DNA of 63,072 nt, counting the filler, from Folioceros fuciformis (lineage: Eukaryota): NCBI GenBank assembly GCA_049999805.1. It is 9 parts of 9 records of this genome, joined end to end, with 100 filler letters (N's around TTAATTAATTAA, not from the genome) between each part and the next. Parts side by side here need not be neighbours in the genome. Positions count along the whole stretch, not along the records: positions 20,087 to 35,149 come from JBNGIO010005720.1; 8 more parts are not named here. One strand, 5' to 3'. The notes beneath the pieces were generated by a model. That model worked only from the letters and a program-made list of their open reading frames with translations. It was not told the DNA's origin and made no database searches. The position numbers and the translations under genes are program-made. Positions within the stretch are counted from its first letter, which is position 1. The number at the start of each line of letters is the position of its first letter. Below, in pieces: positions 1-63,072 of this stretch.

Positions 1-136
1 GTGGAAGGGCTGACAAGTGGAGGCAACAGCTGCAATAGCCTCAGCAGCTGCAAGAAAGTGTGCTAACCCTAGCTTGGCAGCAGGGAAGGAATTGACAGGA
101 AATCTCACGGGAGCTTTGTGGGCAGACAGTCAAGAG

Positions 137-550
137 TCTGTAAGGACACGGAGCATGAGACAATCTGGTTCACGCAAGGCAGCGTGATTCCGCACCAGAT
201 TGCTCTTAGGAAGAAGAGACTTAAGGTCTTGTGAGTAAAACTCCAGTCAGAAGCAGTCTGGTTCTTTCAGACATTTATCAGGTGTGAGTACTCAAGAAAG
301 GATTGAGTGTCAACCTTGAGTGGTGGCAAGAATGGCCAGTGACAGTATTAACTAGATCGTACAGGAGAAGCTGGACAAAAACAACTTCCATGCCTGGAAG
401 TTTCGTTTTACAAACTTTCTTATGGGAAAGGGTTATTGGGACTACATTGAGGGGGAGCATGAAAAACCCCCTGTAGTACTTGAACGGAATGCAACAGCGG
501 AGCAGATTAAGGCGCTGAAGGATTGGAGTCAAGGATCTCGGAAGGTCATG
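137..550 (+). pseudogene. Ty1/copia leader and gag start, truncated copy
   Basis: Near-identical to 726-1139 but with an in-frame TAG and several transitions; breaks off at about 550 into AT-rich sequence and a gap. Confidence 0.75.
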
Positions 551-908
551 AAACTATAGTAAATAGTTATATATTCAGTAATTAGGAACCTTAGTAGTAA
601 ACCCTAATACGACAGTTATTATGGTNNNNNNNNNNNNNNNNNNNNNNNNNNNNNNNNNNNNNNNNNNNNNNNNNNNNNNNNNNNNNNNNNNNNNNNNNNN
701 NNNNNNNNNNNNNNNNNNNNNNNNNTCTGTAAGGACACGGAGCATGAGACAATCTGGTTCACGTAAGGCAGCATGATTCCGCACCAGATTGCTCTTAGGA
801 AGAAGAGACTTAAGGTCTTGTGAGTAAAACTCCAGTCAGAAGCAGTCTGGTTCTTTCAGACATTTATCAGGTGTGAGTACTCAAGAAAGGATTGAGTGTC
901 AACCTTGA

Positions 909-1394
909 GTGGTGGCAAGAATGGCCAGTGACAGTATTAACCAGATCGTACAGGAGAAGCTGGACAAAAACAACTTCCATGCCTGGAAGTTTCGTTTTAC
1001 AAACTTTCTTATGGGAAAGGGTTATTGGGACTACATTGAGGGGGAGCATGAAAAACCCCCTGTAGTACTTGAACGGAATGCAACAGCGGAGCAGATTAAG
1101 ACGCTGAAGGATTGGAGTCAAGGATCTTGGAAGCTCATGTATTGGCTGTCAATCAGCATTCATGACACCATGATTGGGCACATACAGGATGCAGAGTCGC
1201 CCAAAGAAGCATGGGATGAGTTGGTAAAACTCTATGAGACTAACACGAAGGCGAGAAAACTGCAGTTGAAGAATGACTTCAACACAGTTATGAAGAAGAA
1301 CTTATCAATCAATGAGTACGCGTTAAAGATCAAAGGGATAGTGGAATCCCTTGCGTCCATTGGTGTCAGTGTGGAAGATGATGACAAGGTCGAA
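909..1394 (+). mobile_element. Ty1/copia gag N-terminal (UBN2-type) region, runs into a gap
   Basis: EKLDKNNFHAWKFRFTNFLMGKGYWDYIEG...SPKEAWDELVKLYE...YALKIKGIVESLASIG is a typical copia Gag. Confidence 0.85.
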
Positions 1395-1494
1395 NNNNNN
1401 NNNNNNNNNNNNNNNNNNNNNNNNNNNNNNNNNNNNNNTTAATTAATTAANNNNNNNNNNNNNNNNNNNNNNNNNNNNNNNNNNNNNNNNNNNN
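1395..1494. other. Assembly spacer N-TTAATTAATTAA-N (also near 5675, 18776, 20031, 35194, 48947, 58069, 61421)
   Basis: Identical 12-mer with stops in all six frames, always centred in N runs. Confidence 0.97.
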
Positions 1495-2079
1495 GAAGGC
1501 ATCCTTTCACTTGCTACTCGTGTTGTGCACAAGCCAACTGAAGGCGCACCCAGCAACAGCCGCTGCATCAAGGGCGTGCGTAGTGGAGAACGACATCGAT
1601 TACTGCAAGAACGTCTCCTTGTCCATGGCAACAACGTCGTGCAGAGGTACGCATTCTGTAAGCAATGTGTTGCGGACGACGCTTTGCCTTCCCTTGCGTC
1701 CTTGCCTCCTTACTCAAGGTGTTGGCGAATGTGCTGCGCAGCCGGGACTTCTATCGCCATGAAGGCAGTGGTTCAGTTAGGGAGGACTTTCACCAGGATG
1801 AATGAGTGGGAGATGGCAACACACCTGAGTGCAGTTGTATTGGATCACGACCCCGAAAACGAGGACGCCAAGGCCGTGATGCTCAGTGCTAGCAGTAAGA
1901 CGGAGAGTGAGGTTAGTTTGGCTGTGATGCCAGAGCAAGTTGGCTACCATGCTCAGTGGTACCAATGTCCCAAGGAACATGTGTATGCCCTCGGCGAGAA
2001 GCACTTGTGCGAGCCCTTGGTGACCCCCTTGGATCGCTGGCCATCGGCTGCACATTCACAGTTTAGGCTTGTAGGCTGA
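1495..2079 (+). pseudogene. Possible gene fragment: TPR-like helix pair plus first half of an RZ-type zinc finger
   Basis: Frame is open from the gap. AVVQLGRTFTRMNEWEMA...LDHDPENEDAK is TPR-like; GYHAQWYQCPKEHVYALGE resembles the GHWxxCxxGHxYxIGEC RZ motif, but the downstream Cys residues are missing. Confidence 0.35.
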
Positions 2080-2209
2080 GNNNNNNNNNNAGGAGAATAA
2101 AGGAGAGTGCTTGGACAGGTTGGGGTATTATGGGTAGAGGGGAGAGCCTTGCAATCTAGGAGCAATTTCGCATGTAAATGTTGTAGCCATGAAGTGTGGT
2201 GTGCATTTA

Positions 2210-3539
2210 TGTAGTGGCAAAACCCCGAGCACCTAACCGCCGACGAGGGGGCTTGTGCTGAATCTAGTGTCCACGCTTATTTCATTGTCATTAAGACATT
2301 CAATTTGAGTTTAGTTCCCACGAAGGACAGTGGAGTTTCTCTTTTTGTCTAGAGGTAGGATGGAGAGTCTACCTATCTTACTACCTCGACTCCTAAGCAA
2401 ATCCTAGCATGTCCTGGCCCCTATGTCACAGCCATGCTACGGACAGATAGTTGGGTCAGCTTCCCTACCAACCCATAGACAACTTCACATACTAACGCCA
2501 CATTAGATGCTTCTTATAGTCAATTCTCACATCAACAACCTAGGATAGTCCACTAGATCTCAAGAACACCTTCTAAAGACTATACTTTATCACCCAGACC
2601 TCCCAAACACTTGTACAACTCACACACTGATATGATGGATTTGAGGGCTCCCCTCCAACTTTGGTCCAACATAGGACAAATTGTCTATCCAACACTCCTT
2701 GGTGCTTTTCCTTTAGCAACTATAGCGTAGGATCGATAGCACGCAGCGTAGAGAGAAAGCTTGTGTTCAGATTAAAAATGAATGTGCGTGTGAGGCCCTT
2801 ATGTGGCCGTGTCAAGTGAAACGGCATGGCGGTTAACCGTTGACGCTTCGGTGCACCTGTTCGTGCACTTAATATATTTAAGTATATATATGGCTATTTA
2901 TTAATGACCTAAACCTATCCAGGACGGCGGGATACGGGCTAGTTAGGGCACCGTTTCTCGCTAAACTAATTACACTTCTACCCCTACTCATCATACTGAC
3001 TACCATCATCTACTACTATCATATCTAGCAAGAGTCTCCTAACTAGGCCAGCACTAAGATCATATCTAGCAAGAATCTCCTAACTAGGCCAGTACTAAGA
3101 GAAAAAGAGGGAAACACACTCCCCACAACCTTACCAAATACCATGAAACATGGCTGGCACCTAGCCCCTAGACAATAAGGAAATAAGAGTGGACAAGTTA
3201 AGAGAAGTCATATCCTTTACAATCAAGAGCTAAGAGCAAGCCCCTCAACCTTGGCCACCACACTTTAACATCTCACTAAACACTGTGCAAACACACACAG
3301 CCACGACCATTACTTGTATAAAAAGCAGGCATGGATAGACTAGAAAGGCAAAGCATGACAACATAAGTTCTAGAGGCTCACTCTATCTTACATAGGAGCC
3401 TCTTCTCCTACATCACCTTTCTCTTGTAGAATAATTACTATTTTAACAAGTCAACTAAATTAGTACATTATCACCAAACACTACTCTAATCTTTCCTACC
3501 ATCTATAACAAGGTTTGACCATAACAGTCATATTTCACA
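2210..3539 (-). mobile_element. Old, degenerate long LTR related to family X; right end approximate; unrelated insert at about 2725-2973
   Basis: Starts TGTAGTGGCAAAACCCCG like the X terminus TGTGGAGGCAAAACCCCG. Blocks at 2270-2330, 2632-2680 and 3100-3255 match 45736-46290. Confidence 0.65.
3018..3099. repeat. 41-bp tandem duplication
   Basis: ATCATATCTAGCAAGAGTCTCCTAACTAGGCCAGCACTAAG x2 with 2 substitutions. Confidence 0.9.
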
Positions 3540-4689
3540 AAGCCTGTTTGATGCACATTTGATTTTACGTTATATTGGTCATTTATTTATATTTAATCCT
3601 TTTTTCAAAAAAAATCTTATATTGACATGTGTCAGACATATCCATTTTGCATTTATTTGTTGATAGACTAGGATGTTGTGGGACCTATCTCGTTTCTAAC
3701 ATAGATTATGTGATAAAATAGCTATCTCACCTTCGGTGCACTGGTTTACCGGTGTACTGAAGTCCATGTTCAACATAAACGAAGAACGATTTCGAGGGTT
3801 CAGGGAAAATTTCGTGTTAGACAAAAATTAAAATAATTCAAGTTAGTCTACACAAAAGGGGTTTCGCTCTAAAACCAAACGATAAATGGCCATTCTCGCA
3901 ATTGTCCTCTGCTAGTTTTTGTAGGTGGTAAATGGTCCACACCATGCAATCTTCATGTTGCAATCACACGGAATGATATGACGGGAGACGAATGTTTTTG
4001 ATCTTCATCCATGCATGATTTTGAATGTCCATTCATACTCTTTGATCTCATATACCTTGTTTTCTGCCTGTATTTGATTACTTTCAAATAGTGAGTCTAG
4101 AGGATATAAAACACACAGGGTTACATGGCGCGCCCAAGTGTACGCCCACCACGAGGCATGGCGTGCCAAGTGTGTGCCCACCACGAGGCATGGACCAAGA
4201 TGGACCATCGTATTATGCTAGTGGCTCAAGTCAATTCCAAGCCACTGTTAGCTGGGCACACCCATCTTCTTCCTCCTCTCCATCACTTGCTCTGGGCTTT
4301 AGGCTTTCGACAAACATGTCCGTGATAGCACCATGCACAGGTTAGTAACATAGTCTTCACTAAACAGCCGTATTCCACTAAGCCCATTTGATACATTTCA
4401 GAAATAATGGTATCCCAAACAGTAATCCATTTTTAATCAGGCCCACTTCGGATATCTATTTTTAAACTTGTACTTTTCTTTGAATTAAGTAATAAGGACT
4501 TTGATGTGAATGTTGTCATATGTCTATTCAAATAATGAATTTCTTGTTTTCCTTCAAAGATGCATCGGTAGACTAGCGCACTCAATCAACAATAATGGTA
4601 AAACATATGGTGATTTATTGACTCAATGATTTTTTGAAATACGCTTAATGTGTTTGACATTTAGCCATAAATGGACATAATTTCTAAAA

Positions 4690-5316
4690 ACCATTGTACA
4701 CATGCATTCATCCTACAATGCCTCCCACACAAACACAAGTTCTTTAGGGTTTGCCTCTAAATCTATGACTACGTCCACATCCTTCAATCCCTAGTCTTTC
4801 ACATTATCTGCCTAGGACATATTTGAAGTGTCTCCAAGTTTCTTAGTTAACCATACAAGCGTTCATTGTTCCAGGTGACCTTTGAGGAGTATCTCTCCGC
4901 CAGTTGAAAGTAGGACACCACAAGTCATGAACCAGCCGTAATGACAGAGGTTTTCTTGTGCCTCTTTGAGGTATCGAATCTCTATGTTGGACCTTTGTCA
5001 TTCAAGGTATTTGGCTTGTTTTTTTTGCCTTCTTTGCGAGGCGTCTTAGCCTTTGATCACTAGGCATTAGATCGCAATTGGCGGGGCATTATGGTGTGGC
5101 TGGTATGGATGAGATCGGTGATCACAGGGCAGAGATCCAGCTCTGATACCATGTAATTATCAGAATTAAATTTGCATTGAAACGTAATCGATAAGTACAG
5201 AGGTGAAACGCTGCAAGCGTACGTACGCGTAACCGTTCGCTTAAGTTAGACTTTTGGTGTCTAGTCTGTAGACCGAAACGTGCCCTAACCTAGGCAATAG
5301 ATATGCATTAATAACA
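4690..5316 (-). mobile_element. 5' end of a minus-strand LTR element: 165-bp LTR (5152-5316), tRNA-iMet PBS (5140-5151) and decayed leader ORF
   Basis: Reverse complement reads TGTTATT...AATTACA immediately followed by TGGTATCAGAGC. Left boundary approximate. Confidence 0.8.
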
Positions 5317-5730
5317 AGGAGCCGCGTCCCCTTAGCATGCCATACGCTAGGTGGAATTGCTGCCAAGAATACTGCCTATATATGAAATTTAATAGTCTTG
5401 AATTTGGTTTCCCATTGTCCATGAGTTGTGTTGGGAAAGGGAAAGCCCGGGAAGCGAATATTCTAGTTTTGTAAGAGCTCCATTCAAAACTATTTGCACA
5501 AATGTTGAGAGTTTGGCTTGCTTTCTGTACCGGTTTCAAGTTACATACTATTTATTTATTTGAGAAAACAAGATGGAAATGCCCATTTGCCTCAAAACAG
5601 GGAGATAAACCATGATAAGAATACTAGGGGNNNNNNNNNNNNNNNNNNNNNNNNNNNNNNNNNNNNNNNNNNNNTTAATTAATTAANNNNNNNNNNNNNN
5701 NNNNNNNNNNNNNNNNNNNNNNNNNNNNNN

Positions 5731-7008
5731 AACCATTTCGGCTGGGAGCTGATCCCGCTGAATAAGCTACCGTTTTCAGGCCAGGTTCCGGCTGCTGATC
5801 CCACTCCTTCCCACCTCTTCTCTATCTTTCCCATTGCTCATGCTCCTCCCCTGGAGGCTGGCTCAGCTACCAAGGGTGAACAGTTGCAGGGGAAGACTTA
5901 GCGGGCGACCATCCAGCAAGGAAGAGGCGGCGTCCGCAAACCTTTGAAGATCAGACATCCTCCGAAGTCTCTGGATAGTCTAAGAGGTGGTAGATCCTTG
6001 TGGTGGTAGGGCCAGGAGCTCATTGGTGGCAGGTTGTGCTAGAAGTCTAAATAAGTGGCTGGTGATAGCCGGCTAGGCTATTAAAATAATATTTCTCAAG
6101 TTAGAGAGATGTGAAGTCAGAGAGAGAGAGAGAGGCTCCTATAAGATCAGGTGAGCCTGTAGGAGGAGGGAGTCATTCACTTTGGGAGTCATTCTATCCC
6201 TTCGTGAGCTCTTGGAGGTCCTCTCTTCATGAGCTCTTGTGGTCTGTCCCTGCTTGGTTTAGGACTTGCAGTGTGTTGCCGGCTATGCAACGTCTGGTAG
6301 GATCGCAGGCAGCGTGTTGCCGGCTGTACAGTGTCTGGTAGGATCGCGGGCAGCGTGTTGCCGGTTGTATAGTGTCTGGTAGGATCACAAGGTGTAATGA
6401 CCAGGGTGAAGGGGCTTGCCCCTAGCTCTTGATTGTTAAGGGTGTGTCTTTCTCTCAACCTGTCCACTCTTGTTCCTTGCTTGGTCAAGTGCTGTAGGCC
6501 GGCCATGTCTCATGGCGTCTGGTAAGGTTGTGGGGAGGAGATACCCAAGAGGGGAGTGTGTTCCCTTCTTCCTTTTGTTTGGGGTTAGTCTAGTGACTCT
6601 TGCCGGGTAGGAGGAGTCCGTAGGGAAGTGTAGAAGGTAGCGGTGTCGTTGCTGGTTGCTGGTAGTTGTTGGTGTTGGTGCTGGAGCAAGAGAGTGAGTG
6701 AAGTGAGTGAAGGAAGTCGCAGATCTGAGAGGTTAGAGTCGTTGTAGTGACTAGAGTGAGTTTGTGGGCACCGAGAGAGGTGCAGCTGACCACCGGACAG
6801 CGAGGCCTGTCCTACGCCTGATCGGAGCTGGAGGGGAGCCCTCGAATCCATCATCGAGTTGATCAAGTCCGACCCTCCATCCACAGCAGCAAGGAACCCC
6901 ATCGCTCCTTCGTGGGAACGAAACCCAATGTCTCAACGACAGTGGGATAAGTGTGGCCACTAAAGGTGGAACCCATTGGCAATCAGTGCCCGGGGTTTTG
7001 CCTCCACA
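5731..7008 (+). mobile_element. Family X long LTR, partial copy starting at a gap
   Basis: Reverse complement of about 45696-47000; ends GCCTCCACA; three 41-bp internal units at about 6270-6386. Confidence 0.9.
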
Positions 7009-7544
7009 CCCGTTGTCGTGTAGTCTAGCAGGTTTCGTTCCCTCGAAGGAGGGCCTTTCCTAGTTGTGTGTGTGCGACTCTATTCGTACCTCTCTTCTAC
7101 CACGACCCTCGCGAACCTGAATACACCTCTTGCCTGCCAAACACGCCTCTGCTGTCGGCGACTCACTCCAGTAGGACATCCACGAGTGTGCGTGCGAAAC
7201 ACGGCACCTCACACCCAGGCGTCTGGGCCGTCACGATCCCCACCAAGCTACCAGGCACTGCAGACGACGCAGCCGGCAGGAGCGCACTTGTTGGAACACG
7301 AACAAGTGTGCTCGGGCTTGGTAAGAAACAAAGACCGACCCCTTTATCTCTTGAGCCCTATGACTCTTATAGAGTTCCTGGCTACTGTCGGTTGGGGTGG
7401 TTGATCGGGTAGGCAGCCATTGATGGTCCCTCACCTGCTACAGCGCTTAAGCGCATTAAACAGTGTCTTTAAACGCTGAAACCACCCCTCCTACCACGTC
7501 TATCCTAACTACCCAACTCTATTGGGGACGCTTCGGTGGGCAGG

Positions 7545-8493
7545 TCAGAAGGGCAACCTTCGCGTCCTTTTCCCTGCAGAATCCAACACACTCGGTGGCT
7601 TTGGAAAATTGTTGCTCACGTCGGGCTTGATATTCCCCTCCTTCATCGACAGAAAGCTTGGCCCCCGCTTCAAGATTGGTTCCCTGGGGAGCAGAAGGCT
7701 GCACAACTCTGCTCTTACCGAACTCCCCCGCAAGAATCTGTCTTGCCAACTCGTCCCGTCTTGCCTGTTCCTCTGGAGATACCGCAGGCCTTCCTCTTCC
7801 AGATCAAACACATGGACAGTGAGTCTAGCAATTTCCTGAAAGGCAGACTTCTTCACGGCCTCATCATCACTCTCCAGCTCCTCAAACGCAGCATCAAAGC
7901 ACTCCTACCAAAACCTGCTGATCCTGATGTGTGGATCCTTGAGGTACTTGTCCCAAACCCACTGCACGACCTCGGCTCTTGCCGCCAGCTCCCAGCGAGC
8001 GAGTCCGGCTGCCTCCCGCTTCCCGGCTCCAGAAATTCTTGCCTCCCGCCGGTCATCCACCTCATTCATCAGCAACGAGGATAGGGCATCCATCCTGTGA
8101 TCAACCGGCCTGTCGCTGAAGCGATACATCCCCACGGACCATCTGACCGCAATCCCTGCACTTCCAGAGAGAACCGACCACGCCGCCAGGCACAGGATGA
8201 CAGTCAGGCCCCCTGCCTTGTACGTGTTTTTCCCAACCCATTCTCTCGCGGGAGGAGCCACGCTCTCCTTCCCATCCTCCTCCATCACGATCCCAAGAGC
8301 AATCAATCAACTAATCTACAGCCTCGTACGCCGCAGCAGCCTTGCAGCATGGAATGCGCATCCGCAGCTCCTTGACCAATCCCGGCTCCCTTGCATCGCG
8401 CAGGCCTAGCAGCTGTGTACCATACTCCTCCTCGCTCACGCTGCCTGCAAGAACGGGCTACCAGAACCTTCCTGGAAGAAGCCTCTCCTCCAT
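7545..8493 (-). pseudogene. About 310-codon disrupted ORF of unknown function inside W
   Basis: ORFs 7905-8306 and 7545-7856 share a frame across one TAG. Upstream MEERLLPGRFW*PVL...AYEAVD*LI joins via a GATT duplication at about 8305. Confidence 0.5.
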
Positions 8494-8728
8494 CACCAGA
8501 AAACCGCAAAGAAAGGGCCTTCTACCCCCGCTCCAAGAAGAGGCCTGATGCGGCCCTTCCGCCGTCAGGACAAAATGCTACTGTGCGCGGTGTCCCCGCC
8601 ACCAAGCCCTCCCGAGTTCCGGGAGCCGCCGCTGGCCGCATTCTGGGGTCGCCGTGCTGCCTCTCGTCGACCTCCCGGCCCAGCAGCCTACGACATGATG
8701 GCGCCACGCCAGGAGGGCGAGAGCGGGA

Positions 8729-8812
8729 TCCTCCAATCATGGCATTCCATGACACCACATCTCTCACGGCCAGAGAATCGAACACTTTTCATGCATCTCC
8801 GAAGCTCCCGCA
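8729..8812 (-). pseudogene. PLS-class pentatricopeptide repeat fragment
   Basis: CGSFGDA*KVFDSLAVRDVVSWNAMIGG matches the CGSxxDARxVFDxMxxRDVVSWNAMI consensus. An adjacent frame gives AQHCGCG...RDKGVQPN. Confidence 0.8.
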
Positions 8813-10428
8813 TCTGGTTGGGTTGCACACCCTTGTCTCGCAAACGTAAACCGCAACCGCAGTGCTGAGCCACACTACGGGCTTCCAAAAAAAACGCAAT
8901 CCTGCCAAACCTCAGATCCCATCTTCCACCACTATGGCTCAATCCACCTCAGCGTCAGGGGCTGCCATCCGTCACCACCTTCTTCGGCAATCACCAACTC
9001 CTGCCCTGCACGTCAACAAATTTTACCTCCGCCCTTGCCTCCGTTTATTTTCCAAGAACAAATACAAGCTCAGTCTCCGAGCGCGCTCCCGCTTCATTTC
9101 GCCTTTTCCTAACCTTCATCACCGTCTCCACAACAACCGCCTCCATAGACCACCCCGGTCCCCAAAAATCGAGAGCTTACAGTCACTAGCTTCGCGACTG
9201 GTGTGGCTAGTGGAAGGGATGCTCTGCACCTGTGAGGAAGAGAAATTTCTGCAAAAGGTCAGGGTGGGAATGCGAGTTTCGCAAAACCCTTGGAAAGCCA
9301 AGAGGGAGCGCAAGTTTTGTGAAACTTTTGAGAGCCGTTTGGCTATGATTTTTCGCTTCCTCACTCCGTTGCCTAACCGGGCCGTGTTCAATCTTTGTGA
9401 GGAGTCTGTGTGGCTCAAGGAGGAGGATTGAGTCGAGATTTGGTGTGTAAGAAGTGTGTGTGGTTGATATTGAGAAGTGCTGAGAAAGATTGCTGATAGA
9501 TTGAGCAGAGAAATCAGTGAGAATCAGTGATGCAGAAAGGCGCTGCGGTGTGGCTAGCCCTAATATGCATCTACCAATGAGATTTGGTTGTAGAATAAAG
9601 GGAGAATAACTGGGTGTGCATGAGAATCAACCTGCACAAGCCATAGCTCCTTCACGGGCGTGGCCGGAAACCCCGCGTCCTCCAAGCGCCGCTACTCGTG
9701 CGTGCGCCAAACGGGTGGGTCCCACCACGGTAGCGGAATCCACTACCATGGTGGCTGAATCCACTACCGCGGTTGTGGAATTCCCTAAAGTGGCAGAGTT
9801 AGGGACGATGGTGGTAAACTTAAGTATGGTGGTGGAGTACGTTTGGGTAGGAACTGATAGTAGATAGTCTAGAAGTCGTAAATTTAGAACAACTTGACAC
9901 GAACCATTCCCTTAGGATCGAATCCTAGGACTATAACGACATAAACGGTGAATGTGGGCCTTATTGTATCCCCGGACACAAAATTTCGCTCCACAGAAGG
10001 CTATGAATTACCCTAATAAACCTTACTAACATGTGGTAGTTATGACAAATCATATGGTGATGTACACCTACATGAAAGGTCAAACAAGCGTGGCTTGTAA
10101 TGGATGTCAAAACACATTTGTCAAAAACTTGTACTACAGCATGCACAAATTGTGTGTACAGAAGCTAGGCTTGAAGAAGGCAAGACCATAGGAAAGTACA
10201 AGGGTGGCCAAGTTCGTATACCAGATTGGCCAAGTACGTACATGTGATGGTATAGTTAAGTGTGTTAGCCGTAGTTTATGAAGAGAGAGGCGGGTTACTA
10301 GTATTGGCTACTAGAACTTGATGCGAACTGGGAAATAGGGTACAACATCATAAACAACCTTTGATGACGGCATTCAAATGATAACTGTATGATGGGGAAC
10401 CAGCAAGGACCATATCATTGAAGGTGTG

Positions 10429-10577
10429 AACGCATCATACTTTCCTCTTTAAACGCATCATACTTTCATCTTTAAACACATCATAATTTCATCTTTAAAC
10501 GCATCATACTTTCATCTTTAAACACATCATACTTTCATCTTTAAACGCATCATACTTTCATCTTTAAATGCATCATA
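10429..10577. repeat. 23-bp minisatellite, about 6.5 copies
   Basis: AACGCATCATACTTTCATCTTTA units head-to-tail with no spacers. Confidence 0.95.
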
Positions 10578-11740
10578 GATTGACGTGCATTCTAGCGGTG
10601 ATTCCTCCTTGGTCAAGACTTGCCTTGTTTCCTTCAAACATTCAGCTACTTTCTTCTATCTAGACACATATCGCTCCACCCTTTTTTGTAGCTTGCACCC
10701 ATCGAGGGCTGTGAATCCATGCTCACGCAAAGTTGCAGCTACGGCTGCAGAGGCAATCTTCTTCTACTGGTTGTTACTTGCAATTTTTTAGCATTTGATG
10801 ATCCAAGCAAGGCTGCAAAGTGTTCTGGTTGCTCTAAGTAATTGCAAATCATAGCATAGTCCTCTCATGTTAAATTGGTCCAGGGCCCCATGCTAGTGCC
10901 CTTACGAGAGGCAAGCAAGTAAGAGGAGGCGATGGAGTGCGTGGAGTTTGAAATGAGAGGAGGTAAGGAGGGAGAATTGGATGGGGAGGGTCCAACAACG
11001 CCGGCATCACCTTCCCTCTCAAACTCACATGGAGCACCACCAACTACCGCCATGGTAGTCTTAGTAGTTTCAATCTGCCACTCCATGAATGCTGTCCATT
11101 TTTTCGTACGAAGTTTTAGAACTCCAAGATGGAAGCAAAGCAGGTGGATGGATGGTGTTCAAGTTTGAGCAAAATCACTCTTAATTCCTGTCTTTAGGAT
11201 GAAACATGAGGAGTCAAAATTATACCCCTTGCCATTTACAGCAACTCGGCCTTGTTGAAACAAAAACGGGCCCATTTCCGTTTTCTAGGCTCGGCAGAGA
11301 ACTTTGAGTCCCCCTAATGTAAAAAACTTATTTGATGCTCTCTTGGTATTCCACTTGTTTCTTTTCCATTGATAGACCTAGTTGATCCCACCTATTCCAT
11401 CTCGTTGGCCATTTCCTGCTTGGTGGCTGGAGTACAGAACTACAGCCATAAGTAGAACAACAAGAGCAACAAGTAGCGGCAGCTAATTGTACTAGAAGAG
11501 GAGGTTTGCCAGCAAAGAGAAGAAGGAGGAGGAAGCGAGTGCTTGGGAGGTTGCAAGAGTAGACTCGGCCACAACAATAGGCTGTACAATAGCTTGCAAT
11601 TTGACTTTGTCCCTCACATGCCCCTCACACATTGGGCTATGGTTTCTTGCCTTAGGCGCAACTAACCATTCAACCTATCACACTCCAAGTTAGCTAGAGA
11701 CATTATGGCTGTTGTTTGAGCTTTTGACCTCTTGACCTCT

Positions 11741-11931
11741 GTGCCTTTCCTCCCTTGATTCTAGCCCTTGCAAGACATACAAGCTTTTCATTGGTCATCT
11801 TCCATGACAAGGCCCAAACTTTGGGATTGTTCCTTGGTGCCTTTCCTCCCTTGATTCTAGCCCTTAAAAGGCAACAAGCGTCTCATTTGTCGTCTCCTAG
11901 GGCAAGGCCCAAACTTTGGAATTGTTCCTTG
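11741..11931. repeat. About 96-bp diverged tandem duplication
   Basis: GTGCCTTTCCTCCCTTGATTCTAGCCCTT...CAAGGCCCAAACTTTGG.ATTGTTCCTTG at 11741 and 11837. Confidence 0.85.
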
Positions 11932-12886
11932 CTTAGGAGCTAGCTTGGACCATTTTATGAATTGCTTGGACATTTAACCAAGAGAATCTCCACAAACACA
12001 TTGTTCGCTCCCCCAACTTTAGAGGTAGAAGCCCGACTTTCTAATGCACCTGAGGCAAGTGATTGGCCTTGGTGCATGAACATCTTGAGTTTCTACTGGA
12101 TCGTTGTCATCTAACTATCACTCTCCACACTTCCCCCTACAAGTGTCCTCCCTTTCAAGTTCCCATTTGTGAAAATCACTTGGATAGATGAAGAGCCGGA
12201 TTACAACCGAAATTTGGAATACACCCTTGAGCATATAGACGGTTTATGTGCAATTGGTGGATGAAGGAATAGAAATAAATAATATGAGCATAGAATAAGT
12301 TGACGGTGAAATTGAGGAAGAATGGAGCCTGGAACAGGATGCACCTCCGATGAAACAAGTGAAGACAACTATCAGGCGATCAAGGTAGCCGGGCGCAGGA
12401 CAAGCTGGAAGTCCTACCTGAAGCAAGCCAAGAGTCGGTGATACAATGTACGGCGGCGTACATGGCTGACATGACATCCAGGGTTTTGGCTTTTGCCTAA
12501 CTCGTATCGTCTCGGTTTTTCGCAGAAAACATGGTGCGAAGTTCAGGACGTTTGTTATGTCCCACCGTGGAGGGATTTGGAGTAGGTATGCTGAGGAAAG
12601 ATGTAAGAGCAGCGGATGCTTGGGGAAGAGCAGCTAGTGAGCATAGACTGAGCCCTCGCCGTTGAGGTATGATTTTGCAAAGAATTCGAAGAACAGTGGG
12701 GTCATGGAAAAAAGAAGCTCACCTCAGGAAGATCCACTAGCGCCGTTCAACTGGCCGAATCGCTCGGCGGCGTAGGGGCAAGGGATTCGGGATCTGTTGG
12801 TGAGGACGGGAGTGCCGCCGCTCTGCTCCCTCAGTTCAGCTCAGGTCAACACGTTGGATGTTGAAGGGTACAGCGCTCGAGTCGTT

Positions 12887-13633
12887 ATGGCGAGGGGAGA
12901 ACGCGTGCAGCATTTGGAGGTTTTCCTCGCTCGTCGTGACGGTGTTGACAAAACCTTGAAGATTATCCGATATGTTACTCGGCTTTGGCTGGCGATAGCA
13001 GGGAACGGGGAGAAGGGCGATCTTTCGCGGCGTCTGGAACAGTTTGAAGCAAGGGTCAACCTAAGCCGAAAGGCGTTGCGGCTTGGCAAGTTTGTGCAGA
13101 ACGTTAACGCGCTCGGTTTGATATCTGAAAGCTGCGGCAATAGTCTACGTTTACGAGCCTTGTTTCTCCTGGCACACGCGGGCGAGGGCACTTACTACTT
13201 TCTGGAGCAAGTGCTGTGGCTGGTAGGCGCCTCACCATTCCAAGCTCGTTTAGGCGCTCTTTTCCTGCATTGTGACTCGTCTAATAGCTGGCTGCCTTGC
13301 ACATAGTAGATGAAATCTGGCCTCATATCTACCAAGCATGCCGAACGGATTAGCTTGATAAGCGCTTGCGCGGAGTTGGCGGGGTACGCTGGTAGCGTGC
13401 CATTGAAGATGCTACAATTAAGGGATTTACTGGCTGAGAGCGGAAGGGCGAGTGATCGTCGAAAGCTTATCATGAAGATGTCCTCCGTCGTGCAAGATCT
13501 GCTTGACGGTACACTTGCTCTGAGTTCCATCACTGAAGGTCCACGAAAAATTTTATCGACTCCTGCTATGCTAGCTATGGCCGGTTTGCTGTCGGGTGTG
13601 ATAAGTGCGCACAAGGTTTGGTCAAGTTGTTGA
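12887..13633 (+). CDS. PEX11A: Peroxisomal membrane protein 11A; exons 12887-13222 and 13310-13633, 219 aa
   Basis: HLEVFLARRDGVDKTLKIIRY, SRKALRLGKFVQ, GEGTYYFLEQVLWL|MKSGLI, AELAGYAGSV, C-terminal SAHKVWSSC. Phase-0 GT..AG intron at 13223-13309. Confidence 0.93.
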
Positions 13634-14064
13634 CACTCGGATACATTCAGAACGGTTTCACTTTCACCCTCTGTCGTCTGGTAACTCTTCCCGCTCCTCA
13701 AGCAGCGCGTCTTCCACTTAACCCTGCAAAGAATCGCTCTGCGTCATTTCTTCGGACCACTCACCGGCCTCCTCAGCTTCCAACGTCTCCATACCTGCGC
13801 AATTGTTTTGTGTTCAACTGGTGGCTGGATCTGTTGAGGAAAAACATCTCAGCTTCCCCAGCTTTTGGGGATTGTTCAAAGGCTAAAGGCCAAGGAACAT
13901 TCGGCCCTTATTGTTCAAACCAAACCTAAAATTAAAACTTAAAACTAAAACTCATAGGCTAAGGAACTTTTAAGTATAAATACTTTGGCCTACTTACAAC
14001 CTAACTCGATTTTACACCAAACTTGGCAAAAAAACAAAAAATCACTCCAGTGCACACCTCATCA

Positions 14065-14350
14065 AGGAGGTCCTAGTTATCAGATCGTTCACACTAGCTA
14101 CCATACCTTTGTCTCCTTGCAAAATCAAGCAGTGAGACGTGTTCACCAAGCTGCTCGATTGGGTCAAGTGCCCAATATTACCAACTCCGAGATCGTTGGA
14201 GCTCTTTTGCAAGAGGAAGCTACCAGGTTCAACATTGGTGCATCATACCACGGGGGCGATTGGGTCATGTTCGTCGCCAAAGGACAATCCACATTTTAGC
14301 GCAAGAATTCCAACAACACGCGTAAAAGCAACCGACCAGGTCAGTTTAAG
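14065..14350 (+). mobile_element. Decayed copia gag C-terminal fragment
   Basis: SYHTFVSLQNQ...EIVGALLQEE...VMFVAKG aligns with SYQTFVSSQNA...EVVGALLQEE...VLFAAKG at about 51260-51450. Confidence 0.75.
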
Positions 14351-15099
14351 CTTCCTTCCTTTGCCTTGCTTCCTTCCCTCACAGGTTATGACACGACGAC
14401 AAAGAAAAGACGTCGTGACCATGCTGCGACGGACCTGGGGGTTCGCCCAACAGCATCCCACCGATAGACAAGTGCCACACAGGATACTTGGCACGCTCTT
14501 TCCTCCTCCTAGCCAATCCAATGGCATCTAACATGATACCGCACATCGCCTTACGCCACACTGTGCCATGCCATTCCCATCCTTGGGGCCACCTTGCTGG
14601 CCACACAAGCAACCACCTCCATTAAAACTGTGGTTGTTTTCCTCCTTAACACCTTGGGTGAGGCCTCCGGAGGCTCAACCGATCAGCCAATAACTTCAAC
14701 TACATGTACAATCAACATGATAAATGCACACAAATGTATGTCAAGTCCAATGGACCTTGTCGTGGGCAACTTGCTTTCCGCATTCGGCAGTGGATATGCA
14801 GCCTATCCAACAATTGAGGACAGGTCTAGGCTTCAAGGATTACATTATATCCATATTTTAAAAAGGAGTTGGGGATTCCATCCACCAAAAGGAGGAACAG
14901 CCACGAAAAGAGACAAAGGCCAAAACGAACTAGCTTCCTCAAATATTATTTTTGATAACTACTTACCTACTACCACATGTGCTGAAGTCCGTGGGCCTGT
15001 ACTTGCATTTGTTTTGAAAAATTGCCTTTGCCAGGGCCTACAGTTGTCCTGTTTTGAAATTCAAAAACTACATTTGTGAAGCCTACAGTTGTACTAGTC

Positions 15100-15300
15100 A
15101 CTTTTTTTGAAAAACTGCATTTGCCACACTTACATTCATCCTTGTTTAAAACGACAACATCGGCCAACACCCTTTGCAAATCCATGGAGCATTTGTCTTT
15201 GTTTTAAAATATTGCATTTATCATACCTACATTTGTCCTTGCTTTTTCATTGGCCAACACCTTTGCAAATCAGTGGCTACGCATTCTCAAAAGAAGGCTA
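15100..15300 (-). mobile_element. Duplicated remnants of a CRE-like ORF C-terminus
   Basis: Reverse strand GCCTTCTTTTGAGAATGCGTAGCCACTGATTTGCAAAGGTGTTGGCC and DLQRVLADV resemble 17357-17410 (FF**RVSIALQRVLA). Confidence 0.5.
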
Positions 15301-15955
15301 CTAAGCAAAGAGGGAGAACCCCTTTCCTATGCTTATGGTATGCTTTCGAAACAAACACTCCTTGATAAGCCTTGAAAAAACCATGCTAAAAAGTGAGATA
15401 GAGTATCTATTTGTGTGAAGCTATGATTTCCATTTTTGCTTTACGTTGCTATTCATAAGCCTCTTCTCCTAGGACTTGAACTTTGCAATTGATTGGAGCT
15501 AGAAGGTTTTGAGCAACCCTCGGAAAGATAAAAATTTAGACCCTAAAGCTTCTAAGCGTCTTGAAATTTAAACTCTTCGAAACCTAAGATCTTTGTTAGT
15601 ATTGTACACTTTGTCCAATTCCTTTGATACCTATCACAGTTTGTTAGGTGCCCCCTATGGGACCACATATTTTTTACAGGCATCTTGGCCCAAGCAACCT
15701 TCTTTTCCTCGAGGGTAGCTCACACACACTTGGCGGGCTCCTCAGCCAATGGTTAAGGCATTCCAAGTCCACCACTCTTTTGATGGTATGCAATAAATGT
15801 TGCTTCCTACCACACAATTGCACTCATGGTCTACCTCCTCTCCTACTCGTGTGAAAACTTAACTTCCATTTGAATTCCAACCAATGTATCACCCTTGTGC
15901 CTAGAAGTGTCTAACAGCACGGCTGGCAAAAATTCTGATGTGAAGGAGGGTATAT

Positions 15956-16190
15956 ATTTGGCACTAGACTAGTTCGAATGTCCAATGTCATGAGCCACAT
16001 ATATTTAGCACTCACCTAGCTTGGATGTCTAATGGTTGGAGCAACACAGATTTAGCAATAGCCTAGCTCAAATGTTTAGTGCTTGAAGCAACATAGATTT
16101 AGCATTGGCTTAGATAGAATGTTTAGTGCTTGGAGCAACACAAATTTAGCATTAGCCTAGCCCGAACATCTAGTGCTTTGAGCAGCACAT
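15956..16190. repeat. 47-bp degenerate minisatellite, about 5 copies
   Basis: ATTT(A/G)GCA units start at 15956, 16003, 16050, 16097 and 16144. Confidence 0.85.
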
Positions 16191-16599
16191 GTGGAAGAAG
16201 ATGAGAAGCTTGGCATTAAGGTTGTGTATCCCGCTAGTATGGTTCAAGCAATCAATTGTGTTCTGAAGGAGAGCATCTCACCTATACCTAAGGCTATGTT
16301 GATGGGAAATTGTGTTCTACTAGAATTGGATGTCAAGTTGACACATCTTCAACAACTTTAAGAGAGGAAGATGGTGCAAGTGAAGGAGGCCAAATTCTAT
16401 ACAATACAAGATACAATGCGGAGGTAGAGATGTGAATGAACACTGGACCTACTAAATCCAAACTTTAAATAATAAATCATCTATTCATCTTTTAACTAAT
16501 ATATATAAATATATATTACCTTTTGGTTATGCTTAGATCTACCCTTTCTCCTCCCAGACCATGATGCTTTAGGTGCTATTGGTAGTCATTAGGCTTTAG

Positions 16600-16685
16600 G
16601 GGTTAACCCCTAGTATTCCTATCATGGTTTATCTCCTTTTTAGGGGTAGATAGTTTTTCCATCTTGTTTTCTCAAATAAATAAAT
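16600..16685 (+). repeat. Dispersed (TAAA)n-tailed repeat; inverted copies at 5548-5630 and about 18053-18130
   Basis: CCCCTAGTATTCCTATCATGGTTTATCTCC...CCATCTTGTTTTCTCAAATAAATAAAT matches the reverse complement of 5548-5630. Confidence 0.7.
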
Positions 16686-16769
16686 CAGCAAGTTATGCTA
16701 CAGGCAATGCTCTACAATACATGGAATCATAATATCTCATATATCTAGTCTCATACTTCCATTAGAAGA

Positions 16770-17460
16770 ACTTGGCTTGACCTTGCATCTAGTCGTTTCG
16801 AATTGCACCAACAACTTTCGTCACCATGATGAGATTTCGCTTAGGTTTGGCCCACCCCTTGGCTTTTTCTCTCTCTACTTGCACTTGTGGGGTTGCCATT
16901 GTCGATACAGGGTCTTATATGGCATGTTTTTCTATTGGGAGGCTCCGTATTGCCACCCATGATGCAGTTTGAAATGTTATGTTCTCAATGGCTAGGGAGT
17001 GTGAGTTTCTTCCGTATAGGGAGCATCCATATACTTTGCGCAACGAGGTTTCACTTAGAGCTGACCTTTTTTCCACTAAGGGGAAACAGGTTTGTGTCAC
17101 TGATGTGGTTGTTACGGATCCCACTAAGGATTTGATCTGCAAGCACATCATCATCAACCCCCCTGGTTGGGTGGTGGAGGGTTGTGCACGCGCCAAAGTC
17201 CATAAGTATTCTCCCCTGCAAGACGGGCATACTTTTATCCCCCTTGCTCTTAATACTCATGGGGCTATGGGCAAGGACGGTTCAAGGTTTATTAAGGAGT
17301 GCGCCAAGGTTTATCAGAGTCATAGGAATCATGTTCTCCCTCTTTCCTCTGTAGTGGCCTTCTTTTGATAACGCGTATCCATTGCTTTGCAAAGAGTATT
17401 GGCCAACGCGGGTTTTAGGACAGCAACAAGCACAAGTCAAGCGACTTCTTCTGCACCGAT
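16770..17460 (+). mobile_element. CRE-like non-LTR retrotransposon 3' fragment: zinc knuckle plus restriction-like endonuclease, decayed
   Basis: MRFRLGL...CTCG...MAC...RIATHDAV*...LRADL...TDVVV...AKVHKY...FIPLALNTHGAMG...RVSIALQR. Confidence 0.8.
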
Positions 17461-18162
17461 GGTAGGTAGGCTTTTTGTTATTCCACATCTTGATATTTTG
17501 GGAGCAATACGTAGTTTTTGAGAATGATATTCGAAGGGGCTAATACCTCTTTTGGCTTTTAACCCTGCTTGGATTGTTCTTCCAATCCTTGGAATAGATG
17601 GGACTTTTCGTCTCTTTTTCAATAATAGAAAATACACTTTGCATAAAAACTAGAAGAATAGCTAGGTATGCTTTTATTGAAAAAAAAGCTATAAAAAAAT
17701 TCTTAGAGATCTCTAAACTTGGACAAACCTATAATACAAGAGAACTAGCTAAAGTTTTTTCTTTGTAAACTCTGCCAATCAAATATTTGAATTTGAATTT
17801 TTTATTTAAAAATAAAAAATAAATATTATACAGTTTAAATAAAGTTGTATGATTTTTTTTATTTTATTTGAACAGAGAAAGCTAATCAGCACACCTCCCT
17901 TACAAAGACGATATGTACTAAGGTTGTCATGTTGTCTTTAATGGATAATGAACCTCAAGCTATCTCTTGGACATCAAGAACCTCATGCTAAGTTGTTTCC
18001 TACGCTCAAGAACTTCATGGATATATCTTGGATGCATCAAGAAGGTTAGGTCCATTTATTTTAGAAAGACAATATAAAAAATCCATCCACCCGTAATAAG
18101 GGAGATAAATCTTGATTAGACACTAGGGCTACCCTTGACCCTAATTGCTACCCAAGCGATTA

Positions 18163-18565
18163 AGGAGAAAGAGTCTTCACTACCACTCGAATCCTAGGAG
18201 AAAGAGTTTCACTACCACTCTTCTCCTAGGAGAAAGAGTCTTCACTACAACTCGAGTCCTAGGTCCTGGCACCGAGCAAGGGTCTAACTACCAGCACTAA
18301 GCCGGCCAATCTTAACACCCAGTAGCGTACTAGCACTAGCCGGCCAATCTTAACACCCAGTAGCGTACTAGCACTAGCCGGCCAATCTTAGCACCCAGTA
18401 GCGTCCTAGCACTAGCCGGCCNNNNNNNNNNACCCAGTAGCGTCCTAGCACTAGCCGGCCACCTTAGCCGGCCAATCTCAGCAATGGAGTTGCTGAGATT
18501 GCTGACCACCTCTCCGCCAGTTGCTGACCACCTCTCCGCCAGTTGCTGACCACCTCTCCGCCAAT
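18163..18565. repeat. Cluster of short tandem arrays: about 33-bp x3, 38-bp x4 or more, 22-bp x3
   Basis: AGGAGAAAGAGTCTTCACTACCACTCGAATCCT; CTAGCACTAGCCGGCCAATCTTAACACCCAGTAGCGTA; TTGCTGACCACCTCTCCGCCAG. Confidence 0.85.
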
Positions 18566-18831
18566 TGTCTTCATTGCTTCGAGAACTTGTGTTGTCTTCT
18601 TCAATGCTACCCATATGAACCTCTGGGCTGGGTTATCTTCAATGCTACTTACGTGGTGAACTTGTTAAGCACCATGATGCATCAGTAGAATACGTCCAAC
18701 CAAGGGGGCCAGCCTGCACTTAGAATGTGTGNNNNNNNNNNNNNNNNNNNNNNNNNNNNNNNNNNNNNNNNNNNNTTAATTAATTAANNNNNNNNNNNNN
18801 NNNNNNNNNNNNNNNNNNNNNNNNNNNNNNN

Positions 18832-19351
18832 CGTGTATGGCCTTCAGCCATTTCTCCCTATCTTCTGTTTCCAAAGCCTCCTTCAGGGTTGAGGGCTCTT
18901 CCTCCACCGTGCACTTCAACGCCGAGTCCATGCTTTCCAGCATCTTTAAGGATGGCTTCCAAGATCGTCTCTCCCATCCTGTGGCCAAGCTTGTGTGGGC
19001 GGGTCGTATGGCCTGACCGTGCTGTTCTCTTTTGCTTCTGCTGGTGTGAGGTGAAACTTCTCTGTGGGTATCCCCATCCCGAGGGTCCTCTTCATCGCTC
19101 TGGTAATCACTTGGGACCGATGTGTCCGGCTCTCCTCCGGTCTCTAGGTCTGCTCCTCTTGCATGATCTCCTGTTGGTACGGGGTTGATGTGCTCCAATG
19201 GGTTCTCTTCGAGCGTGCCTTGTGGTAGTTCCCTGCTTGGTAAGAGTGATGGGGGCTGCAATTCTCCCGGTTGTGTTCCCCGTTCATCGAAGATGACATC
19301 TTTGCTCCAAATGATCCGCTTGGTCCGTGGGTTGTACAGCCGGTATGCCAT
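18832..19351 (-). mobile_element. Copia integrase C-terminus to RT start, fragment
   Basis: AYRLYNPRTKRIIWSKDVIFDE...EEPSTLKEALETEDREKWLKAI. Confidence 0.85.
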
Positions 19352-20312
19352 GTTGCCTGGTAGGATCGCAGGTAGCGTGTTGCTGGCTGTACAGCGTCTG
19401 GTAGGATCGCGGGCAGCGTGTTGCCGGTTGTATAGTGTCTGGTAGGATCACAAGGTGTAATGACCAAGGTGTAGGTAGGGGTTTGTCCCTAGCTCTTGAT
19501 TGTAAAGGATGTGTCTTTCTCTCGACCTGTCCACTCTTGTTCCCTGTTTGGACAAGTGCCGTAGGCCGGCCATGTTTCATGGCGTCTGGTAAGGTTGTGG
19601 GGAGGAGATATCCGAGGGGGTGTGGGGGGAGAGTGTGTTCACTTCTTTCTCTTCTTTGGGGTTAGTCTAGTGACTCTTGCCGGGTACGAGGAGTCAATAG
19701 GGAAGTGTAGAAGGTAGTGGTGTCATGGTTAGTTGCTGGTGTTGGTGCTGGAGTGAGAGAGCGAGTGAAGTGAGTGAGGGAAGTCGCAGATCTGAGAGGT
19801 TAGGGTTGTTGTAGTGACTGGAGTGAGTTTGTGGGCACCAAGAGAGGTGCAGCTGACTGCTGGACAACGAGGCTTGTCCTACGCCTAATCGGAGCTGGAG
19901 AGGAGCCCTCGAATCCATCATCGAGTCAATTGAGTCCGACCCTCCATCCACAGCAGCAAGGAACCCCATCGCTCCTTCGTGGGAACNNNNNNNNNNNNNN
20001 NNNNNNNNNNNNNNNNNNNNNNNNNNNNNNTTAATTAATTAANNNNNNNNNNNNNNNNNNNNNNNNNNNNNNNNNNNNNNNNNNNNCAGCTGACCGCCAG
20101 ACAGCGAGGCCTGTCCTACGCCTGATCGGAGCTGGAGGGGAGCCCTCGAATCCATCATCGAGTTGATCAAGTCCGACCCTCCATCCACAGCAGCAAGGAA
20201 CCCCATCGCTCCTTCGTGGGAACGAAACCCAATGTCTCAACGACAGTGGGATAAGTGTGGCCACTAAAGGTGGGACCCGTCGGCAATCAGTGCCCGGGGT
20301 TTTGCCTCCACA
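19352..20312 (+). mobile_element. Family X LTR pieces: two slightly different copies on either side of a gap
   Basis: Matches about 6290-7008; ends GCCTCCACA at 20312, directly abutting Copia-A. Confidence 0.85.
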
Positions 20313-21383
20313 GTTCTCATCCTCAGGCTCATTCTATAAGTGTAGGAAACCTTTCAGCTACTCAGCAAGCAGTCTTATGGCACGCACGCTTGGGTCATGT
20401 CAATCGCACAACTATGATTTCCATGAGCAAGCATGCTGGTTATCGAGAACCCTTACCTTCTTATCTGTAGGATCTGCCCCTCTGTGAGACATGTGCTTTG
20501 GCCAAACAGAAGGAACTTCCTTTTCCCAGCACACCTGCTCACAGATCTACTCAACTGCTCGAATTGGTCAATGCTAATATCTCAGGCCGCCTTCAGGTTT
20601 CTTCACTTGGGGGCATACTACTATTTCACTATCACTGATGATTACAATAGATACACATGGACATTCCCCATCCATAAGAAAAGCGACACCTTTCCTTTAT
20701 TTCAGGATTGGCTAGTCACTGTACAACGACAAACTGGTTGCCTCTTGCAACTGTTTAGGTCTGACAACGGGACAGAATTTGTTACCATTGCCTTCACCAC
20801 TTTCCTGGAATCACATGGCATTATACATCAACTTATTGTCCCAAACACGCAGCAGTAAAATGGCATTGCTGAACGTAAAAACCAGACACTTATGGGAATG
20901 ACAAGAACTATGTTATTATGGTCAAGTTTACCATCCCCATATTGGGCAGAAGCAGTTGTCACGTCCACATATATTCTGAACAGGTTGTTAACCAGTTCTC
21001 TAACCTCCAAGACACCATATAAGCTTTTCTGGAAACGTAAGCCCAACTTACTACATCTTAGGGTATTTGGCTCCAAGGCCTTCGCATATATACCTTCTGA
21101 GAAGCGACGCAAGCTTGACAACAGGTCTCAAAGCCTTATTTTTATTAGCTACAGCGAACATGTAAAAGCTTACAAGCTTATTGACCCTTCTTCATGTCAG
21201 CTTGTCCTAGCACGTAGTGTGACTTTCGTTGAACCACTGCAGCTAGTTACACAGTCAACAATTTATGACACATATTCTGGCTCAAATGTATCACCTGCTA
21301 CTCTGGAGGATGAGGATGATTCTGATGGAATTGTTTCAGTTTACCCTCTTGATGCTGATGGTGATCCAGGTGTCCCTCTTGTC

Positions 21384-21527
21384 CAGCCTGTTGCACCTCC
21401 TTTTGCTCATATGAATGCTGATCCACCAACCCAGCCTGTTGCACCTCCTTTTGCTCATATGAATGCTGATCCACCAGCCCAGCCTGTTGCACCTCCTTTT
21501 GCTCATATGAATGCTGATCCACCAGCC
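21384..21527 (+). repeat. 48-bp in-frame tandem repeat x3 (QPVAPPFAHMNADPPx)
   Basis: Only one unit is present in the sister copy at about 33399-33447. Confidence 0.9.
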
Positions 21528-23593
21528 CAGCCTGATGCCCCTGACGTCCTTGATGCACCTGCTCCACCCTCAGATGATGCAGCACGAGCACTGTTAGATC
21601 TAGATGATTTTGCAATCGTTGATGATCATGAAGACACACTACCGGAGCTTCCACTGCCAGAGGGGAATGCACATGAGTTGGAATTACGTGTAGCAATCGA
21701 CGCTCCTGTGGTAGCTGCCCCCGATCCAGATGTTGGACTTCGACGATCTACTCGCCATCGTCCTCCACCATCTGATTGGTAGGAGCCCCGATATACACCT
21801 ATAGACTTTCGGCAGCACACTGCTCATGTTGTCATAGCTTCCATCCCTATTGTCCCACCTGAGCCTTCCACACTAAAAGAAGCATTCACAGGTCCGGATA
21901 GAGAAAAATGGACGGCCGCTGTTGATGACAAGTATAACAGCCTGATGAAAAATGGGACCTGGCGTCTCGTCCCTCGACTTGCAAACCGCAAACCTATCAC
22001 CTGTAAATGGGTTTTTAAGCACAAATTAAATGCAGCAGGGGAGATTGCTAGGTATAAAGCACGCTTATGTGCTAGAGGATTTACACAAGTTTTTGGGCTG
22101 GACTACCAGGAAACCTTCTCACCTGTGGTCCGTGCTCAGTCAATTCGAGTTATCCTTGCCCTTGCAGCAGAGCACGATTTAGAACTCCAGCAGATGGATG
22201 TCTGCACGGCTTTTCTCCATGGCATCCTGGACGAAGAGTTGTACATGGAGCAGCCAGAAGGCTATGTCGATTCTGCACACCCAGACTATGTATGTTTACT
22301 CATCAAATGCCTCTATGGGCTCAAGCAAAGTGCAGAACGATGGTACAAGCGTTGTGATAAAGCATTGAAGTCCCTTGGCTTTCGCCAATGCACACCAGAC
22401 TCTAATGTACATGTTCTGCAAGATGGAGCCAACTATGTCCTTCTGGCACTGTATGTTGATGACGTTATCCTAGCTTCTAACAGCACTGACCTTCTTACCC
22501 GTGTCAAGGGTCTTCTTAGCCAGACCTTCGAGCTGACAGATAGTGGTGACCTTTGGTTCTGTTTAGGCATCCAATTACTCAGAGTTAGGTCTGAACGGCT
22601 CTTGATCATTCATCAACACAAGTACATAGCAGAAATTTTGCATAAGTTTAACATGCTTCAGGCACATCCAGCAAGTACACCTAAAGCTGTTGGGGCTAAA
22701 CTTACCCGTTATGAATGCCCCGTGATTGATGCTGATAAGGCAGATATGGCTGATGTTCCTTATCGTCATGCAGTAGGTAGCTTGATTTTTGTGAGCAATT
22801 GGACTCGCCCTGACATTCAACACTCGGTTAGTACAGTCTCCCAATTTATGGAGAACCCAGGCCGAGCCCATTGGACTGCTGTCAAGAGGATATTTCGATA
22901 TTTACGTGGAACTCACTTCTATGGCCTTTGTTACAAGCATACTGGACAGTCCCCACTTACCTTGCATGGCTTCATAGACGCCGATTGGGCTTCTGACAGT
23001 GACTCTAGGAAGAGTCTCTCGACCTATGTTTTTCTCCTTGCACAGGCTGCCATTAGCTGGAGCTGCAAGAAGCAAACTAGCATTGCATTATTTGCATTAT
23101 ATTGCATTGCATTATACTGAGGCGGTTTATAAATCCTTGACAAATGCAACTAAGGAAATCAAATGGGCAAGGTCTTTTCTTTCTGATATCGGCCAAGAGC
23201 AGTTAGGTCCCACTCACCGGCAGTGTGATAACCAGTCGGCCATTGCTCTTGTCTCTAACCCTCGGTTCCATGCTCGTACAAAACACATCGAGATACAGCA
23301 CCACTATGTCAGAGATGCTGTTGAGAGGGGAATTACCAAGGTTTTCTATGTTCCCACAGATGATAACACAGCAGACATTCTGAACAAGGCTCTTCCCAAA
23401 GACAAGCATTACAAGCATATGGAAGGCCTCGGGTTGATTGTTTACAAGCCCTACTTTCTCAAAGAGTAACTCACAGATGGGGGGTTTGAGGTCTTTAACC
23501 TCAGATACGTGGAGATGCTAGCATGCGTGTGTATGCCGATAGGGAGGGTTAGCAGCCACTTCATCGAACAGGTAGATGAATCTCAAAGCTGTT

Positions 23594-23893
23594 CTAATCA
23601 CCTGGATGCTGGTGTCTTTTCTCCTCCTCCTGTAGTCTTTTCAACAGACTGAGCAGTCTCTGTGCTTCTTGAAGGGGTCTGAGCAGGCTAGTTTCGTCGC
23701 CTGTATCCTCTGGAGTGTCTTCTCCTCTCGCAGGCTTTGCCCAGCAGAGCTGTATGTTGAAGAGAAATTTCCAGCCTCCAACCCTGATGGCGGCGCCAAC
23801 TATGTGGGTTTCATCCCACTCCTCTTCAGCTGGCTTCTTCTTGGCAGACTGCTCCTTCTGTGTCCTACTTCGCTTGGACCTTTTCGAGGGCAT
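23594..23893 (-). CDS. Antisense accessory ORF of Copia-A, unknown function, 99 aa
   Basis: MPSKRSKR...WDETHIVGAAIRVGGWKFLFNIQLCW...LLRPLQEAQRLLSLLKRLQEEE; aligns with 40394-40738. Confidence 0.65.
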   Translation of the reverse strand: MPSKRSKRSRTQKEQSAKKKPAEEEWDETHIVGAAIRVGGWKFLFNIQLCWAKPARGEDTPEDTGDETSLLRPLQEAQRLLSLLKRLQEEEKRHQHPGD

Positions 23894-24349
23894 TGTGCAC
23901 ACTAGGACTTACAACTTGGATTCCAGCGAAGATGCAAGTGATGAGGACCGCGTATGCAGCTGCAAGATTTGTAGCAATCCCCATGGCTCTCCAGCTCACG
24001 TGTCCTTGTTTGGTTATGATCGCCGCAATTCAAGTTCCCTGCGCCCGCCTCTGCCTTGTGATCGTCGTGTGCCTTCTTCATTGATGACCCCGTCCTTTGT
24101 CAATTACGCCCGGACCTCCCCAAGCTCGTTTTTTGCTTAAGGGAGGGTGTTAGGAATTAAGCCGTACTCGCTTAGGGTTAATTATCGGATTACTTATATT
24201 TAGGTTTTATTATCTAAGGGTCATCTAGTGAAGAGGCACCTAGTGCATATATAGACATACTTTAAACACTCTTTGTAATTATTCTTATCAATTGTCTTAT
24301 GTTCTTTTCTCTCCTGCTCTTCTTTTCTGGTCATGTCCAATAATTATCA

Positions 24350-25638
24350 TGAGTTGGAATCATTCAACGGGTCCATGAGGACCTGGGTCATTACGGGGTA
24401 AAGAGAACTTACAATTTGTTGTTGCCTCACTTCCATTGGAACGGGATGTATGCTCAGCTACGTGATGAAGTGGGTAAGTGTGCTCAGTGTGATCGTGTGA
24501 AAGCCTCGTTCAGCAATCCACACTCACAGTTGCATCCACTGCCCATTATGGGTTTGTTCTTCCAGTGGTCATGTGACTTGGCAAGGGAATTCCCTCAAAC
24601 ACCTAGAGGGCATGTATACATCATTGTGATGGTGGTTCATTTCTCCAAGTGGTTGGAATTGGCAGCCCTTCCAAACAAGACATCCTGTAGTACGTCACAA
24701 CCGTTTCTACACAATGTAGTCAGTAGGTTTGGAAGCAGTGCAGAATGTTTGACTGACCAAGGAGCAGAATTCAAGGGGGAATTCCAGGATTTGCTAGATG
24801 CTGCCTTGATAGATCACTAGCGCACTAGCGGGGATCACCCACAAGCGGACGGACTCGTGGAGAGAATGGTCTAGACCATCACGCAAGCTTTGCGAAAGCT
24901 ATGTCTCACTAAGCCCAAACAGAGTGGGACATGCAGCTACCCTACATCGCCATGGGATATCGGATGAGCTGTCATGCAACTTTGGCAAACTTTTTGCCTT
25001 ACTTTTTGCTATTTGGGCAGGAGCCAGTACCTCCCGTAGCCATTGAGAAGCAGATGCAGGAAGGCTTGGACTTGGACAGTCCAGCAATGTGGGCGCGGGC
25101 CATAGGAGAACAGGCAGCACTGTTTAGAAGGGTCATGCCTATGGCCATGGCCAACTTGCAAATTGCGCAACACCGTGACACTCTCCGATATGCTTATACA
25201 CGAAGTGGCAACTTCCGACCTAAGGTGCGTAAATTTCAGTTCGGCGGCTATGTGTATTTGTAGTGCCAAACGCAGGATACGCTGGAGCCGAGCACCAGTA
25301 GGCATGTTTTGCAAGTAAAGGAAGTTTGGAGCAACAGCGTGTTGGTCTTGGAGGGGGCAGACGGGCGCACAATTACAAATCACATGAAGAATTGCGCACC
25401 ATGCCACTTACCCAATTTAGGTCCAACGATCATAACAGCAAAATGGGTTCCCTCGGCGGACTACCCCTGTCAGATTTTTCAAAGGATCGATGATCCACAA
25501 CTAATGTTGTTGTGTGACCACTGTAATGGTGGTTTTCATTTGTTCTGCTTACAGCCATCGCTGACTAAAGTGCCCGACAGTGTGTGGTTTTGCCCTCGAT
25601 GCAGTGGACAAGCAGAGCTGGGACACTCTTCTACCTAA
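24350..25638 (+). mobile_element. Ty3/gypsy integrase (HHCC, DDE core) with C-terminal PHD finger, decayed
   Basis: HEDLGH...CAQC, WSCDLA, TDQGAEF, PQADGLVER; PHD CQIF...LLCDHCNGGFHLFCL...WFCPRC at 25468-25602, in frame with the integrase C-terminal region across a TAG. Confidence 0.9.
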
Positions 25639-25755
25639 GGGGTGAGTTGCTTTAGGTAAGCTCATTGACTCCAACTCATGCAGCTGTGGTCTCCATGGCA
25701 CCCAACTGGGGGGGGGAATTAGGATAAATCCATTTTTCTCCCTTTTCACTACTCT

Positions 25756-26055
25756 TGTGAAGACACACCTAGCCAGTGGGCAACATCGGAGGACAAGATG
25801 CTAGGAAGATGAGATNNNNNNNNNNGAGGTGCTGCTTGTCGGTGTGATCGAAAGGGAGATGACTTACTTCAGCTCAGGTTTTTGTGCTGCTTGATCGCTG
25901 GGTGTGTGTGTTGGGTAGTCTAGGGATTAGCCATTGGTGTTCGCTGTGACTACCGTGGTGGACACTAGGGCCTGAATGAGGGGTGACTTGCATGACGTGT
26001 GTGTTGTGTGCCGTCTACGAGACCCTTCAAACCTTAATTGAATTTACTTCTCACA
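25756..26055 (+). mobile_element. Putative LTR of the DNMT/PHD gypsy element (contains a 10-N gap)
   Basis: TGTGAAGA...TTCTCACA termini; G-run at about 25708-25716 upstream; no TSD; no clear PBS. Confidence 0.4.
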
Positions 26056-27661
26056 ATTGAGTTTGTGCCTTGGCTTATTGCTAAGGTCTCAGGATAGGAA
26101 CATCAGCTGATACAAGCAGCTGACAGGTGTTGTTGATCACGCTGTGAAGACTTGTGCTTAAAGTAATACATGTGTCTAAGGTACACTCTTGGACAAGCTA
26201 AGGACACCCTAAGGACAGCAGCAAGGCCAAGCCAGCCACAACTACAGCAACTACGATGGGTCCACTATGCAATAGGTGCGCTAGCACGAAGCACCTAGCA
26301 CCAGCGTGTAGGTGTCTAGTGGAGTCTTTGCAATGCTCACATTGTCACAAGTTTGGACATGTGGTAGCAGTGTGCTTCCAAAAGCACCCAGAGCGGCGCC
26401 AGCAGAGGACTGCAATCGGCATCGGCACGCCCACTACCACAAGTGAAGGAAGCTCGGATACATTTGCTAAGTCAGGAACTTCATCGGTCACCAAGAGTAA
26501 AGCTTGATGTGACAAGGTCAAGCAGAAGTCAGCGGCTCAAGCGGATAAGATGAGTGCTTTGGAGACGGCAATGGCCGCTCTCACTACCCAAGTAAGCACC
26601 ATTGTTGCAAGTTTAGCTGTCACTAAGCTTGCCAGTACCGTGGAGTTAGAACCAGGTGGAACCTCAGACTCTGAAGGGGAGGACTATGGTTGAGCCTGGG
26701 AGACATGCGTTGCTGATAGGTTTTGCATCTGGAAAAATGATTGCTGGAGGGCAGCACCAAGGAGGGTTGAAGACTGAGAGTTTACCACAATCGTGGGTAG
26801 GCCAGGTGCCGAGCCCTGCAACAATGTCAACATGTCTTCATGGAGTTAGAGCGGTCATACCTCAGTTCTTCCAGCAGCTACCACCTGAAGTAGCGATGTC
26901 GTTTGAGGGGCGCTAATCATTTACTGGATGAGGAAGCATTGGGAGGTGGAACTCGGCAGAAGCGTCCAGTTGCAGGAACGCGAGCCGCATCAAGTTTACG
27001 TCATCTGCATCCAGGTGTCCCTGAGTTCACGGGCAAGGATCTTATGGCTTGGATAAAGTCAACACCACTCTTTAGTCTGGCTGAACTTGGTACAACGAAT
27101 CTCACCTCTGAGCCATGTTGTTGTCTAATGACCCTCGAGTGTTGGTGGAACCCAGCCTACCCAGTGGATGCGCAGAAGCTATGACAAGCAATCTTGGGGA
27201 GCTGGAGTGTTCTTAGGATACGGGAGTAGATGCCCTAGCATGAGGAGAGGTGGTACAGGTTGCACATTTGGCAAAAGTGGTGCTGGGTTTGCCTGTTGTA
27301 CAACCCACGAATCGTGTACGTGTCAGAGTCAGCAATGTCTTGGTGGACAACAGGGACGGACACGTACTTGTCAACGACTTGGCTCCTAGGGCTGTTTTGC
27401 TTGATACTGGAGCTCAACTAGTGATCTTGGGCAAGACCTTGGCAGCTATGTTAAGGTTGACTGGAGAAGCCTTGAAGCCATCCCCGGGGGACATACGGAC
27501 GGCTTCCGGTGCTGTGGAGCCTGTGTGTGGGGAAACGGTGCAACCTATGCGAATTACCTTGAAGGCAAGCACTGATGACGAGATGATGTTGCCAATGCGT
27601 TGTTTAGTGACCATGGCGACTAACTACGACATCTTGCTAGGGCAAGAGTTTCTGTTCCCAC

Positions 27662-27921
27662 TAAAGATTAGGATCGAGGAGGCAAGGAGATCGAGATCTG
27701 GCAAGGCGAGAGTGAAAGTAGAAGAGATATTTTTATTTCAGACCATGTGGTCTCTTATAGTACGTTAACGGTTACGTCCTGTGAATGTAGAGGCACGACG
27801 TTTGAGTTTGGGACGCCAACCCTTGTGTGTGACGTTGCAAATCCACTTAGTATTTAATTAGGCCTATTTACTATAAATGCTGGATATATAATATGAATAA
27901 ACCTATTTTATCCTACCAATA
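27662..27921. mobile_element. 260-bp insertion (probable solo LTR) at the end of the gypsy protease
   Basis: Flanked by a CCCAC duplication (27657-27661 and 27922-27926); removing it restores FLFPPDVTIDNW. Confidence 0.8.
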
Positions 27922-28426
27922 CCCACCCGATGTCACGATTGACAATTGGGTGGAACAAGCTACTTATTGTCTAGACTAGCGTCAGGGTGGTCAACGTACT
28001 GCTCATATTCCTCTGGATTTGCATGGAGTCACACAAGCTACAGAGGTTTCTACTGTGGAAACATAGGCATGCATGGCCACTCTGGTGGATCAGAAACTTA
28101 TGTAGGAGCTAGAATTAGCTCTTGATGACAAGGGAGATGAGTGGTTGCAAGAATGTGAGAGTCCAAAAGAGTTTCCACTATAGCAGTATTTGCAAGAGGC
28201 TGAGGGTTATCACAGTAACACTTATCGCACTTCCATTTTTGCGGTTGATGTCACTCAGGCAGGGGTATTGAGACAAGGACCTATGCATCAGGTGCAGGAG
28301 CAAGTGGCTCACGCCATGAAAATCTTGCAGGAGCCTTTTATGGGCACGTCCTTATTGACCAATGGACCACCCCCTTGTATGTCAACCGTCAACACTGCGA
28401 TTGTATCTTGGACCCCACCTGTAGCA

Positions 28427-28798
28427 GGTATTACACTCATGGAGCTTTTCAGAGGACTCTGCACAGAGCTTGAAGCAGCACTGCGATGTGGTCTACAGGT
28501 GCAGCAATACATTTACTGTGACGTTTGCCCGGCAGTCAGGCATATGGCGGAGCATCGGGTTCGTATGTTACATGACATGTACCCAGAGCAACTCAGTTTG
28601 CATGCTTGTCAAAGCATGTTTCAGGCTCTACCACAGATTGTCACTTACGTTCAACGTAGCCATGTGCAGCACTTGGGACCTGTAGATCTTATCGTTGCTG
28701 GCTGGGAGTGTCAGGGTCTCTCACGGGCAGGTCATGGAGCAGGGCTGTCAAATCCTAGATCAGGACTTTTTTGAGACCTAGCACAAATCCTAGTGTGG
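28427..28798 (+). pseudogene. Retrotransposon-encoded C5-cytosine DNA methyltransferase, N-terminal half (motifs I-V)
   Basis: GITLMELFRGLCTELEA (motif I, FxG), YIYCD (II), VDLIVAGWECQGLSRAG (IV, catalytic Cys), GLSNPRSGLF (V). Confidence 0.85.
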
Positions 28799-29082
28799 TA
28801 CGGCAGAAGCGCAACAGGAAGCCTTTAGCCTACTGAAAGGCAAGCTGATGGACATGCCTATCATGGCTAGGCCAAATTTCAGTCAACCATGCTGGCTACA
28901 CACTGATTGGAGCAACCTAGGAGTGGGGATGGTGCTGGCTCAACAGGATGATGAGGGCCATAAGAGAGTCATCGCCTATGCCTCAAGAAGCAATAATCGG
29001 GCAGAAGCAAACTACTCGAGTTATGAGGATGAGCTGTTGGCTGCAGTGTGGGCCGTGTGTCACTTTAGAACCTACTTGTACA

Positions 29083-29385
29083 TTAGGACGTTCATGAAGG
29101 ATTGCTACAAGGAGCTACATGGTGAAGGAGGAGAAGAGGAGGCAAGGAGGAGAGGAGAAAGAGAGGTCACACTCTCACAATGAGTCTCTATAGCAAGGGA
29201 GCTCAAGGGGGTATTTATACCCTCTAGAAGAGCTCCCTAGGAAGCTTCACTAGAAGCGCACAGGAAGCTACACAAGAAGCTTCCTACAGATTAGCTTAAG
29301 CTAATCTAACTAATGGTACTTAACTAGACACTAATCTTAGACTAAACACATTAGTGTAAGCACATTGGGCTTTAATAACCCTACA
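29083..29385. mobile_element. About 300-bp LTR-like insertion in the gypsy RNase H; ends approximate
   Basis: Interrupts HFRTYLY / FTL..DHQP; no clean TSD. Confidence 0.6.
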
Positions 29386-29864
29386 GTTCACACTGTTACA
29401 GATCATCAACCACCTTGTTGGCTAATGATTAACACTAAGTTGAATGGTAAGTTAGCCTGGGGGGCAATGATCTTACATGATTATAGCTTTGAGGTGGTGC
29501 ATCGACCAGGGATGTGACATCAAAATGCTGATATCTTGTCAAGGAATCCTAATCCGAGCTCTGTTGATGAGACTGAAGCGCGACGAGATGAGAAGGATGA
29601 GGCTCTGAGCATGGTAGCGTTAGTATGCATGCTGAGTGTGTTGTCGTGCTATTTGGTTAGCAATACTCAGTCACAGAGAGACATTTGGGAGGATGAGTCA
29701 ATTTTGCAGTATGTAAAAACTGGTCAGCTGAAGTCCAAGTTGGATGTGTCACAGCATGAGAGGATTCAGTAGAGGGCTGCACGCTATGAATGGAGAGATG
29801 GCCACCTGCTGCGGAAGTTGGCGAGTGGAGCAAAAAGGTTAGTGCCACCGCCACAGGATTGAGT

Positions 29865-32800
29865 TGTTAGGAATTAAGCCTTACTCGCTTAGGGTTAATA
29901 ATCGGATTACTTATATTTAGGTTTTATTATCTAAGGGTCATCTAGTGAAGAGGCACCTAGTGCATATATAGACATACTTTAAACACTCTTTGTAATTATT
30001 CTTATCAATTGTCTTATGTTCTTTTCTCTCCTGCTCTTCTTTTCTGGTCATGTTCAATAATTATCATGGTATCAGAGCCATGAGCATATACAATTACAAA
30101 CTTTGCTATCGTACACACTTCCGCTGCCTCGCAGGATGAGAAGCTAAGAATATAATTTCTATGAGCTAATATTTGGACAAGTAAGAAGAGCGGCTGGGAA
30201 TTCAACAGAATTCAGCACTATCTCTGGATGCTAGCTAAATCTTGTTGAAGACCCTGCTCCCCTTCCTGCAAGTCAGAGTTAGCCTAATTTCTATGGATTT
30301 TGCTACTAATGTAGAATGATTATCCAGCTGTCCAACCTGTACAGAATATTGCTGTAGTAAGCACTCTAAAAATGCCAAGGTGCAAAAATAAGCAGGCCAC
30401 AAGGCCATCATTTTCTGGTCAATTCAGACCTGATGGAGTGCCTGCAGGATATACAGCGAATGGCAATTGTCAGCAACAATCACCATCACAGCCAATTCAA
30501 CTACAAGACTGTGCACTAGTGACATTGACAGATCTTACCTGAAGAAATGATTCTGAGCGTGAGATGTATAGACCACTTCAAGATTTCTCCCGGCCAGATT
30601 CCGGATGTTCGACTAGCAGCTCGAGTTTCCAACTGTGGTGAAGAGTCACAGGCTGTTGAGGGGAATGGCACACGTGGATGTGCTTGTTCTGCTTCTGTCC
30701 AGGTCTCGTGACATTTCATACCCTACCTGTCAACCATTTTTAGGGTTAGTTCATTTAAACAATGTTTTTTGAACTCATATCCCTAACGGAATACCGTTTC
30801 GATAAGGGGGGCGGGTTTTGTGTCTTACTTACTTGTTAAGCACTTTAGCACCTCTTCACCTTAGTTGGTGCCTCCCCCTATCACATCCGCCTGTTTCCCC
30901 TTGCTGCTCAAAACATCACAGACTCTCTAGCAATGTGGACGCGCCATCCTCCCCCTCCTCCACCAGTGCCTGGATCTTTTACACATGTCTTCATGTCAAA
31001 GTTAAAAGAAAAAGACAGGTTTACTGGACAAAAATATGAGCTATGGAAGGTGAGGATGAAGTCCACTCTGCTTGCTAGAAATGTCAGGGGATATGCTGAT
31101 GGTTCTATTCCAGAACCAGCATCTACAGCAACCAAAGGAGAAAAGGATCATTGGGCACATGCTAACAGCGTATGCATGGCCCTCCTTATTGCTGGTCTTT
31201 CTGAAAACCTCCTCCCCGACGTAGAATTCCTCACCAAGGCAAGTCAAATGTGGCAACAGCTTGCTGATACTTATCAAGTGCGCAATGTCATGACGTTATG
31301 TGCACTTTGCTTAGAATTCTATGGACTGAAACTGAAAGAAGGGGATAAGGTACTTACACATTGCAACAAGTTTCGTCACTTGAGAGCTCAACTTGCTGCT
31401 GTAGGCACCAAAATGGATGAGATTGATGCAGTGGCTCAATTGCTTACGAGCCTCCCTCCCAGCTACCAGAATTTTGTATCTTCACATAATGTTCCCATTA
31501 GAACAGCAAATGTTGCTGTTGCTGCTGGACAGGCCTCTCCACTCACCCTTGACGGGGTGATAGGCGCGTTATACCAGGAAGAGCAAAGCAGGCTCATGTC
31601 AGGGTCTGGATCCAAGTCCAAAGCTGACAGTGTTTTCTGCTTTTTGTGGTAAACCATTCCAGAGGGGCAGGCCAAGACATGTGATAGGTACACATCCTCC
31701 TCGCCATGAGACTCGCCATGAGGCTGGTCCGTCAACTATTAAGCGTCAGGGCACCTGTAACTGGTGTGGTATCCCTGGACACTGGGTGAAGGAATGCCGT
31801 AAGAAGAGAGCTGATGAACCTCAGAAGGCTCCCATAACTGCATCAGCTGCCACTGTTAGAGAAAAACTCTCCAGTGTAGGTTCTTCAAAGCCAGTGGTAA
31901 AAATACTGACTGTTTGTCTTACCTCATCGACACATGACACATCTTCTTGGTTCCTGGATTGTGGAGCCACCACATCACACATTTGTCATGATGAGACCCA
32001 ATTCACCAGTCTGCAGCTCACATCAAACGTGGAGCGTGTTTACCTGGGTGATGAACACATTGACACGAGTTTACAGATCCTTGGTCAAGGTTGCTGTAAA
32101 TTCAGACTGAATGACAAGATATTCCTTACATTATCTGATGTCCTCTATGTGCCTCGTATGGCCAAAAACTTGTTATCTTTGAGCAAGTTGATGAAGACCC
32201 AATGTTTTCTTCTCCAAGTTTCAAATACCTCCTGTTGCTTCTATCGGAACTCTGCTCCGTCTATATGTGTGTTTCGAGCACATCTTGAACATGACTTGTA
32301 TCGCCTGGACATCAAATGCATCCTCAGTTCTCATCCTCAGGCTCATTCTACAAGTGTAGGAAACCCTTCAGCTACTCAGCAAGAAGTCTTATGGCATGCA
32401 CGCTTGGGTCATGTCAATCACACAACTATGATTTCCGTGAGCAAGCATGCTGGTTATCGAGAACCCTTACCTTCTTGTCTGCAGGATCTACCCCTCTGTG
32501 AGACATGTGCTTTGGCCAAACAGAAGGAACTTCCTTTTCCTAGCACACCTGCTCACAGATCTACTCAACTGCTTGAATTGGTCCATGCTAATATCTCAGG
32601 CCACCTTCAGGTTTCTTCACTTGGGGGGGCAGACTACTATTTCACTATCACTGATGATTACAGTAGATACACATGGACATTCCCCCTGCATAAGAAAAGT
32701 GACACCTTTCCTTTATTTCAAGATTGGCTAGTCCCTGTACAACGACAAATTGGTTGCCTCTTGAAGCTGTTCAGGTCTGACAACGGGACAGAATTTGTTA

Positions 32801-33530
32801 ACAATGCTTTCACCACTTTCCTGGAATCACATGGCATTATACATCAGCTTATTGTCCCATACACGCAGCAGCAAAATGGCATTGCTGAACGTAAAAACCA
32901 GACACTTATGGGAATCAGAAGAGCTATGCTATTATGGTCAAGTTTACCATCCCCATATTGGGCAGAAGTAGTTGTCACGTCCACATATATTCTGAACAGG
33001 TTGTTAACCAGTTCTCTAACCTCCAAGACACCATATAAGCTTTTCTGGAAACGTAAGCCCAACTTACTACATCTTAGGGTATTTGGCTCCAAGGCCTTCG
33101 CATATATACCTTCTGAGAAGCGACGCAAGCTTGACAACAGGTCTCAAAGCCTTATTTTTATTGGCTACAGCGAACATGTAAAAGCTTACAAGCTTATTGA
33201 CCCTTCTTCATGTCAGCCTGTCCTAGCACGTAGTGTGACTTTCGTTGAACCATTGCAGCCAGTTACACAGTCAGCAATTTATGACACATATTCTAGCTCA
33301 AATGTATCACCTGCTACTCTAGACGATGAGGATAATTCTGATGGAATTGTTTCAGTTTACCCTCTTGATGCTGATGGTGATCCAAGTGTCCCTCTTGTCC
33401 AGCCTGTTGCACCTCCTTTTGCTCATATGAATGCTGATCCACCAGCCCAGCCTGATGCCCCTGACATCCTTGATGCACCTGCTCCACCCTTAGATGATGC
33501 AGCACGAGCACTGTTAGATCTAGATGATTT
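29865..33530 (+). mobile_element. Copia-A 5' part: 5' LTR (29865-30066), PBS-Met (30067-30079), long leader, gag, protease, integrase
   Basis: 202-bp LTR nearly identical to 24148-24349 and preceded by TGAGT; CNWCGIPGHWVKEC; FLDCGATTSH; RSDNGTEF; QQNGIAERKN. Confidence 0.95.
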
Positions 33531-35149
33531 TGTAAGAAAAATAAGGAATGCTAGAAACGTGTCAAGGCATCTTGACATCGTGTGTGCAATAGCCAACAAG
33601 CAATAAGGAATAACAAAATAATGAATTGGATAAACGTCAATGAACATAGAGTTGTTTATATAGTTAAACCTAATATGCCTAGGTTAACGTTAATATACTT
33701 AACGTATATTTTTCATACTCCCACATAACCTAGGCAGTATTTAAGAACTGAATAAAACGTGCATCGCGTGAAACAGTGAGCATTATGCTTTTGAAAACGG
33801 AACGGGAAGCTCAAACAACGGGGTCTTCCACTCGCAGAGAGCAGTGCCAACACCATGTCTCAACTACTTGCCGTCGTCGCGCTCGTAATAGCTGTGTTCT
33901 GTATCATCATCCAGTGGCAAGAATCAATGATGACGAGAAGCGAAGCGTGCTACCAGCCTGTAGAAGATGAGGAGCCGAGCGCCAGAGAAGGAGGCAGAAG
34001 GAAGAAGTCTGCGCTTAGGGCAGAGCGGCGCAAGCCCAGGGAATGGAAACCTTTCAACCTGCAGCACTATTTGAGGAGCTACGACTGGGAAGTGGAGCTG
34101 GCGGTAAGTGTTACTATGAGGAAGAGGTGGTTGACCTAGGAGACATTCCTGCAGTGGACCCTCTCAGGGGCATTAGAGTGCGATGGCATGAAGCGGTCAA
34201 CACTCCGCTGCCCGCTGAAGATGGGGAAGAGGAAAAGGTTCCTGCTGAAGTTGTAAAGCTGTCTTAGGAGATGTTTAGGCTTTCACAAAGAGACAAAGGG
34301 AAAAGGACGCAAGGTTAGGTAAGGACTGTTGGCTTCATCCATGCTCCTTTTCTTGTGTGCCGAAAGCAGGAGGGTAATGACTGACTTGTAGATTGTGTTT
34401 GTGTGTGTCGCACGACACAAGTAGATAGGAAGTGTAGGAAAGTCTGTCAGCTGAGGCTGCAATCTGTAAAACCTAAATTATAAGGGGGTTTTTGAGATCA
34501 GAGGACATAGGCCCTCACCCCTCCCACAGACTCCAGGTCAGTTGTTACCTTCCAAGTAGGTGGCTGAAGTCTTTAAGTCCAAGCGATTCCATGTGCAATC
34601 TGTGCTTCAGCTTAGGCAGTGCTTTTGTCAAGATATCGGCTGTGTTCTCAGCAGTGGGAACATATGCCAGTTGGATAACTCCTCTTGCAACTGTGTCTCT
34701 GATATAGTGGTGCTTGATCTCAAAGTGTTTCGTCCTTGCATGAAATCTTGGATTGGTGACCAAGGCAATTGCGGAAATATTGTCACAGCGGAGGATTGTG
34801 GGTTCCAGCTGCTCAACATGAAGATCCTTAAGATAAGCACACTCCCACGCAGCCTCCTTTGCAGAATCAGTAAGAGAGATGTATTCTGCTTCAGTGGAAG
34901 ACAACGCAATTGATTGCTGTTTCTTGCAGGACCAGTTCACTGCAGCACCAGCTAATAGAAAGCAGTATGTGGAAAGACTCTTCCTAGAGTCAGAATCTGA
35001 AGCCCAATCAGTGTCCGTGTATGCAGATAATTGAAGACCTGAAGGTGACCCAACTTGATAGAAGAGTCCAATTGTCATGGTACCCTTGAGATAGCGGTAA
35101 ATCCGCTTCACAGCTGCCCAATGCACACGTCCAGGCTTCTCCATGAACT
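33531..35149 (-). mobile_element. Copia-C 3' part: RT end and RNase H (34545-35149), 3' region, 3' LTR (33531-33715)
   Basis: YTDTDWASD, SSTEAEY, RCDNISAI, TKHFEIKHHY, ADILTKAL; minus-strand LTR TGAAAA...CTTACA preceded by GTGGGAGTA. Confidence 0.9.
33855..34267 (+). pseudogene. Antisense ORF(s) in the Copia-C 3' region with an N-terminal hydrophobic helix
   Basis: MSQLLAVVALVIAVFCIIIQW...RRKK...EWKPF...LRSYDWEVELAVSVTM, plus an overlapping acidic frame ending at 34267. Confidence 0.45.
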
Positions 35150-35249
35150 NNNNNNNNNNNNNNNNNNNNNNNNNNNNNNNNNNNNNNNNNNNNTTAATTA
35201 ATTAANNNNNNNNNNNNNNNNNNNNNNNNNNNNNNNNNNNNNNNNNNNN

Positions 35250-36149
35250 GTAGTTAGAAATCGGTAGGGGGAAGTATTGGGGCCCTTCCAAGTGAAGGAA
35301 TGGTGCCTTCCTATTGACTGGACGTGTTGAAGGTATGCGCTGGGGAAGGTTGAATGTCGTAGGTGAACGATAAACACAGTTGGAGAGAGCTGAGCAGGCT
35401 CGAAGGAAAGCTTGTTGGTCGTAGGGAGACGAGCAGCTAGATTGTGGGGTTGAGGAAGGTGTCGTAGGGAGCCTTGTGAGGAAAAGGTATTGATTGTAGG
35501 GAGGTAGAAATCGGTAGAGGGGGGTACTGGGGTCCTTCCAAGTGAGGGAATGGTGCTCTCCCACTGTCTGGACGTGTTACAGGATTGGTAGATACGTGAT
35601 TGGGACTGTTGATTGTTGTAGGGAATGATAGACGTAGCTGACCAGGCTCGGAGGGGAGCGATTCCGAGGAAGCCTGCAACGACCGTGGGATTGATGTGGC
35701 CACGATACATGTGCGCGGGTGCCTGGTAGAGGTACCAGACCCGCTTGCCCAGAATTATGCAACCCTGTTAGCCAGCCAGACCACCCTAACACATCACCCT
35801 GACATATCCCATATTCCCCGCTTCTAGGTTCAAACAATTGTTTATTATTTAATTATTTAATACTATCTTTAATTAATAATAAACAATCACCAAACCAAAA
35901 TTCAAACCTTCCCGACCCTATGGTCCAGTACCAGACCTAAACTTTCCCAGGTTTGGGATCAAACCTATACCCACTTTAATAACCACACCAATTATTTAAT
36001 GGTCAATTAACCTAATTAGTACAAGAAAAATAGAAAAATGACCAGAAAGTAAAGGAATATTAGGGAAAATAAGTAGAAAACCAAACCATACCACTATTAA
36101 CCCTTTTTCAACCAAAACAAATCATTACCCCAAACTTTGGAGGTTCACA
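35250..36149. mobile_element. Family Y LTR segment (35250 to about 35752, inverted relative to 52133) joined to an X-like LTR end
   Basis: 35250-35750 is the reverse complement of about 52135-52750; 35780-36149 matches 47650-48030 and ends GGAGGTTCACA. Confidence 0.8.
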
Positions 36150-36640
36150 GATGGCTTAGAAAGAAGCAATCAGTTGAAAGAAACAACCAGTTGTTACACG
36201 CTCTTTAGTCAAGGCTGAATACATTGCTCTATCTATGGGGGGAGCCGACATCTCATGGTTTAAACAACTCCATCCAAGTTTTCGTCGACAACACGAGCTC
36301 AATTGAGCTAGCTCATCGACTTGGTTTTCACCCTCAAACTAAGCACATACCCATCCATTTTCATTATGTGCACGATTTAGTCAACTAAGGCATGATTCAG
36401 ATCTTGCACCTTTGCACCCAGGCGATGGTGGCGGACATCTTCACCAAGGCGCTCAGTGGCGCAAAGTTTACATAATATCTTTTTGTTTAGTTCTTGGTGT
36501 TGGTAAGTAATTTTTACTTGAAGGGGGATTTGGTAAGTAACTTGTGCTTGAAGGGGGAGTTGGTAAGTAACTTTTGCTTGAAGGAGGAGTATTAGAGATT
36601 CAATCCTTTGCTACTTACACTAGCATATTAGGAATAAACT
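36150..36640 (+). mobile_element. Old copia RNase H remnant with a triplicated PPT unit
   Basis: KQPVV...AEYIAL, TKHIPIHFHYV, ADIFTKAL; 30-bp TGGTAAGTAA...TTGAAGGGGGAG x3 at 36501-36590. Confidence 0.8.
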
Positions 36641-37048
36641 AGGATATTGCACTATCGAAACTAGAGCTTATCTCCTCGATATTTGCCCCCGCCCAAGGCC
36701 TATATATGGAGCACCTTGTGCACCATATTGGGTGGTACTGTGCAGCCCTGTTATACACCAGTGGTGTTATTGTGTGTGCCATCCATTGCCTCTGCTTAAG
36801 CGCTGTGCGTTCGATCTCGGTTTGGCAGAGTGTCGACGTGCAAGACGCGCCTGCTTCCTTCTCGATGTGCATCGCCGCTGTCCAAGGAAGTCGTGCCGAT
36901 TTCCGAGCCGCGTGACTTCGCGGCTTCCCGTCTTTCGGACAAACTACATACATAGCAGTATTGCGACTAACCACGCGATCGCTGTAACACATACTTTAAA
37001 TGCTAGCTCGACAGCGGGCTGGTGTTGGTTCGTCTTCAGTGGTTGTGG

Positions 37049-37089
37049 TGTACATTCAACCTGTGGTATATCCACAGGTTGAATGTACA
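37049..37089. repeat. Perfect 18-bp inverted repeat with 5-nt loop upstream of PPO
   Basis: TGTACATTCAACCTGTGG-TATAT-CCACAGGTTGAATGTACA. Confidence 0.95.
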
Positions 37090-37263
37090 GGTTAAAATTT
37101 ATTGCTAAAGCGACAAATAAGTCGTAGTCAACAAATAATTCTTTGGGGCCAACGCAATTCTGGTAGACTCATCAGCTTATGTGTGGAATGAGCGTGCCTC
37201 TCTGTGGGAGGAGGCTTGCTTTGCTGAGTTGCTCTTGGAGCGTCCTTCGGTCGGGACGTGAAG

Positions 37264-38761
37264 ATGGAGCTGCTGGCGAGCGCGCTGTGGATGCCAGTGC
37301 TTCTTGCAGCTTTGGGATTGATTATAACCGTGGCATCTGCCCCGCTACAGGCTGATTTCTGGAACTGCAGTCCCTTGCCGCTGTGGAATAGTTCCGTGAC
37401 TGGCGATCTCAGGCCCAACTGCTGCTCGCTGGAGGCGCTGATGCGGAAGCCCGAGCCGCTGTACAAGACATGGCAGCAATACTTAGATCAGAGCGGTCTT
37501 CGGGATAGGCCAATGCGAGTGCGTCCAGCTGCGCATCTCATCGCAGACAACGAAACATACCTGCAGCAGCTGGACCTGGCATACAGGCTGCACAAGGCGC
37601 TTCCAGACGCCGACCCAAGGTCACAGATTTCGCAGATGAACTTCCACTGCCAGTATGGCGCTCCTGGCGTGTTGCACCAGGCTGGCAATGAGTATTTCAA
37701 CTACCTCGTCCACAACAATTGGTATTTCTTCCCTTTCCACCGCTGGTAAGCTCTAAGTGGGTGTATTTGCAGCTCAAGTCATGCGGTCTGGCATTGCTTT
37801 TAATATTGCAGCTGGGGATGCGGATTCCGTCTCACCCTGGCAACCTGGCCTCGGCTGAAAACTAGGTTCACCTTCTTCTTCGAGAGGATGCTGGCCAAGT
37901 TGGTGGGCGATGAATCCTTCGTTCTGCCTTTCTGGAACTGGGACAATCAGAGCGCCGACTTCAAGCACCTTCCCAACACTGTTCCCCACTATTACCGCAA
38001 CCCTGACAAGTACCCAGGTCTGTATCACAAGTATCGCGATCCTCGTCACCGACCTGAAGCGGAGCCCGCAATCATCAACCTCATTCGCGCATCCGTCGCC
38101 TCAGGGTTTTCTCCCACGACGGCGCAGGAGGTAGCTCAGGCTCGGGTACTCAACAAGGCGCACCTGCGAAGCTTGATCGTCGACCGCACCGCCAACGGCA
38201 ACATAGAAAACTTCCTCTCAGACCCGATACGATTGGGAGAGACCACTGACCGCGACCGTGAGAACTGGAGACTTGGATTCGAAGCGCAAGCGCATTTGGC
38301 TGTGCATGACTGGATGGGAGACCCGGCTTATTCATTCGCGGATATGGGGTTGGTTTACCATGCTGTTCGAGACCCGATATTCTTTGCCCACCATGCCAAC
38401 GTTGACAGGATATGGAAAGTCTGGACGGTGGGTTGCAAGTAATGAAAGCAAGGATGGACGACAATCATCAATCAATCAAATTTCGACCCTCCCATGTGAG
38501 ACTGACACTGTTGACATGTGCATTGTTCAGGGACTCGAGGGCAGGCGCAACTATGACGACCCCGACTTCCTGGACGCTACCTTCTACTTCTACGATGAGA
38601 ATGCGGAGATTGTGAGAGTCACCGTTGCTGAGTGTCTCAATTCTGACCTCCTGAAATACACCGAACAAGACGTGGAGAACGAGTGGGTGACGTATGAGGC
38701 ACCAGCCGATTCAGCCCTTCTCCTCGGCGACCCATCTCCAGCACGTTCCGAAGCATGGTGA
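37264..38761 (+). CDS. PPO: Polyphenol oxidase (type-3 copper); exons 37264-37745, 37866-38427, 38531-38761; 424 aa
   Basis: Signal-peptide-like N-terminus; RVRPAAH; DPRS..QMNFHCQYG; VHNNWYFFPFHRW; LPFWNWD; EAQAHLAVH; RDPIFFAHHANVDRIW; DPDFLDATFYFYDEN; two GT-AG introns preserve the frame. Confidence 0.92.
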
Positions 38762-39540
38762 CTGGCTCACCCGTACTTGAATCGACCGATTCAAGCCTTG
38801 ACGTCCACAACCCATGCTCAGCACGGTACCGAGCATGAATGGCTACAGACACGCTGCCTGCAGCAGCTAGTTCGAACATGTGTGAATTCCTCGTTCTCCG
38901 TCATTACTTACTCCTAGTGCCATAGATGCAAGAGTCCGGTAGCCTCCCTAACTGCCTGCCGCAACAGTTTGTAGGTATTGAGGTTGTCCAATTGCATTGG
39001 CGCTATCGAAAATAATCGTGGAGTCAGGCAGCAAGCATACAATTATCATATGTTAATGCTAGAAGTACATATCTAGCAGTGTTAATATTCCAATCGGACT
39101 TCAAGAACCCACTTGTGCTTTGTGCCTGACACTGGTCTGTCACGTACTTGCTCTATAGAGACTGCTGCTGGCATCGGAGGTTGTACATGTATGCACCATC
39201 TTTTGTGGGGTGCAGCGATTTGGAAGCTAGATAATTGCAGCTGCCAATGGTCGCAATGATCGCTGGCGCTGGGACCCTCTGCCGTGCAGTGAGTAACATG
39301 CCCTGCAAAGTGATACCGGAAAAGCATAGCAAGGACTGAACAGCGCACCAAATGCCAGCGCCGACCGTGAAATCTTACAGGCACAGCAATCCTTTTTCCC
39401 TCTAAAAACCACAGCTCTGGAAAGCGCAGCAATTTCTTGTTACCTTGAAAACCACAGATATGAAAAACACTGCAATTTTTATTCCTTTCAAAATCACAGC
39501 AATGGAAAGGAGAGGAGTTTTTTATAAAAGGGGCCACGTT

Positions 39541-39715
39541 GCCAAACAGGACAACACGCTTGCGATATGACATTTCAACCAAAAGTGGCAATCCATCAAA
39601 CACGCCATGTGCCAAACAGGACAATACGCGTGCGCTTTGGCATTTCAACCAAAAGTGGCAATCCATGAAACACGCCATGTGCCAAACAGGACAACACCCT
39701 TGCGCTTTGGCACCA
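39541..39715. repeat. 70-bp tandem repeat, about 2.5 copies; a looser 42-bp repeat lies at about 39403-39510
   Basis: GCCAAACAGGACAA at 39541, 39611 and 39681. Confidence 0.9.
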
Positions 39716-39958
39716 AAGTGACCAAGCATCCAATGTGAACAACATGCTAGTACATTTTTAAACTATTTTTTCCCAAGGTTTCTTTGAGTATATTTTGCCA
39801 ATGACTATTACAATCCACTATGGTGCCTTCTCCAAAGCAATCGGTGTTACAAAAGTGGACACTTAGAACAATTTAAACACCAACTTTTCTTTCCAAAGTG
39901 CAAACTTAGAACAATTTAATAACCAACTTTTCTTTTCTTCCAAGGTCAGGGAAGAGGC

Positions 39959-41962
39959 TGTGCAAAACACCAGCGGAGGTGAGAGAATAGCAAAAGCATA
40001 AAACAGAACAATAAAATGAGAGTACAAAATCGTTTAAATACTTTCTAAGTGACTGTTCATATTGCAACCTTAGATAGCTTAACATGTGTGTAAGGTTTAA
40101 CTAAATCATTTATTCTTATCACCCCCTCTTAAATTAAACACTGTAAGCTTAGATGACCTTCACGTAAAACCCTTAACGCAGAAAACCACGAGGAGTTGCT
40201 GCTCGTGAGGAGAAGGCCATTGTGTGGCTCGCATGCACGCTCAGTACACGGTTGTTGGGAAGCAATCATCCATCTTCTGTCCTGCATAGGAATCCCACTA
40301 GCTCTTAAGGATGGCCACCAACATTTGCTGCTCTCATTGCACAAAACCCAGCTCTTAATGTTTGCCTGCATCCAGCTGCTAAGCTTTCTGATCATGGAGA
40401 CTCGGAGAGGAACTGATCACGGTGCTGGCAACCGTAGAATCGGCAGGCGGCGCAAGGTGCAGTCCACAGAATCTGCCTTGAGCTCGGCATCCACGCAGGA
40501 GGAGCCAAGCACGGGCTGGTCATGGGAGGGGCGCAACTACACCGGCCAGCGCATTTGCGCAGGAGGCTATCACGTGGAGCTCAACATTACACTAGTTTGG
40601 GGACGTGTGTGAGAAGGAGAAGAGATAAAGCTGCCCAAGGAATCTTTAGGAGCAAATGGTGAAGATGGCCTCATCAAGCAATTGGAGAAAGCTACAGCCT
40701 TGCTGGAGTTACAAAAGAAGAGGCAATATGAAGAGTAGGGCTGCTGTGAAGGAGGCAGCCAGGCGATTAGGTAGAAATTTTTGCTTCATCCGCCTACTGG
40801 TCCTTTTAGCTCTTGTGTATTCAGCCTGTCTGACCTGATTACCTACCCACTTGTGTGTGCTTGTGCAGAACCTGGACGCCAGGGAGTGAGGAGCATACAT
40901 CATAAAATCTGGAAGCACGACTTCCACCCCCCTTATACCAAGATTAGTGCACATCACTGGTCAAAATAGATAGAAAAATCATGAAGTCCTAGGCCTTCCA
41001 TGTGTGTGAAATGCTTAGGTTTAGGCAGTCCCTTGGTCAAGATATCTGCTGTATTCTCATCTATCAGGATGTAATCAACCTTAACAATCCCTCGTTCCAC
41101 AACATCTCATATGTAGTGGTGTTGAATTTCAATGTGCTTTGTTCGTGCATGATGTTTCGGCTTGGACACTAATTCCAGTGCACCTGTATTGTCACAGAGG
41201 ATAACGGTAGGCTAGAGCTGCTTTTCGTTGAGGACAGCGAGGAAGGTTCTCTCCCACTCAGCTTCCTTAGAGGCCTCCGTCAGCGATTTGTACTCCGATT
41301 CGGTGCTGCTGAGGGATATGGAAGCTTTGCTTCTTGCAACTCCAGGTTACAGCAGCATTGGCCAGCAGAAAACACTAGGTTGAAAGACTGCGATGGGAGT
41401 CAAAATCGGTGGCCCAATTTGCATCTGTGAACCCTGTAAGTGTAAGCTTGGAATTTCTGCTTTGTTTGTACATAAGCCCATAACGATGTGTGCCCTTTAG
41501 GTAGCGAAAGATGCGCTTCACAGCTACCCAATGTGGCCTGCCAGGATTCTCGAGAAACTGTGAGACAGTGCTCACTGAATATTGGATGTCTAGCCTGGTC
41601 CAGTTGGCCACGAAAATCAAACTGCCGGTAGCATGTCGATAAGGTACATCAGCCAAGTCTTTTCTGTCAGCTTGTGTTTCAGGGCACTGTTCTCGCGTGA
41701 GCTTGACTCATGTTGCATATGGTGTAGCTGCTAGGCATGCTTGGTCTAGGTGAAACTTGTGCAAGATCTCATCAACATACTTGAATTGGTGGATGTACAT
41801 GAGGCCCTCGGAGCGGACTCGCAGCAACTGGATGCCAAGGCAAAACTTGAGCTCACCAATATCCTTCATGGTGAATTTGCTGGAGAGCTTGGCCTTGACA
41901 TCTGACAACAGCTTCTGATCATTTGTGGCAAAGATCACGTCATCCACATAAAGTGCAAGAAG
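39959..41962 (-). mobile_element. Copia-D 3' part: RT and RNase H (decayed), 3' region, PPT (40122-40130), 3' LTR (39959-40121)
   Basis: LYVDDVIF, FTDANWATD, TKHIEIQHHY; minus strand AAGAGGGGG then TGATAAG...GCACA. Confidence 0.9.
40394..40738 (+). pseudogene. Antisense accessory ORF of Copia-D, one internal TGA
   Basis: METRRG...WEGRNYTGQRICAGGYHVELNITLVWGRV*EGEE...LIKQLEKATALLELQKKRQYEE; aligns with 23594-23893. Confidence 0.65.
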
Positions 41963-44900
41963 TGAAAATAGATATATATATAAATATCTAACTATACATA
42001 TATAGATAGGCGTACAGGTCCTAGGTTAAGTGACCTAGTAATGGTAATAATTGTCCGTCGCATACACATGACACCGGAGTGTGTAACTACCATAATGTAT
42101 TCAACTATCTTTGGACCTACTATCGTGACCGCGTCGCATCTGATGATTGTCATGGTATCAGAGCGGGAATCTTCCCGATTCCTGGTCTGATTTATCCAAA
42201 TCTGTTCTTCCTGCGCTGCGCCACGATTTCTCCATTTTTTCTTGAGGTTTTGCTGTGTGTGGCGGCATTCTTTTTCTTATTACTCTGTTCCTACCTCATT
42301 GTTTCGACTACAATTAGCAGCAACGATGCATCCTGTGCGATTTCTTGAGGTCGGAGCCCTGCTATCCAGTTGGTGCTGTTGCTGCAAATGCGTTCTAGCT
42401 CCCCATTGTGGACAATGCTCCAAACAGCCCAACGAGTCAGCAGCCATGCCTGGCCTCCGAAAACACCTGAGGTTAGCACGAAGAGCACAGAGACAGCGGG
42501 AATTGCGTGTGTGGATGAAGGAGCAAGATGACCTTTGCCTGAAAACTCTCACATCCACACGCTGGGATCAAGTATGGATAAAGATTTGTATAATCCTTGA
42601 CCTAATGGCAACCAATGCCTCTCAAAACTTTCCCATTCTTGATGGTTATGATTGGCGCACGTTTGATGTGTCTGACCTTGCTTGAACAATATGCTGCTTT
42701 CCGCTAGTAGAGAGATTCTTTACCTGCACTTTCCTATTCAAGCACAAGATGCACGTCAGCATCTTTATTACCATCTGGAGGAGCTATTTTTAAGGGTGAA
42801 GGAGCCGGAGCTTGAACACATACTTAGAGAGTATGCATCTCGTATACTCCTGCACATCAGCAATGAGTATCCGCTAAGTGTAACACAAGCATTAAAAGTT
42901 ACCTTAGATATATGTTTCGGAACAAGCCTTCCGCCTTCCTATAAGGCGAAGGGGATTGCCCTGAAGCCCTAGAGGGCACAGACAATCATGGCCCAACAGT
43001 CAATAACCTCAACTCCTGCAGCTAACTTCATCCCAAAGGAAGACAAGTTTGATGGAGAAAACTATCATGTGTGGAAAAGAAGCATTGAGGCAATACTCAA
43101 GTCGAGCAAATTGTGGGCCCATGTGAATGGTGTAGGCACACCCCCAGTGCCTACACCTAAGCCTTGCCCTGGAGCAACACCAGAAGCAATAACAAAATGG
43201 GACGAAGATGAGCAAGTAGCCCAAACCCTACTGCACTTCAGCACACATACTAGCGTTTTTCAAGGCCCCGAAGACAGTGCAGCTGCTCGGTGGAAACAAG
43301 TCAAGCTCCTGTATGACTCAAGGGACCTCATGCTTCAGACATATGTTCTCAAGCAATTCATTGGCCTAAAAATGAAGAAGACAGCCCCTGTAGACAAACA
43401 TGTACTCGATTTTTGCAATGCAAGAGCGAAAATGGTGTCAGCAGGGTTCCAGCTTGAGGAGGAGCTTCTTGCCGTTATCCTCCTCACTACCCTTCCAGAG
43501 ACCTGGACAAGTGTTGTTCAAGGCCTGCAGGAGGCGAGGCCCATATCTGTCACTCGAGTTATAGCAGCTATGCTAACCGAGGAGTCTAGAAGAAAAATGG
43601 CAAATAACTCTATCTCCCCTGGAGGAGATAGAGCTATATGGACAAGTAAACCTCGAAGAGGAAGAGGATGTGGGCGTCCTTTCATTTGAGGCAGAGGTAG
43701 AGGCAGAGCCCTGACCCCGAGACCTCCTGTTTTTGGTAGCACAAAGCCTCGACCTTCATGTGGTTACTGCGGAATGAAAAACCACACATGGGAAGTTTGC
43801 CGGAAACGCCTTACAGTTGAGGGTAGCCACTCTTCTGGTCACCTTGCAGTCACAATGCAAGAATATAGTCATGCCTTCTGTACCAGTGTAATTTCAGACC
43901 CCACAGACTCTTACACCTCCAAGAAGTGTAATGTTGCCACCTGCTATGTGGGTCAGTCGGAGCATACTTGGTACATCGACAGTGGCGCTTCCCAACACAT
44001 GACACCCCATGCTGCATATTTTACAAACATCTATGAGAGCATACCTGGCAAGTTTGTATGTCTCTGTGATAATTCCCAGCATCGTATAGAAGGCCAAGGT
44101 ACTATCCGGTTCGACTTGCAGCTCAAACAGCATCTAGAAATTCCAGATGTCCTCTATGTACCTGGCCTCGCTAAGAATCTGGTCTCCGTCAAAAAGATCG
44201 ACCAATCAGGGTGCTATGTGTGTTTTGGTGATGGGAGAAGAAGGACGGCACTCTCCTCGCTACAAGGCATCTGCAAAAGGATGATTTATATCACTTAGAC
44301 CTCCTCCAGGAAAAAGCCTATGGAGCATCAAACAACTCACATTTTGTGAAGCCTTCATTGACGTACCTTTGGCACCTACTCCTGGGACACGTCAACTTCC
44401 AGAAGCTCGTGGCCATGTACAAAAGTAAATTGGTGGATGGCATTACTCTTGACAGCCTCGACGACTTTGGAGTCTGTGAGGCTTGTGTCTTTGGGAAGCA
44501 CAAGCGAAGTGCCTTTCCTACAGGACAAGCAACACGAGCCACTGCAATTTTAGGCCTTGTGCATAGTGATGTTTGTGGCAAACTACCTGTTTCTATTGGC
44601 GGCAAGCAGTACTTCACTACGTTTATTGACGACTTTTCTAGATTTTGTGTAGTCTACTTGTTGAAACACACGACTGAGACCTTTGCTTATTTTGTGGAGT
44701 ACAAAGTGTGGGCAGCGAATTTTAAAAATACTGAGGACTGACAATGGTGGCGAATACCTGTCTAGTGAGTTTGATGCATACTGTTGTCAACATGGCATAA
44801 GTAGGCAGCTGACAAACACGTACACCCCTCAACAGAACAGCGTGTCGGAGCATAAGAATCAGGCTCTTGAAACTTCTGCATCCAGTATGCTTCAGTATGC

Positions 44901-45695
44901 TCAGCTACCTCAGAGTTACTGGTTAGAGGTTGTTGCATATGCAGCCTTTATACAAAACCGAATTGCTCACAAGTTAGTGGAAGGAAAGACACCTTATGAG
45001 GTCTGGACAGGAAGGAAACCCAACCTGTCATCTCTACGAGTGTTTGGGTTGACTGTATATGCTCAAGTACACAAGGACCTGCACAAAAAATTTGAGCCAA
45101 AATCAGATCGCTGCATTTTTATAGGATTTACTGATGGCATCAAAGGCTACAAAATTCTCAATCGACGTACCAAGCAGGTGACACATTCCAGGGACGTGGT
45201 GTTTGTCGAGGCGTCGAAGCCAATCAACCAGTGGGAGCTGCCTTCTCTGATTCTGAGGATGACTCCACAAAAGAAGTGGAGGAGATGATTGTTGGACAGA
45301 TTCCGGTACCTTTTCCAGGACCCATTCCAGCACAGAACAAACCTCTAGTGGCACCTCCTAGACCACCAGATGCGCCACAGTCCCTTGTAATGCACACACC
45401 CCTGCGAGTGCATAGCTCCCGCAGCTTGTTTGAGTCCCCTTCTGCCCTTAATCTTGATGCACCTGAGACAATCATTTCGATAGCTACACCAGAAGGACTA
45501 CACAGAAGGAAGAACAAGCTTGCTCACCTCGAGCCTCAGTGATCCCTTAGAGCTCGGAAGCCTCCTGATATGTATGTGTTAGATGATTTCAAGCGCCCTA
45601 AGACTAATCTGGCACACTGTCTAGCTGCCAACACTTTATTCTATGAGCCTCCTACTTATGAGGCAGCCTTAAGCTGTCCAGATGCTGAGCATTGG
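41963..45695 (+). mobile_element. Copia-E 5' part nested in Copia-D: LTR (41963-42152), PBS-Met (42153-42164), upstream ORF, gag, protease, integrase
   Basis: TGAAAA...TGTCA then TGGTATCAGAGC; DKFDGENYHVWK; CGYCGMKNHTWEVC; YIDSGASQHM; VHSDVCG; RTDNGGEY; YEPPTYEAAL. Confidence 0.93.
42446..42972 (+). pseudogene. ORF0 / gag N-terminal extension of Copia-E, one frameshift at about 42683
   Basis: MPGLRKHLRLARRAQRQRELRVWMKEQDDLC...LLSASREILYLHF...; the second half is in frame with gag (42988) across one TAG. Confidence 0.6.
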
Positions 45696-48600
45696 TGTGG
45701 AGGCACTGATTGCAAACGGATTCCACCTTTAGTGGCCACACTTATCCCACTATCGTTGAGACATTGGGTTTCGTTCCCACGAAGGAGCGATGGGGTTCCT
45801 TGCTGCTGTGGATGGAGGGTCGGACTTGATCGACTCGATGATGGATTCGAGGGCTCCCCTCCAGCTCCGATCAGGCGTAGGACAGGCCTCGCTGTCCGGC
45901 AGTTAGCTGCACCTCTCTCGGTGCCCACAAACTCACTCCAGTCACTACGACTCTAACATCTCAGACCTGCGACTTCTCTCACACACTTCACTCACTCTCT
46001 CACTCCAGCACCAACACCAGCAACTACCAGCCACCAGCAACGACACCACTACCTTCTACACTTCCCTACGGACTCCTCCTACCCAGCAAGAGTCACTAGA
46101 CTAACCCCAAACAAAAGGAAGAAGGGAACACACTCCCCTCTTAGGTATCTCCTCCCCACAACCTTACCCGACGCCATGAGACATGGCCGGCCTACAGCAC
46201 TTGACCAAGCAAGGAACAAGAGTGGACAGGTCGAGAGGAAGACACACCCTTTACAATCAAGAGCTAGGGGCAAGCCCCTTCACCCTGGTCATTACACCTT
46301 GTGATCCTACCAGACACTATACAACCGGCAACACGCTGCCCGCGATCCTACCAGACACTGTACAGCCGGCAACACGCTGCCTGCGATCCTACCAGACACT
46401 GTACAGCCGGCAACACACGGCTTGCGATCCTACCAGACGTTGCACAGCCGGCAACACACTGTAGGTCCTAGACCAAGCAGGGACAGACCATAAGAGCTCA
46501 TGAAGAGAGGACCTCCAAGAGCTCATAAAGAGATAGACTGACTCCCAAAAGTGAATGACTCCCTCCTCCTACAGGCTCACCTGATCTTATAGGAGCCTCT
46601 CTCTCTCTCTGACTTCACCTCTCTCTAACTTGAGAAATATTATTTTAATAGCCTTAGCCGGCTGTCACCAGCCACTTATTTAGACTTCTAGCACAACCTG
46701 CCACCAATGAGCTTCTGGCCCTACCACCACAAGGATCTACCACCTCTTAGACTATCCACAGACTTCGGAGGATGTATGATCTTCAAAGATCTGCGGACGC
46801 CGCCTCTTCCTTGCTGGATGGTCGCCCGCTAAGTCTTCCCCTGCAACTGTTCACCCTTGGTGGCTGAGCCAGCCTCTAGGGGAGGAGCATGCGCAATGGG
46901 AAAGATAGAGAAGAGGTGGGAAGGAGTGGGATCAGCAGCCGGAACCTGGCCTGAAAACGGTAGCCTATTCAGCGGGATCAGCTCCCAGCCGAAATGGTTC
47001 CTCGGCCATGGAAGACTGACCCTAGGGTGCTGGGGAAGGCCCTGAAGAATTGGCAGCGGGGTAGGATGGCAGGAGGCGGAGGGGAAACAGGACAGCAGCG
47101 GAAGAGGAGGGGCAGATCAGCAGGCAGTGAGTGGGGAAAGAATAGGAGGACTGGCTGTGAGGCAAGGAGGAGGGGATGGGAGGGAGAAATTGGAAGGGAA
47201 GGGGCTAGATCAGCCCGTGGCGAGGGGAGATGGCAGCGGGATTGGAGAAAACGGGCAGGAGGGGGAAAAGGGAGGAGGGGGAAGGGGAAATGGCAGCACC
47301 AGCAGCGGGAGAGCAACGGGGTTGTAGATTGAGGAGGAAATCGGGAGCAAAAATCAGCGGAAAGAAGAAGAAAATTCCCGGCCAGATCCTGCAGCTTGCC
47401 TCAGCCTCCTCTCCTGCAGACCTTCGCTCCCATCACCCGTCGATCTCTCCTCCTGCCTGCAATCTAGATCCAAAGAAGAAACAGGAAGGGAAGATTGAGA
47501 AGGAAGGGAGGAAGAAGGGGAAGGGGGCAAGAAGGGAATGGAGGAGGAAGGGAGAAAGGGGGAAAAGGCATGGGGGCAGCTGCAACCCCTGCCTCTAGCT
47601 GTAGCTAGGGCATGGCCTCCACAACCGTTCATGCCAGCCAAGCAATCAGCCAGCCTATCGTCAGACCCTGACCCCTGACACTGACATACCCAGATACCCG
47701 TTCCTATGTTCAAACCATTATTATATTATTATATTATTTAATCATTTAATATTATATATCTTTAATTAATATTAAACTAATCACCCAACCCTATGGCCTG
47801 GTACCAAACCTAAACCTTCCCAGCTCTGGGACCAAACCTATACCCACTCTTATAACCAAACCCACTATTTCTTGGTCAATTAACCCAATTAGCACAAAGA
47901 AAAATAGGAAAAATGACCAGAAAATCAAGGAAAATTAGGGAAAATAAGTTGAAAAAGAAAACCAAACCATACCACTATTAACCCTTTTTCAACCAAAACA
48001 AACTACTACCCCAAACTTTGGAGGTTCACATGCCCCCCTTCTCAGCTGTTTGCGTCCTCGCAAACAACTAACCCTCACAGGGCTGATAGTACTTCTTGAC
48101 TTGCCAACCATTGACCCTAGTTGGCAACAAATCACCATCCAATACCCTCAATTGGACAGACCCATTCTCAAACACTTCCTCCACCTTGTAAGGACCCATC
48201 CATCTCAGCCTCAGCTTACCTGGGAAATCCATGTATCTACTATCATACAGTAGCACCAGATCGCCCTGCACGATGGTCTCCTTCTTCCTCAACCTACCAT
48301 CGTGGCGGGTTTTCCTTTGCTCTTGTATCCTATGTGTCTCCTCCAAGGCTTCTTCTCGGTCCTCCTCGTAGGCGATGAAAGCTTCCAACCTAGCTTCTTG
48401 GCTCTCCCTCACCGNNNNNNNNNNNNNNNNNNNNNNNNNNNNNNNNNNNNNNNNNNNNNNNNNNNNNNNNNNNNNNNNNNNNNNNNNNNNNNNNNNNNNN
48501 NNNNNNNNNNNNNNACATACCATAGGTCAAGTAGTATGGAGTCCTCTTCGTGGTGATCTTCTCTGCCGTCCTGTAAGCCCAAAGTGCTGAATGCAACTTG

Positions 48601-48902
48601 GTATCCCAATCGTACATGTGAGTCACAGTCACCTTGGTCAAGATGGTCCCCAAAAGACCATTGGTCTTCTCCGTCAACCCATTCGCCTTCGGATTGTAAG
48701 GAGTGGTCTTCCTATGACGAATGTTGAAGTAGGTGGTCAAGGCGGTGATGACTTCATTGAGGAAATGTGTACCTCTGTCGCTGACTAACTCCAACGGACA
48801 CCCATAGCGTGTGATGATGTTCTCAAACAGAAATTTGGCCACTGTTGGTGCATCGTCCCGTCGGGTAGCCTCCGCCTCCACCATCTTAGTGCAGTAGTCC
48901 GT
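45696..48902 (-). mobile_element. Ty3/gypsy family X (non-chromovirus, Athila-like): integrase (48068-48902), PPT (about 48031-48041), complete 2335-bp 3' LTR (45696-48030)
   Basis: SDRGTHF, YNPKANGLTE, ALWAYRTA, WMGPYKVEEVFENGSV...RVNG; LTR TGTGAACCTCC...GCCTCCACA; four 41-bp units at about 46303-46460. Confidence 0.92.
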
Positions 48903-49678
48903 NNNNNNNNNNNNNNNNNNNNNNNNNNNNNNNNNNNNNNNNNNNNTTAATTAATTAANNNNNNNNNNNNNNNNNNNNNNNNNNNNNNNNNNNNNNNNNN
49001 NNAGAATTACAAAAACAACACAATACAAGTGAAGAGGGAGTTAGACTGCCTATACTAAGTGGGTTCATCCCTTCTTTTATGGACCTATGGGTGGCACTCT
49101 CATTTTGTGCCCAATATGGGATAAATGACCCCAACCAAACCCTACAATACTTCTTTTGCCCAACATAGCAAAGTCTAATAAGCTATATATATTTTTATAT
49201 ATTTATTATAACCTTAATCACTCTTACCACTAATTAGTACAAACTCAATAAGCTGGATTAGCACTAATTAATATCAACATTAATCATGCTTAACAACCCT
49301 AACATCGTTTATACCTTAGTTACTTAACTGGGGTTAGTTATTAAACTCAAGAGACACTTTGGTTTTGTATATAAGTACTCTTTCTTAAATAAATTACACT
49401 CTTCTTGTATTATGTCTTTTCTTAGAGCAATTCATGATATAAAAGAAACATGGTATCAGAGCATTACGATGCTTGAGTCTTCAGCTAAATTAATGATGAT
49501 TATTTGCATAGTATCTAGGTTGGGAAATTATTTTTCCAACGCTTGATCTATAAATCATCATTATAGCTAGATGAATTCTAGCTACCTTCTCCGTGAAATA
49601 TGACTAGAAGAAATGGTAGACGAGGTGATAGAAATCTAACTCCATCGTCAGTTTCTTCTAGATTATCAAGGGATCAAT

Positions 49679-50194
49679 GTGCTACAATGTCATAATAACG
49701 TGATCTCTAATGGCTGGATTTCTGACAGAGATGAATTGAGAGCAAGTAGGTGCAGATTCTTTGCTGAACAGGCGTTGGTAAATCCCACTTATTATGAGAA
49801 TAGAGTTCAATCTCGTAGGGAGAGAATCCTATCACGTTTTCAGCAAAGAGTTGGCGACCATGATGTGCGTTCAACCTCTGACACTGGAGTGGAGATTTTT
49901 ACAGAATCTCAGTTTTCCTCTACCAATTCAGGTTCAATTGATAGAATATTGAGGCGCCTGGAAGTTATGGAATCGGTGCTAGTGCGTTTTGTTGCGAACA
50001 CCTCACCCTTCCTGGTTGACATCTCTACCGACGTTGAAGTGGTTCGGAGAGACATGCTTTCAATGGCAAATAATATTTCTAATCCTACAATCAGAAATCC
50101 TTCAGCCTCAATCTCTGGTATGCAGCCATCAGCGGCACTATATCTGGAGACGCTTGTTCCTATGAGAGAAGTTAGTGCTACAGGAACTCAGTGA
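49679..50194 (+). CDS. 171-aa leader ORF of Copia-F, unknown function
   Basis: Uninterrupted sense ORF between PBS and gag; extends upstream across one stop to an ATG at about 49613. Confidence 0.4.
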   Translation: MLQCHNNVISNGWISDRDELRASRCRFFAEQALVNPTYYENRVQSRRERILSRFQQRVGDHDVRSTSDTGVEIFTESQFSSTNSGSIDRILRRLEVMESVLVRFVANTSPFLVDISTDVEVVRRDMLSMANNISNPTIRNPSASISGMQPSAALYLETLVPMREVSATGTQ

Positions 50195-52132
50195 GGCAAT
50201 ACATGGAGATTTGAAACGATAGAGATCAGTAGCAGACATAAGTGTGCAAACCTGCAATCCAGCTTCCAATCGGCGCCCTTGATCAAGGCGCTTGTTGGAG
50301 TGGTTGCCAGCAATGCACACTCCTACTTGGCTGGATTCGTCTGCCGTTCTGTCTTGCATCCCCTCACATGTCCCACGCCAGACACCTAGGTCAACTGCAC
50401 CAGTTGGTTTATGGTTCATGGGACTTTTCTGGTTTTTAGGGTTTAAGTTGTCGCTTCGTAATTAAACCGAGACTTTTCGATTCATTTCACCTGTAGCAAG
50501 TTTTTTGAGACTTTCTGCTTGACTTCTCCCTGACTTCTCTTATATCTACTTTCTCCTGTAGCAGAAGTTATTGCATGACATAAAAAAATAGGGGGTAGTT
50601 CAGTCTACATGTAATTTGAAGGACTCACTTTTACCTGTAGTTTATGTCCATATTCGATTCAGACTCAGATCCACTGTCTTGGCTGTTCTCGAATCCTCCT
50701 CTTCCACAGCCTATCCCCTCTGTCATCATGAATACATCTGCTATTGCTACATCATCCTCTAGCTCAACCTATACGTGTGAGTTTAAAGAAAAGGATAGAT
50801 TCGACAAGACTTAGGCCCGGTTCGAAAGTTGAAGAGCTCGCATGAAGGCACACCTCAATGCTCGCGACGTATGGGAGTATGCTGATGGTTCTCTCCCGGA
50901 TCCTTCCATTGTTCCTGTTGGTGGACAGCAACCCACACAGGATGTTATTGACAAGTGGAAGAAGGGCAACAAGGTTGCCTTTGCAATCCTTCTATCAGGG
51001 CTTGATGAAACCACTGTTACTGAGGTGGAATTTCTTACAACAGTAGCAGCAGCATGGAAACAATTAGTCGACACATATCAAGTACAGAACATACTTACTT
51101 TGGTAGCTGCTCGGAATGCATTTCATGCACTACGTCTGAAGGATGGAGAATCTATGGGAGCACATGTTTCCAAGCTGCGTTATCTAAGAGCGCAGTTGGA
51201 TGGGCTCAACAGTAAGATCTCTGAGGTGTACATGACTGCACAACTAATTGCCAGCCTTCCTGCCTCATATCAGACATTTGTGTCCAGTCAGAATGCGTCT
51301 CTAAGGGACTCTTATGTTGCTGTAGCCGCTGGTAGACAGGCAACTATTAACTTCAATGAAGTGGTTGGTGCCCTCCTGCAAGAAGAACAGAGTCGTAAGA
51401 CTAGTTCTGTAAGCCGCTTCCATGGTGACGAGGTTCTGTTTGCTGCAAAAGGAAAAGGACCTTGGAAGGGCAAGGATAAGAAAAAGGAGAAAAATAACTT
51501 CAGTGGCAGTCAGAATAAACATCCCTCACCTGGCAGTGCCACTAAACGTCAGGGTAATTGTAACTGGTGTGGCATTCAGGGACACTGGGAAAGGGACTGC
51601 CGGCAAAAGAAACAAGGAGAGCCCAAGAGCTCCAAATCTGAAGTTCATGTAACTTCTAAAGAGCAAAAGATGTCTGCTCCTCAGCATAAGAGTGGGAGTA
51701 CTGTTCTCACAGTTTGCCTTACGTCTCGTAAAGAACAGACATCTTCGTGGTTTGTTGATTCAAGTGCAACAGCACATATCTGCAACAACCGTGATCTGTT
51801 CTCTAGCCTGCACAAGCAACAATCACCTCAATTAGTTTATGTGGGTGATGCTCGTGGAGTGCATGTAGAAGGGACAGGCTCAGTGGACATACCTTTACTT
51901 GGGGGTTCAGTCTTGCATCTTGATGACGTGTTGTTTGTCCCTGAAATGAGTAAGAACATTTTGTCCATTAGAGCTCTTGTCCAGAGCTAGAAGTATGTCT
52001 TTAAGTTTGAGAACAGGAAGTGCTATATTTATAGGCAGTCTTGTCCTGGTGTCTTGGTTGCTAAAGCTGTTTTAACTAATGACTTGTATCAATTAGTGAC
52101 TGAACATAAACCTAAGGTTAGAGCTCTAATTG

Positions 52133-54050
52133 TGTGGGCAAGCGGGCATGGTATCCCTACCAGGCACCCGCTCACATGTATCGTGGCCACATCAATCCCA
52201 CGGTCGTTGTAGGTTTCCCCGCAATCGCTCCCCTCTGAGCCTGGTCAGCTACGTCTATTGCTCCCCTACACTAGTCAACTCTCCCAACCACGTACCTACC
52301 AATCTAGCCACACGTCCCATCAATAGGTAGGGACCATTCCTTCACTTGGAAGGGCGCCAGTACCTCCCCTACCGATTTCTACCTTCCAATCACGTTCCTA
52401 CCAATCGTGCAACACGTCCCGTTAGTAGGTAGGCATCATTCCTTCACTTGGAAGGGCCCCAATACCTCCCATACCGATTTCTACCTCCCTACACTCGATA
52501 CCTTTTCCTCACAAGGCTCCCTACAACACCTTCCTCTACCCACAATCTAGCTGCTCGTCTCCCTACACCCAGCAACCAACGAGTTTCCTCCGAGCCTACT
52601 CCGCTCCCTCCAACTCTGTTTATCGTTCTCCTACGACATTCAACCTTTCCCAGCGCGTACCTTCAACACGTCCAGTCGGTAGGAAGGCACCATTCCTTCA
52701 CTTGGAAGGGCCCCAGTACCTCCCCTACCAACTTCCAACTACCTACACCCAGCACCTTTCCCCACAAGTCTCCTCACAACACCTTCTACACGATCCAACT
52801 CCACGTTTCCCTACGTTCAAGACTCCCAACCAGACATCTGTTCAAAAGGTTGTTCCGCCTCCTCCAAAAGGTTGTCCAAAAGGTTGTTCCGCCTCCTCCA
52901 ACTCCTCTTGTGTTAACAACCCTTCTGTCTTCCATAAGTGCACCAAGTAAGTCGAGAGGTAGCGAGGACGTGCACTCCCCACCTCCCTACCGTTCGGCTT
53001 GAGCAACTTCTCCCTGTGGTAGGTATACGCCTCATACATAATTAACCCCCAGTCTGGCTTGGCTCCTTGAGTCACTCTCCAAAGGAAGTGGAGGAAAGCA
53101 TTGCTGAAATATGAGGTGCGTTGATAGTTTACCAATCCAAGAACCACCTTAGTGAACAACCATAGGGCTTCCAACTCCTCCTTCGATTGTTGTAGGTTGG
53201 TATAGCACTCCTTCACCAAGCCTTCATGAACATACGACCAGTGTCTGCCATATATCCAGTCAAGCTAGATGTTTGCATCACATGCCCAAGTCCTTGGGTC
53301 TATCAAATCCCTTGAGTTTAGTTGGCCCCAAAGCAAGAAAAGGACGAAACATTTGGGGAGAGCTGGCTGCCCTCGTGGGTTGTCCCCTACTACCGGAACC
53401 CACCTGAGTATTGTTGGAGGTCTGCGCCATAGTTGATAGAAGAAAACCCCAAGAATGTCGGTTGCCCTCCTTTACGCAAGGTTATACTCCTACCTCCGTA
53501 GGCAACTGCTCCCAGCTTATGTGCAGCTGATTTCACGTCCCATGCATGTTTCTCCCTATGGCTCTCACCACAGCAAGGCCCTTTCTCTCTCTTTGAGTCC
53601 GCTTGGTCACAACAAGTAGGTCCCCGGCGTAGGTGTCTTGTCGCACAACTACTTCTTGTAGGTAGATGTAGTTCCCTACGTGGAGGTGAGCACCCTTTGT
53701 TGATGGGACACCTTAGGTAGGGACCCCTTTAAATACCCTCTTGTCGTGGGTATACTTCTATATGTAGTAACTGCCCTTAATAGATACCCTACATAGGTGT
53801 CCCCTTTTCTGCAGGTAGCTTGCCCTTCACAACTAAATTTCTTATTTGGGTACTACCTCCCACAAAGATATCCTCCCTACGTGGGCATACCTCCCTATAG
53901 GTAGCCATCCCAAAGAAGGTAACTTCTTTATAATACTACCCCTTATTATCGCCACTCATATAACCTACCAAACCAAGATCAAACAAAACTGAAAATATTA
54001 TTAGCCGCTCCCACCTACTGCAGGTATTTGCCAAAAACCCGCATTCCACA
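52133..54050. mobile_element. Family Y solo LTR, 1918 bp
   Basis: TGTGG...CCACA termini; AATTG TSD (52128-52132 and 54051-54055); removing it restores RALIATHQLQANLWHARLG. Confidence 0.93.
52842..53219 (-). pseudogene. Protein-coding remnant inside the Y LTR
   Basis: FLHFLWRVTQGAKPDWGLIMYE...YLSTYLVHLWKTEGLLTQEE has a globular-protein pattern reminiscent of gypsy accessory proteins. Confidence 0.5.
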
Positions 54051-56986
54051 AATTGCTACTCATCAGCTTCAAGCTAATCTCTGGCATGCACGATTAGGTC
54101 AGGTTAATAAATCAAAGTTAGATCTAATGTCGTCATCCAGCTGCTACAGAGAACCACTACCTACATGCTTTAAGCATTTTGACATTTGTAGTTCGTGTGT
54201 CTTGTCTAAGCAAAAAGAACTACCCTTCAAGAACAAATCAGCTACAAGGGCTACTACAGTGTTAGAGCTCATTCATGCAGATGTGGCTGGAAAACTTCCT
54301 ATTAAGTCTCTTGGGGGAGCTGAATATTATCTCTCTCACGGATGATTACTCCCAATATACTTGGACATTTCCTCTGAAGTTGAAAAGTGATGTTTTTGAG
54401 ACCATTGCCTCCTAGATCACAATGGTTCAATGTCAAACAGGAAAATTAGTCAAGTGTTTTCAGACAGATAATGGAGGAGAATTTTCAAGCTATAAGTTTG
54501 ATCACGTGTTTCAGCAGTCTGGTATTACTAGGCAGTGGTCTATTGCATATACTCAGCAGCAGAATGGGGTTGCTGAACGCAAGAATCAGACACTCATGGG
54601 AATGACAAGAAGTATGCTTTCATGGGCCTCCTTGTCAAAAGTTTTCTGGGCAGAGGCTGTTGTGACGGCGACGTATATACTTAATCGAGTGATTACTTCA
54701 GCTCTTCTAGGAATGACACCATATGAAGGTTTCTGGGGAAAGAAACCTAGCCTTCTTCATCTTCGAGTCTTTGGCTCCGTGGCATTTGCATATATCCCTG
54801 AAGCCAAAAGAGGGAAGTTAGATGATAGGGCAAAACCTTTAATATTCCTGGGGTATTCTGAGGAGTCTAAGGCTTATAAGTTGTATGACCCATGTACATC
54901 AAAACCAACCTTATCACGCAGCTGCACTTTCAAGGAACTTTCTGCTCCTAAGTTGTCTGCTGATTCAGATGGAGCCACATCTCCTTTGCCTGAAGACCCT
55001 CCTCTGGATCCTCCCTATATATACCCTGCTTCAGATGGAGATCCTCCTTCAATTCAAGAACATGAGGACGCTGATCAAGCTGTTCTGACTAATGGATACA
55101 TTACTGAAGATGAACAGATTTAGGAAGTGTTAGCTGAAATACCTCCTACCCCTAACCTATATGCAGACGATTTGCATTCTTCTGGTTAGGATGATGAGGA
55201 TGGTCCTCTTGTTGTAATGAATGACGATGGTCAATCCACATGAGGTTCAGAAGATGTGCTATCTAATTCTGATTCCTATGGAGGTGATCCTGCACAAGTG
55301 GTTTCAGATGAAGGTCAATCAGAAACAAGATATCCAACTCGTGAGCGACAAACAAGGGAAAATTGCTTGGAACCACCTTATCAAGCTCATGATTTTCGCT
55401 GACATGCTGTTAATGTCTTGGATCTTCATGTCCCTGATGTTAGACCAGGTCCACAGACATATTCAGAGGCTCTGAATGGGCCAGATGTAGATCACTGGCG
55501 GAAATCTATACAAGACGAGTATGACTACCCTATCAATAATCGAACCTGGGAACTTGTTGACCTACCAGCAGGAAGAAAACCAATTAGCTGCAAATGGGTC
55601 TTCAAGACCAAGTTGAAGTCTGATGGAACTATTGCCCGCTACGAGTCCAGATTAGTAGCTAGGGGGTTTAGCCAGATACCTGGAATAGACTACGGTGAAA
55701 CGTTTTCTCCAATAGTGAAGCCCCCTTCCATACACATTTTGTTGGGAATGGCTGCTGAGTACGACTTGGAGGTGCACCAGATGGATGTGTGCACCGCCTT
55801 TCTTCATGGTTTACTTGAGGAGACTCTGTATATGCAATAGCCAGAAGGGTTTGTTAGTAAGAAGGACCCTCAAAAAGTGTGCCACCTGCTGAAGACTATC
55901 TATGGATTAAAGCAAAGTCCTCAAGCTTGGTATAAAAGAATTATCAAGTACCTCTGCAAGCTGGGTTTTCTTCAAAGTCCAGCTGATACCAATGTCTTCT
56001 ATCTGTCTTCAGGAGCTTTGTTTGTCATCCTAGCTTTGTATGTCGATGACTGCGTATTGCTCAGCAATGACCTAGGCCAGATGGACAAAGTCAAAGACAT
56101 GTTAAGACAAGAGTTCGAAATGACTGACCAGGGGGAACTCCAGTTTTGTTTAGGAATACAGATTCTTCGAAACCAGACAGCTGGTTAGATCATACTCCAT
56201 CAAACCAAATACCTTAAGGAAATATTGAAACGCTTTAATTTGGATGCAGCTTGCCCCGTTTTCACAACATCAGCTGTGGGGGAGAAGTTGACATAAGCTA
56301 TGTCACCTCAGAGACCTAATGAGGTTACAAACATGAGTCTTGTCCCTTACGCTGAAGCTGTGGGTTGTTTGATTTTTCTTGCCAATTAGACAAGGCCCGA
56401 CATTAGTTATGCAGTCAACCAGGCCTCTCAGTTCCTCAAACAACCTGGACGATTACACTGGGCAGCTGTTAAACGCATATATAGATATCTTAAAGGAACT
56501 CTCTCATATGGTCTACACTACACGTTCAATGGGAGCAATAGTTTAACACTTACTTCTTATGCCGAGGCCGACTGGGTGTCCGATGCTGACACTTGAAGGA
56601 GTTTGTCGGCATACTGCTTTGTGCTGTCCTCAGCATCTGTTAGCTGGAGCTATAAAAAACAGTCCTCCCTTGCACTGTCCTCTACTGAGGCAGAGTACAA
56701 AGCTCTTACAGATGCCTGCAAGGAGGCTGAATGGCAACGACAGTTCTTAGAGTCAGTTAATCAAACTTAGAAAGGGCCTACTTTGCTTCACTGTGACAAT
56801 CTGAGCAGTATAGCTCTTGTTTCTAATCCTAGGTTTCATGCACGTACAAAACATATCGAACTATACCACCACTATACATTATATTAGGGATGTAGCAGAA
56901 CGAGGGGCAATCAAGATGCAGTATATCAACACTCATCAAAATCCAGCAGACATCTTCACAAAAGGCCTCTCAAAGGCCAACCATTT

Positions 56987-58024
56987 TGTGGAGTGATTTC
57001 TTGCACCCAAGAACCACCCAAGGGGCCACACATCCCCCTATTGTCGTTGCAGTCCTATGGTTCGCTCCCAAGGGAGTGAATTAGTGCCAAGGAACACTAC
57101 CTATCACACTTCTACCTATCAGCCGGTCTATAGGTCTGTCCATACACTCACAACAAAAGGGCTAGAAGCCTAGCCTCCCCCCTAAGTCAGCTCACCCAAC
57201 TCACACTCCTGTTCTTCAATCCTCCAGCTCTTCTTGATTCCCACCTCAGCCACTTCCTCCTTACTTCAGTCCTCCAAGATTTCTACTTCAGTCACTTTCT
57301 CCCTACTTNNNNNNNNNNCTCCCTACTTCAGTCCTCCAAGATTTCTACTTCAGTCACTTCCTCCTTACTTCAGTCCTCCAAGATTTCCACTTCAACACAC
57401 ACTCCTACTCTTCAAGAGCTCACTCTTCACTTCTATGCATTCCACTCCAACTCTTCCTCTCTTTTCTTTAGCTCTTCCCCCCTGGAAATTAGAGCACAAT
57501 GGCTTCACTTCTTGCAGCCTTCAAGCATAGTGTGGATCTAGGACTGGATAGCCCTTCAGCTCACGGTCCTGTTCCTTCACTTCAGCCAACCTGCGATTCA
57601 TGTAGCCCTTGCGGATCCGGCCACACGGATCTTGACAGCCCCGGGATCCCCACGTTCCCCTAGTGGCAAGGGGAATCAAGACTTTGGGTTGACCTCAAGC
57701 GGCTCAGCGCCCTAAGCCAGGAGTTCTACCCACAAAATCCGGGGACCTCACACCATAGACCGCCCCCCCCTTCAATGGCAGGCCTCTCCTCTTGTACCCT
57801 CACCCTCATCTCTCTCTCTGACTTAAACCATCCTACATCCGGTTGTGACCTAAACCTAACCTCAGTCTGACCTAACCCTAATCTAAGCCGGACCTAGACC
57901 TAACCTCAATCTGACCTAACCCTAATCTAAGCCTGACCTAGACCTAACCTCAGTCTGACCTAACCCTAATCCTGATCGCAGCCTAACCAAAGCCTAACTC
58001 TAACCTACCCCTGCACCTAATTGC
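56987..58024. mobile_element. Family Z long LTR, partial, inserted at the end of Copia-F pol
   Basis: Starts TGTGGAG; shared subterminal motif at about 57026-57076; short internal repeats at about 57250-57395. Confidence 0.7.
57847..57972. repeat. 44-bp CCTAA-rich tandem repeat, about 3 copies
   Basis: GACCTAGACCTAACCTCAGTCTGACCTAACCCTAATCTAAGCC units at 57847, 57891 and 57935. Confidence 0.9.
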
Positions 58025-58124
58025 NNNNNNNNNNNNNNNNNNNNNNNNNNNNNNNNNNNNNNNNNNNNTTAATTAATTAANNNNNNNNNNNNNNNNNNNN
58101 NNNNNNNNNNNNNNNNNNNNNNNN

Positions 58125-58599
58125 CCGCAACCCCTGCCTCTAGCTCAAGCTAGGGCATGGTCTCCATGGCCTTCATGCCAACCAAGCAATCAGCCAGCCT
58201 ATCGTCAGACCCTGACCCCTGACACTGACATACCCAGATACCCGTTCCTATGTTCAAACCATTATTATATTATTTTTATTATTTAATATTATTATATTAT
58301 TATATTATTATTATTTAATATTATATATCTTTAATTAATATTAAACTAATCACCCAACCCTATGGCCTGGTACCGAACCTAAACCTTCCCAGGTCTGGGA
58401 CCAAACCTATACCCACTCTTATAACCAAACCAACTATTTCCTAGTCAATTAACCTAATTAGCACAAAGAAAAATAGGAAAAATGACCAAAAAATCAAGGA
58501 AAATTAGGGAAAATAAGTTAAAAAAGGAAACCAAACCATACCACTATTAACCCTTTTTCAACCAAAACAAACTACTACCCCAAACTTTGGAGGTTTACA
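58125..58599 (-). mobile_element. Family X LTR terminal segment
   Basis: Matches 47582-48030; ends GGAGGTTTACA. Confidence 0.9.
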
Positions 58600-58639
58600 G
58601 TACACCTATAAAATTATCAGCCTGATTATTGAAGGGGAC

Positions 58640-58980
58640 TTCATTTTTTATTCAGTGACGGGCACAAGGCAAGGGGATCCGCTAGGGGGTGCTCTTTTTG
58701 CAATGACACATTTTTTAGCATTGTCTTCTACTGCCTTGGCATTTCAGGAATGCCTTTTCCTATTCGTAGCTAATGACACTCATATGCTTGGGCCAGGAGT
58801 CATAGTCAAAGCATCATTTGATTTCTTCTCCTCGGAGCTCTCCAAGGTGGGGTTGATGGTTAAACTGTCTTAATGTAGGGTTTGGTCCCCTTCACACATC
58901 ACTTGCCCCCTTCAATATTTTTGGGGGTTGATATCACCTCCTCGTAAGGACTTTGAGTCTTAGGCGTTCCTATGGGACCT
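58640..58980 (+). mobile_element. CRE-like non-LTR reverse transcriptase fragment
   Basis: GTRQGDPLGGALFA...FVANDTH...GLMVKLS*C...VLGVPMG. Confidence 0.75.
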
Positions 58981-61194
58981 TTGTTAGCCCTAAAAATTAT
59001 GGTCCTGAAAAGATTTTTTTTAGGATCACAATTTATGAGTAATTTTTCGGTGGTCCGGACATTATTTCGGAGTAATCCTCCAGACCAATCTGCTGAGATA
59101 CTGAAATGGCTATGTGAGAAAATTTGCCACTTCAATATGACCAACCGGACTTGGACTCAAGCCGCTCATCGAAGCTTGCTCCAAACGTGGCCTCTCATTC
59201 TCTGATATTGGGAAGGGTTGACTTGCGGAATGGACCATGGTTGGTCCGTCCATACTGCCAGATGTTCAGACTCCAGTGCAGGAGAGAGAGGACACAAGGT
59301 ACTAAGATTTTTGAGCCTTAAGAGCAATGGAGGAGGCTCAGGTATATGGTGCTTATTGTACATGATCGGGAGTAGATGTCAGGTGTACAAGCTCATGAGG
59401 AGGAAGTGCACAATGGCCAAGGATTCCTCAGAGGAGAAATACAGGATGACAGAAAGTGGGTCTCCGATTTGATTGCTATTGGTGAGGTGGTGAATGGGGT
59501 AGCCAAAGCAAGATCTTGGAGGAAGGCCACGTACTGCATAGCAAGCGGATTGGCAACAGTGTTAGGCATCCTTCTCCAGCTCTATAGCAACAAAGACCAT
59601 ACTATAACATCCTACCGACTGTAGGAGGGCACATGTGGTGTCTTCGACAAGTTCCTTTCTCAGATTGGGAACATCACCACCTCCTTCTTCCCTTCCAGGG
59701 CTGCAATGAGTCGCTACCACTCCTCTGGATTCCTACCCTGCCAAGACTGGAAAAATAATGTCTTCGAGAAAGAAACGAACCCGCTGCAAGAATTCCTAGA
59801 GCAAGGAGGCTGGATGTGAACTTGCCAAGTCCCTAGCTCCCGGATCTTACCGAACAGCTAAAGTTTTGAGGGAAACGACACAATCGGGGTGCCAGGCAGC
59901 TGCCGAGGTAACAAACGCTGCTGGTAGGCACTATGTTCGTGAGGCCAACTGGTATCATTGCGAGCCAACACCAATCATTTTGTCGAAGATGGCCTTTTCT
60001 CACATTGGTAGAAGGATGTTTCTGCTAGGATTATGTTGTCTTATGATCAAGGTGCTTGGAAGCGTGGGCATTTCCGTTGTGCTCTTCAGTGTGGCAGCGT
60101 TGGTGCTCCCCAAACTTGTTGAAAGGCTATGCCTTAAGTGTTGTCTATACCCACTAAGGTTTAGGGTTTAGCCATTAGATATATAAGAGTGTGCCTTATC
60201 CAAAAGGTGCACTTGTTAGCCAAAGGTGTAGCCCTTAGCCTAAAGACGTCCCCGTTCATAAAAGTAGTTTAAGTAGGGTTTGTTTCATTACCTCTTTATT
60301 AATCATATACTTTGACATGATCTTTAAGAGAGTTTATAATGGTTATTAATTCTTTGATTTGATTACAGCAATCCTAAAATTAAAAAAAACTGGGTGCCGC
60401 GGGCCAATATAGGCTATCACTCGCATGTGAGGAGCTTGGATCTATATGCGATGCAACAATAGAGTCAACGGACTTCACCTTTGTTCTCATAAGTGGATTG
60501 GCTAGATTCGATGACTTGTACCACAACCAGCAACCTTCATGGTAGTGAGCCCCATTAGCTCACAAAGGTGGGATCATGGGCTGGGAGACGGACACCACGG
60601 AGGCAGTGCGGGGTCCGGAGGAGAAGCTCTCTATCATACTCTTTGGGTGACAAGAATCGGGCAAGATTGGCGATGTTCTCGTTTAATCCAAATGCAACTA
60701 GGTCCGAGAGGCGGCCTCAATCAACAATCGGCAAGGATCTCCACCTCATTTCCTATTAATCCTCCCTCACTTAGAAAGGATGTGTCTTAACATAATCATC
60801 GGTGTGCTAATCCTCATGTCCTTGAATGCTAATGAATATAGGCTTCAAAAGCTGATCCTCTTAAGCATAGACTATAGCAAAGCCTCGATCCCCAGCAGGG
60901 TGCTCAAGGCCATCAAATCCAGATTATGGATCAAAGCCATGCCAGTCGAACGAGCATAGCAATAAGTGGAAAATTGGAGGTGGCAATGTGGCCCACAAAC
61001 GATGACTGCCGAGAACAGGATTTGACTTGGTTGTCGAGATTGAGTCATGGTCATGGATTTAGAAAACATGTGTCCTTGTTGAGGCATTCGAAGAAAACCT
61101 AATACAACACACTAGCGATGTAAAGACGGAGCTTCAAACACAACACGAGCAAGGAGGTGCTGCTACAAAACCTAGTGGACTCTATGAGGTACTG

Positions 61195-61377
61195 TGTGGG
61201 CAAGCGGATGTGGTATCCCTACCAGGCACCCGCTCACATGTATCGTGGTGTCAGGATATATAATGCATTTAGGCATAAATATAATATGTTAATTAAACCC
61301 AGCTGAAACGATGCGGCCGGCGGAACGGCGTGGATGGTAGACCGTTTCGCGTGACAAGTAGGCAGTTATTTAATAAN
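61195..61377 (+). mobile_element. Family Y LTR start (61195-61248) interrupted by another TG-starting LTR-like sequence
   Basis: TGTGGGCAAGCGG...ATCGTGG as at 52133, then TGTCAGG... up to the gap. Confidence 0.75.
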
Positions 61378-61476
61378 NNNNNNNNNNNNNNNNNNNNNNN
61401 NNNNNNNNNNNNNNNNNNNNTTAATTAATTAANNNNNNNNNNNNNNNNNNNNNNNNNNNNNNNNNNNNNNNNNNNN

Positions 61477-63072
61477 AATGTTTGTACCTTGATTCATGTT
61501 CGAGAACAATTTCATAGTCTAAGGATGAAGGAAGGGGATCCTATTGGGGCCTATGTCACAAAGTTGAGGTACCTCCGGGCACAGCTGTCCGCGATGGGAG
61601 CCAAGACGACTGATGTGGAAATGGTTGCTCAACTGCTGACCGGCTTGCCTCCCTCCTACCAGACTTTTATCTCCGGCCAAAATGCTTCTTTGCGGGCTGC
61701 CTATCAAGCAGCAGCAAGTGGACAGCCTACTAACTTGGACTTGAATGAGGTCATAGGCGCGGTTCTGCAAGAGGAGCAAAGCCGACACAAATCTGGTGGC
61801 AATCGAATGCGTGGTGAAAAGGTTCTCTTTGCTACAAAAGGCAAAGGACCTTGGAAGGGGAAAGGAAAGAAGGGGAACTCACCTCAGAATTGGCAATCCT
61901 CGACCTCTGCCACTGCCACACCAAAAAGACAGGGTAATTGTAACTGGTGCAAAGTCCCAGGTCACTGGGAACGTGACTGTCGCAAAAAGAAAGCTGGTGA
62001 AGCCAAGAAGGATAGCAAACCTGAGGCACATGTCACTTCTAATGAGAAGACAACCCAGCAAAAACACAAGAGCAGCAGTTCTGTGCTAACAGTTTGCTTG
62101 ACTTCTTACAGGGAAAATCCATCTTCTTGGTTTGTTGATTCAGGTGCCACAACGCACGTTTGCAACAACCGTCAACTCTTCTCCACCTTTCATAAACTGA
62201 GGACACCCCAATCTGTCTTTGTTGGTGACTCTAGAGGGGTAGAAGTCAAGGGCTGTGGAAGGGTAGTGATACCTTTGCTTGGTGGGGCGTCCTTGCATTT
62301 ATAAGATGTGCTACTTGTACCTGAAATGAGCAAGAACCTGTTGAGTATTAGGGCTATTGCACAAAGTCAGAGGTATGGTTTCCGTTTTGAGGACAACATG
62401 TGCTACATTTATGAGCTAGATCGTCCTCATGACTATTTTGCCAAGGCCATACTTGTGAATGACCTGTATCAACTTGTTACAGTCTCTAAGTCGAAGGCCA
62501 GGGCTCTAGTTGTTGCATCTCATGCACTAGCTAATGTTGAGCACGCTAGATTAGGACATGTTAACAAGTTTAAGCTAAATGCCATGGCTAATTCAGATTT
62601 GTATAGGGAAAAATTACCTTCATGTTTCAAGCTTCTAGAGGCCTGCAGCTCTTGCATTCTGTCCAAGCAGAAAGAGTTGCCCTTCAAAAATAAAGCACCA
62701 AATTGTGCTAAGGCCTTACTTGAACTTATCGTTGAACCATAGGGATCCAGTCAGCAATCTGCTCATATGCATCACTCTTGTATTTGAGAGGGAAAGTCCA
62801 CGTATACCTTGAGAAATCATCTGTCAAAGTTAGGTAGTATTCTGCTCCACCTAACGACTTGACTTGGATCTTCCCAGACGAGTCACCTGGTCAAGTGCTT
62901 CAGGACTAATAACGGTGGAGAGTTCATTGGTAACAATTTTGATGAGCTGTTCAAACAGTTTGGAATAATCCACCAACTTTCAGTCCCCTACATGCAGCAG
63001 CAAAACGGGGTGGCTGAACGTAAGGACCAGACCATCATGGGTATGACCAGGAGCATGCTGTCCTATTCAGGT
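61477..63072 (+). mobile_element. Copia-G gag, protease and integrase (relative of Copia-F) with an internal micro-inversion; continues past the window
   Basis: CNWCKVPGHWERDC, FVDSGATTH, HARLGH, RTNNGGEF, QQNGVAERK. Confidence 0.92.

Follow-up and report, generated by a model that had tools for sequence, protein, structure and literature searches.

A candidate antisense accessory gene between pol and the 3' LTR shared by two diverged Copia families of Folioceros fuciformis

Does the short reading frame that lies antisense between pol and the 3' LTR of a Copia element in Folioceros fuciformis encode a protein, and is this protein shared by different Copia families? The original prediction compared the frame of one element (Copia-A) with that of a second (Copia-D) and proposed a selected accessory protein conserved across different Copia families, possibly nuclear and with a speculative anti-silencing role. 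We analyzed the two frames in the window, i.e. the whole stretch of 63,072 nucleotides (filler included), which is composed of nested and truncated transposon pieces. A gap pattern of 44 N, 12 bases and 44 N occurs nine times in it (e.g. 18732-18831, 19987-20086, 35150-35249; the starts include 1395, 5631, 18732, 19987, 35150, 48903, 58025 and 61377) and interrupts several elements, the 5' part of Copia-A among them; it has the look of a scaffolding or masking artefact. A plant-type polyphenol oxidase gene was also observed between Copia fragments (37228-38761, plus strand), with PPO1_DWL and KFDV domains and 36-40% identity to land-plant enzymes; it is split over three frames (37228-37749, 37804-38442 and 38207-38761), which reflects introns or frame breaks.

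The host element of the frame is a Ty1/copia LTR retrotransposon, as indicated by its RVT_2 reverse transcriptase (RT), the integrase upstream, the TG...CA ends of the LTR, the primer binding site (PBS) and the polypurine tract (PPT) (Table 1). Its 3' end was located by means of a second copy: the Copia-A stretch ends with 204 bases (24148-24351), from TGTTAGGAATT to ATTATCA, that are repeated at 29865-30068 with 98.5% identity, and because the repeat in the second copy directly precedes the PBS TGGTATCAGAGCC, which we take to be the classical Copia primer binding site for the 3' end of tRNA-iMet, the Copia-A LTR was defined as 202 bp and the antisense frame is therefore internal to the element. 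The second copy has gag knuckle, Pol_BBD, gag_pre-integrs and rve matches in Pfam (31564-33603), about 780 nt between the PBS and its first long frame, and an abrupt end at about 33606, where the 3' part of Copia-C starts. A G6 run just past the pol stop was rejected as the true PPT, since the second copy maps the LTR start to 24148. Such G-rich purine runs (G6, G6 and GGGAGGGG) were observed 10-27 nt past the pol stop in A, D and C, respectively, far upstream of the real PPT, and may serve as an additional site of plus-strand priming or as an element at the 3' terminus of an antisense transcript. Three tandem 48-nt units encoding PVAPPFAHMNADPP(T/A)Q repeats are located in the integrase-RT linker of Copia-A (21383-21542, plus strand), and such units are also found in the sister copy (about 33300-33550). 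A gypsy-type integrase (Integrase_H2C2 and rve; 24353-24820, plus strand) begins within a few bases of the Copia-A 3' LTR end, and Copia-A is therefore probably inserted in, or adjoining, a gypsy element.

Copia-D has a single LTR in the window, which begins at 40121 and runs toward lower coordinates (TGATAAGAATAAATG...), next to a putative PPT whose motif aligns with the proven PPT/LTR junction of A. The two LTRs had been described as lacking obvious similarity; this has to be qualified at the junction, where the PPT and the first 15 or so LTR bases are alike (TTAAGGGAGGG/TGTTAGGAATTAA in A and TTAAGAGGGGG/TGATAAGAATAAA in D). The layout of Copia-D matches that of Copia-A, with the frame opposite to pol and between the pol stop and the PPT/3' LTR, a region that measures 669 nt from pol stop to PPT in Copia-A. 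The predicted antisense position between pol and the 3' LTR was thus borne out by the pol stops, the LTR/PPT mapping of Copia-A and the junction motif of Copia-D. Both pol copies are decayed: in the Copia-A copy, a stop interrupts pol at 21780-21782 and the frame changes near 23100, and the Copia-D copy has two stops among its last 114 codons.

Table 1. Positions in the window of the antisense frames, their host elements and the other Copia pol ends.
Feature	Position	Strand	Details
Copia-A antisense ORF, stop to stop	23594..23908	-	104 codons open (23908-23597), then TAG
Copia-A antisense ORF from the Met common to A and D	23594..23893	-	ATG at 23893; 99 codons + TAG
Copia-A ORF segment aligning with Copia-D	23621..23875	-	Smith-Waterman score 97
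Short upstream ORF in a different frame (MGIATN...FAGIQVVS...)	23865..23984	-	hydrophobic patch of the original prediction
Copia-A SH3_retrovirus, upstream of RT	20859-21779	+	Pfam
Copia-A pol, RT + RNase H part	21783..23469	+	RVT_2 E 8e-66 at 21783-23120
Copia-A pol stop	23469	+	tblastn survey of the window
Copia-A G-rich run	23479-23484	+	sequence
Copia-A polypurine tract AAGGGAGGG	24139..24147	+	directly before the LTR start; motif common to D
Copia-A 3' LTR, TGTTAGG...ATTATCA	24148..24349	+	202 bp; 98.5% identity to 29865-30066
Second Copia-A copy	29865-33606	+	5' LTR 29865-30066; PBS TGGTATCAGAGCC 30067-30079; gag-protease-integrase frame
Copia-D antisense ORF from the common Met	40394..40738	+	114 codons; in-frame TGA 40610-40612; TAG 40736-40738
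Copia-D open frame up to the TGA	40157..40612	+	same frame resumes past the TGA to 40738; start about 25 nt from the PPT
Copia-D ORF segment aligning with Copia-A	40445..40735	+	Smith-Waterman alignment
Copia-D putative PPT, sense strand TTAAGAGGGGG	40122..40132	-	motif aligned with the proven PPT/LTR junction of A
Copia-D G-rich run	40927-40932	-	sequence
Copia-D pol end	40954	-	tblastn survey of the window
Copia-D pol, RT + RNase H part	40954..41968	-	tblastn to A: 67% (RT), 61% (C-terminal pol)
Copia-B pol	55370-56987	+	tblastn survey of the window
Copia-C antisense ORF	33795-34139	+	114 codons; same relative place as the A and D ORFs
Copia-C G-rich run	34518-34525	-	sequence
Copia-C pol end	34545	-	tblastn survey of the window
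Distant Copia pol C-terminus	36287-36523	+	37% identity to A
Antisense frame after the distant pol	36639-36995	-	118 codons; beside a 152-codon sense frame

When characterizing the two frames, we observed a Met at an equivalent place in both. The length of the Copia-A frame is ordinary, an equally long frame being present in 20% of dinucleotide shuffles, and a longer sense ORF of 155 codons also exists in Copia-A (23673-24140, plus strand). The open frame of Copia-D (151 codons) exceeds 98.9% of dinucleotide shuffles, 1.1% being as long, and is moderately unusual. An intron at GTAAGT in Copia-A was considered and rejected: the motif is not kept in D, and the sole plausible GT..AG span is 48 nt long and does not join the frames.

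The relationship between A and D was found at the protein level. The Smith-Waterman score of the antisense frame pair was 97, against 50 for the best of the other 17 same-strand frame pairs, and the highest score among 2000 residue shuffles was 56 (mean 27.8, sd 4.8); in a repeat of the shuffle test, the score was 101 against a mean of 28.5 and a maximum of 64. The similarity put forward in the original prediction is thus far above chance, and it lies in the antisense frame, neither at the nucleotide level (about 47% identity) nor in a sense frame (at most 50 versus 97). A tblastn search of the whole window with the Copia-A protein returned, besides the query, D alone (E 2e-6, 29% identity over 98 aa). 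From N- to C-terminus, the aligned segment of Copia-A comprises the end of the basic region, the predicted beta-hairpin core, an acidic linker and the C-terminal Leu-rich helix. Indeed, the proposed core W-x6-G-x2-I-x2-GG[WY]-x4-NI-x-L-x-W aligns between A and D without gaps, the basic N-termini described for both proteins were recovered on counting from the common Met (K/R at 9 of the first 25 residues in A and 8 of the first 41 in D), and the C-terminal helix matches as well (LLRPLQEAQRLLSLLKRLQEEE in A, LIKQLEKATALLELQKKRQYEE in D). The upstream hydrophobic patch (FAGIQVVS versus FACIQLLS), which had been counted among the shared features, was rejected as part of the conserved protein: the stretch from Met to PPT scores 25 against a nucleotide-shuffle mean of 24.6, 43% of 1000 shuffles match this score, and the similarity to D is at chance level.

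AlphaFold2, run on the two-row alignment, produced a model of low confidence (mean pLDDT 53.7) with a disordered N-terminus, a hairpin made of residues 31-43 and 46-57 of the 104-residue frame with its turn at GG, an unstructured acidic linker, and a helix at residues 73-100, which is the best-scored part (pLDDT about 75). On numbering from the Met, the basic run of Copia-A covers residues 1-20, the hairpin core comes next and the Leu-rich helix follows at about 68-95. Self-association is suggested by the conserved Leu/Ala spacing of this modelled helix. The product is not a bZIP protein, since about 45 residues, among them the hairpin, separate the basic stretch from the Leu-rich helix, and Pfam gave no bZIP match.

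The substitution pattern was compared with that of pol, in which the synonymous sites of A and D are saturated (pS 0.82 and 0.92, third-position identity 38-39%, pN 0.24). Over 85 aligned codons of the antisense frame, identity was 46%, 56.5% and 37.6% at positions 1, 2 and 3, with pS 0.76 and a pN of 0.46 that is biased downward because the alignment had been optimised for amino-acid similarity in this frame. Third positions are as randomised as in pol, and positions 1 and 2 retain signal. The antisense ORF has changed about 2.5 times faster than pol at nonsynonymous sites (dN 0.72 versus 0.29). The codon-opposed sense frame, which necessarily mirrors part of the signal, gave pS 0.725, pN 0.471 and a score of 50, with one stop in A and three in D. 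Within the aligned segment the antisense frame has no stop in A and one in D, and the other five frames have 1-5 stops each in A and 2-5 each in D. Because the synonymous sites of A and D pol are saturated, a neutral region should have lost all similarity, and the protein similarity retained in the antisense frame argues, indirectly, for past purifying selection over at least part of the A/D divergence.

More recent changes were followed in Logan contigs from two DNA runs of one sample. At least two contig types cover the Copia-A ORF, one with about 98.4% identity and no gaps, the other with about 85% identity and 14 gaps; nine contigs from the same two runs cover the LTR start. Among the five differences listed between the contig of about 98% identity and the Copia-A ORF of the window, four are nonsynonymous, one of which alters the first Gly of the GG motif, and one is synonymous; those listed look like neutral decay of dead copies. 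A further run (X4), guessed to be RNA, contributed a single contig, which covers 44 bases of pol, and no contig over the ORF. In run X3, most changes over 21700-24400 are G>A (166) or C>T (79), with A in place of nearly every listed G of the ORF region; this run resembles bisulfite-converted DNA from the same sample, from which the methylation state of the elements could be read.

How far the conservation extends was assessed from the other Copia families in the window, in which four Copia pol C-termini (A, B, C and D) and a fifth, more distant one were found. A, C and D are about equidistant, with 58-65% identity in C-terminal pol and 64-69% in the RT-RNase H part. By eye, the Copia-C frame resembles those of A and D: it begins with 20 hydrophobic residues and also has a Met, a basic run and a stretch containing Trp. 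However, it scores 25 against A and D, less than the shuffle mean of 28, and Copia-C was rejected as a carrier of a homolog; an A+D profile did not find it either, the best matches outside A and D having E above 2. The 3' end of the distant Copia element was also rejected, neither its antisense nor its sense frame being similar to A or D. The claim of conservation across different Copia families is thus confined to A and D, which are significantly similar, and fails for the equally related Copia-C and for the distant 3' end.

Searches for relatives, which included profile searches as the original prediction had proposed, gave no homolog in Pfam, PDB, the ESM Atlas, 1.84 billion representative proteins or 80 metagenomic Copia loci. 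Pfam scans of the A and D ORFs (E up to 1, and also 0.01) returned sub-threshold noise only, and PF04195 (Transposase_28/TRP28) had no match in them at E up to 1. Among the 1.84 billion representatives there was one match (E 2e-4) and no credible homolog: the matching 1309-aa protein was judged spurious, since weak matches add up over its six internal repeats. A word-based protein search with the ORF gave five candidates, none of which scored, the ESM Atlas had no usable match and PDB sequences no match, and none of 104 pattern matches in viral contigs was confirmed. The closest pol proteins in public data have about 50% identity. Of 198 confirmed metagenomic relatives of C-terminal pol, all at most 53% identical, 80 were searched for the ORF, and the E value of the A+D profile was not below 2 and the best tblastn E was 0.45. 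A long antisense frame in two of the metagenomic loci (L054 and L047) was rejected because it is the complementary strand of gag in the neighbouring element. In Rfam, no match was found around A, and one was found around D with 19.5 bits, the gathering score being 40. Within the range of these data, the protein appears to be an orphan confined to this lineage.

Several explanations of the A/D similarity have to be weighed. Both ORFs are rich in K/R and in E and there are two sequences only, which would suit a chance match of compositionally biased frames; we consider this explanation effectively rejected, since none of 2000 composition-preserving shuffles reached the score (shuffle maxima of 56-64 versus 97-101 observed) and the two ORFs are collinear and in syntenic positions. 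A sense-strand feature, whether a cis-acting element (RNA or DNA) in the 3' untranslated region or a peptide read from a sense frame, is in our judgement very improbable: the codon-opposed sense frame is open in A (23636-23905), with a similar pS/pN and its score of 50, and A has the 155-codon sense ORF as well, but the sense frames of D contain 3-5 stops over the aligned segment, sense frames score half the antisense value, overall nucleotide identity is low, and no Rfam family matches A or D at a meaningful score. The nucleotide element or sense-strand frame that the original prediction named as refuting it thus very probably does not account for the conservation. It is improbable, too, that the A/D ancestor took up a piece of a host gene or of another element by transduction in reverse orientation and that the frame is a passenger, not an element-adapted accessory gene. 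A passenger would not stay in frame across saturated divergence, and no cellular or transposon homolog was found in Pfam or, one spurious repeat protein aside, in the 1.84 billion representatives. Nevertheless, transduction is discussed as one origin of such ORFs (PMC7264820), and the extra ORFs of plant elements are described as highly heterogeneous, suggesting independent acquisitions (PMC6317226).

A homologous relic, once coding or captured in the common ancestor and now non-functional, would have more in its favor, as would a selected antisense RNA with an incidental ORF. Both carriers are decayed elements, the D frame has an in-frame TGA, the recent differences, among those listed, are neutral-looking at four nonsynonymous to one synonymous, Copia-C has no detectable similarity, the protein is an orphan, and a regulatory antisense RNA is raised in PMC7264820 as an alternative for aORFs-3R. 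We still regard this explanation as unlikely, because a long-dead frame should keep no similarity when the synonymous sites of pol are saturated, and a function of the RNA alone would predict nucleotide or structural conservation instead of conservation in one frame and at codon positions 1 and 2. If the frame is a relic, it is a useful caution on inferring selection from two sequences. On balance we lean slightly towards a genuine additional gene of this Ty1/copia lineage, which would derive from the common ancestor of A and D, lie antisense between the pol stop and the PPT, and have been kept coding during at least part of the divergence. The proposal of a selected accessory protein is upheld in so far as protein similarity survives where pol pS is saturated, and it is weakened by the neutral-looking recent changes and the dissimilar Copia-C; because of these two observations, Copia-C being equally related, our confidence in a functional accessory gene is about one half. 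Judged from sequence comparison, the antisense accessory ORF is probably real and fast-evolving, an additional orphan within the class of antisense ORFs between pol and the 3' LTR.

If the frame is such a gene, the common ancestor of A and D would have passed on an ORF of about 100-115 codons located 3' in the internal region. Its transcript would start in or near the 202-bp 3' LTR or in the stretch of about 250 nt between the PPT and the ATG, and the predicted product would have a disordered, strongly basic N-terminus, a Trp/Gly-marked beta-hairpin of about 26 residues, an acidic linker and an amphipathic Leu-rich C-terminal helix. This small basic protein may enter the nucleus and bind nucleic acid, perhaps as a helix-mediated dimer, and may modulate the expression or replication of the element itself, as proposed for gypsy-type antisense ORFs. 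The nuclear and anti-silencing roles are conjecture. The full proposal, that the Copia lineage carries a conserved fast-evolving antisense gene, expressed from the 3' end, whose small basic product dimerises, binds nucleic acid and tunes transcription or counters silencing, is accordingly tentative, and we would call it possible but doubtful.

Grande, RIRE2 and PvRetro13 have gypsy-type hosts, unlike the Ty1/copia host found here, and the product of the antisense gene of the HTLV 3' LTR is HBZ, a bZIP protein. Previous studies established a class of antisense ORFs between pol and the 3' LTR, which includes gene23 of maize Grande and those of rice RIRE2, Silene Retand and Phaseolus PvRetro13 (PMC7264820). 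On the strand opposite to pol, past the pol stop and short of the PPT/3' LTR, the A and D ORFs occupy the position that defines this aORF-3R class. The aORF-3R or eORF-3'R described in PMC7264820 are conserved between related families; here, A and D are significantly similar, and Copia-C and the distant 3' end are not. As in that class, the frame has no clear database homolog, and the regulatory, possibly nuclear role proposed there for known members resembles the one considered above. The same source gives the functions of such ORFs as unknown, reports gene23 as nuclear and mentions an internal promoter of Grande (PMC7264820); gene23, RIRE2 and PvRetro13 were compared with the A/D ORF by description only. 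In Retand, which is a Gypsy element, 97% of the clusters encode an antisense TRP28 domain in regions of 2.9-6.6 kb (PMC11963269), whereas the frames described here have about 100-115 codons in a region of 669 nt. TRP28 is likewise antisense, lineage-characteristic and predicted to bind nucleic acid (PMC11963269), but the A/D ORF has no PF04195 match.

Among Ty1/copia elements, the characteristic case in a plant survey, which found extra ORFs of at least 250 codons in 582 Copia elements, in 45 unrelated groups, is the ORF of SIRE (eORF-3'F in REXdb), which is also an extra frame downstream of pol and belongs to a very divergent class but is in sense orientation (PMC6317226). A frame of about 100 codons would not have been scored in that survey because at least 250 codons were required (PMC6317226), and a later review states that extra ORFs are present in most lineages (PMC12786077). 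The literature that we found consisted of reviews and gypsy cases, with no account of a conserved small antisense ORF in different Copia families; reverse-oriented Copia ORFs may be listed in the supplements of PMC6317226. HTLV has an antisense promoter in its 3' LTR (PMC7264820), and its antisense gene is, like the frames described here, read from the 3' end of a reverse-transcribing element, but the A/D protein is not a bZIP. Antisense extra ORFs are widespread, functionally unexplained and described mostly for large gypsy-type elements. If our preferred reading of an additional gene is true, accessory genes also exist in compact Copia elements, transposon annotation with length cut-offs overlooks such small genes, and a short tractable protein becomes available for asking what antisense accessory genes do. 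Under the full proposal, which we consider doubtful, the frame would be a Copia counterpart, missed by 250-codon surveys, of gypsy gene23/TRP28 and of the retroviral antisense genes.

Follow-up and report, generated by a model that had tools for sequence, protein, structure and literature searches.

Introduction

Methylation normally silences retrotransposons, and a cytosine methyltransferase of the element's own is counter-intuitive for that reason. To our knowledge, retrotransposons of this sort are rare, and only the Symbiodinium and Klebsormidium cases are in print.

The Symbiodinium elements SymbioDIRS-Dnmt3 and SymbioLINE-Dnmt are C5-methyltransferase retrotransposons like the one described here, but belong to other classes (DIRS and LINE). 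De Mendoza et al. 2018 (PMC5890265) regard the Symbiodinium retroelement methyltransferases as independent acquisitions, and report that the SymbioDIRS-Dnmt3 type methylated CG de novo in yeast. The published Gypsy example is KnitGypsy-Dnmt3 of Klebsormidium nitens (KFL_009030040; P0026 among our relatives), in which a Dnmt3-like domain is positioned between the protease and the reverse transcriptase (RT) of Pol. The same paper groups this domain with Dnmt3, reports a DIRS-like repeat layout for the element, and proposes self-methylation for the Dnmt3 in its Pol (PMC5890265).

Here we analyse a window of 63,072 nucleotides (the whole stretch, filler included). Positions 24352–29864 are very probably a dead, rearranged Ty3/gypsy remnant, from a lineage whose Pol has, between protease and RT, a C5 cytosine methyltransferase of the DNMT3-like type. 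The element shares its lineage with KnitGypsy-Dnmt3, and is therefore a further, degenerate member of a kind already described. The two differ in motif IV (PCQ in KnitGypsy-Dnmt3, ECQ in the window). In addition, the window copy is dead, and the KnitGypsy-Dnmt3 record ends before the position of the window's PHD finger.

Overall structure of the locus

Once the permutation of the locus is undone, the Ty3/gypsy Pol order of protease, RNase H, and integrase (H2C2 and DDE) is recognized by Pfam and tblastn, with RT deleted (Table 1). A Copia element (TSD TGAGT) splits the gypsy integrase. The two Copia parts overlap by 1.3 kb and are 95.5% identical there (3' part against 32317–33532). Because TGAGT lies directly after the LTR of the 3' part and directly before that of the 5' part, both ends derive from one insertion event. 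Either the locus has undergone circular permutation or tandem duplication, or the assembly presents it in a permuted order.

The permuted order may be an artefact of assembly: two haplotypes or two copies, for instance, could have been placed in tandem over the 10-N gap by scaffolding, with no real tandem duplication. The gap lies exactly between the block with the C-terminal part of the integrase and the block running from gag to its N-terminal part, and the shared 1.3 kb of Copia and the placement of TGAGT fit this explanation as well. However, the 4.5% divergence and the differing number of 48-bp repeats exceed assembly error, and unequal crossing-over between terminal repeats would yield the same picture. 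We consider an artefact a real possibility, if a somewhat improbable one.

The permuted locus carries further damage. An internal deletion of ~1.7 kb, four TAG codons and one TGA codon, two short insertions, and the Copia insertion accompany the rearrangement. The window copy encodes neither methyltransferase nor RT and is a relic.

The part of the integrase from H2C2 onward matches Integrase_H2C2 (E = 1.5e-12) and rve (E = 1.6e-9) at 24353–24820. Residues 1552–1731 of P0004 and 2224–2466 of P0019 align by tblastn with 24356–24895 and 24883–25602, respectively. This part is interrupted by in-frame stops and one frameshift near 24908–24912, and ends in a PHD finger at ~25468–25602 (PHD, E = 1.2e-10, in ORF 25264–25638).

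By a repeat search, the gypsy element has neither an LTR pair nor any other terminal repeat in the window, and one may lie hidden in the 10-N gap. The repeat pairs of 1.3 kb and 204 bp in the window are those of Copia, not of the gypsy element. In the stretch between the integrase–PHD end and gag, the expected gypsy terminal repeat and gag capsid are not seen, and no repeat of this stretch occurs elsewhere in the window. For the gag capsid, tblastn of the window gives no match with E < 1. Neither the Rfam nor the tRNA scan finds anything in the window.

The 291-bp insertion is a member of a very high-copy host repeat, with a summed contig depth of 1.2e4–6.4e4 versus ~60–250 beside it. Contigs of one run, presumed to be RNA, fall on this insertion only. 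In one host contig, 29094 is followed by CACT and then by 29394, and the reading FTLVTD is thereby restored. Some host contigs lack each of the two short insertions. Both short insertions and the Copia LTR show weak similarity, at their ends only.

Table 1 Features of the gypsy remnant and the nested Copia element, in window coordinates.
Feature	Position	Strand	Evidence and remarks
Copia 3' part, same family as the 5' part: INT-RT-RNase H, 204-bp LTR (24148–24351)	20303–24351	+	Followed by TGAGT (24352–24356)
Gypsy integrase from H2C2: catalytic core, C-terminal region, PHD finger	24353–25638	+	Pfam, tblastn
Non-coding stretch, integrase–PHD end to gag	25639–26201	+	Read directly; 10-N gap 25816–25825
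Gag remnant, two CCHC-like zinc knuckles	26202–26507	+	ORF translation; weak tblastn, P0004 300–384, E = 0.2
Aspartic protease (LLDTGAQ)	27244–27661	+	Pfam gag-asp_proteas, E = 1.2e-7; tblastn, P0009 450–570 to 27292–27657
260-bp insertion	27662–27921		TSD CCCAC at 27657–27661 and 27922–27926
Protease–methyltransferase linker, in the methyltransferase frame	27927–28426	+	Four TAG: 27977, 28064, 28103, 28181
N-terminal half of DNMT3-like C5 cytosine methyltransferase, motifs I–V	28427–28795	+	Pfam, phmmer, tblastn, AlphaFold/Foldseek; TGA at 28772
Deletion junction, also a frame shift	28793–28805	+	tblastn, P0004 743 to 28792 and P0004 1306 to 28806
RT–RNase H connection and first part of RNase H	28800–29094	+	Pfam RT_RNaseH_2, E = 1.5e-31; RT_RNaseH, E = 9.6e-23
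291-bp insertion, TG...CA ends	29095–29385		TSD GTTCA at 29090–29094 and 29386–29390; 1-bp deletion after
RNase H end and N-terminal integrase, up to the Copia site	29395–29864	+	tblastn, P0004 1403–1547 to 29395–29853; P0026 1075–1236 to 29398–29856
Copia 5' part: 204-bp LTR (29865–30068), then gag-PR-INT	29865–33532	+	Preceded by TGAGT (29860–29864)

The protease continues into half of a methyltransferase

An earlier note on this DNA had read the protease motif LLDTGAQ and, once a TSD-flanked 260-bp insertion was removed, a single frame broken only by TAG stops from there into the methyltransferase. Our results agree with this reading, with one stop codon to add. ORF 27244–27768 holds AVLLDTGAQ and matches Asp_protease_2 (E = 3.8e-7) besides gag-asp_proteas. 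The insertion is exactly 260 bp, with CCCAC on both sides, and a 265-bp step leads from the protease frame to the methyltransferase frame. A host contig without the insertion joins 27656 to 27922, with 265 bases skipped. With the step removed, the methyltransferase is directly downstream of the protease in one frame, and the in-frame stops up to its end are the four TAG codons and, besides, one TGA. The arrangement is shared by relatives. In tblastn, residues 747–911 and then 912–1082 of P0007 give a contiguous alignment with the window from protease through linker to methyltransferase, and the alignment of P0005 is likewise contiguous.

ORF 28184–28774 translates as ...ITLMELFRGLCTELEAALRCGLQVQQYIYCD...VDLIVAGWECQGLSRAG...PRSGLF. 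All four motifs named in the note are present, namely I (ELFRGLC), II (YCD), IV (AGWECQ, with ECQ in place of PCQ), and V (RSGLF). In particular, ELFRGLC and YCD align with DNMT3A motif I (phmmer against PDB) and with the relatives, and supply the SAM-binding motif I and the acidic residue of motif II. The last glycine of the motif I pattern FxGxG is a cysteine in the window, as it is in P0004, P0018, P0019, and P0027. In motif IV the Cys is present and the Pro is replaced by Glu.

Profile and structure searches had been suggested in the note. The window ORF scores 14.8 bits against PF00145 (E = 0.019), below the gathering score of 22 bits, but relatives with the full domain pass at 54.7, 50.2, 32.3, and 31.4 bits. 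The AlphaFold model of the ORF (pLDDT 85–98 for residues 80–170) retrieves DNMT3A, DNMT3B, and DRM chains in nearly all top Foldseek rows, but the best has E = 6.6e-3 and none reaches E ≤ 0.001. In the Atlas search, 29 of 30 matches are PF00145 clusters. Sequence searches point the same way. The best PDB match of the ORF by phmmer is DNMT3A (E = 7e-4), and DNMT3A/B/C account for 25 of the 26 matches listed; for P0009, DNMT3B (E = 7.8e-7) and DNMT3A (E = 1.2e-6) are found, with DNMT3 in 26 of 27 matches and M.HhaI in the other. Among 1.84 billion representative proteins the ORF has 283 matches at E ≤ 1e-10. It also matches a 1928-aa Closterium polyprotein, which itself carries PF00145 at E = 1.3e-22. 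Host DNMT3/DRM enzymes are thus the best PDB matches in both sequence and fold, and the relatives retain the unrearranged motif order of DNMT3. Unlike those enzymes, the element domain has no PWWP or ADD, is embedded in a Pol polyprotein, and mostly has ECQ in motif IV.

The half-domain ends at a deletion. The jump into the RT–RNase H connection, which had been put at about 28795, falls within the junction given in Table 1. Residues 623–743 of Closterium P0004 align with 28430–28792, and residues 1306–1400 with 28806–29093 (tblastn). Residues 744–1305 are without a counterpart in the window, and therefore ~560 residues are missing, corresponding to motifs VI–X and the whole RT. The deleted motifs include VI (ENV), VIII (RxR), IX, and X (GN). 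None of the host contigs listed bridges the junction.

Catalytic motifs in the family

Among 145 family proteins with a recognisable motif IV, counted with a pattern that lets in a few false contexts such as TPS, QVG, and KKS, 77 have ECQ and 44 have PCQ, and the Cys is kept in 133. ECQ is the commonest state in the family, and so is not peculiar to the window copy. Of 105 relatives, 90 have EN plus V, T, A, S, or L in motif VI, and 86 have RxR.

The change from Pro-Cys to Glu-Cys in motif IV could mean that the methyltransferase-like domain of the family is a pseudo-enzyme, serving as a DNA- or SAM-binding module. The prevalence of ECQ over PCQ is consistent with this possibility, as is the behaviour of the K. 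nitens domain, which gave no methylation in yeast, a result that the authors call inconclusive (PMC5890265). On the other hand, the Cys, the EN of motif VI, and RxR are largely kept, and catalytic motifs conserved in over 500 clusters are what an active enzyme would be expected to show. We regard a pseudo-enzyme as unlikely and favour an active methyltransferase.

Judging from the motifs, the active methyltransferase of intact relatives would be made as a part of Pol, with the catalytic Cys, ENV, and RxR kept. Its most likely activity would be de novo methylation of DNA cytosines. The cDNA of the element itself and the DNA around the integration site are the alternative targets, as the 2018 paper proposes (PMC5890265). 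The PHD finger probably ties the integrase to a histone-tail state.

The methyltransferase is a family feature

The search of 1.84 billion representative proteins gives 572 related clusters. Full-length gag-PR-DNMT-RT-RH-INT polyproteins are found in Closterium and K. nitens. P0004 (Closterium sp. NIES-53, 1928 aa) has zf-CCHC at residues 323–339, DNMT at 689–761, RVT at 1091–1241, RNase H at 1304–1432, and INT at 1547–1713, and the K. nitens protein has the same domain order. P0007 has PR at 787–878, DNMT at 969–1266, and RVT at 1415–1569.

The Closterium polyproteins (sp. NIES-53/54/68; P0004, P0006, and P0008–P0011) are the closest named relatives of the window copy, with AGWECQ, ENV, RxR, and GNAMD. 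Their identity to the window is 30–51% over integrase, RNase H, and methyltransferase, and 48% in the methyltransferase. Unlike the window, they have no PHD finger listed. A full-text literature search found no paper that describes them. KnitGypsy-Dnmt3 is 49% identical to the window in RNase H and 46–49% in the integrase (tblastn). A second type, RT-RH-DNMT-INT-PHD, comprises Haematococcus lacustris QJQ45_013313 (P0025) and many metagenome proteins. It has the same methyltransferase family, mostly with AGWECQ, and, like the window, a PHD finger that follows the integrase. However, its methyltransferase is positioned between RNase H and integrase, unlike that of the window.

Both trees, a quick IQ-TREE run and a FastTree run with few columns and no outgroup, place the window copy with the Klebsormidium/Closterium type and the second type on the opposite side. 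The integrase tree has 48 rows; the window clusters there with the five PR-DNMT-RT-type rows, KnitGypsy-Dnmt3 included (SH-aLRT 97), and the Closterium polyproteins are sister to the window (support 80). Rows other than the five named ones are assigned to the second type by default. The tree of the N-terminal half of the methyltransferase has 170 rows and places the window in a set of 60 (support 95) that contains all 13 PR-DNMT-RT-type rows and none of the 44 RH-DNMT-INT-type rows.

The stretch is also repeated in the host. Two DNA runs contain at least 1247 and at least 1309 host contig pieces with ≥80% identity on 25826–29864, and at least four host contigs cover 28422–28506.

It is highly improbable that this one copy captured a fragment of a host DNMT3 gene and that the methyltransferase is not a family feature: only half a domain is present and it adjoins the deletion junction, but in full-length relatives the domain is complete and in the same position, the protease–methyltransferase linker aligns with relatives too, the methyltransferase and integrase trees agree, and the stretch occurs in at least four other host contigs. 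By these comparisons, the methyltransferase is a feature of the family and not a captured host fragment. The earlier note had put forward a gypsy polyprotein with a methyltransferase fused into it, and had considered a one-off captured host fragment as the alternative; the fusion reading stands, in view of the full-length relatives that carry the domain at that position, the contiguous protease–methyltransferase alignment, and both trees.

Discussion

The family is much wider than published: hundreds of environmental clusters belong to it, as do proteins from Closterium and Haematococcus. Its members follow one of two domain orders, often have a PHD finger, and mostly carry Glu-Cys in the catalytic loop. 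The window brings a further streptophyte host, and the value of the window copy is as a pointer to a family of putative methyltransferases.

A more far-reaching reading, which we put forward tentatively and consider rather doubtful, places the host among the land plants, probably the non-seed ones, with the PR-DNMT-RT-RH-INT-PHD lineage surviving there in many copies, some with a complete methyltransferase and RT. If so, embryophytes would have their first case of a cytosine methyltransferase encoded by a retroelement, and the lineage would have come onto land from streptophyte algae, together with the host's own DNMT3/DRM system.

Logan, ENA, and JGI records contain the relatives nearest to the methyltransferase stretch. 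With the PPO gene of the window as query, the Atlas search returns a mixture of taxa. For the Copia ORF, the best named matches (33–36% identity) are from the fern Adiantum, the liverwort Riccia, and angiosperms, and the top three matches overall have 41–54% identity. A plant-type PPO gene and the Copia relatives point to a streptophyte host, which may be a land plant.

Reading of the gypsy block

The dead Ty3/gypsy copy at window 24352-29864 belongs, in degenerate form, to the known Gypsy-Dnmt3 kind. Three-frame translation of 26400-30000 and a stop-to-stop ORF listing recover the text from which the earlier note had read a C5-cytosine methyltransferase fused into a gypsy polyprotein. That sequence observation is confirmed, and its core interpretation is supported. 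A 265-bp step puts the protease frame in register with the frame of the next ORF. ORF 28184-28774 finishes ...ITLMELFRGLCTELEAALRCGLQVQQYIYCD...VDLIVAGWECQGLSRAGHGAGLSNPRSGLF, then TGA, and RNase H is broken by the 291-bp element plus a 1-bp deletion. Neither an LTR of the gypsy element nor the capsid part of gag is visible in the window. All four in-frame stops in the linker between protease and methyltransferase are TAG.

Features of the gypsy block, of its relatives and of the rest of the window
Feature	Position	Evidence or remark
Aspartic protease (AVLLDTGAQ)	window ORF 27244-27768	Pfam gag-asp_proteas, E=1.2e-7
260-bp insertion	window 27662-27921	CCCAC on both sides
Four in-frame TAG stops past the insertion	window 27977, 28064, 28103, 28181	then ORF 28184-28774
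RT_RNaseH_2	window from 28800	E=1.5e-31; different frame, reads TAEAQQEAFSLLK...
291-bp element	window 29095-29385	TG...CA ends, duplication GTTCA; interrupts RNase H
P0004 residues 623-743	window 28430-28792	tblastn
P0004 residues 1306-1400	window 28806-29093	tblastn
P0004 residues 1403-1547	window 29395-29853	tblastn
P0004 residues 1552-1731	window 24356-24895	tblastn
P0004 domains	zf-CCHC 323-339, DNA_methylase 689-761, RVT_1 1091-1241, RNase H 1304-1432, integrase 1547-1713	Pfam
P0007 domains	zf-CCHC, protease 787-878, DNA_methylase 969-1266, RVT_1 1415-1569, RNase H	Pfam
PEX11 fragment	window 12776-13306	host gene
PPO (polyphenol oxidase) gene	window 37228-38761	Tyrosinase E=9.8e-23, PPO1_DWL E=2.4e-17

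Identity of the methyltransferase stretch

On the 195-residue ORF alone, Pfam gives PF00145 a marginal score (E=0.019, 14.8 bits vs a cut-off of 22). Compared with PDB sequences, the ORF matches DNMT3A at E=7e-4 via motifs I and IV, and DNMT3A/B/C make up 25 of the 26 matches listed. In a search of 5.8 billion proteins, longer ones only, 649 candidates yielded 4 matching proteins; the top match is P0004, a 1928-aa Closterium sp. NIES-53 polyprotein carrying PF00145 (E=1.3e-22, 49% identity). HMMER against 1.84 billion representatives gives 572 matches at E<=0.001, of which 283 reach E<=1e-10 and 4 reach E<=1e-30. The DNMT3A match, the Closterium protein and the 283 stronger matches outweigh the marginal Pfam score, and the methyltransferase claim of the earlier note stands. 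PF00145 clusters account for 29 of 30 Atlas feature matches.

The AlphaFold model, built with 52 aligned family fragments as input, has pLDDT 85-98 over residues 80-170. No Foldseek match of the model in PDB reaches E<=0.001; the top row is 6pa7_K (E=6.6e-3, 122 columns), and the rows to rank 50 are DNMT3A/3B complexes or plant DRM, except two (an rRNA methyltransferase). No second methyltransferase stretch is found elsewhere in the window.

The domain is a family feature

With the methyltransferase region of P0004 as query, 25 proteins are found among 5879 candidates, including several Closterium strains, Klebsormidium nitens KFL_009030040, two Haematococcus lacustris proteins, and JGI, ENA and EukProt records. 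The aligned relatives carry AGWECQ or AGWPCQ, ENV, RxR and GNAMD, with the motif order unrearranged. Domain order was determined by Pfam on four relatives; P0004, the family protein P0007 and further relatives carry DNA_methylase, and the domain is thus not peculiar to the window copy.

Motif IV is recognisable in 145 of 179 family proteins, reading ECQ in 77 vs PCQ in 44, and thus ECQ is the commonest state in the family. The motif IV cysteine is retained in 133 of the 145. Downstream sequence is long enough in 105 proteins; EN with V, T, A, S or L after it is present in 90 of these, and RxR in 86.

The 75 family proteins of at least 900 aa were sorted by architecture using BLAST with domain probes. 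The methyltransferase lies after RNase H and/or before integrase in 54, most commonly as RT-RH-DNMT-INT-PHD (n=28), and after protease and/or before RT in 17, which include some gene models with Copia parts fused on; four show the methyltransferase alone. The window copy's own order is PR-DNMT...RH-INT-PHD. Its integrase has a PHD finger (Pfam E=1.2e-10), like the second type, RT-RH-DNMT-INT-PHD, and unlike the Closterium proteins, for which none is listed; the K. nitens record ends short of this position. Five proteins of the second type (P0015, P0016, P0019, P0023 and P0027) extend 300-400 residues beyond the PHD finger, and by eye a glycine-rich part of this tail resembles a putative SAM-binding motif. 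In two environmental relatives, P0217 and P0306, the C5 domain has a Dam-type N6-adenine methyltransferase domain downstream of it (E=6.5e-12), and therefore both methylase kinds occur in one protein.

In a quick IQ-TREE integrase tree (48 rows, 353 columns), the window groups with K. nitens and four Closterium rows (SH-aLRT 97), Closterium being its sister (support 80); the remaining 42 rows were given the second-type label by default. In a FastTree tree of the methyltransferase N-half (170 rows, 124 columns), the window falls inside a 60-row set (support 95) that holds 13 of 13 PR-DNMT-type rows and 0 of 44 other-type rows. Therefore, the domain travelled with the element.

PMC5890265 describes, in K. 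nitens, a Gypsy element whose Pol contains a Dnmt3-type domain and whose repeat layout is DIRS-like, together with purifying selection on that domain and an inconclusive activity test in yeast. DNMT3 members are contained in retrotransposons of streptophytes and dinoflagellates, according to PMC12344493. The full-text literature searched, with most subscription journals outside it, held no description of a Closterium DNMT3 retrotransposon, no report of KnitGypsy-Dnmt3 besides PMC5890265, and nothing beyond that paper on a land-plant one. Full-text searches returned only work on land-plant chromatin (title and abstract) for Zygnematophyceae and only an unrelated review for Haematococcus.

Deletion and other copies in the host

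In the tblastn map, P0004 residues 744-1305 have no counterpart, and therefore the remaining methyltransferase and the entire RT are missing from the window, as the earlier note had proposed. The deletion junction is at 28793-28805, where the frame shifts.

The stretch 25826-29864 is found in two DNA runs of the host (word shares 0.59 and 0.41). At 80% likeness, 1247 and 1309 contig pieces fit it; window-identical contigs have depths of 6-9, and the depth summed over the element is ~60-250. The 260-bp insertion is absent from one contig, in which 27656 is connected to 27922. In a contig of 1188 bases (depth 66.5), 29094 is connected to 29394 through CACT, restoring FTLVTD; its first 234 letters, upstream of 28802, do not fit the window and may come from a copy that lacks the deletion. 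The 291-bp insertion has a summed contig depth of 1.2e4-6.4e4 vs ~60-250 for its neighbours, and its repeat ranks with the short repeats of highest abundance in this genome.

At least four contigs span 28422-28506 and carry G in place of the window's A, and host paralog contigs have G vs window A at six places in 28426-28506. The TAG stops and these differences fit transition-driven decay, which methylated DNA would be expected to undergo. In run X3, from the same sample, 25826-29864 shows 220 C>T vs 61 G>A, and all 16 C>T places among those listed are in CHH context. This run resembles a cytosine-conversion library, in which case the element may be methylated at its CG and CHG sites.

Copia insertion and permuted locus

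A Copia element splits the gypsy integrase. TGAGT precedes the 204-bp LTR starting at 29865 and follows the LTR ending at 24351, and by tblastn the integrase reading resumes from 29859 to 24356. In the window, gag has the Copia 3' half and the integrase C-part on its upstream side, and the Copia 5' half lies downstream of the integrase N-part. Across window 20303-33532, a single Copia insertion event appears as two halves around the gypsy block. The Copia pieces share a 1.3-kb overlap at 95.5% identity, with a period of ~12,014 bp. The layout reflects either tandem duplication of a 12-kb unit, later than the Copia insertion, or the scaffolding of two diverged copies across the 10-N gap at 25816-25825. 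The 1.3-kb direct repeats were rejected as LTRs; the pair codes for Copia integrase. A 48-bp repeat unit that encodes PPFAHMNADPP(A/T)QPVA has three copies in one Copia piece vs one in the other (21383-21615 vs 33399-33535).

Other content of the window

The named matches of the Copia ORF are fern, liverwort and angiosperm proteins (29-36% identity), with no Closterium, Klebsormidium or Chara among the 120 matches listed. The closest relatives of the methyltransferase stretch are metagenomic or without name, and the closest named ones are algal. The PPO gene has at least three frames or exons and a signal-peptide-like start; the PDB entries that match it best over the full length are the PPOs of apple, walnut, sweet potato and grape. 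A 2026 letter (PMC13242956) reports PPO genes in Chara braunii only among the algae it surveyed. A land plant is about as likely as not to be the host.

An N pattern of 44 N, 12 bases and 44 N recurs in identical form at eight places and looks like masking, not assembly gaps. Five of the eight lie within retrotransposon ORFs (1395-1494, 18732-18831, 35150-35249, 48903-49002 and 61377-61476), and three are in no ORF listed (5631-5730, 19987-20086 and 58025-58124).
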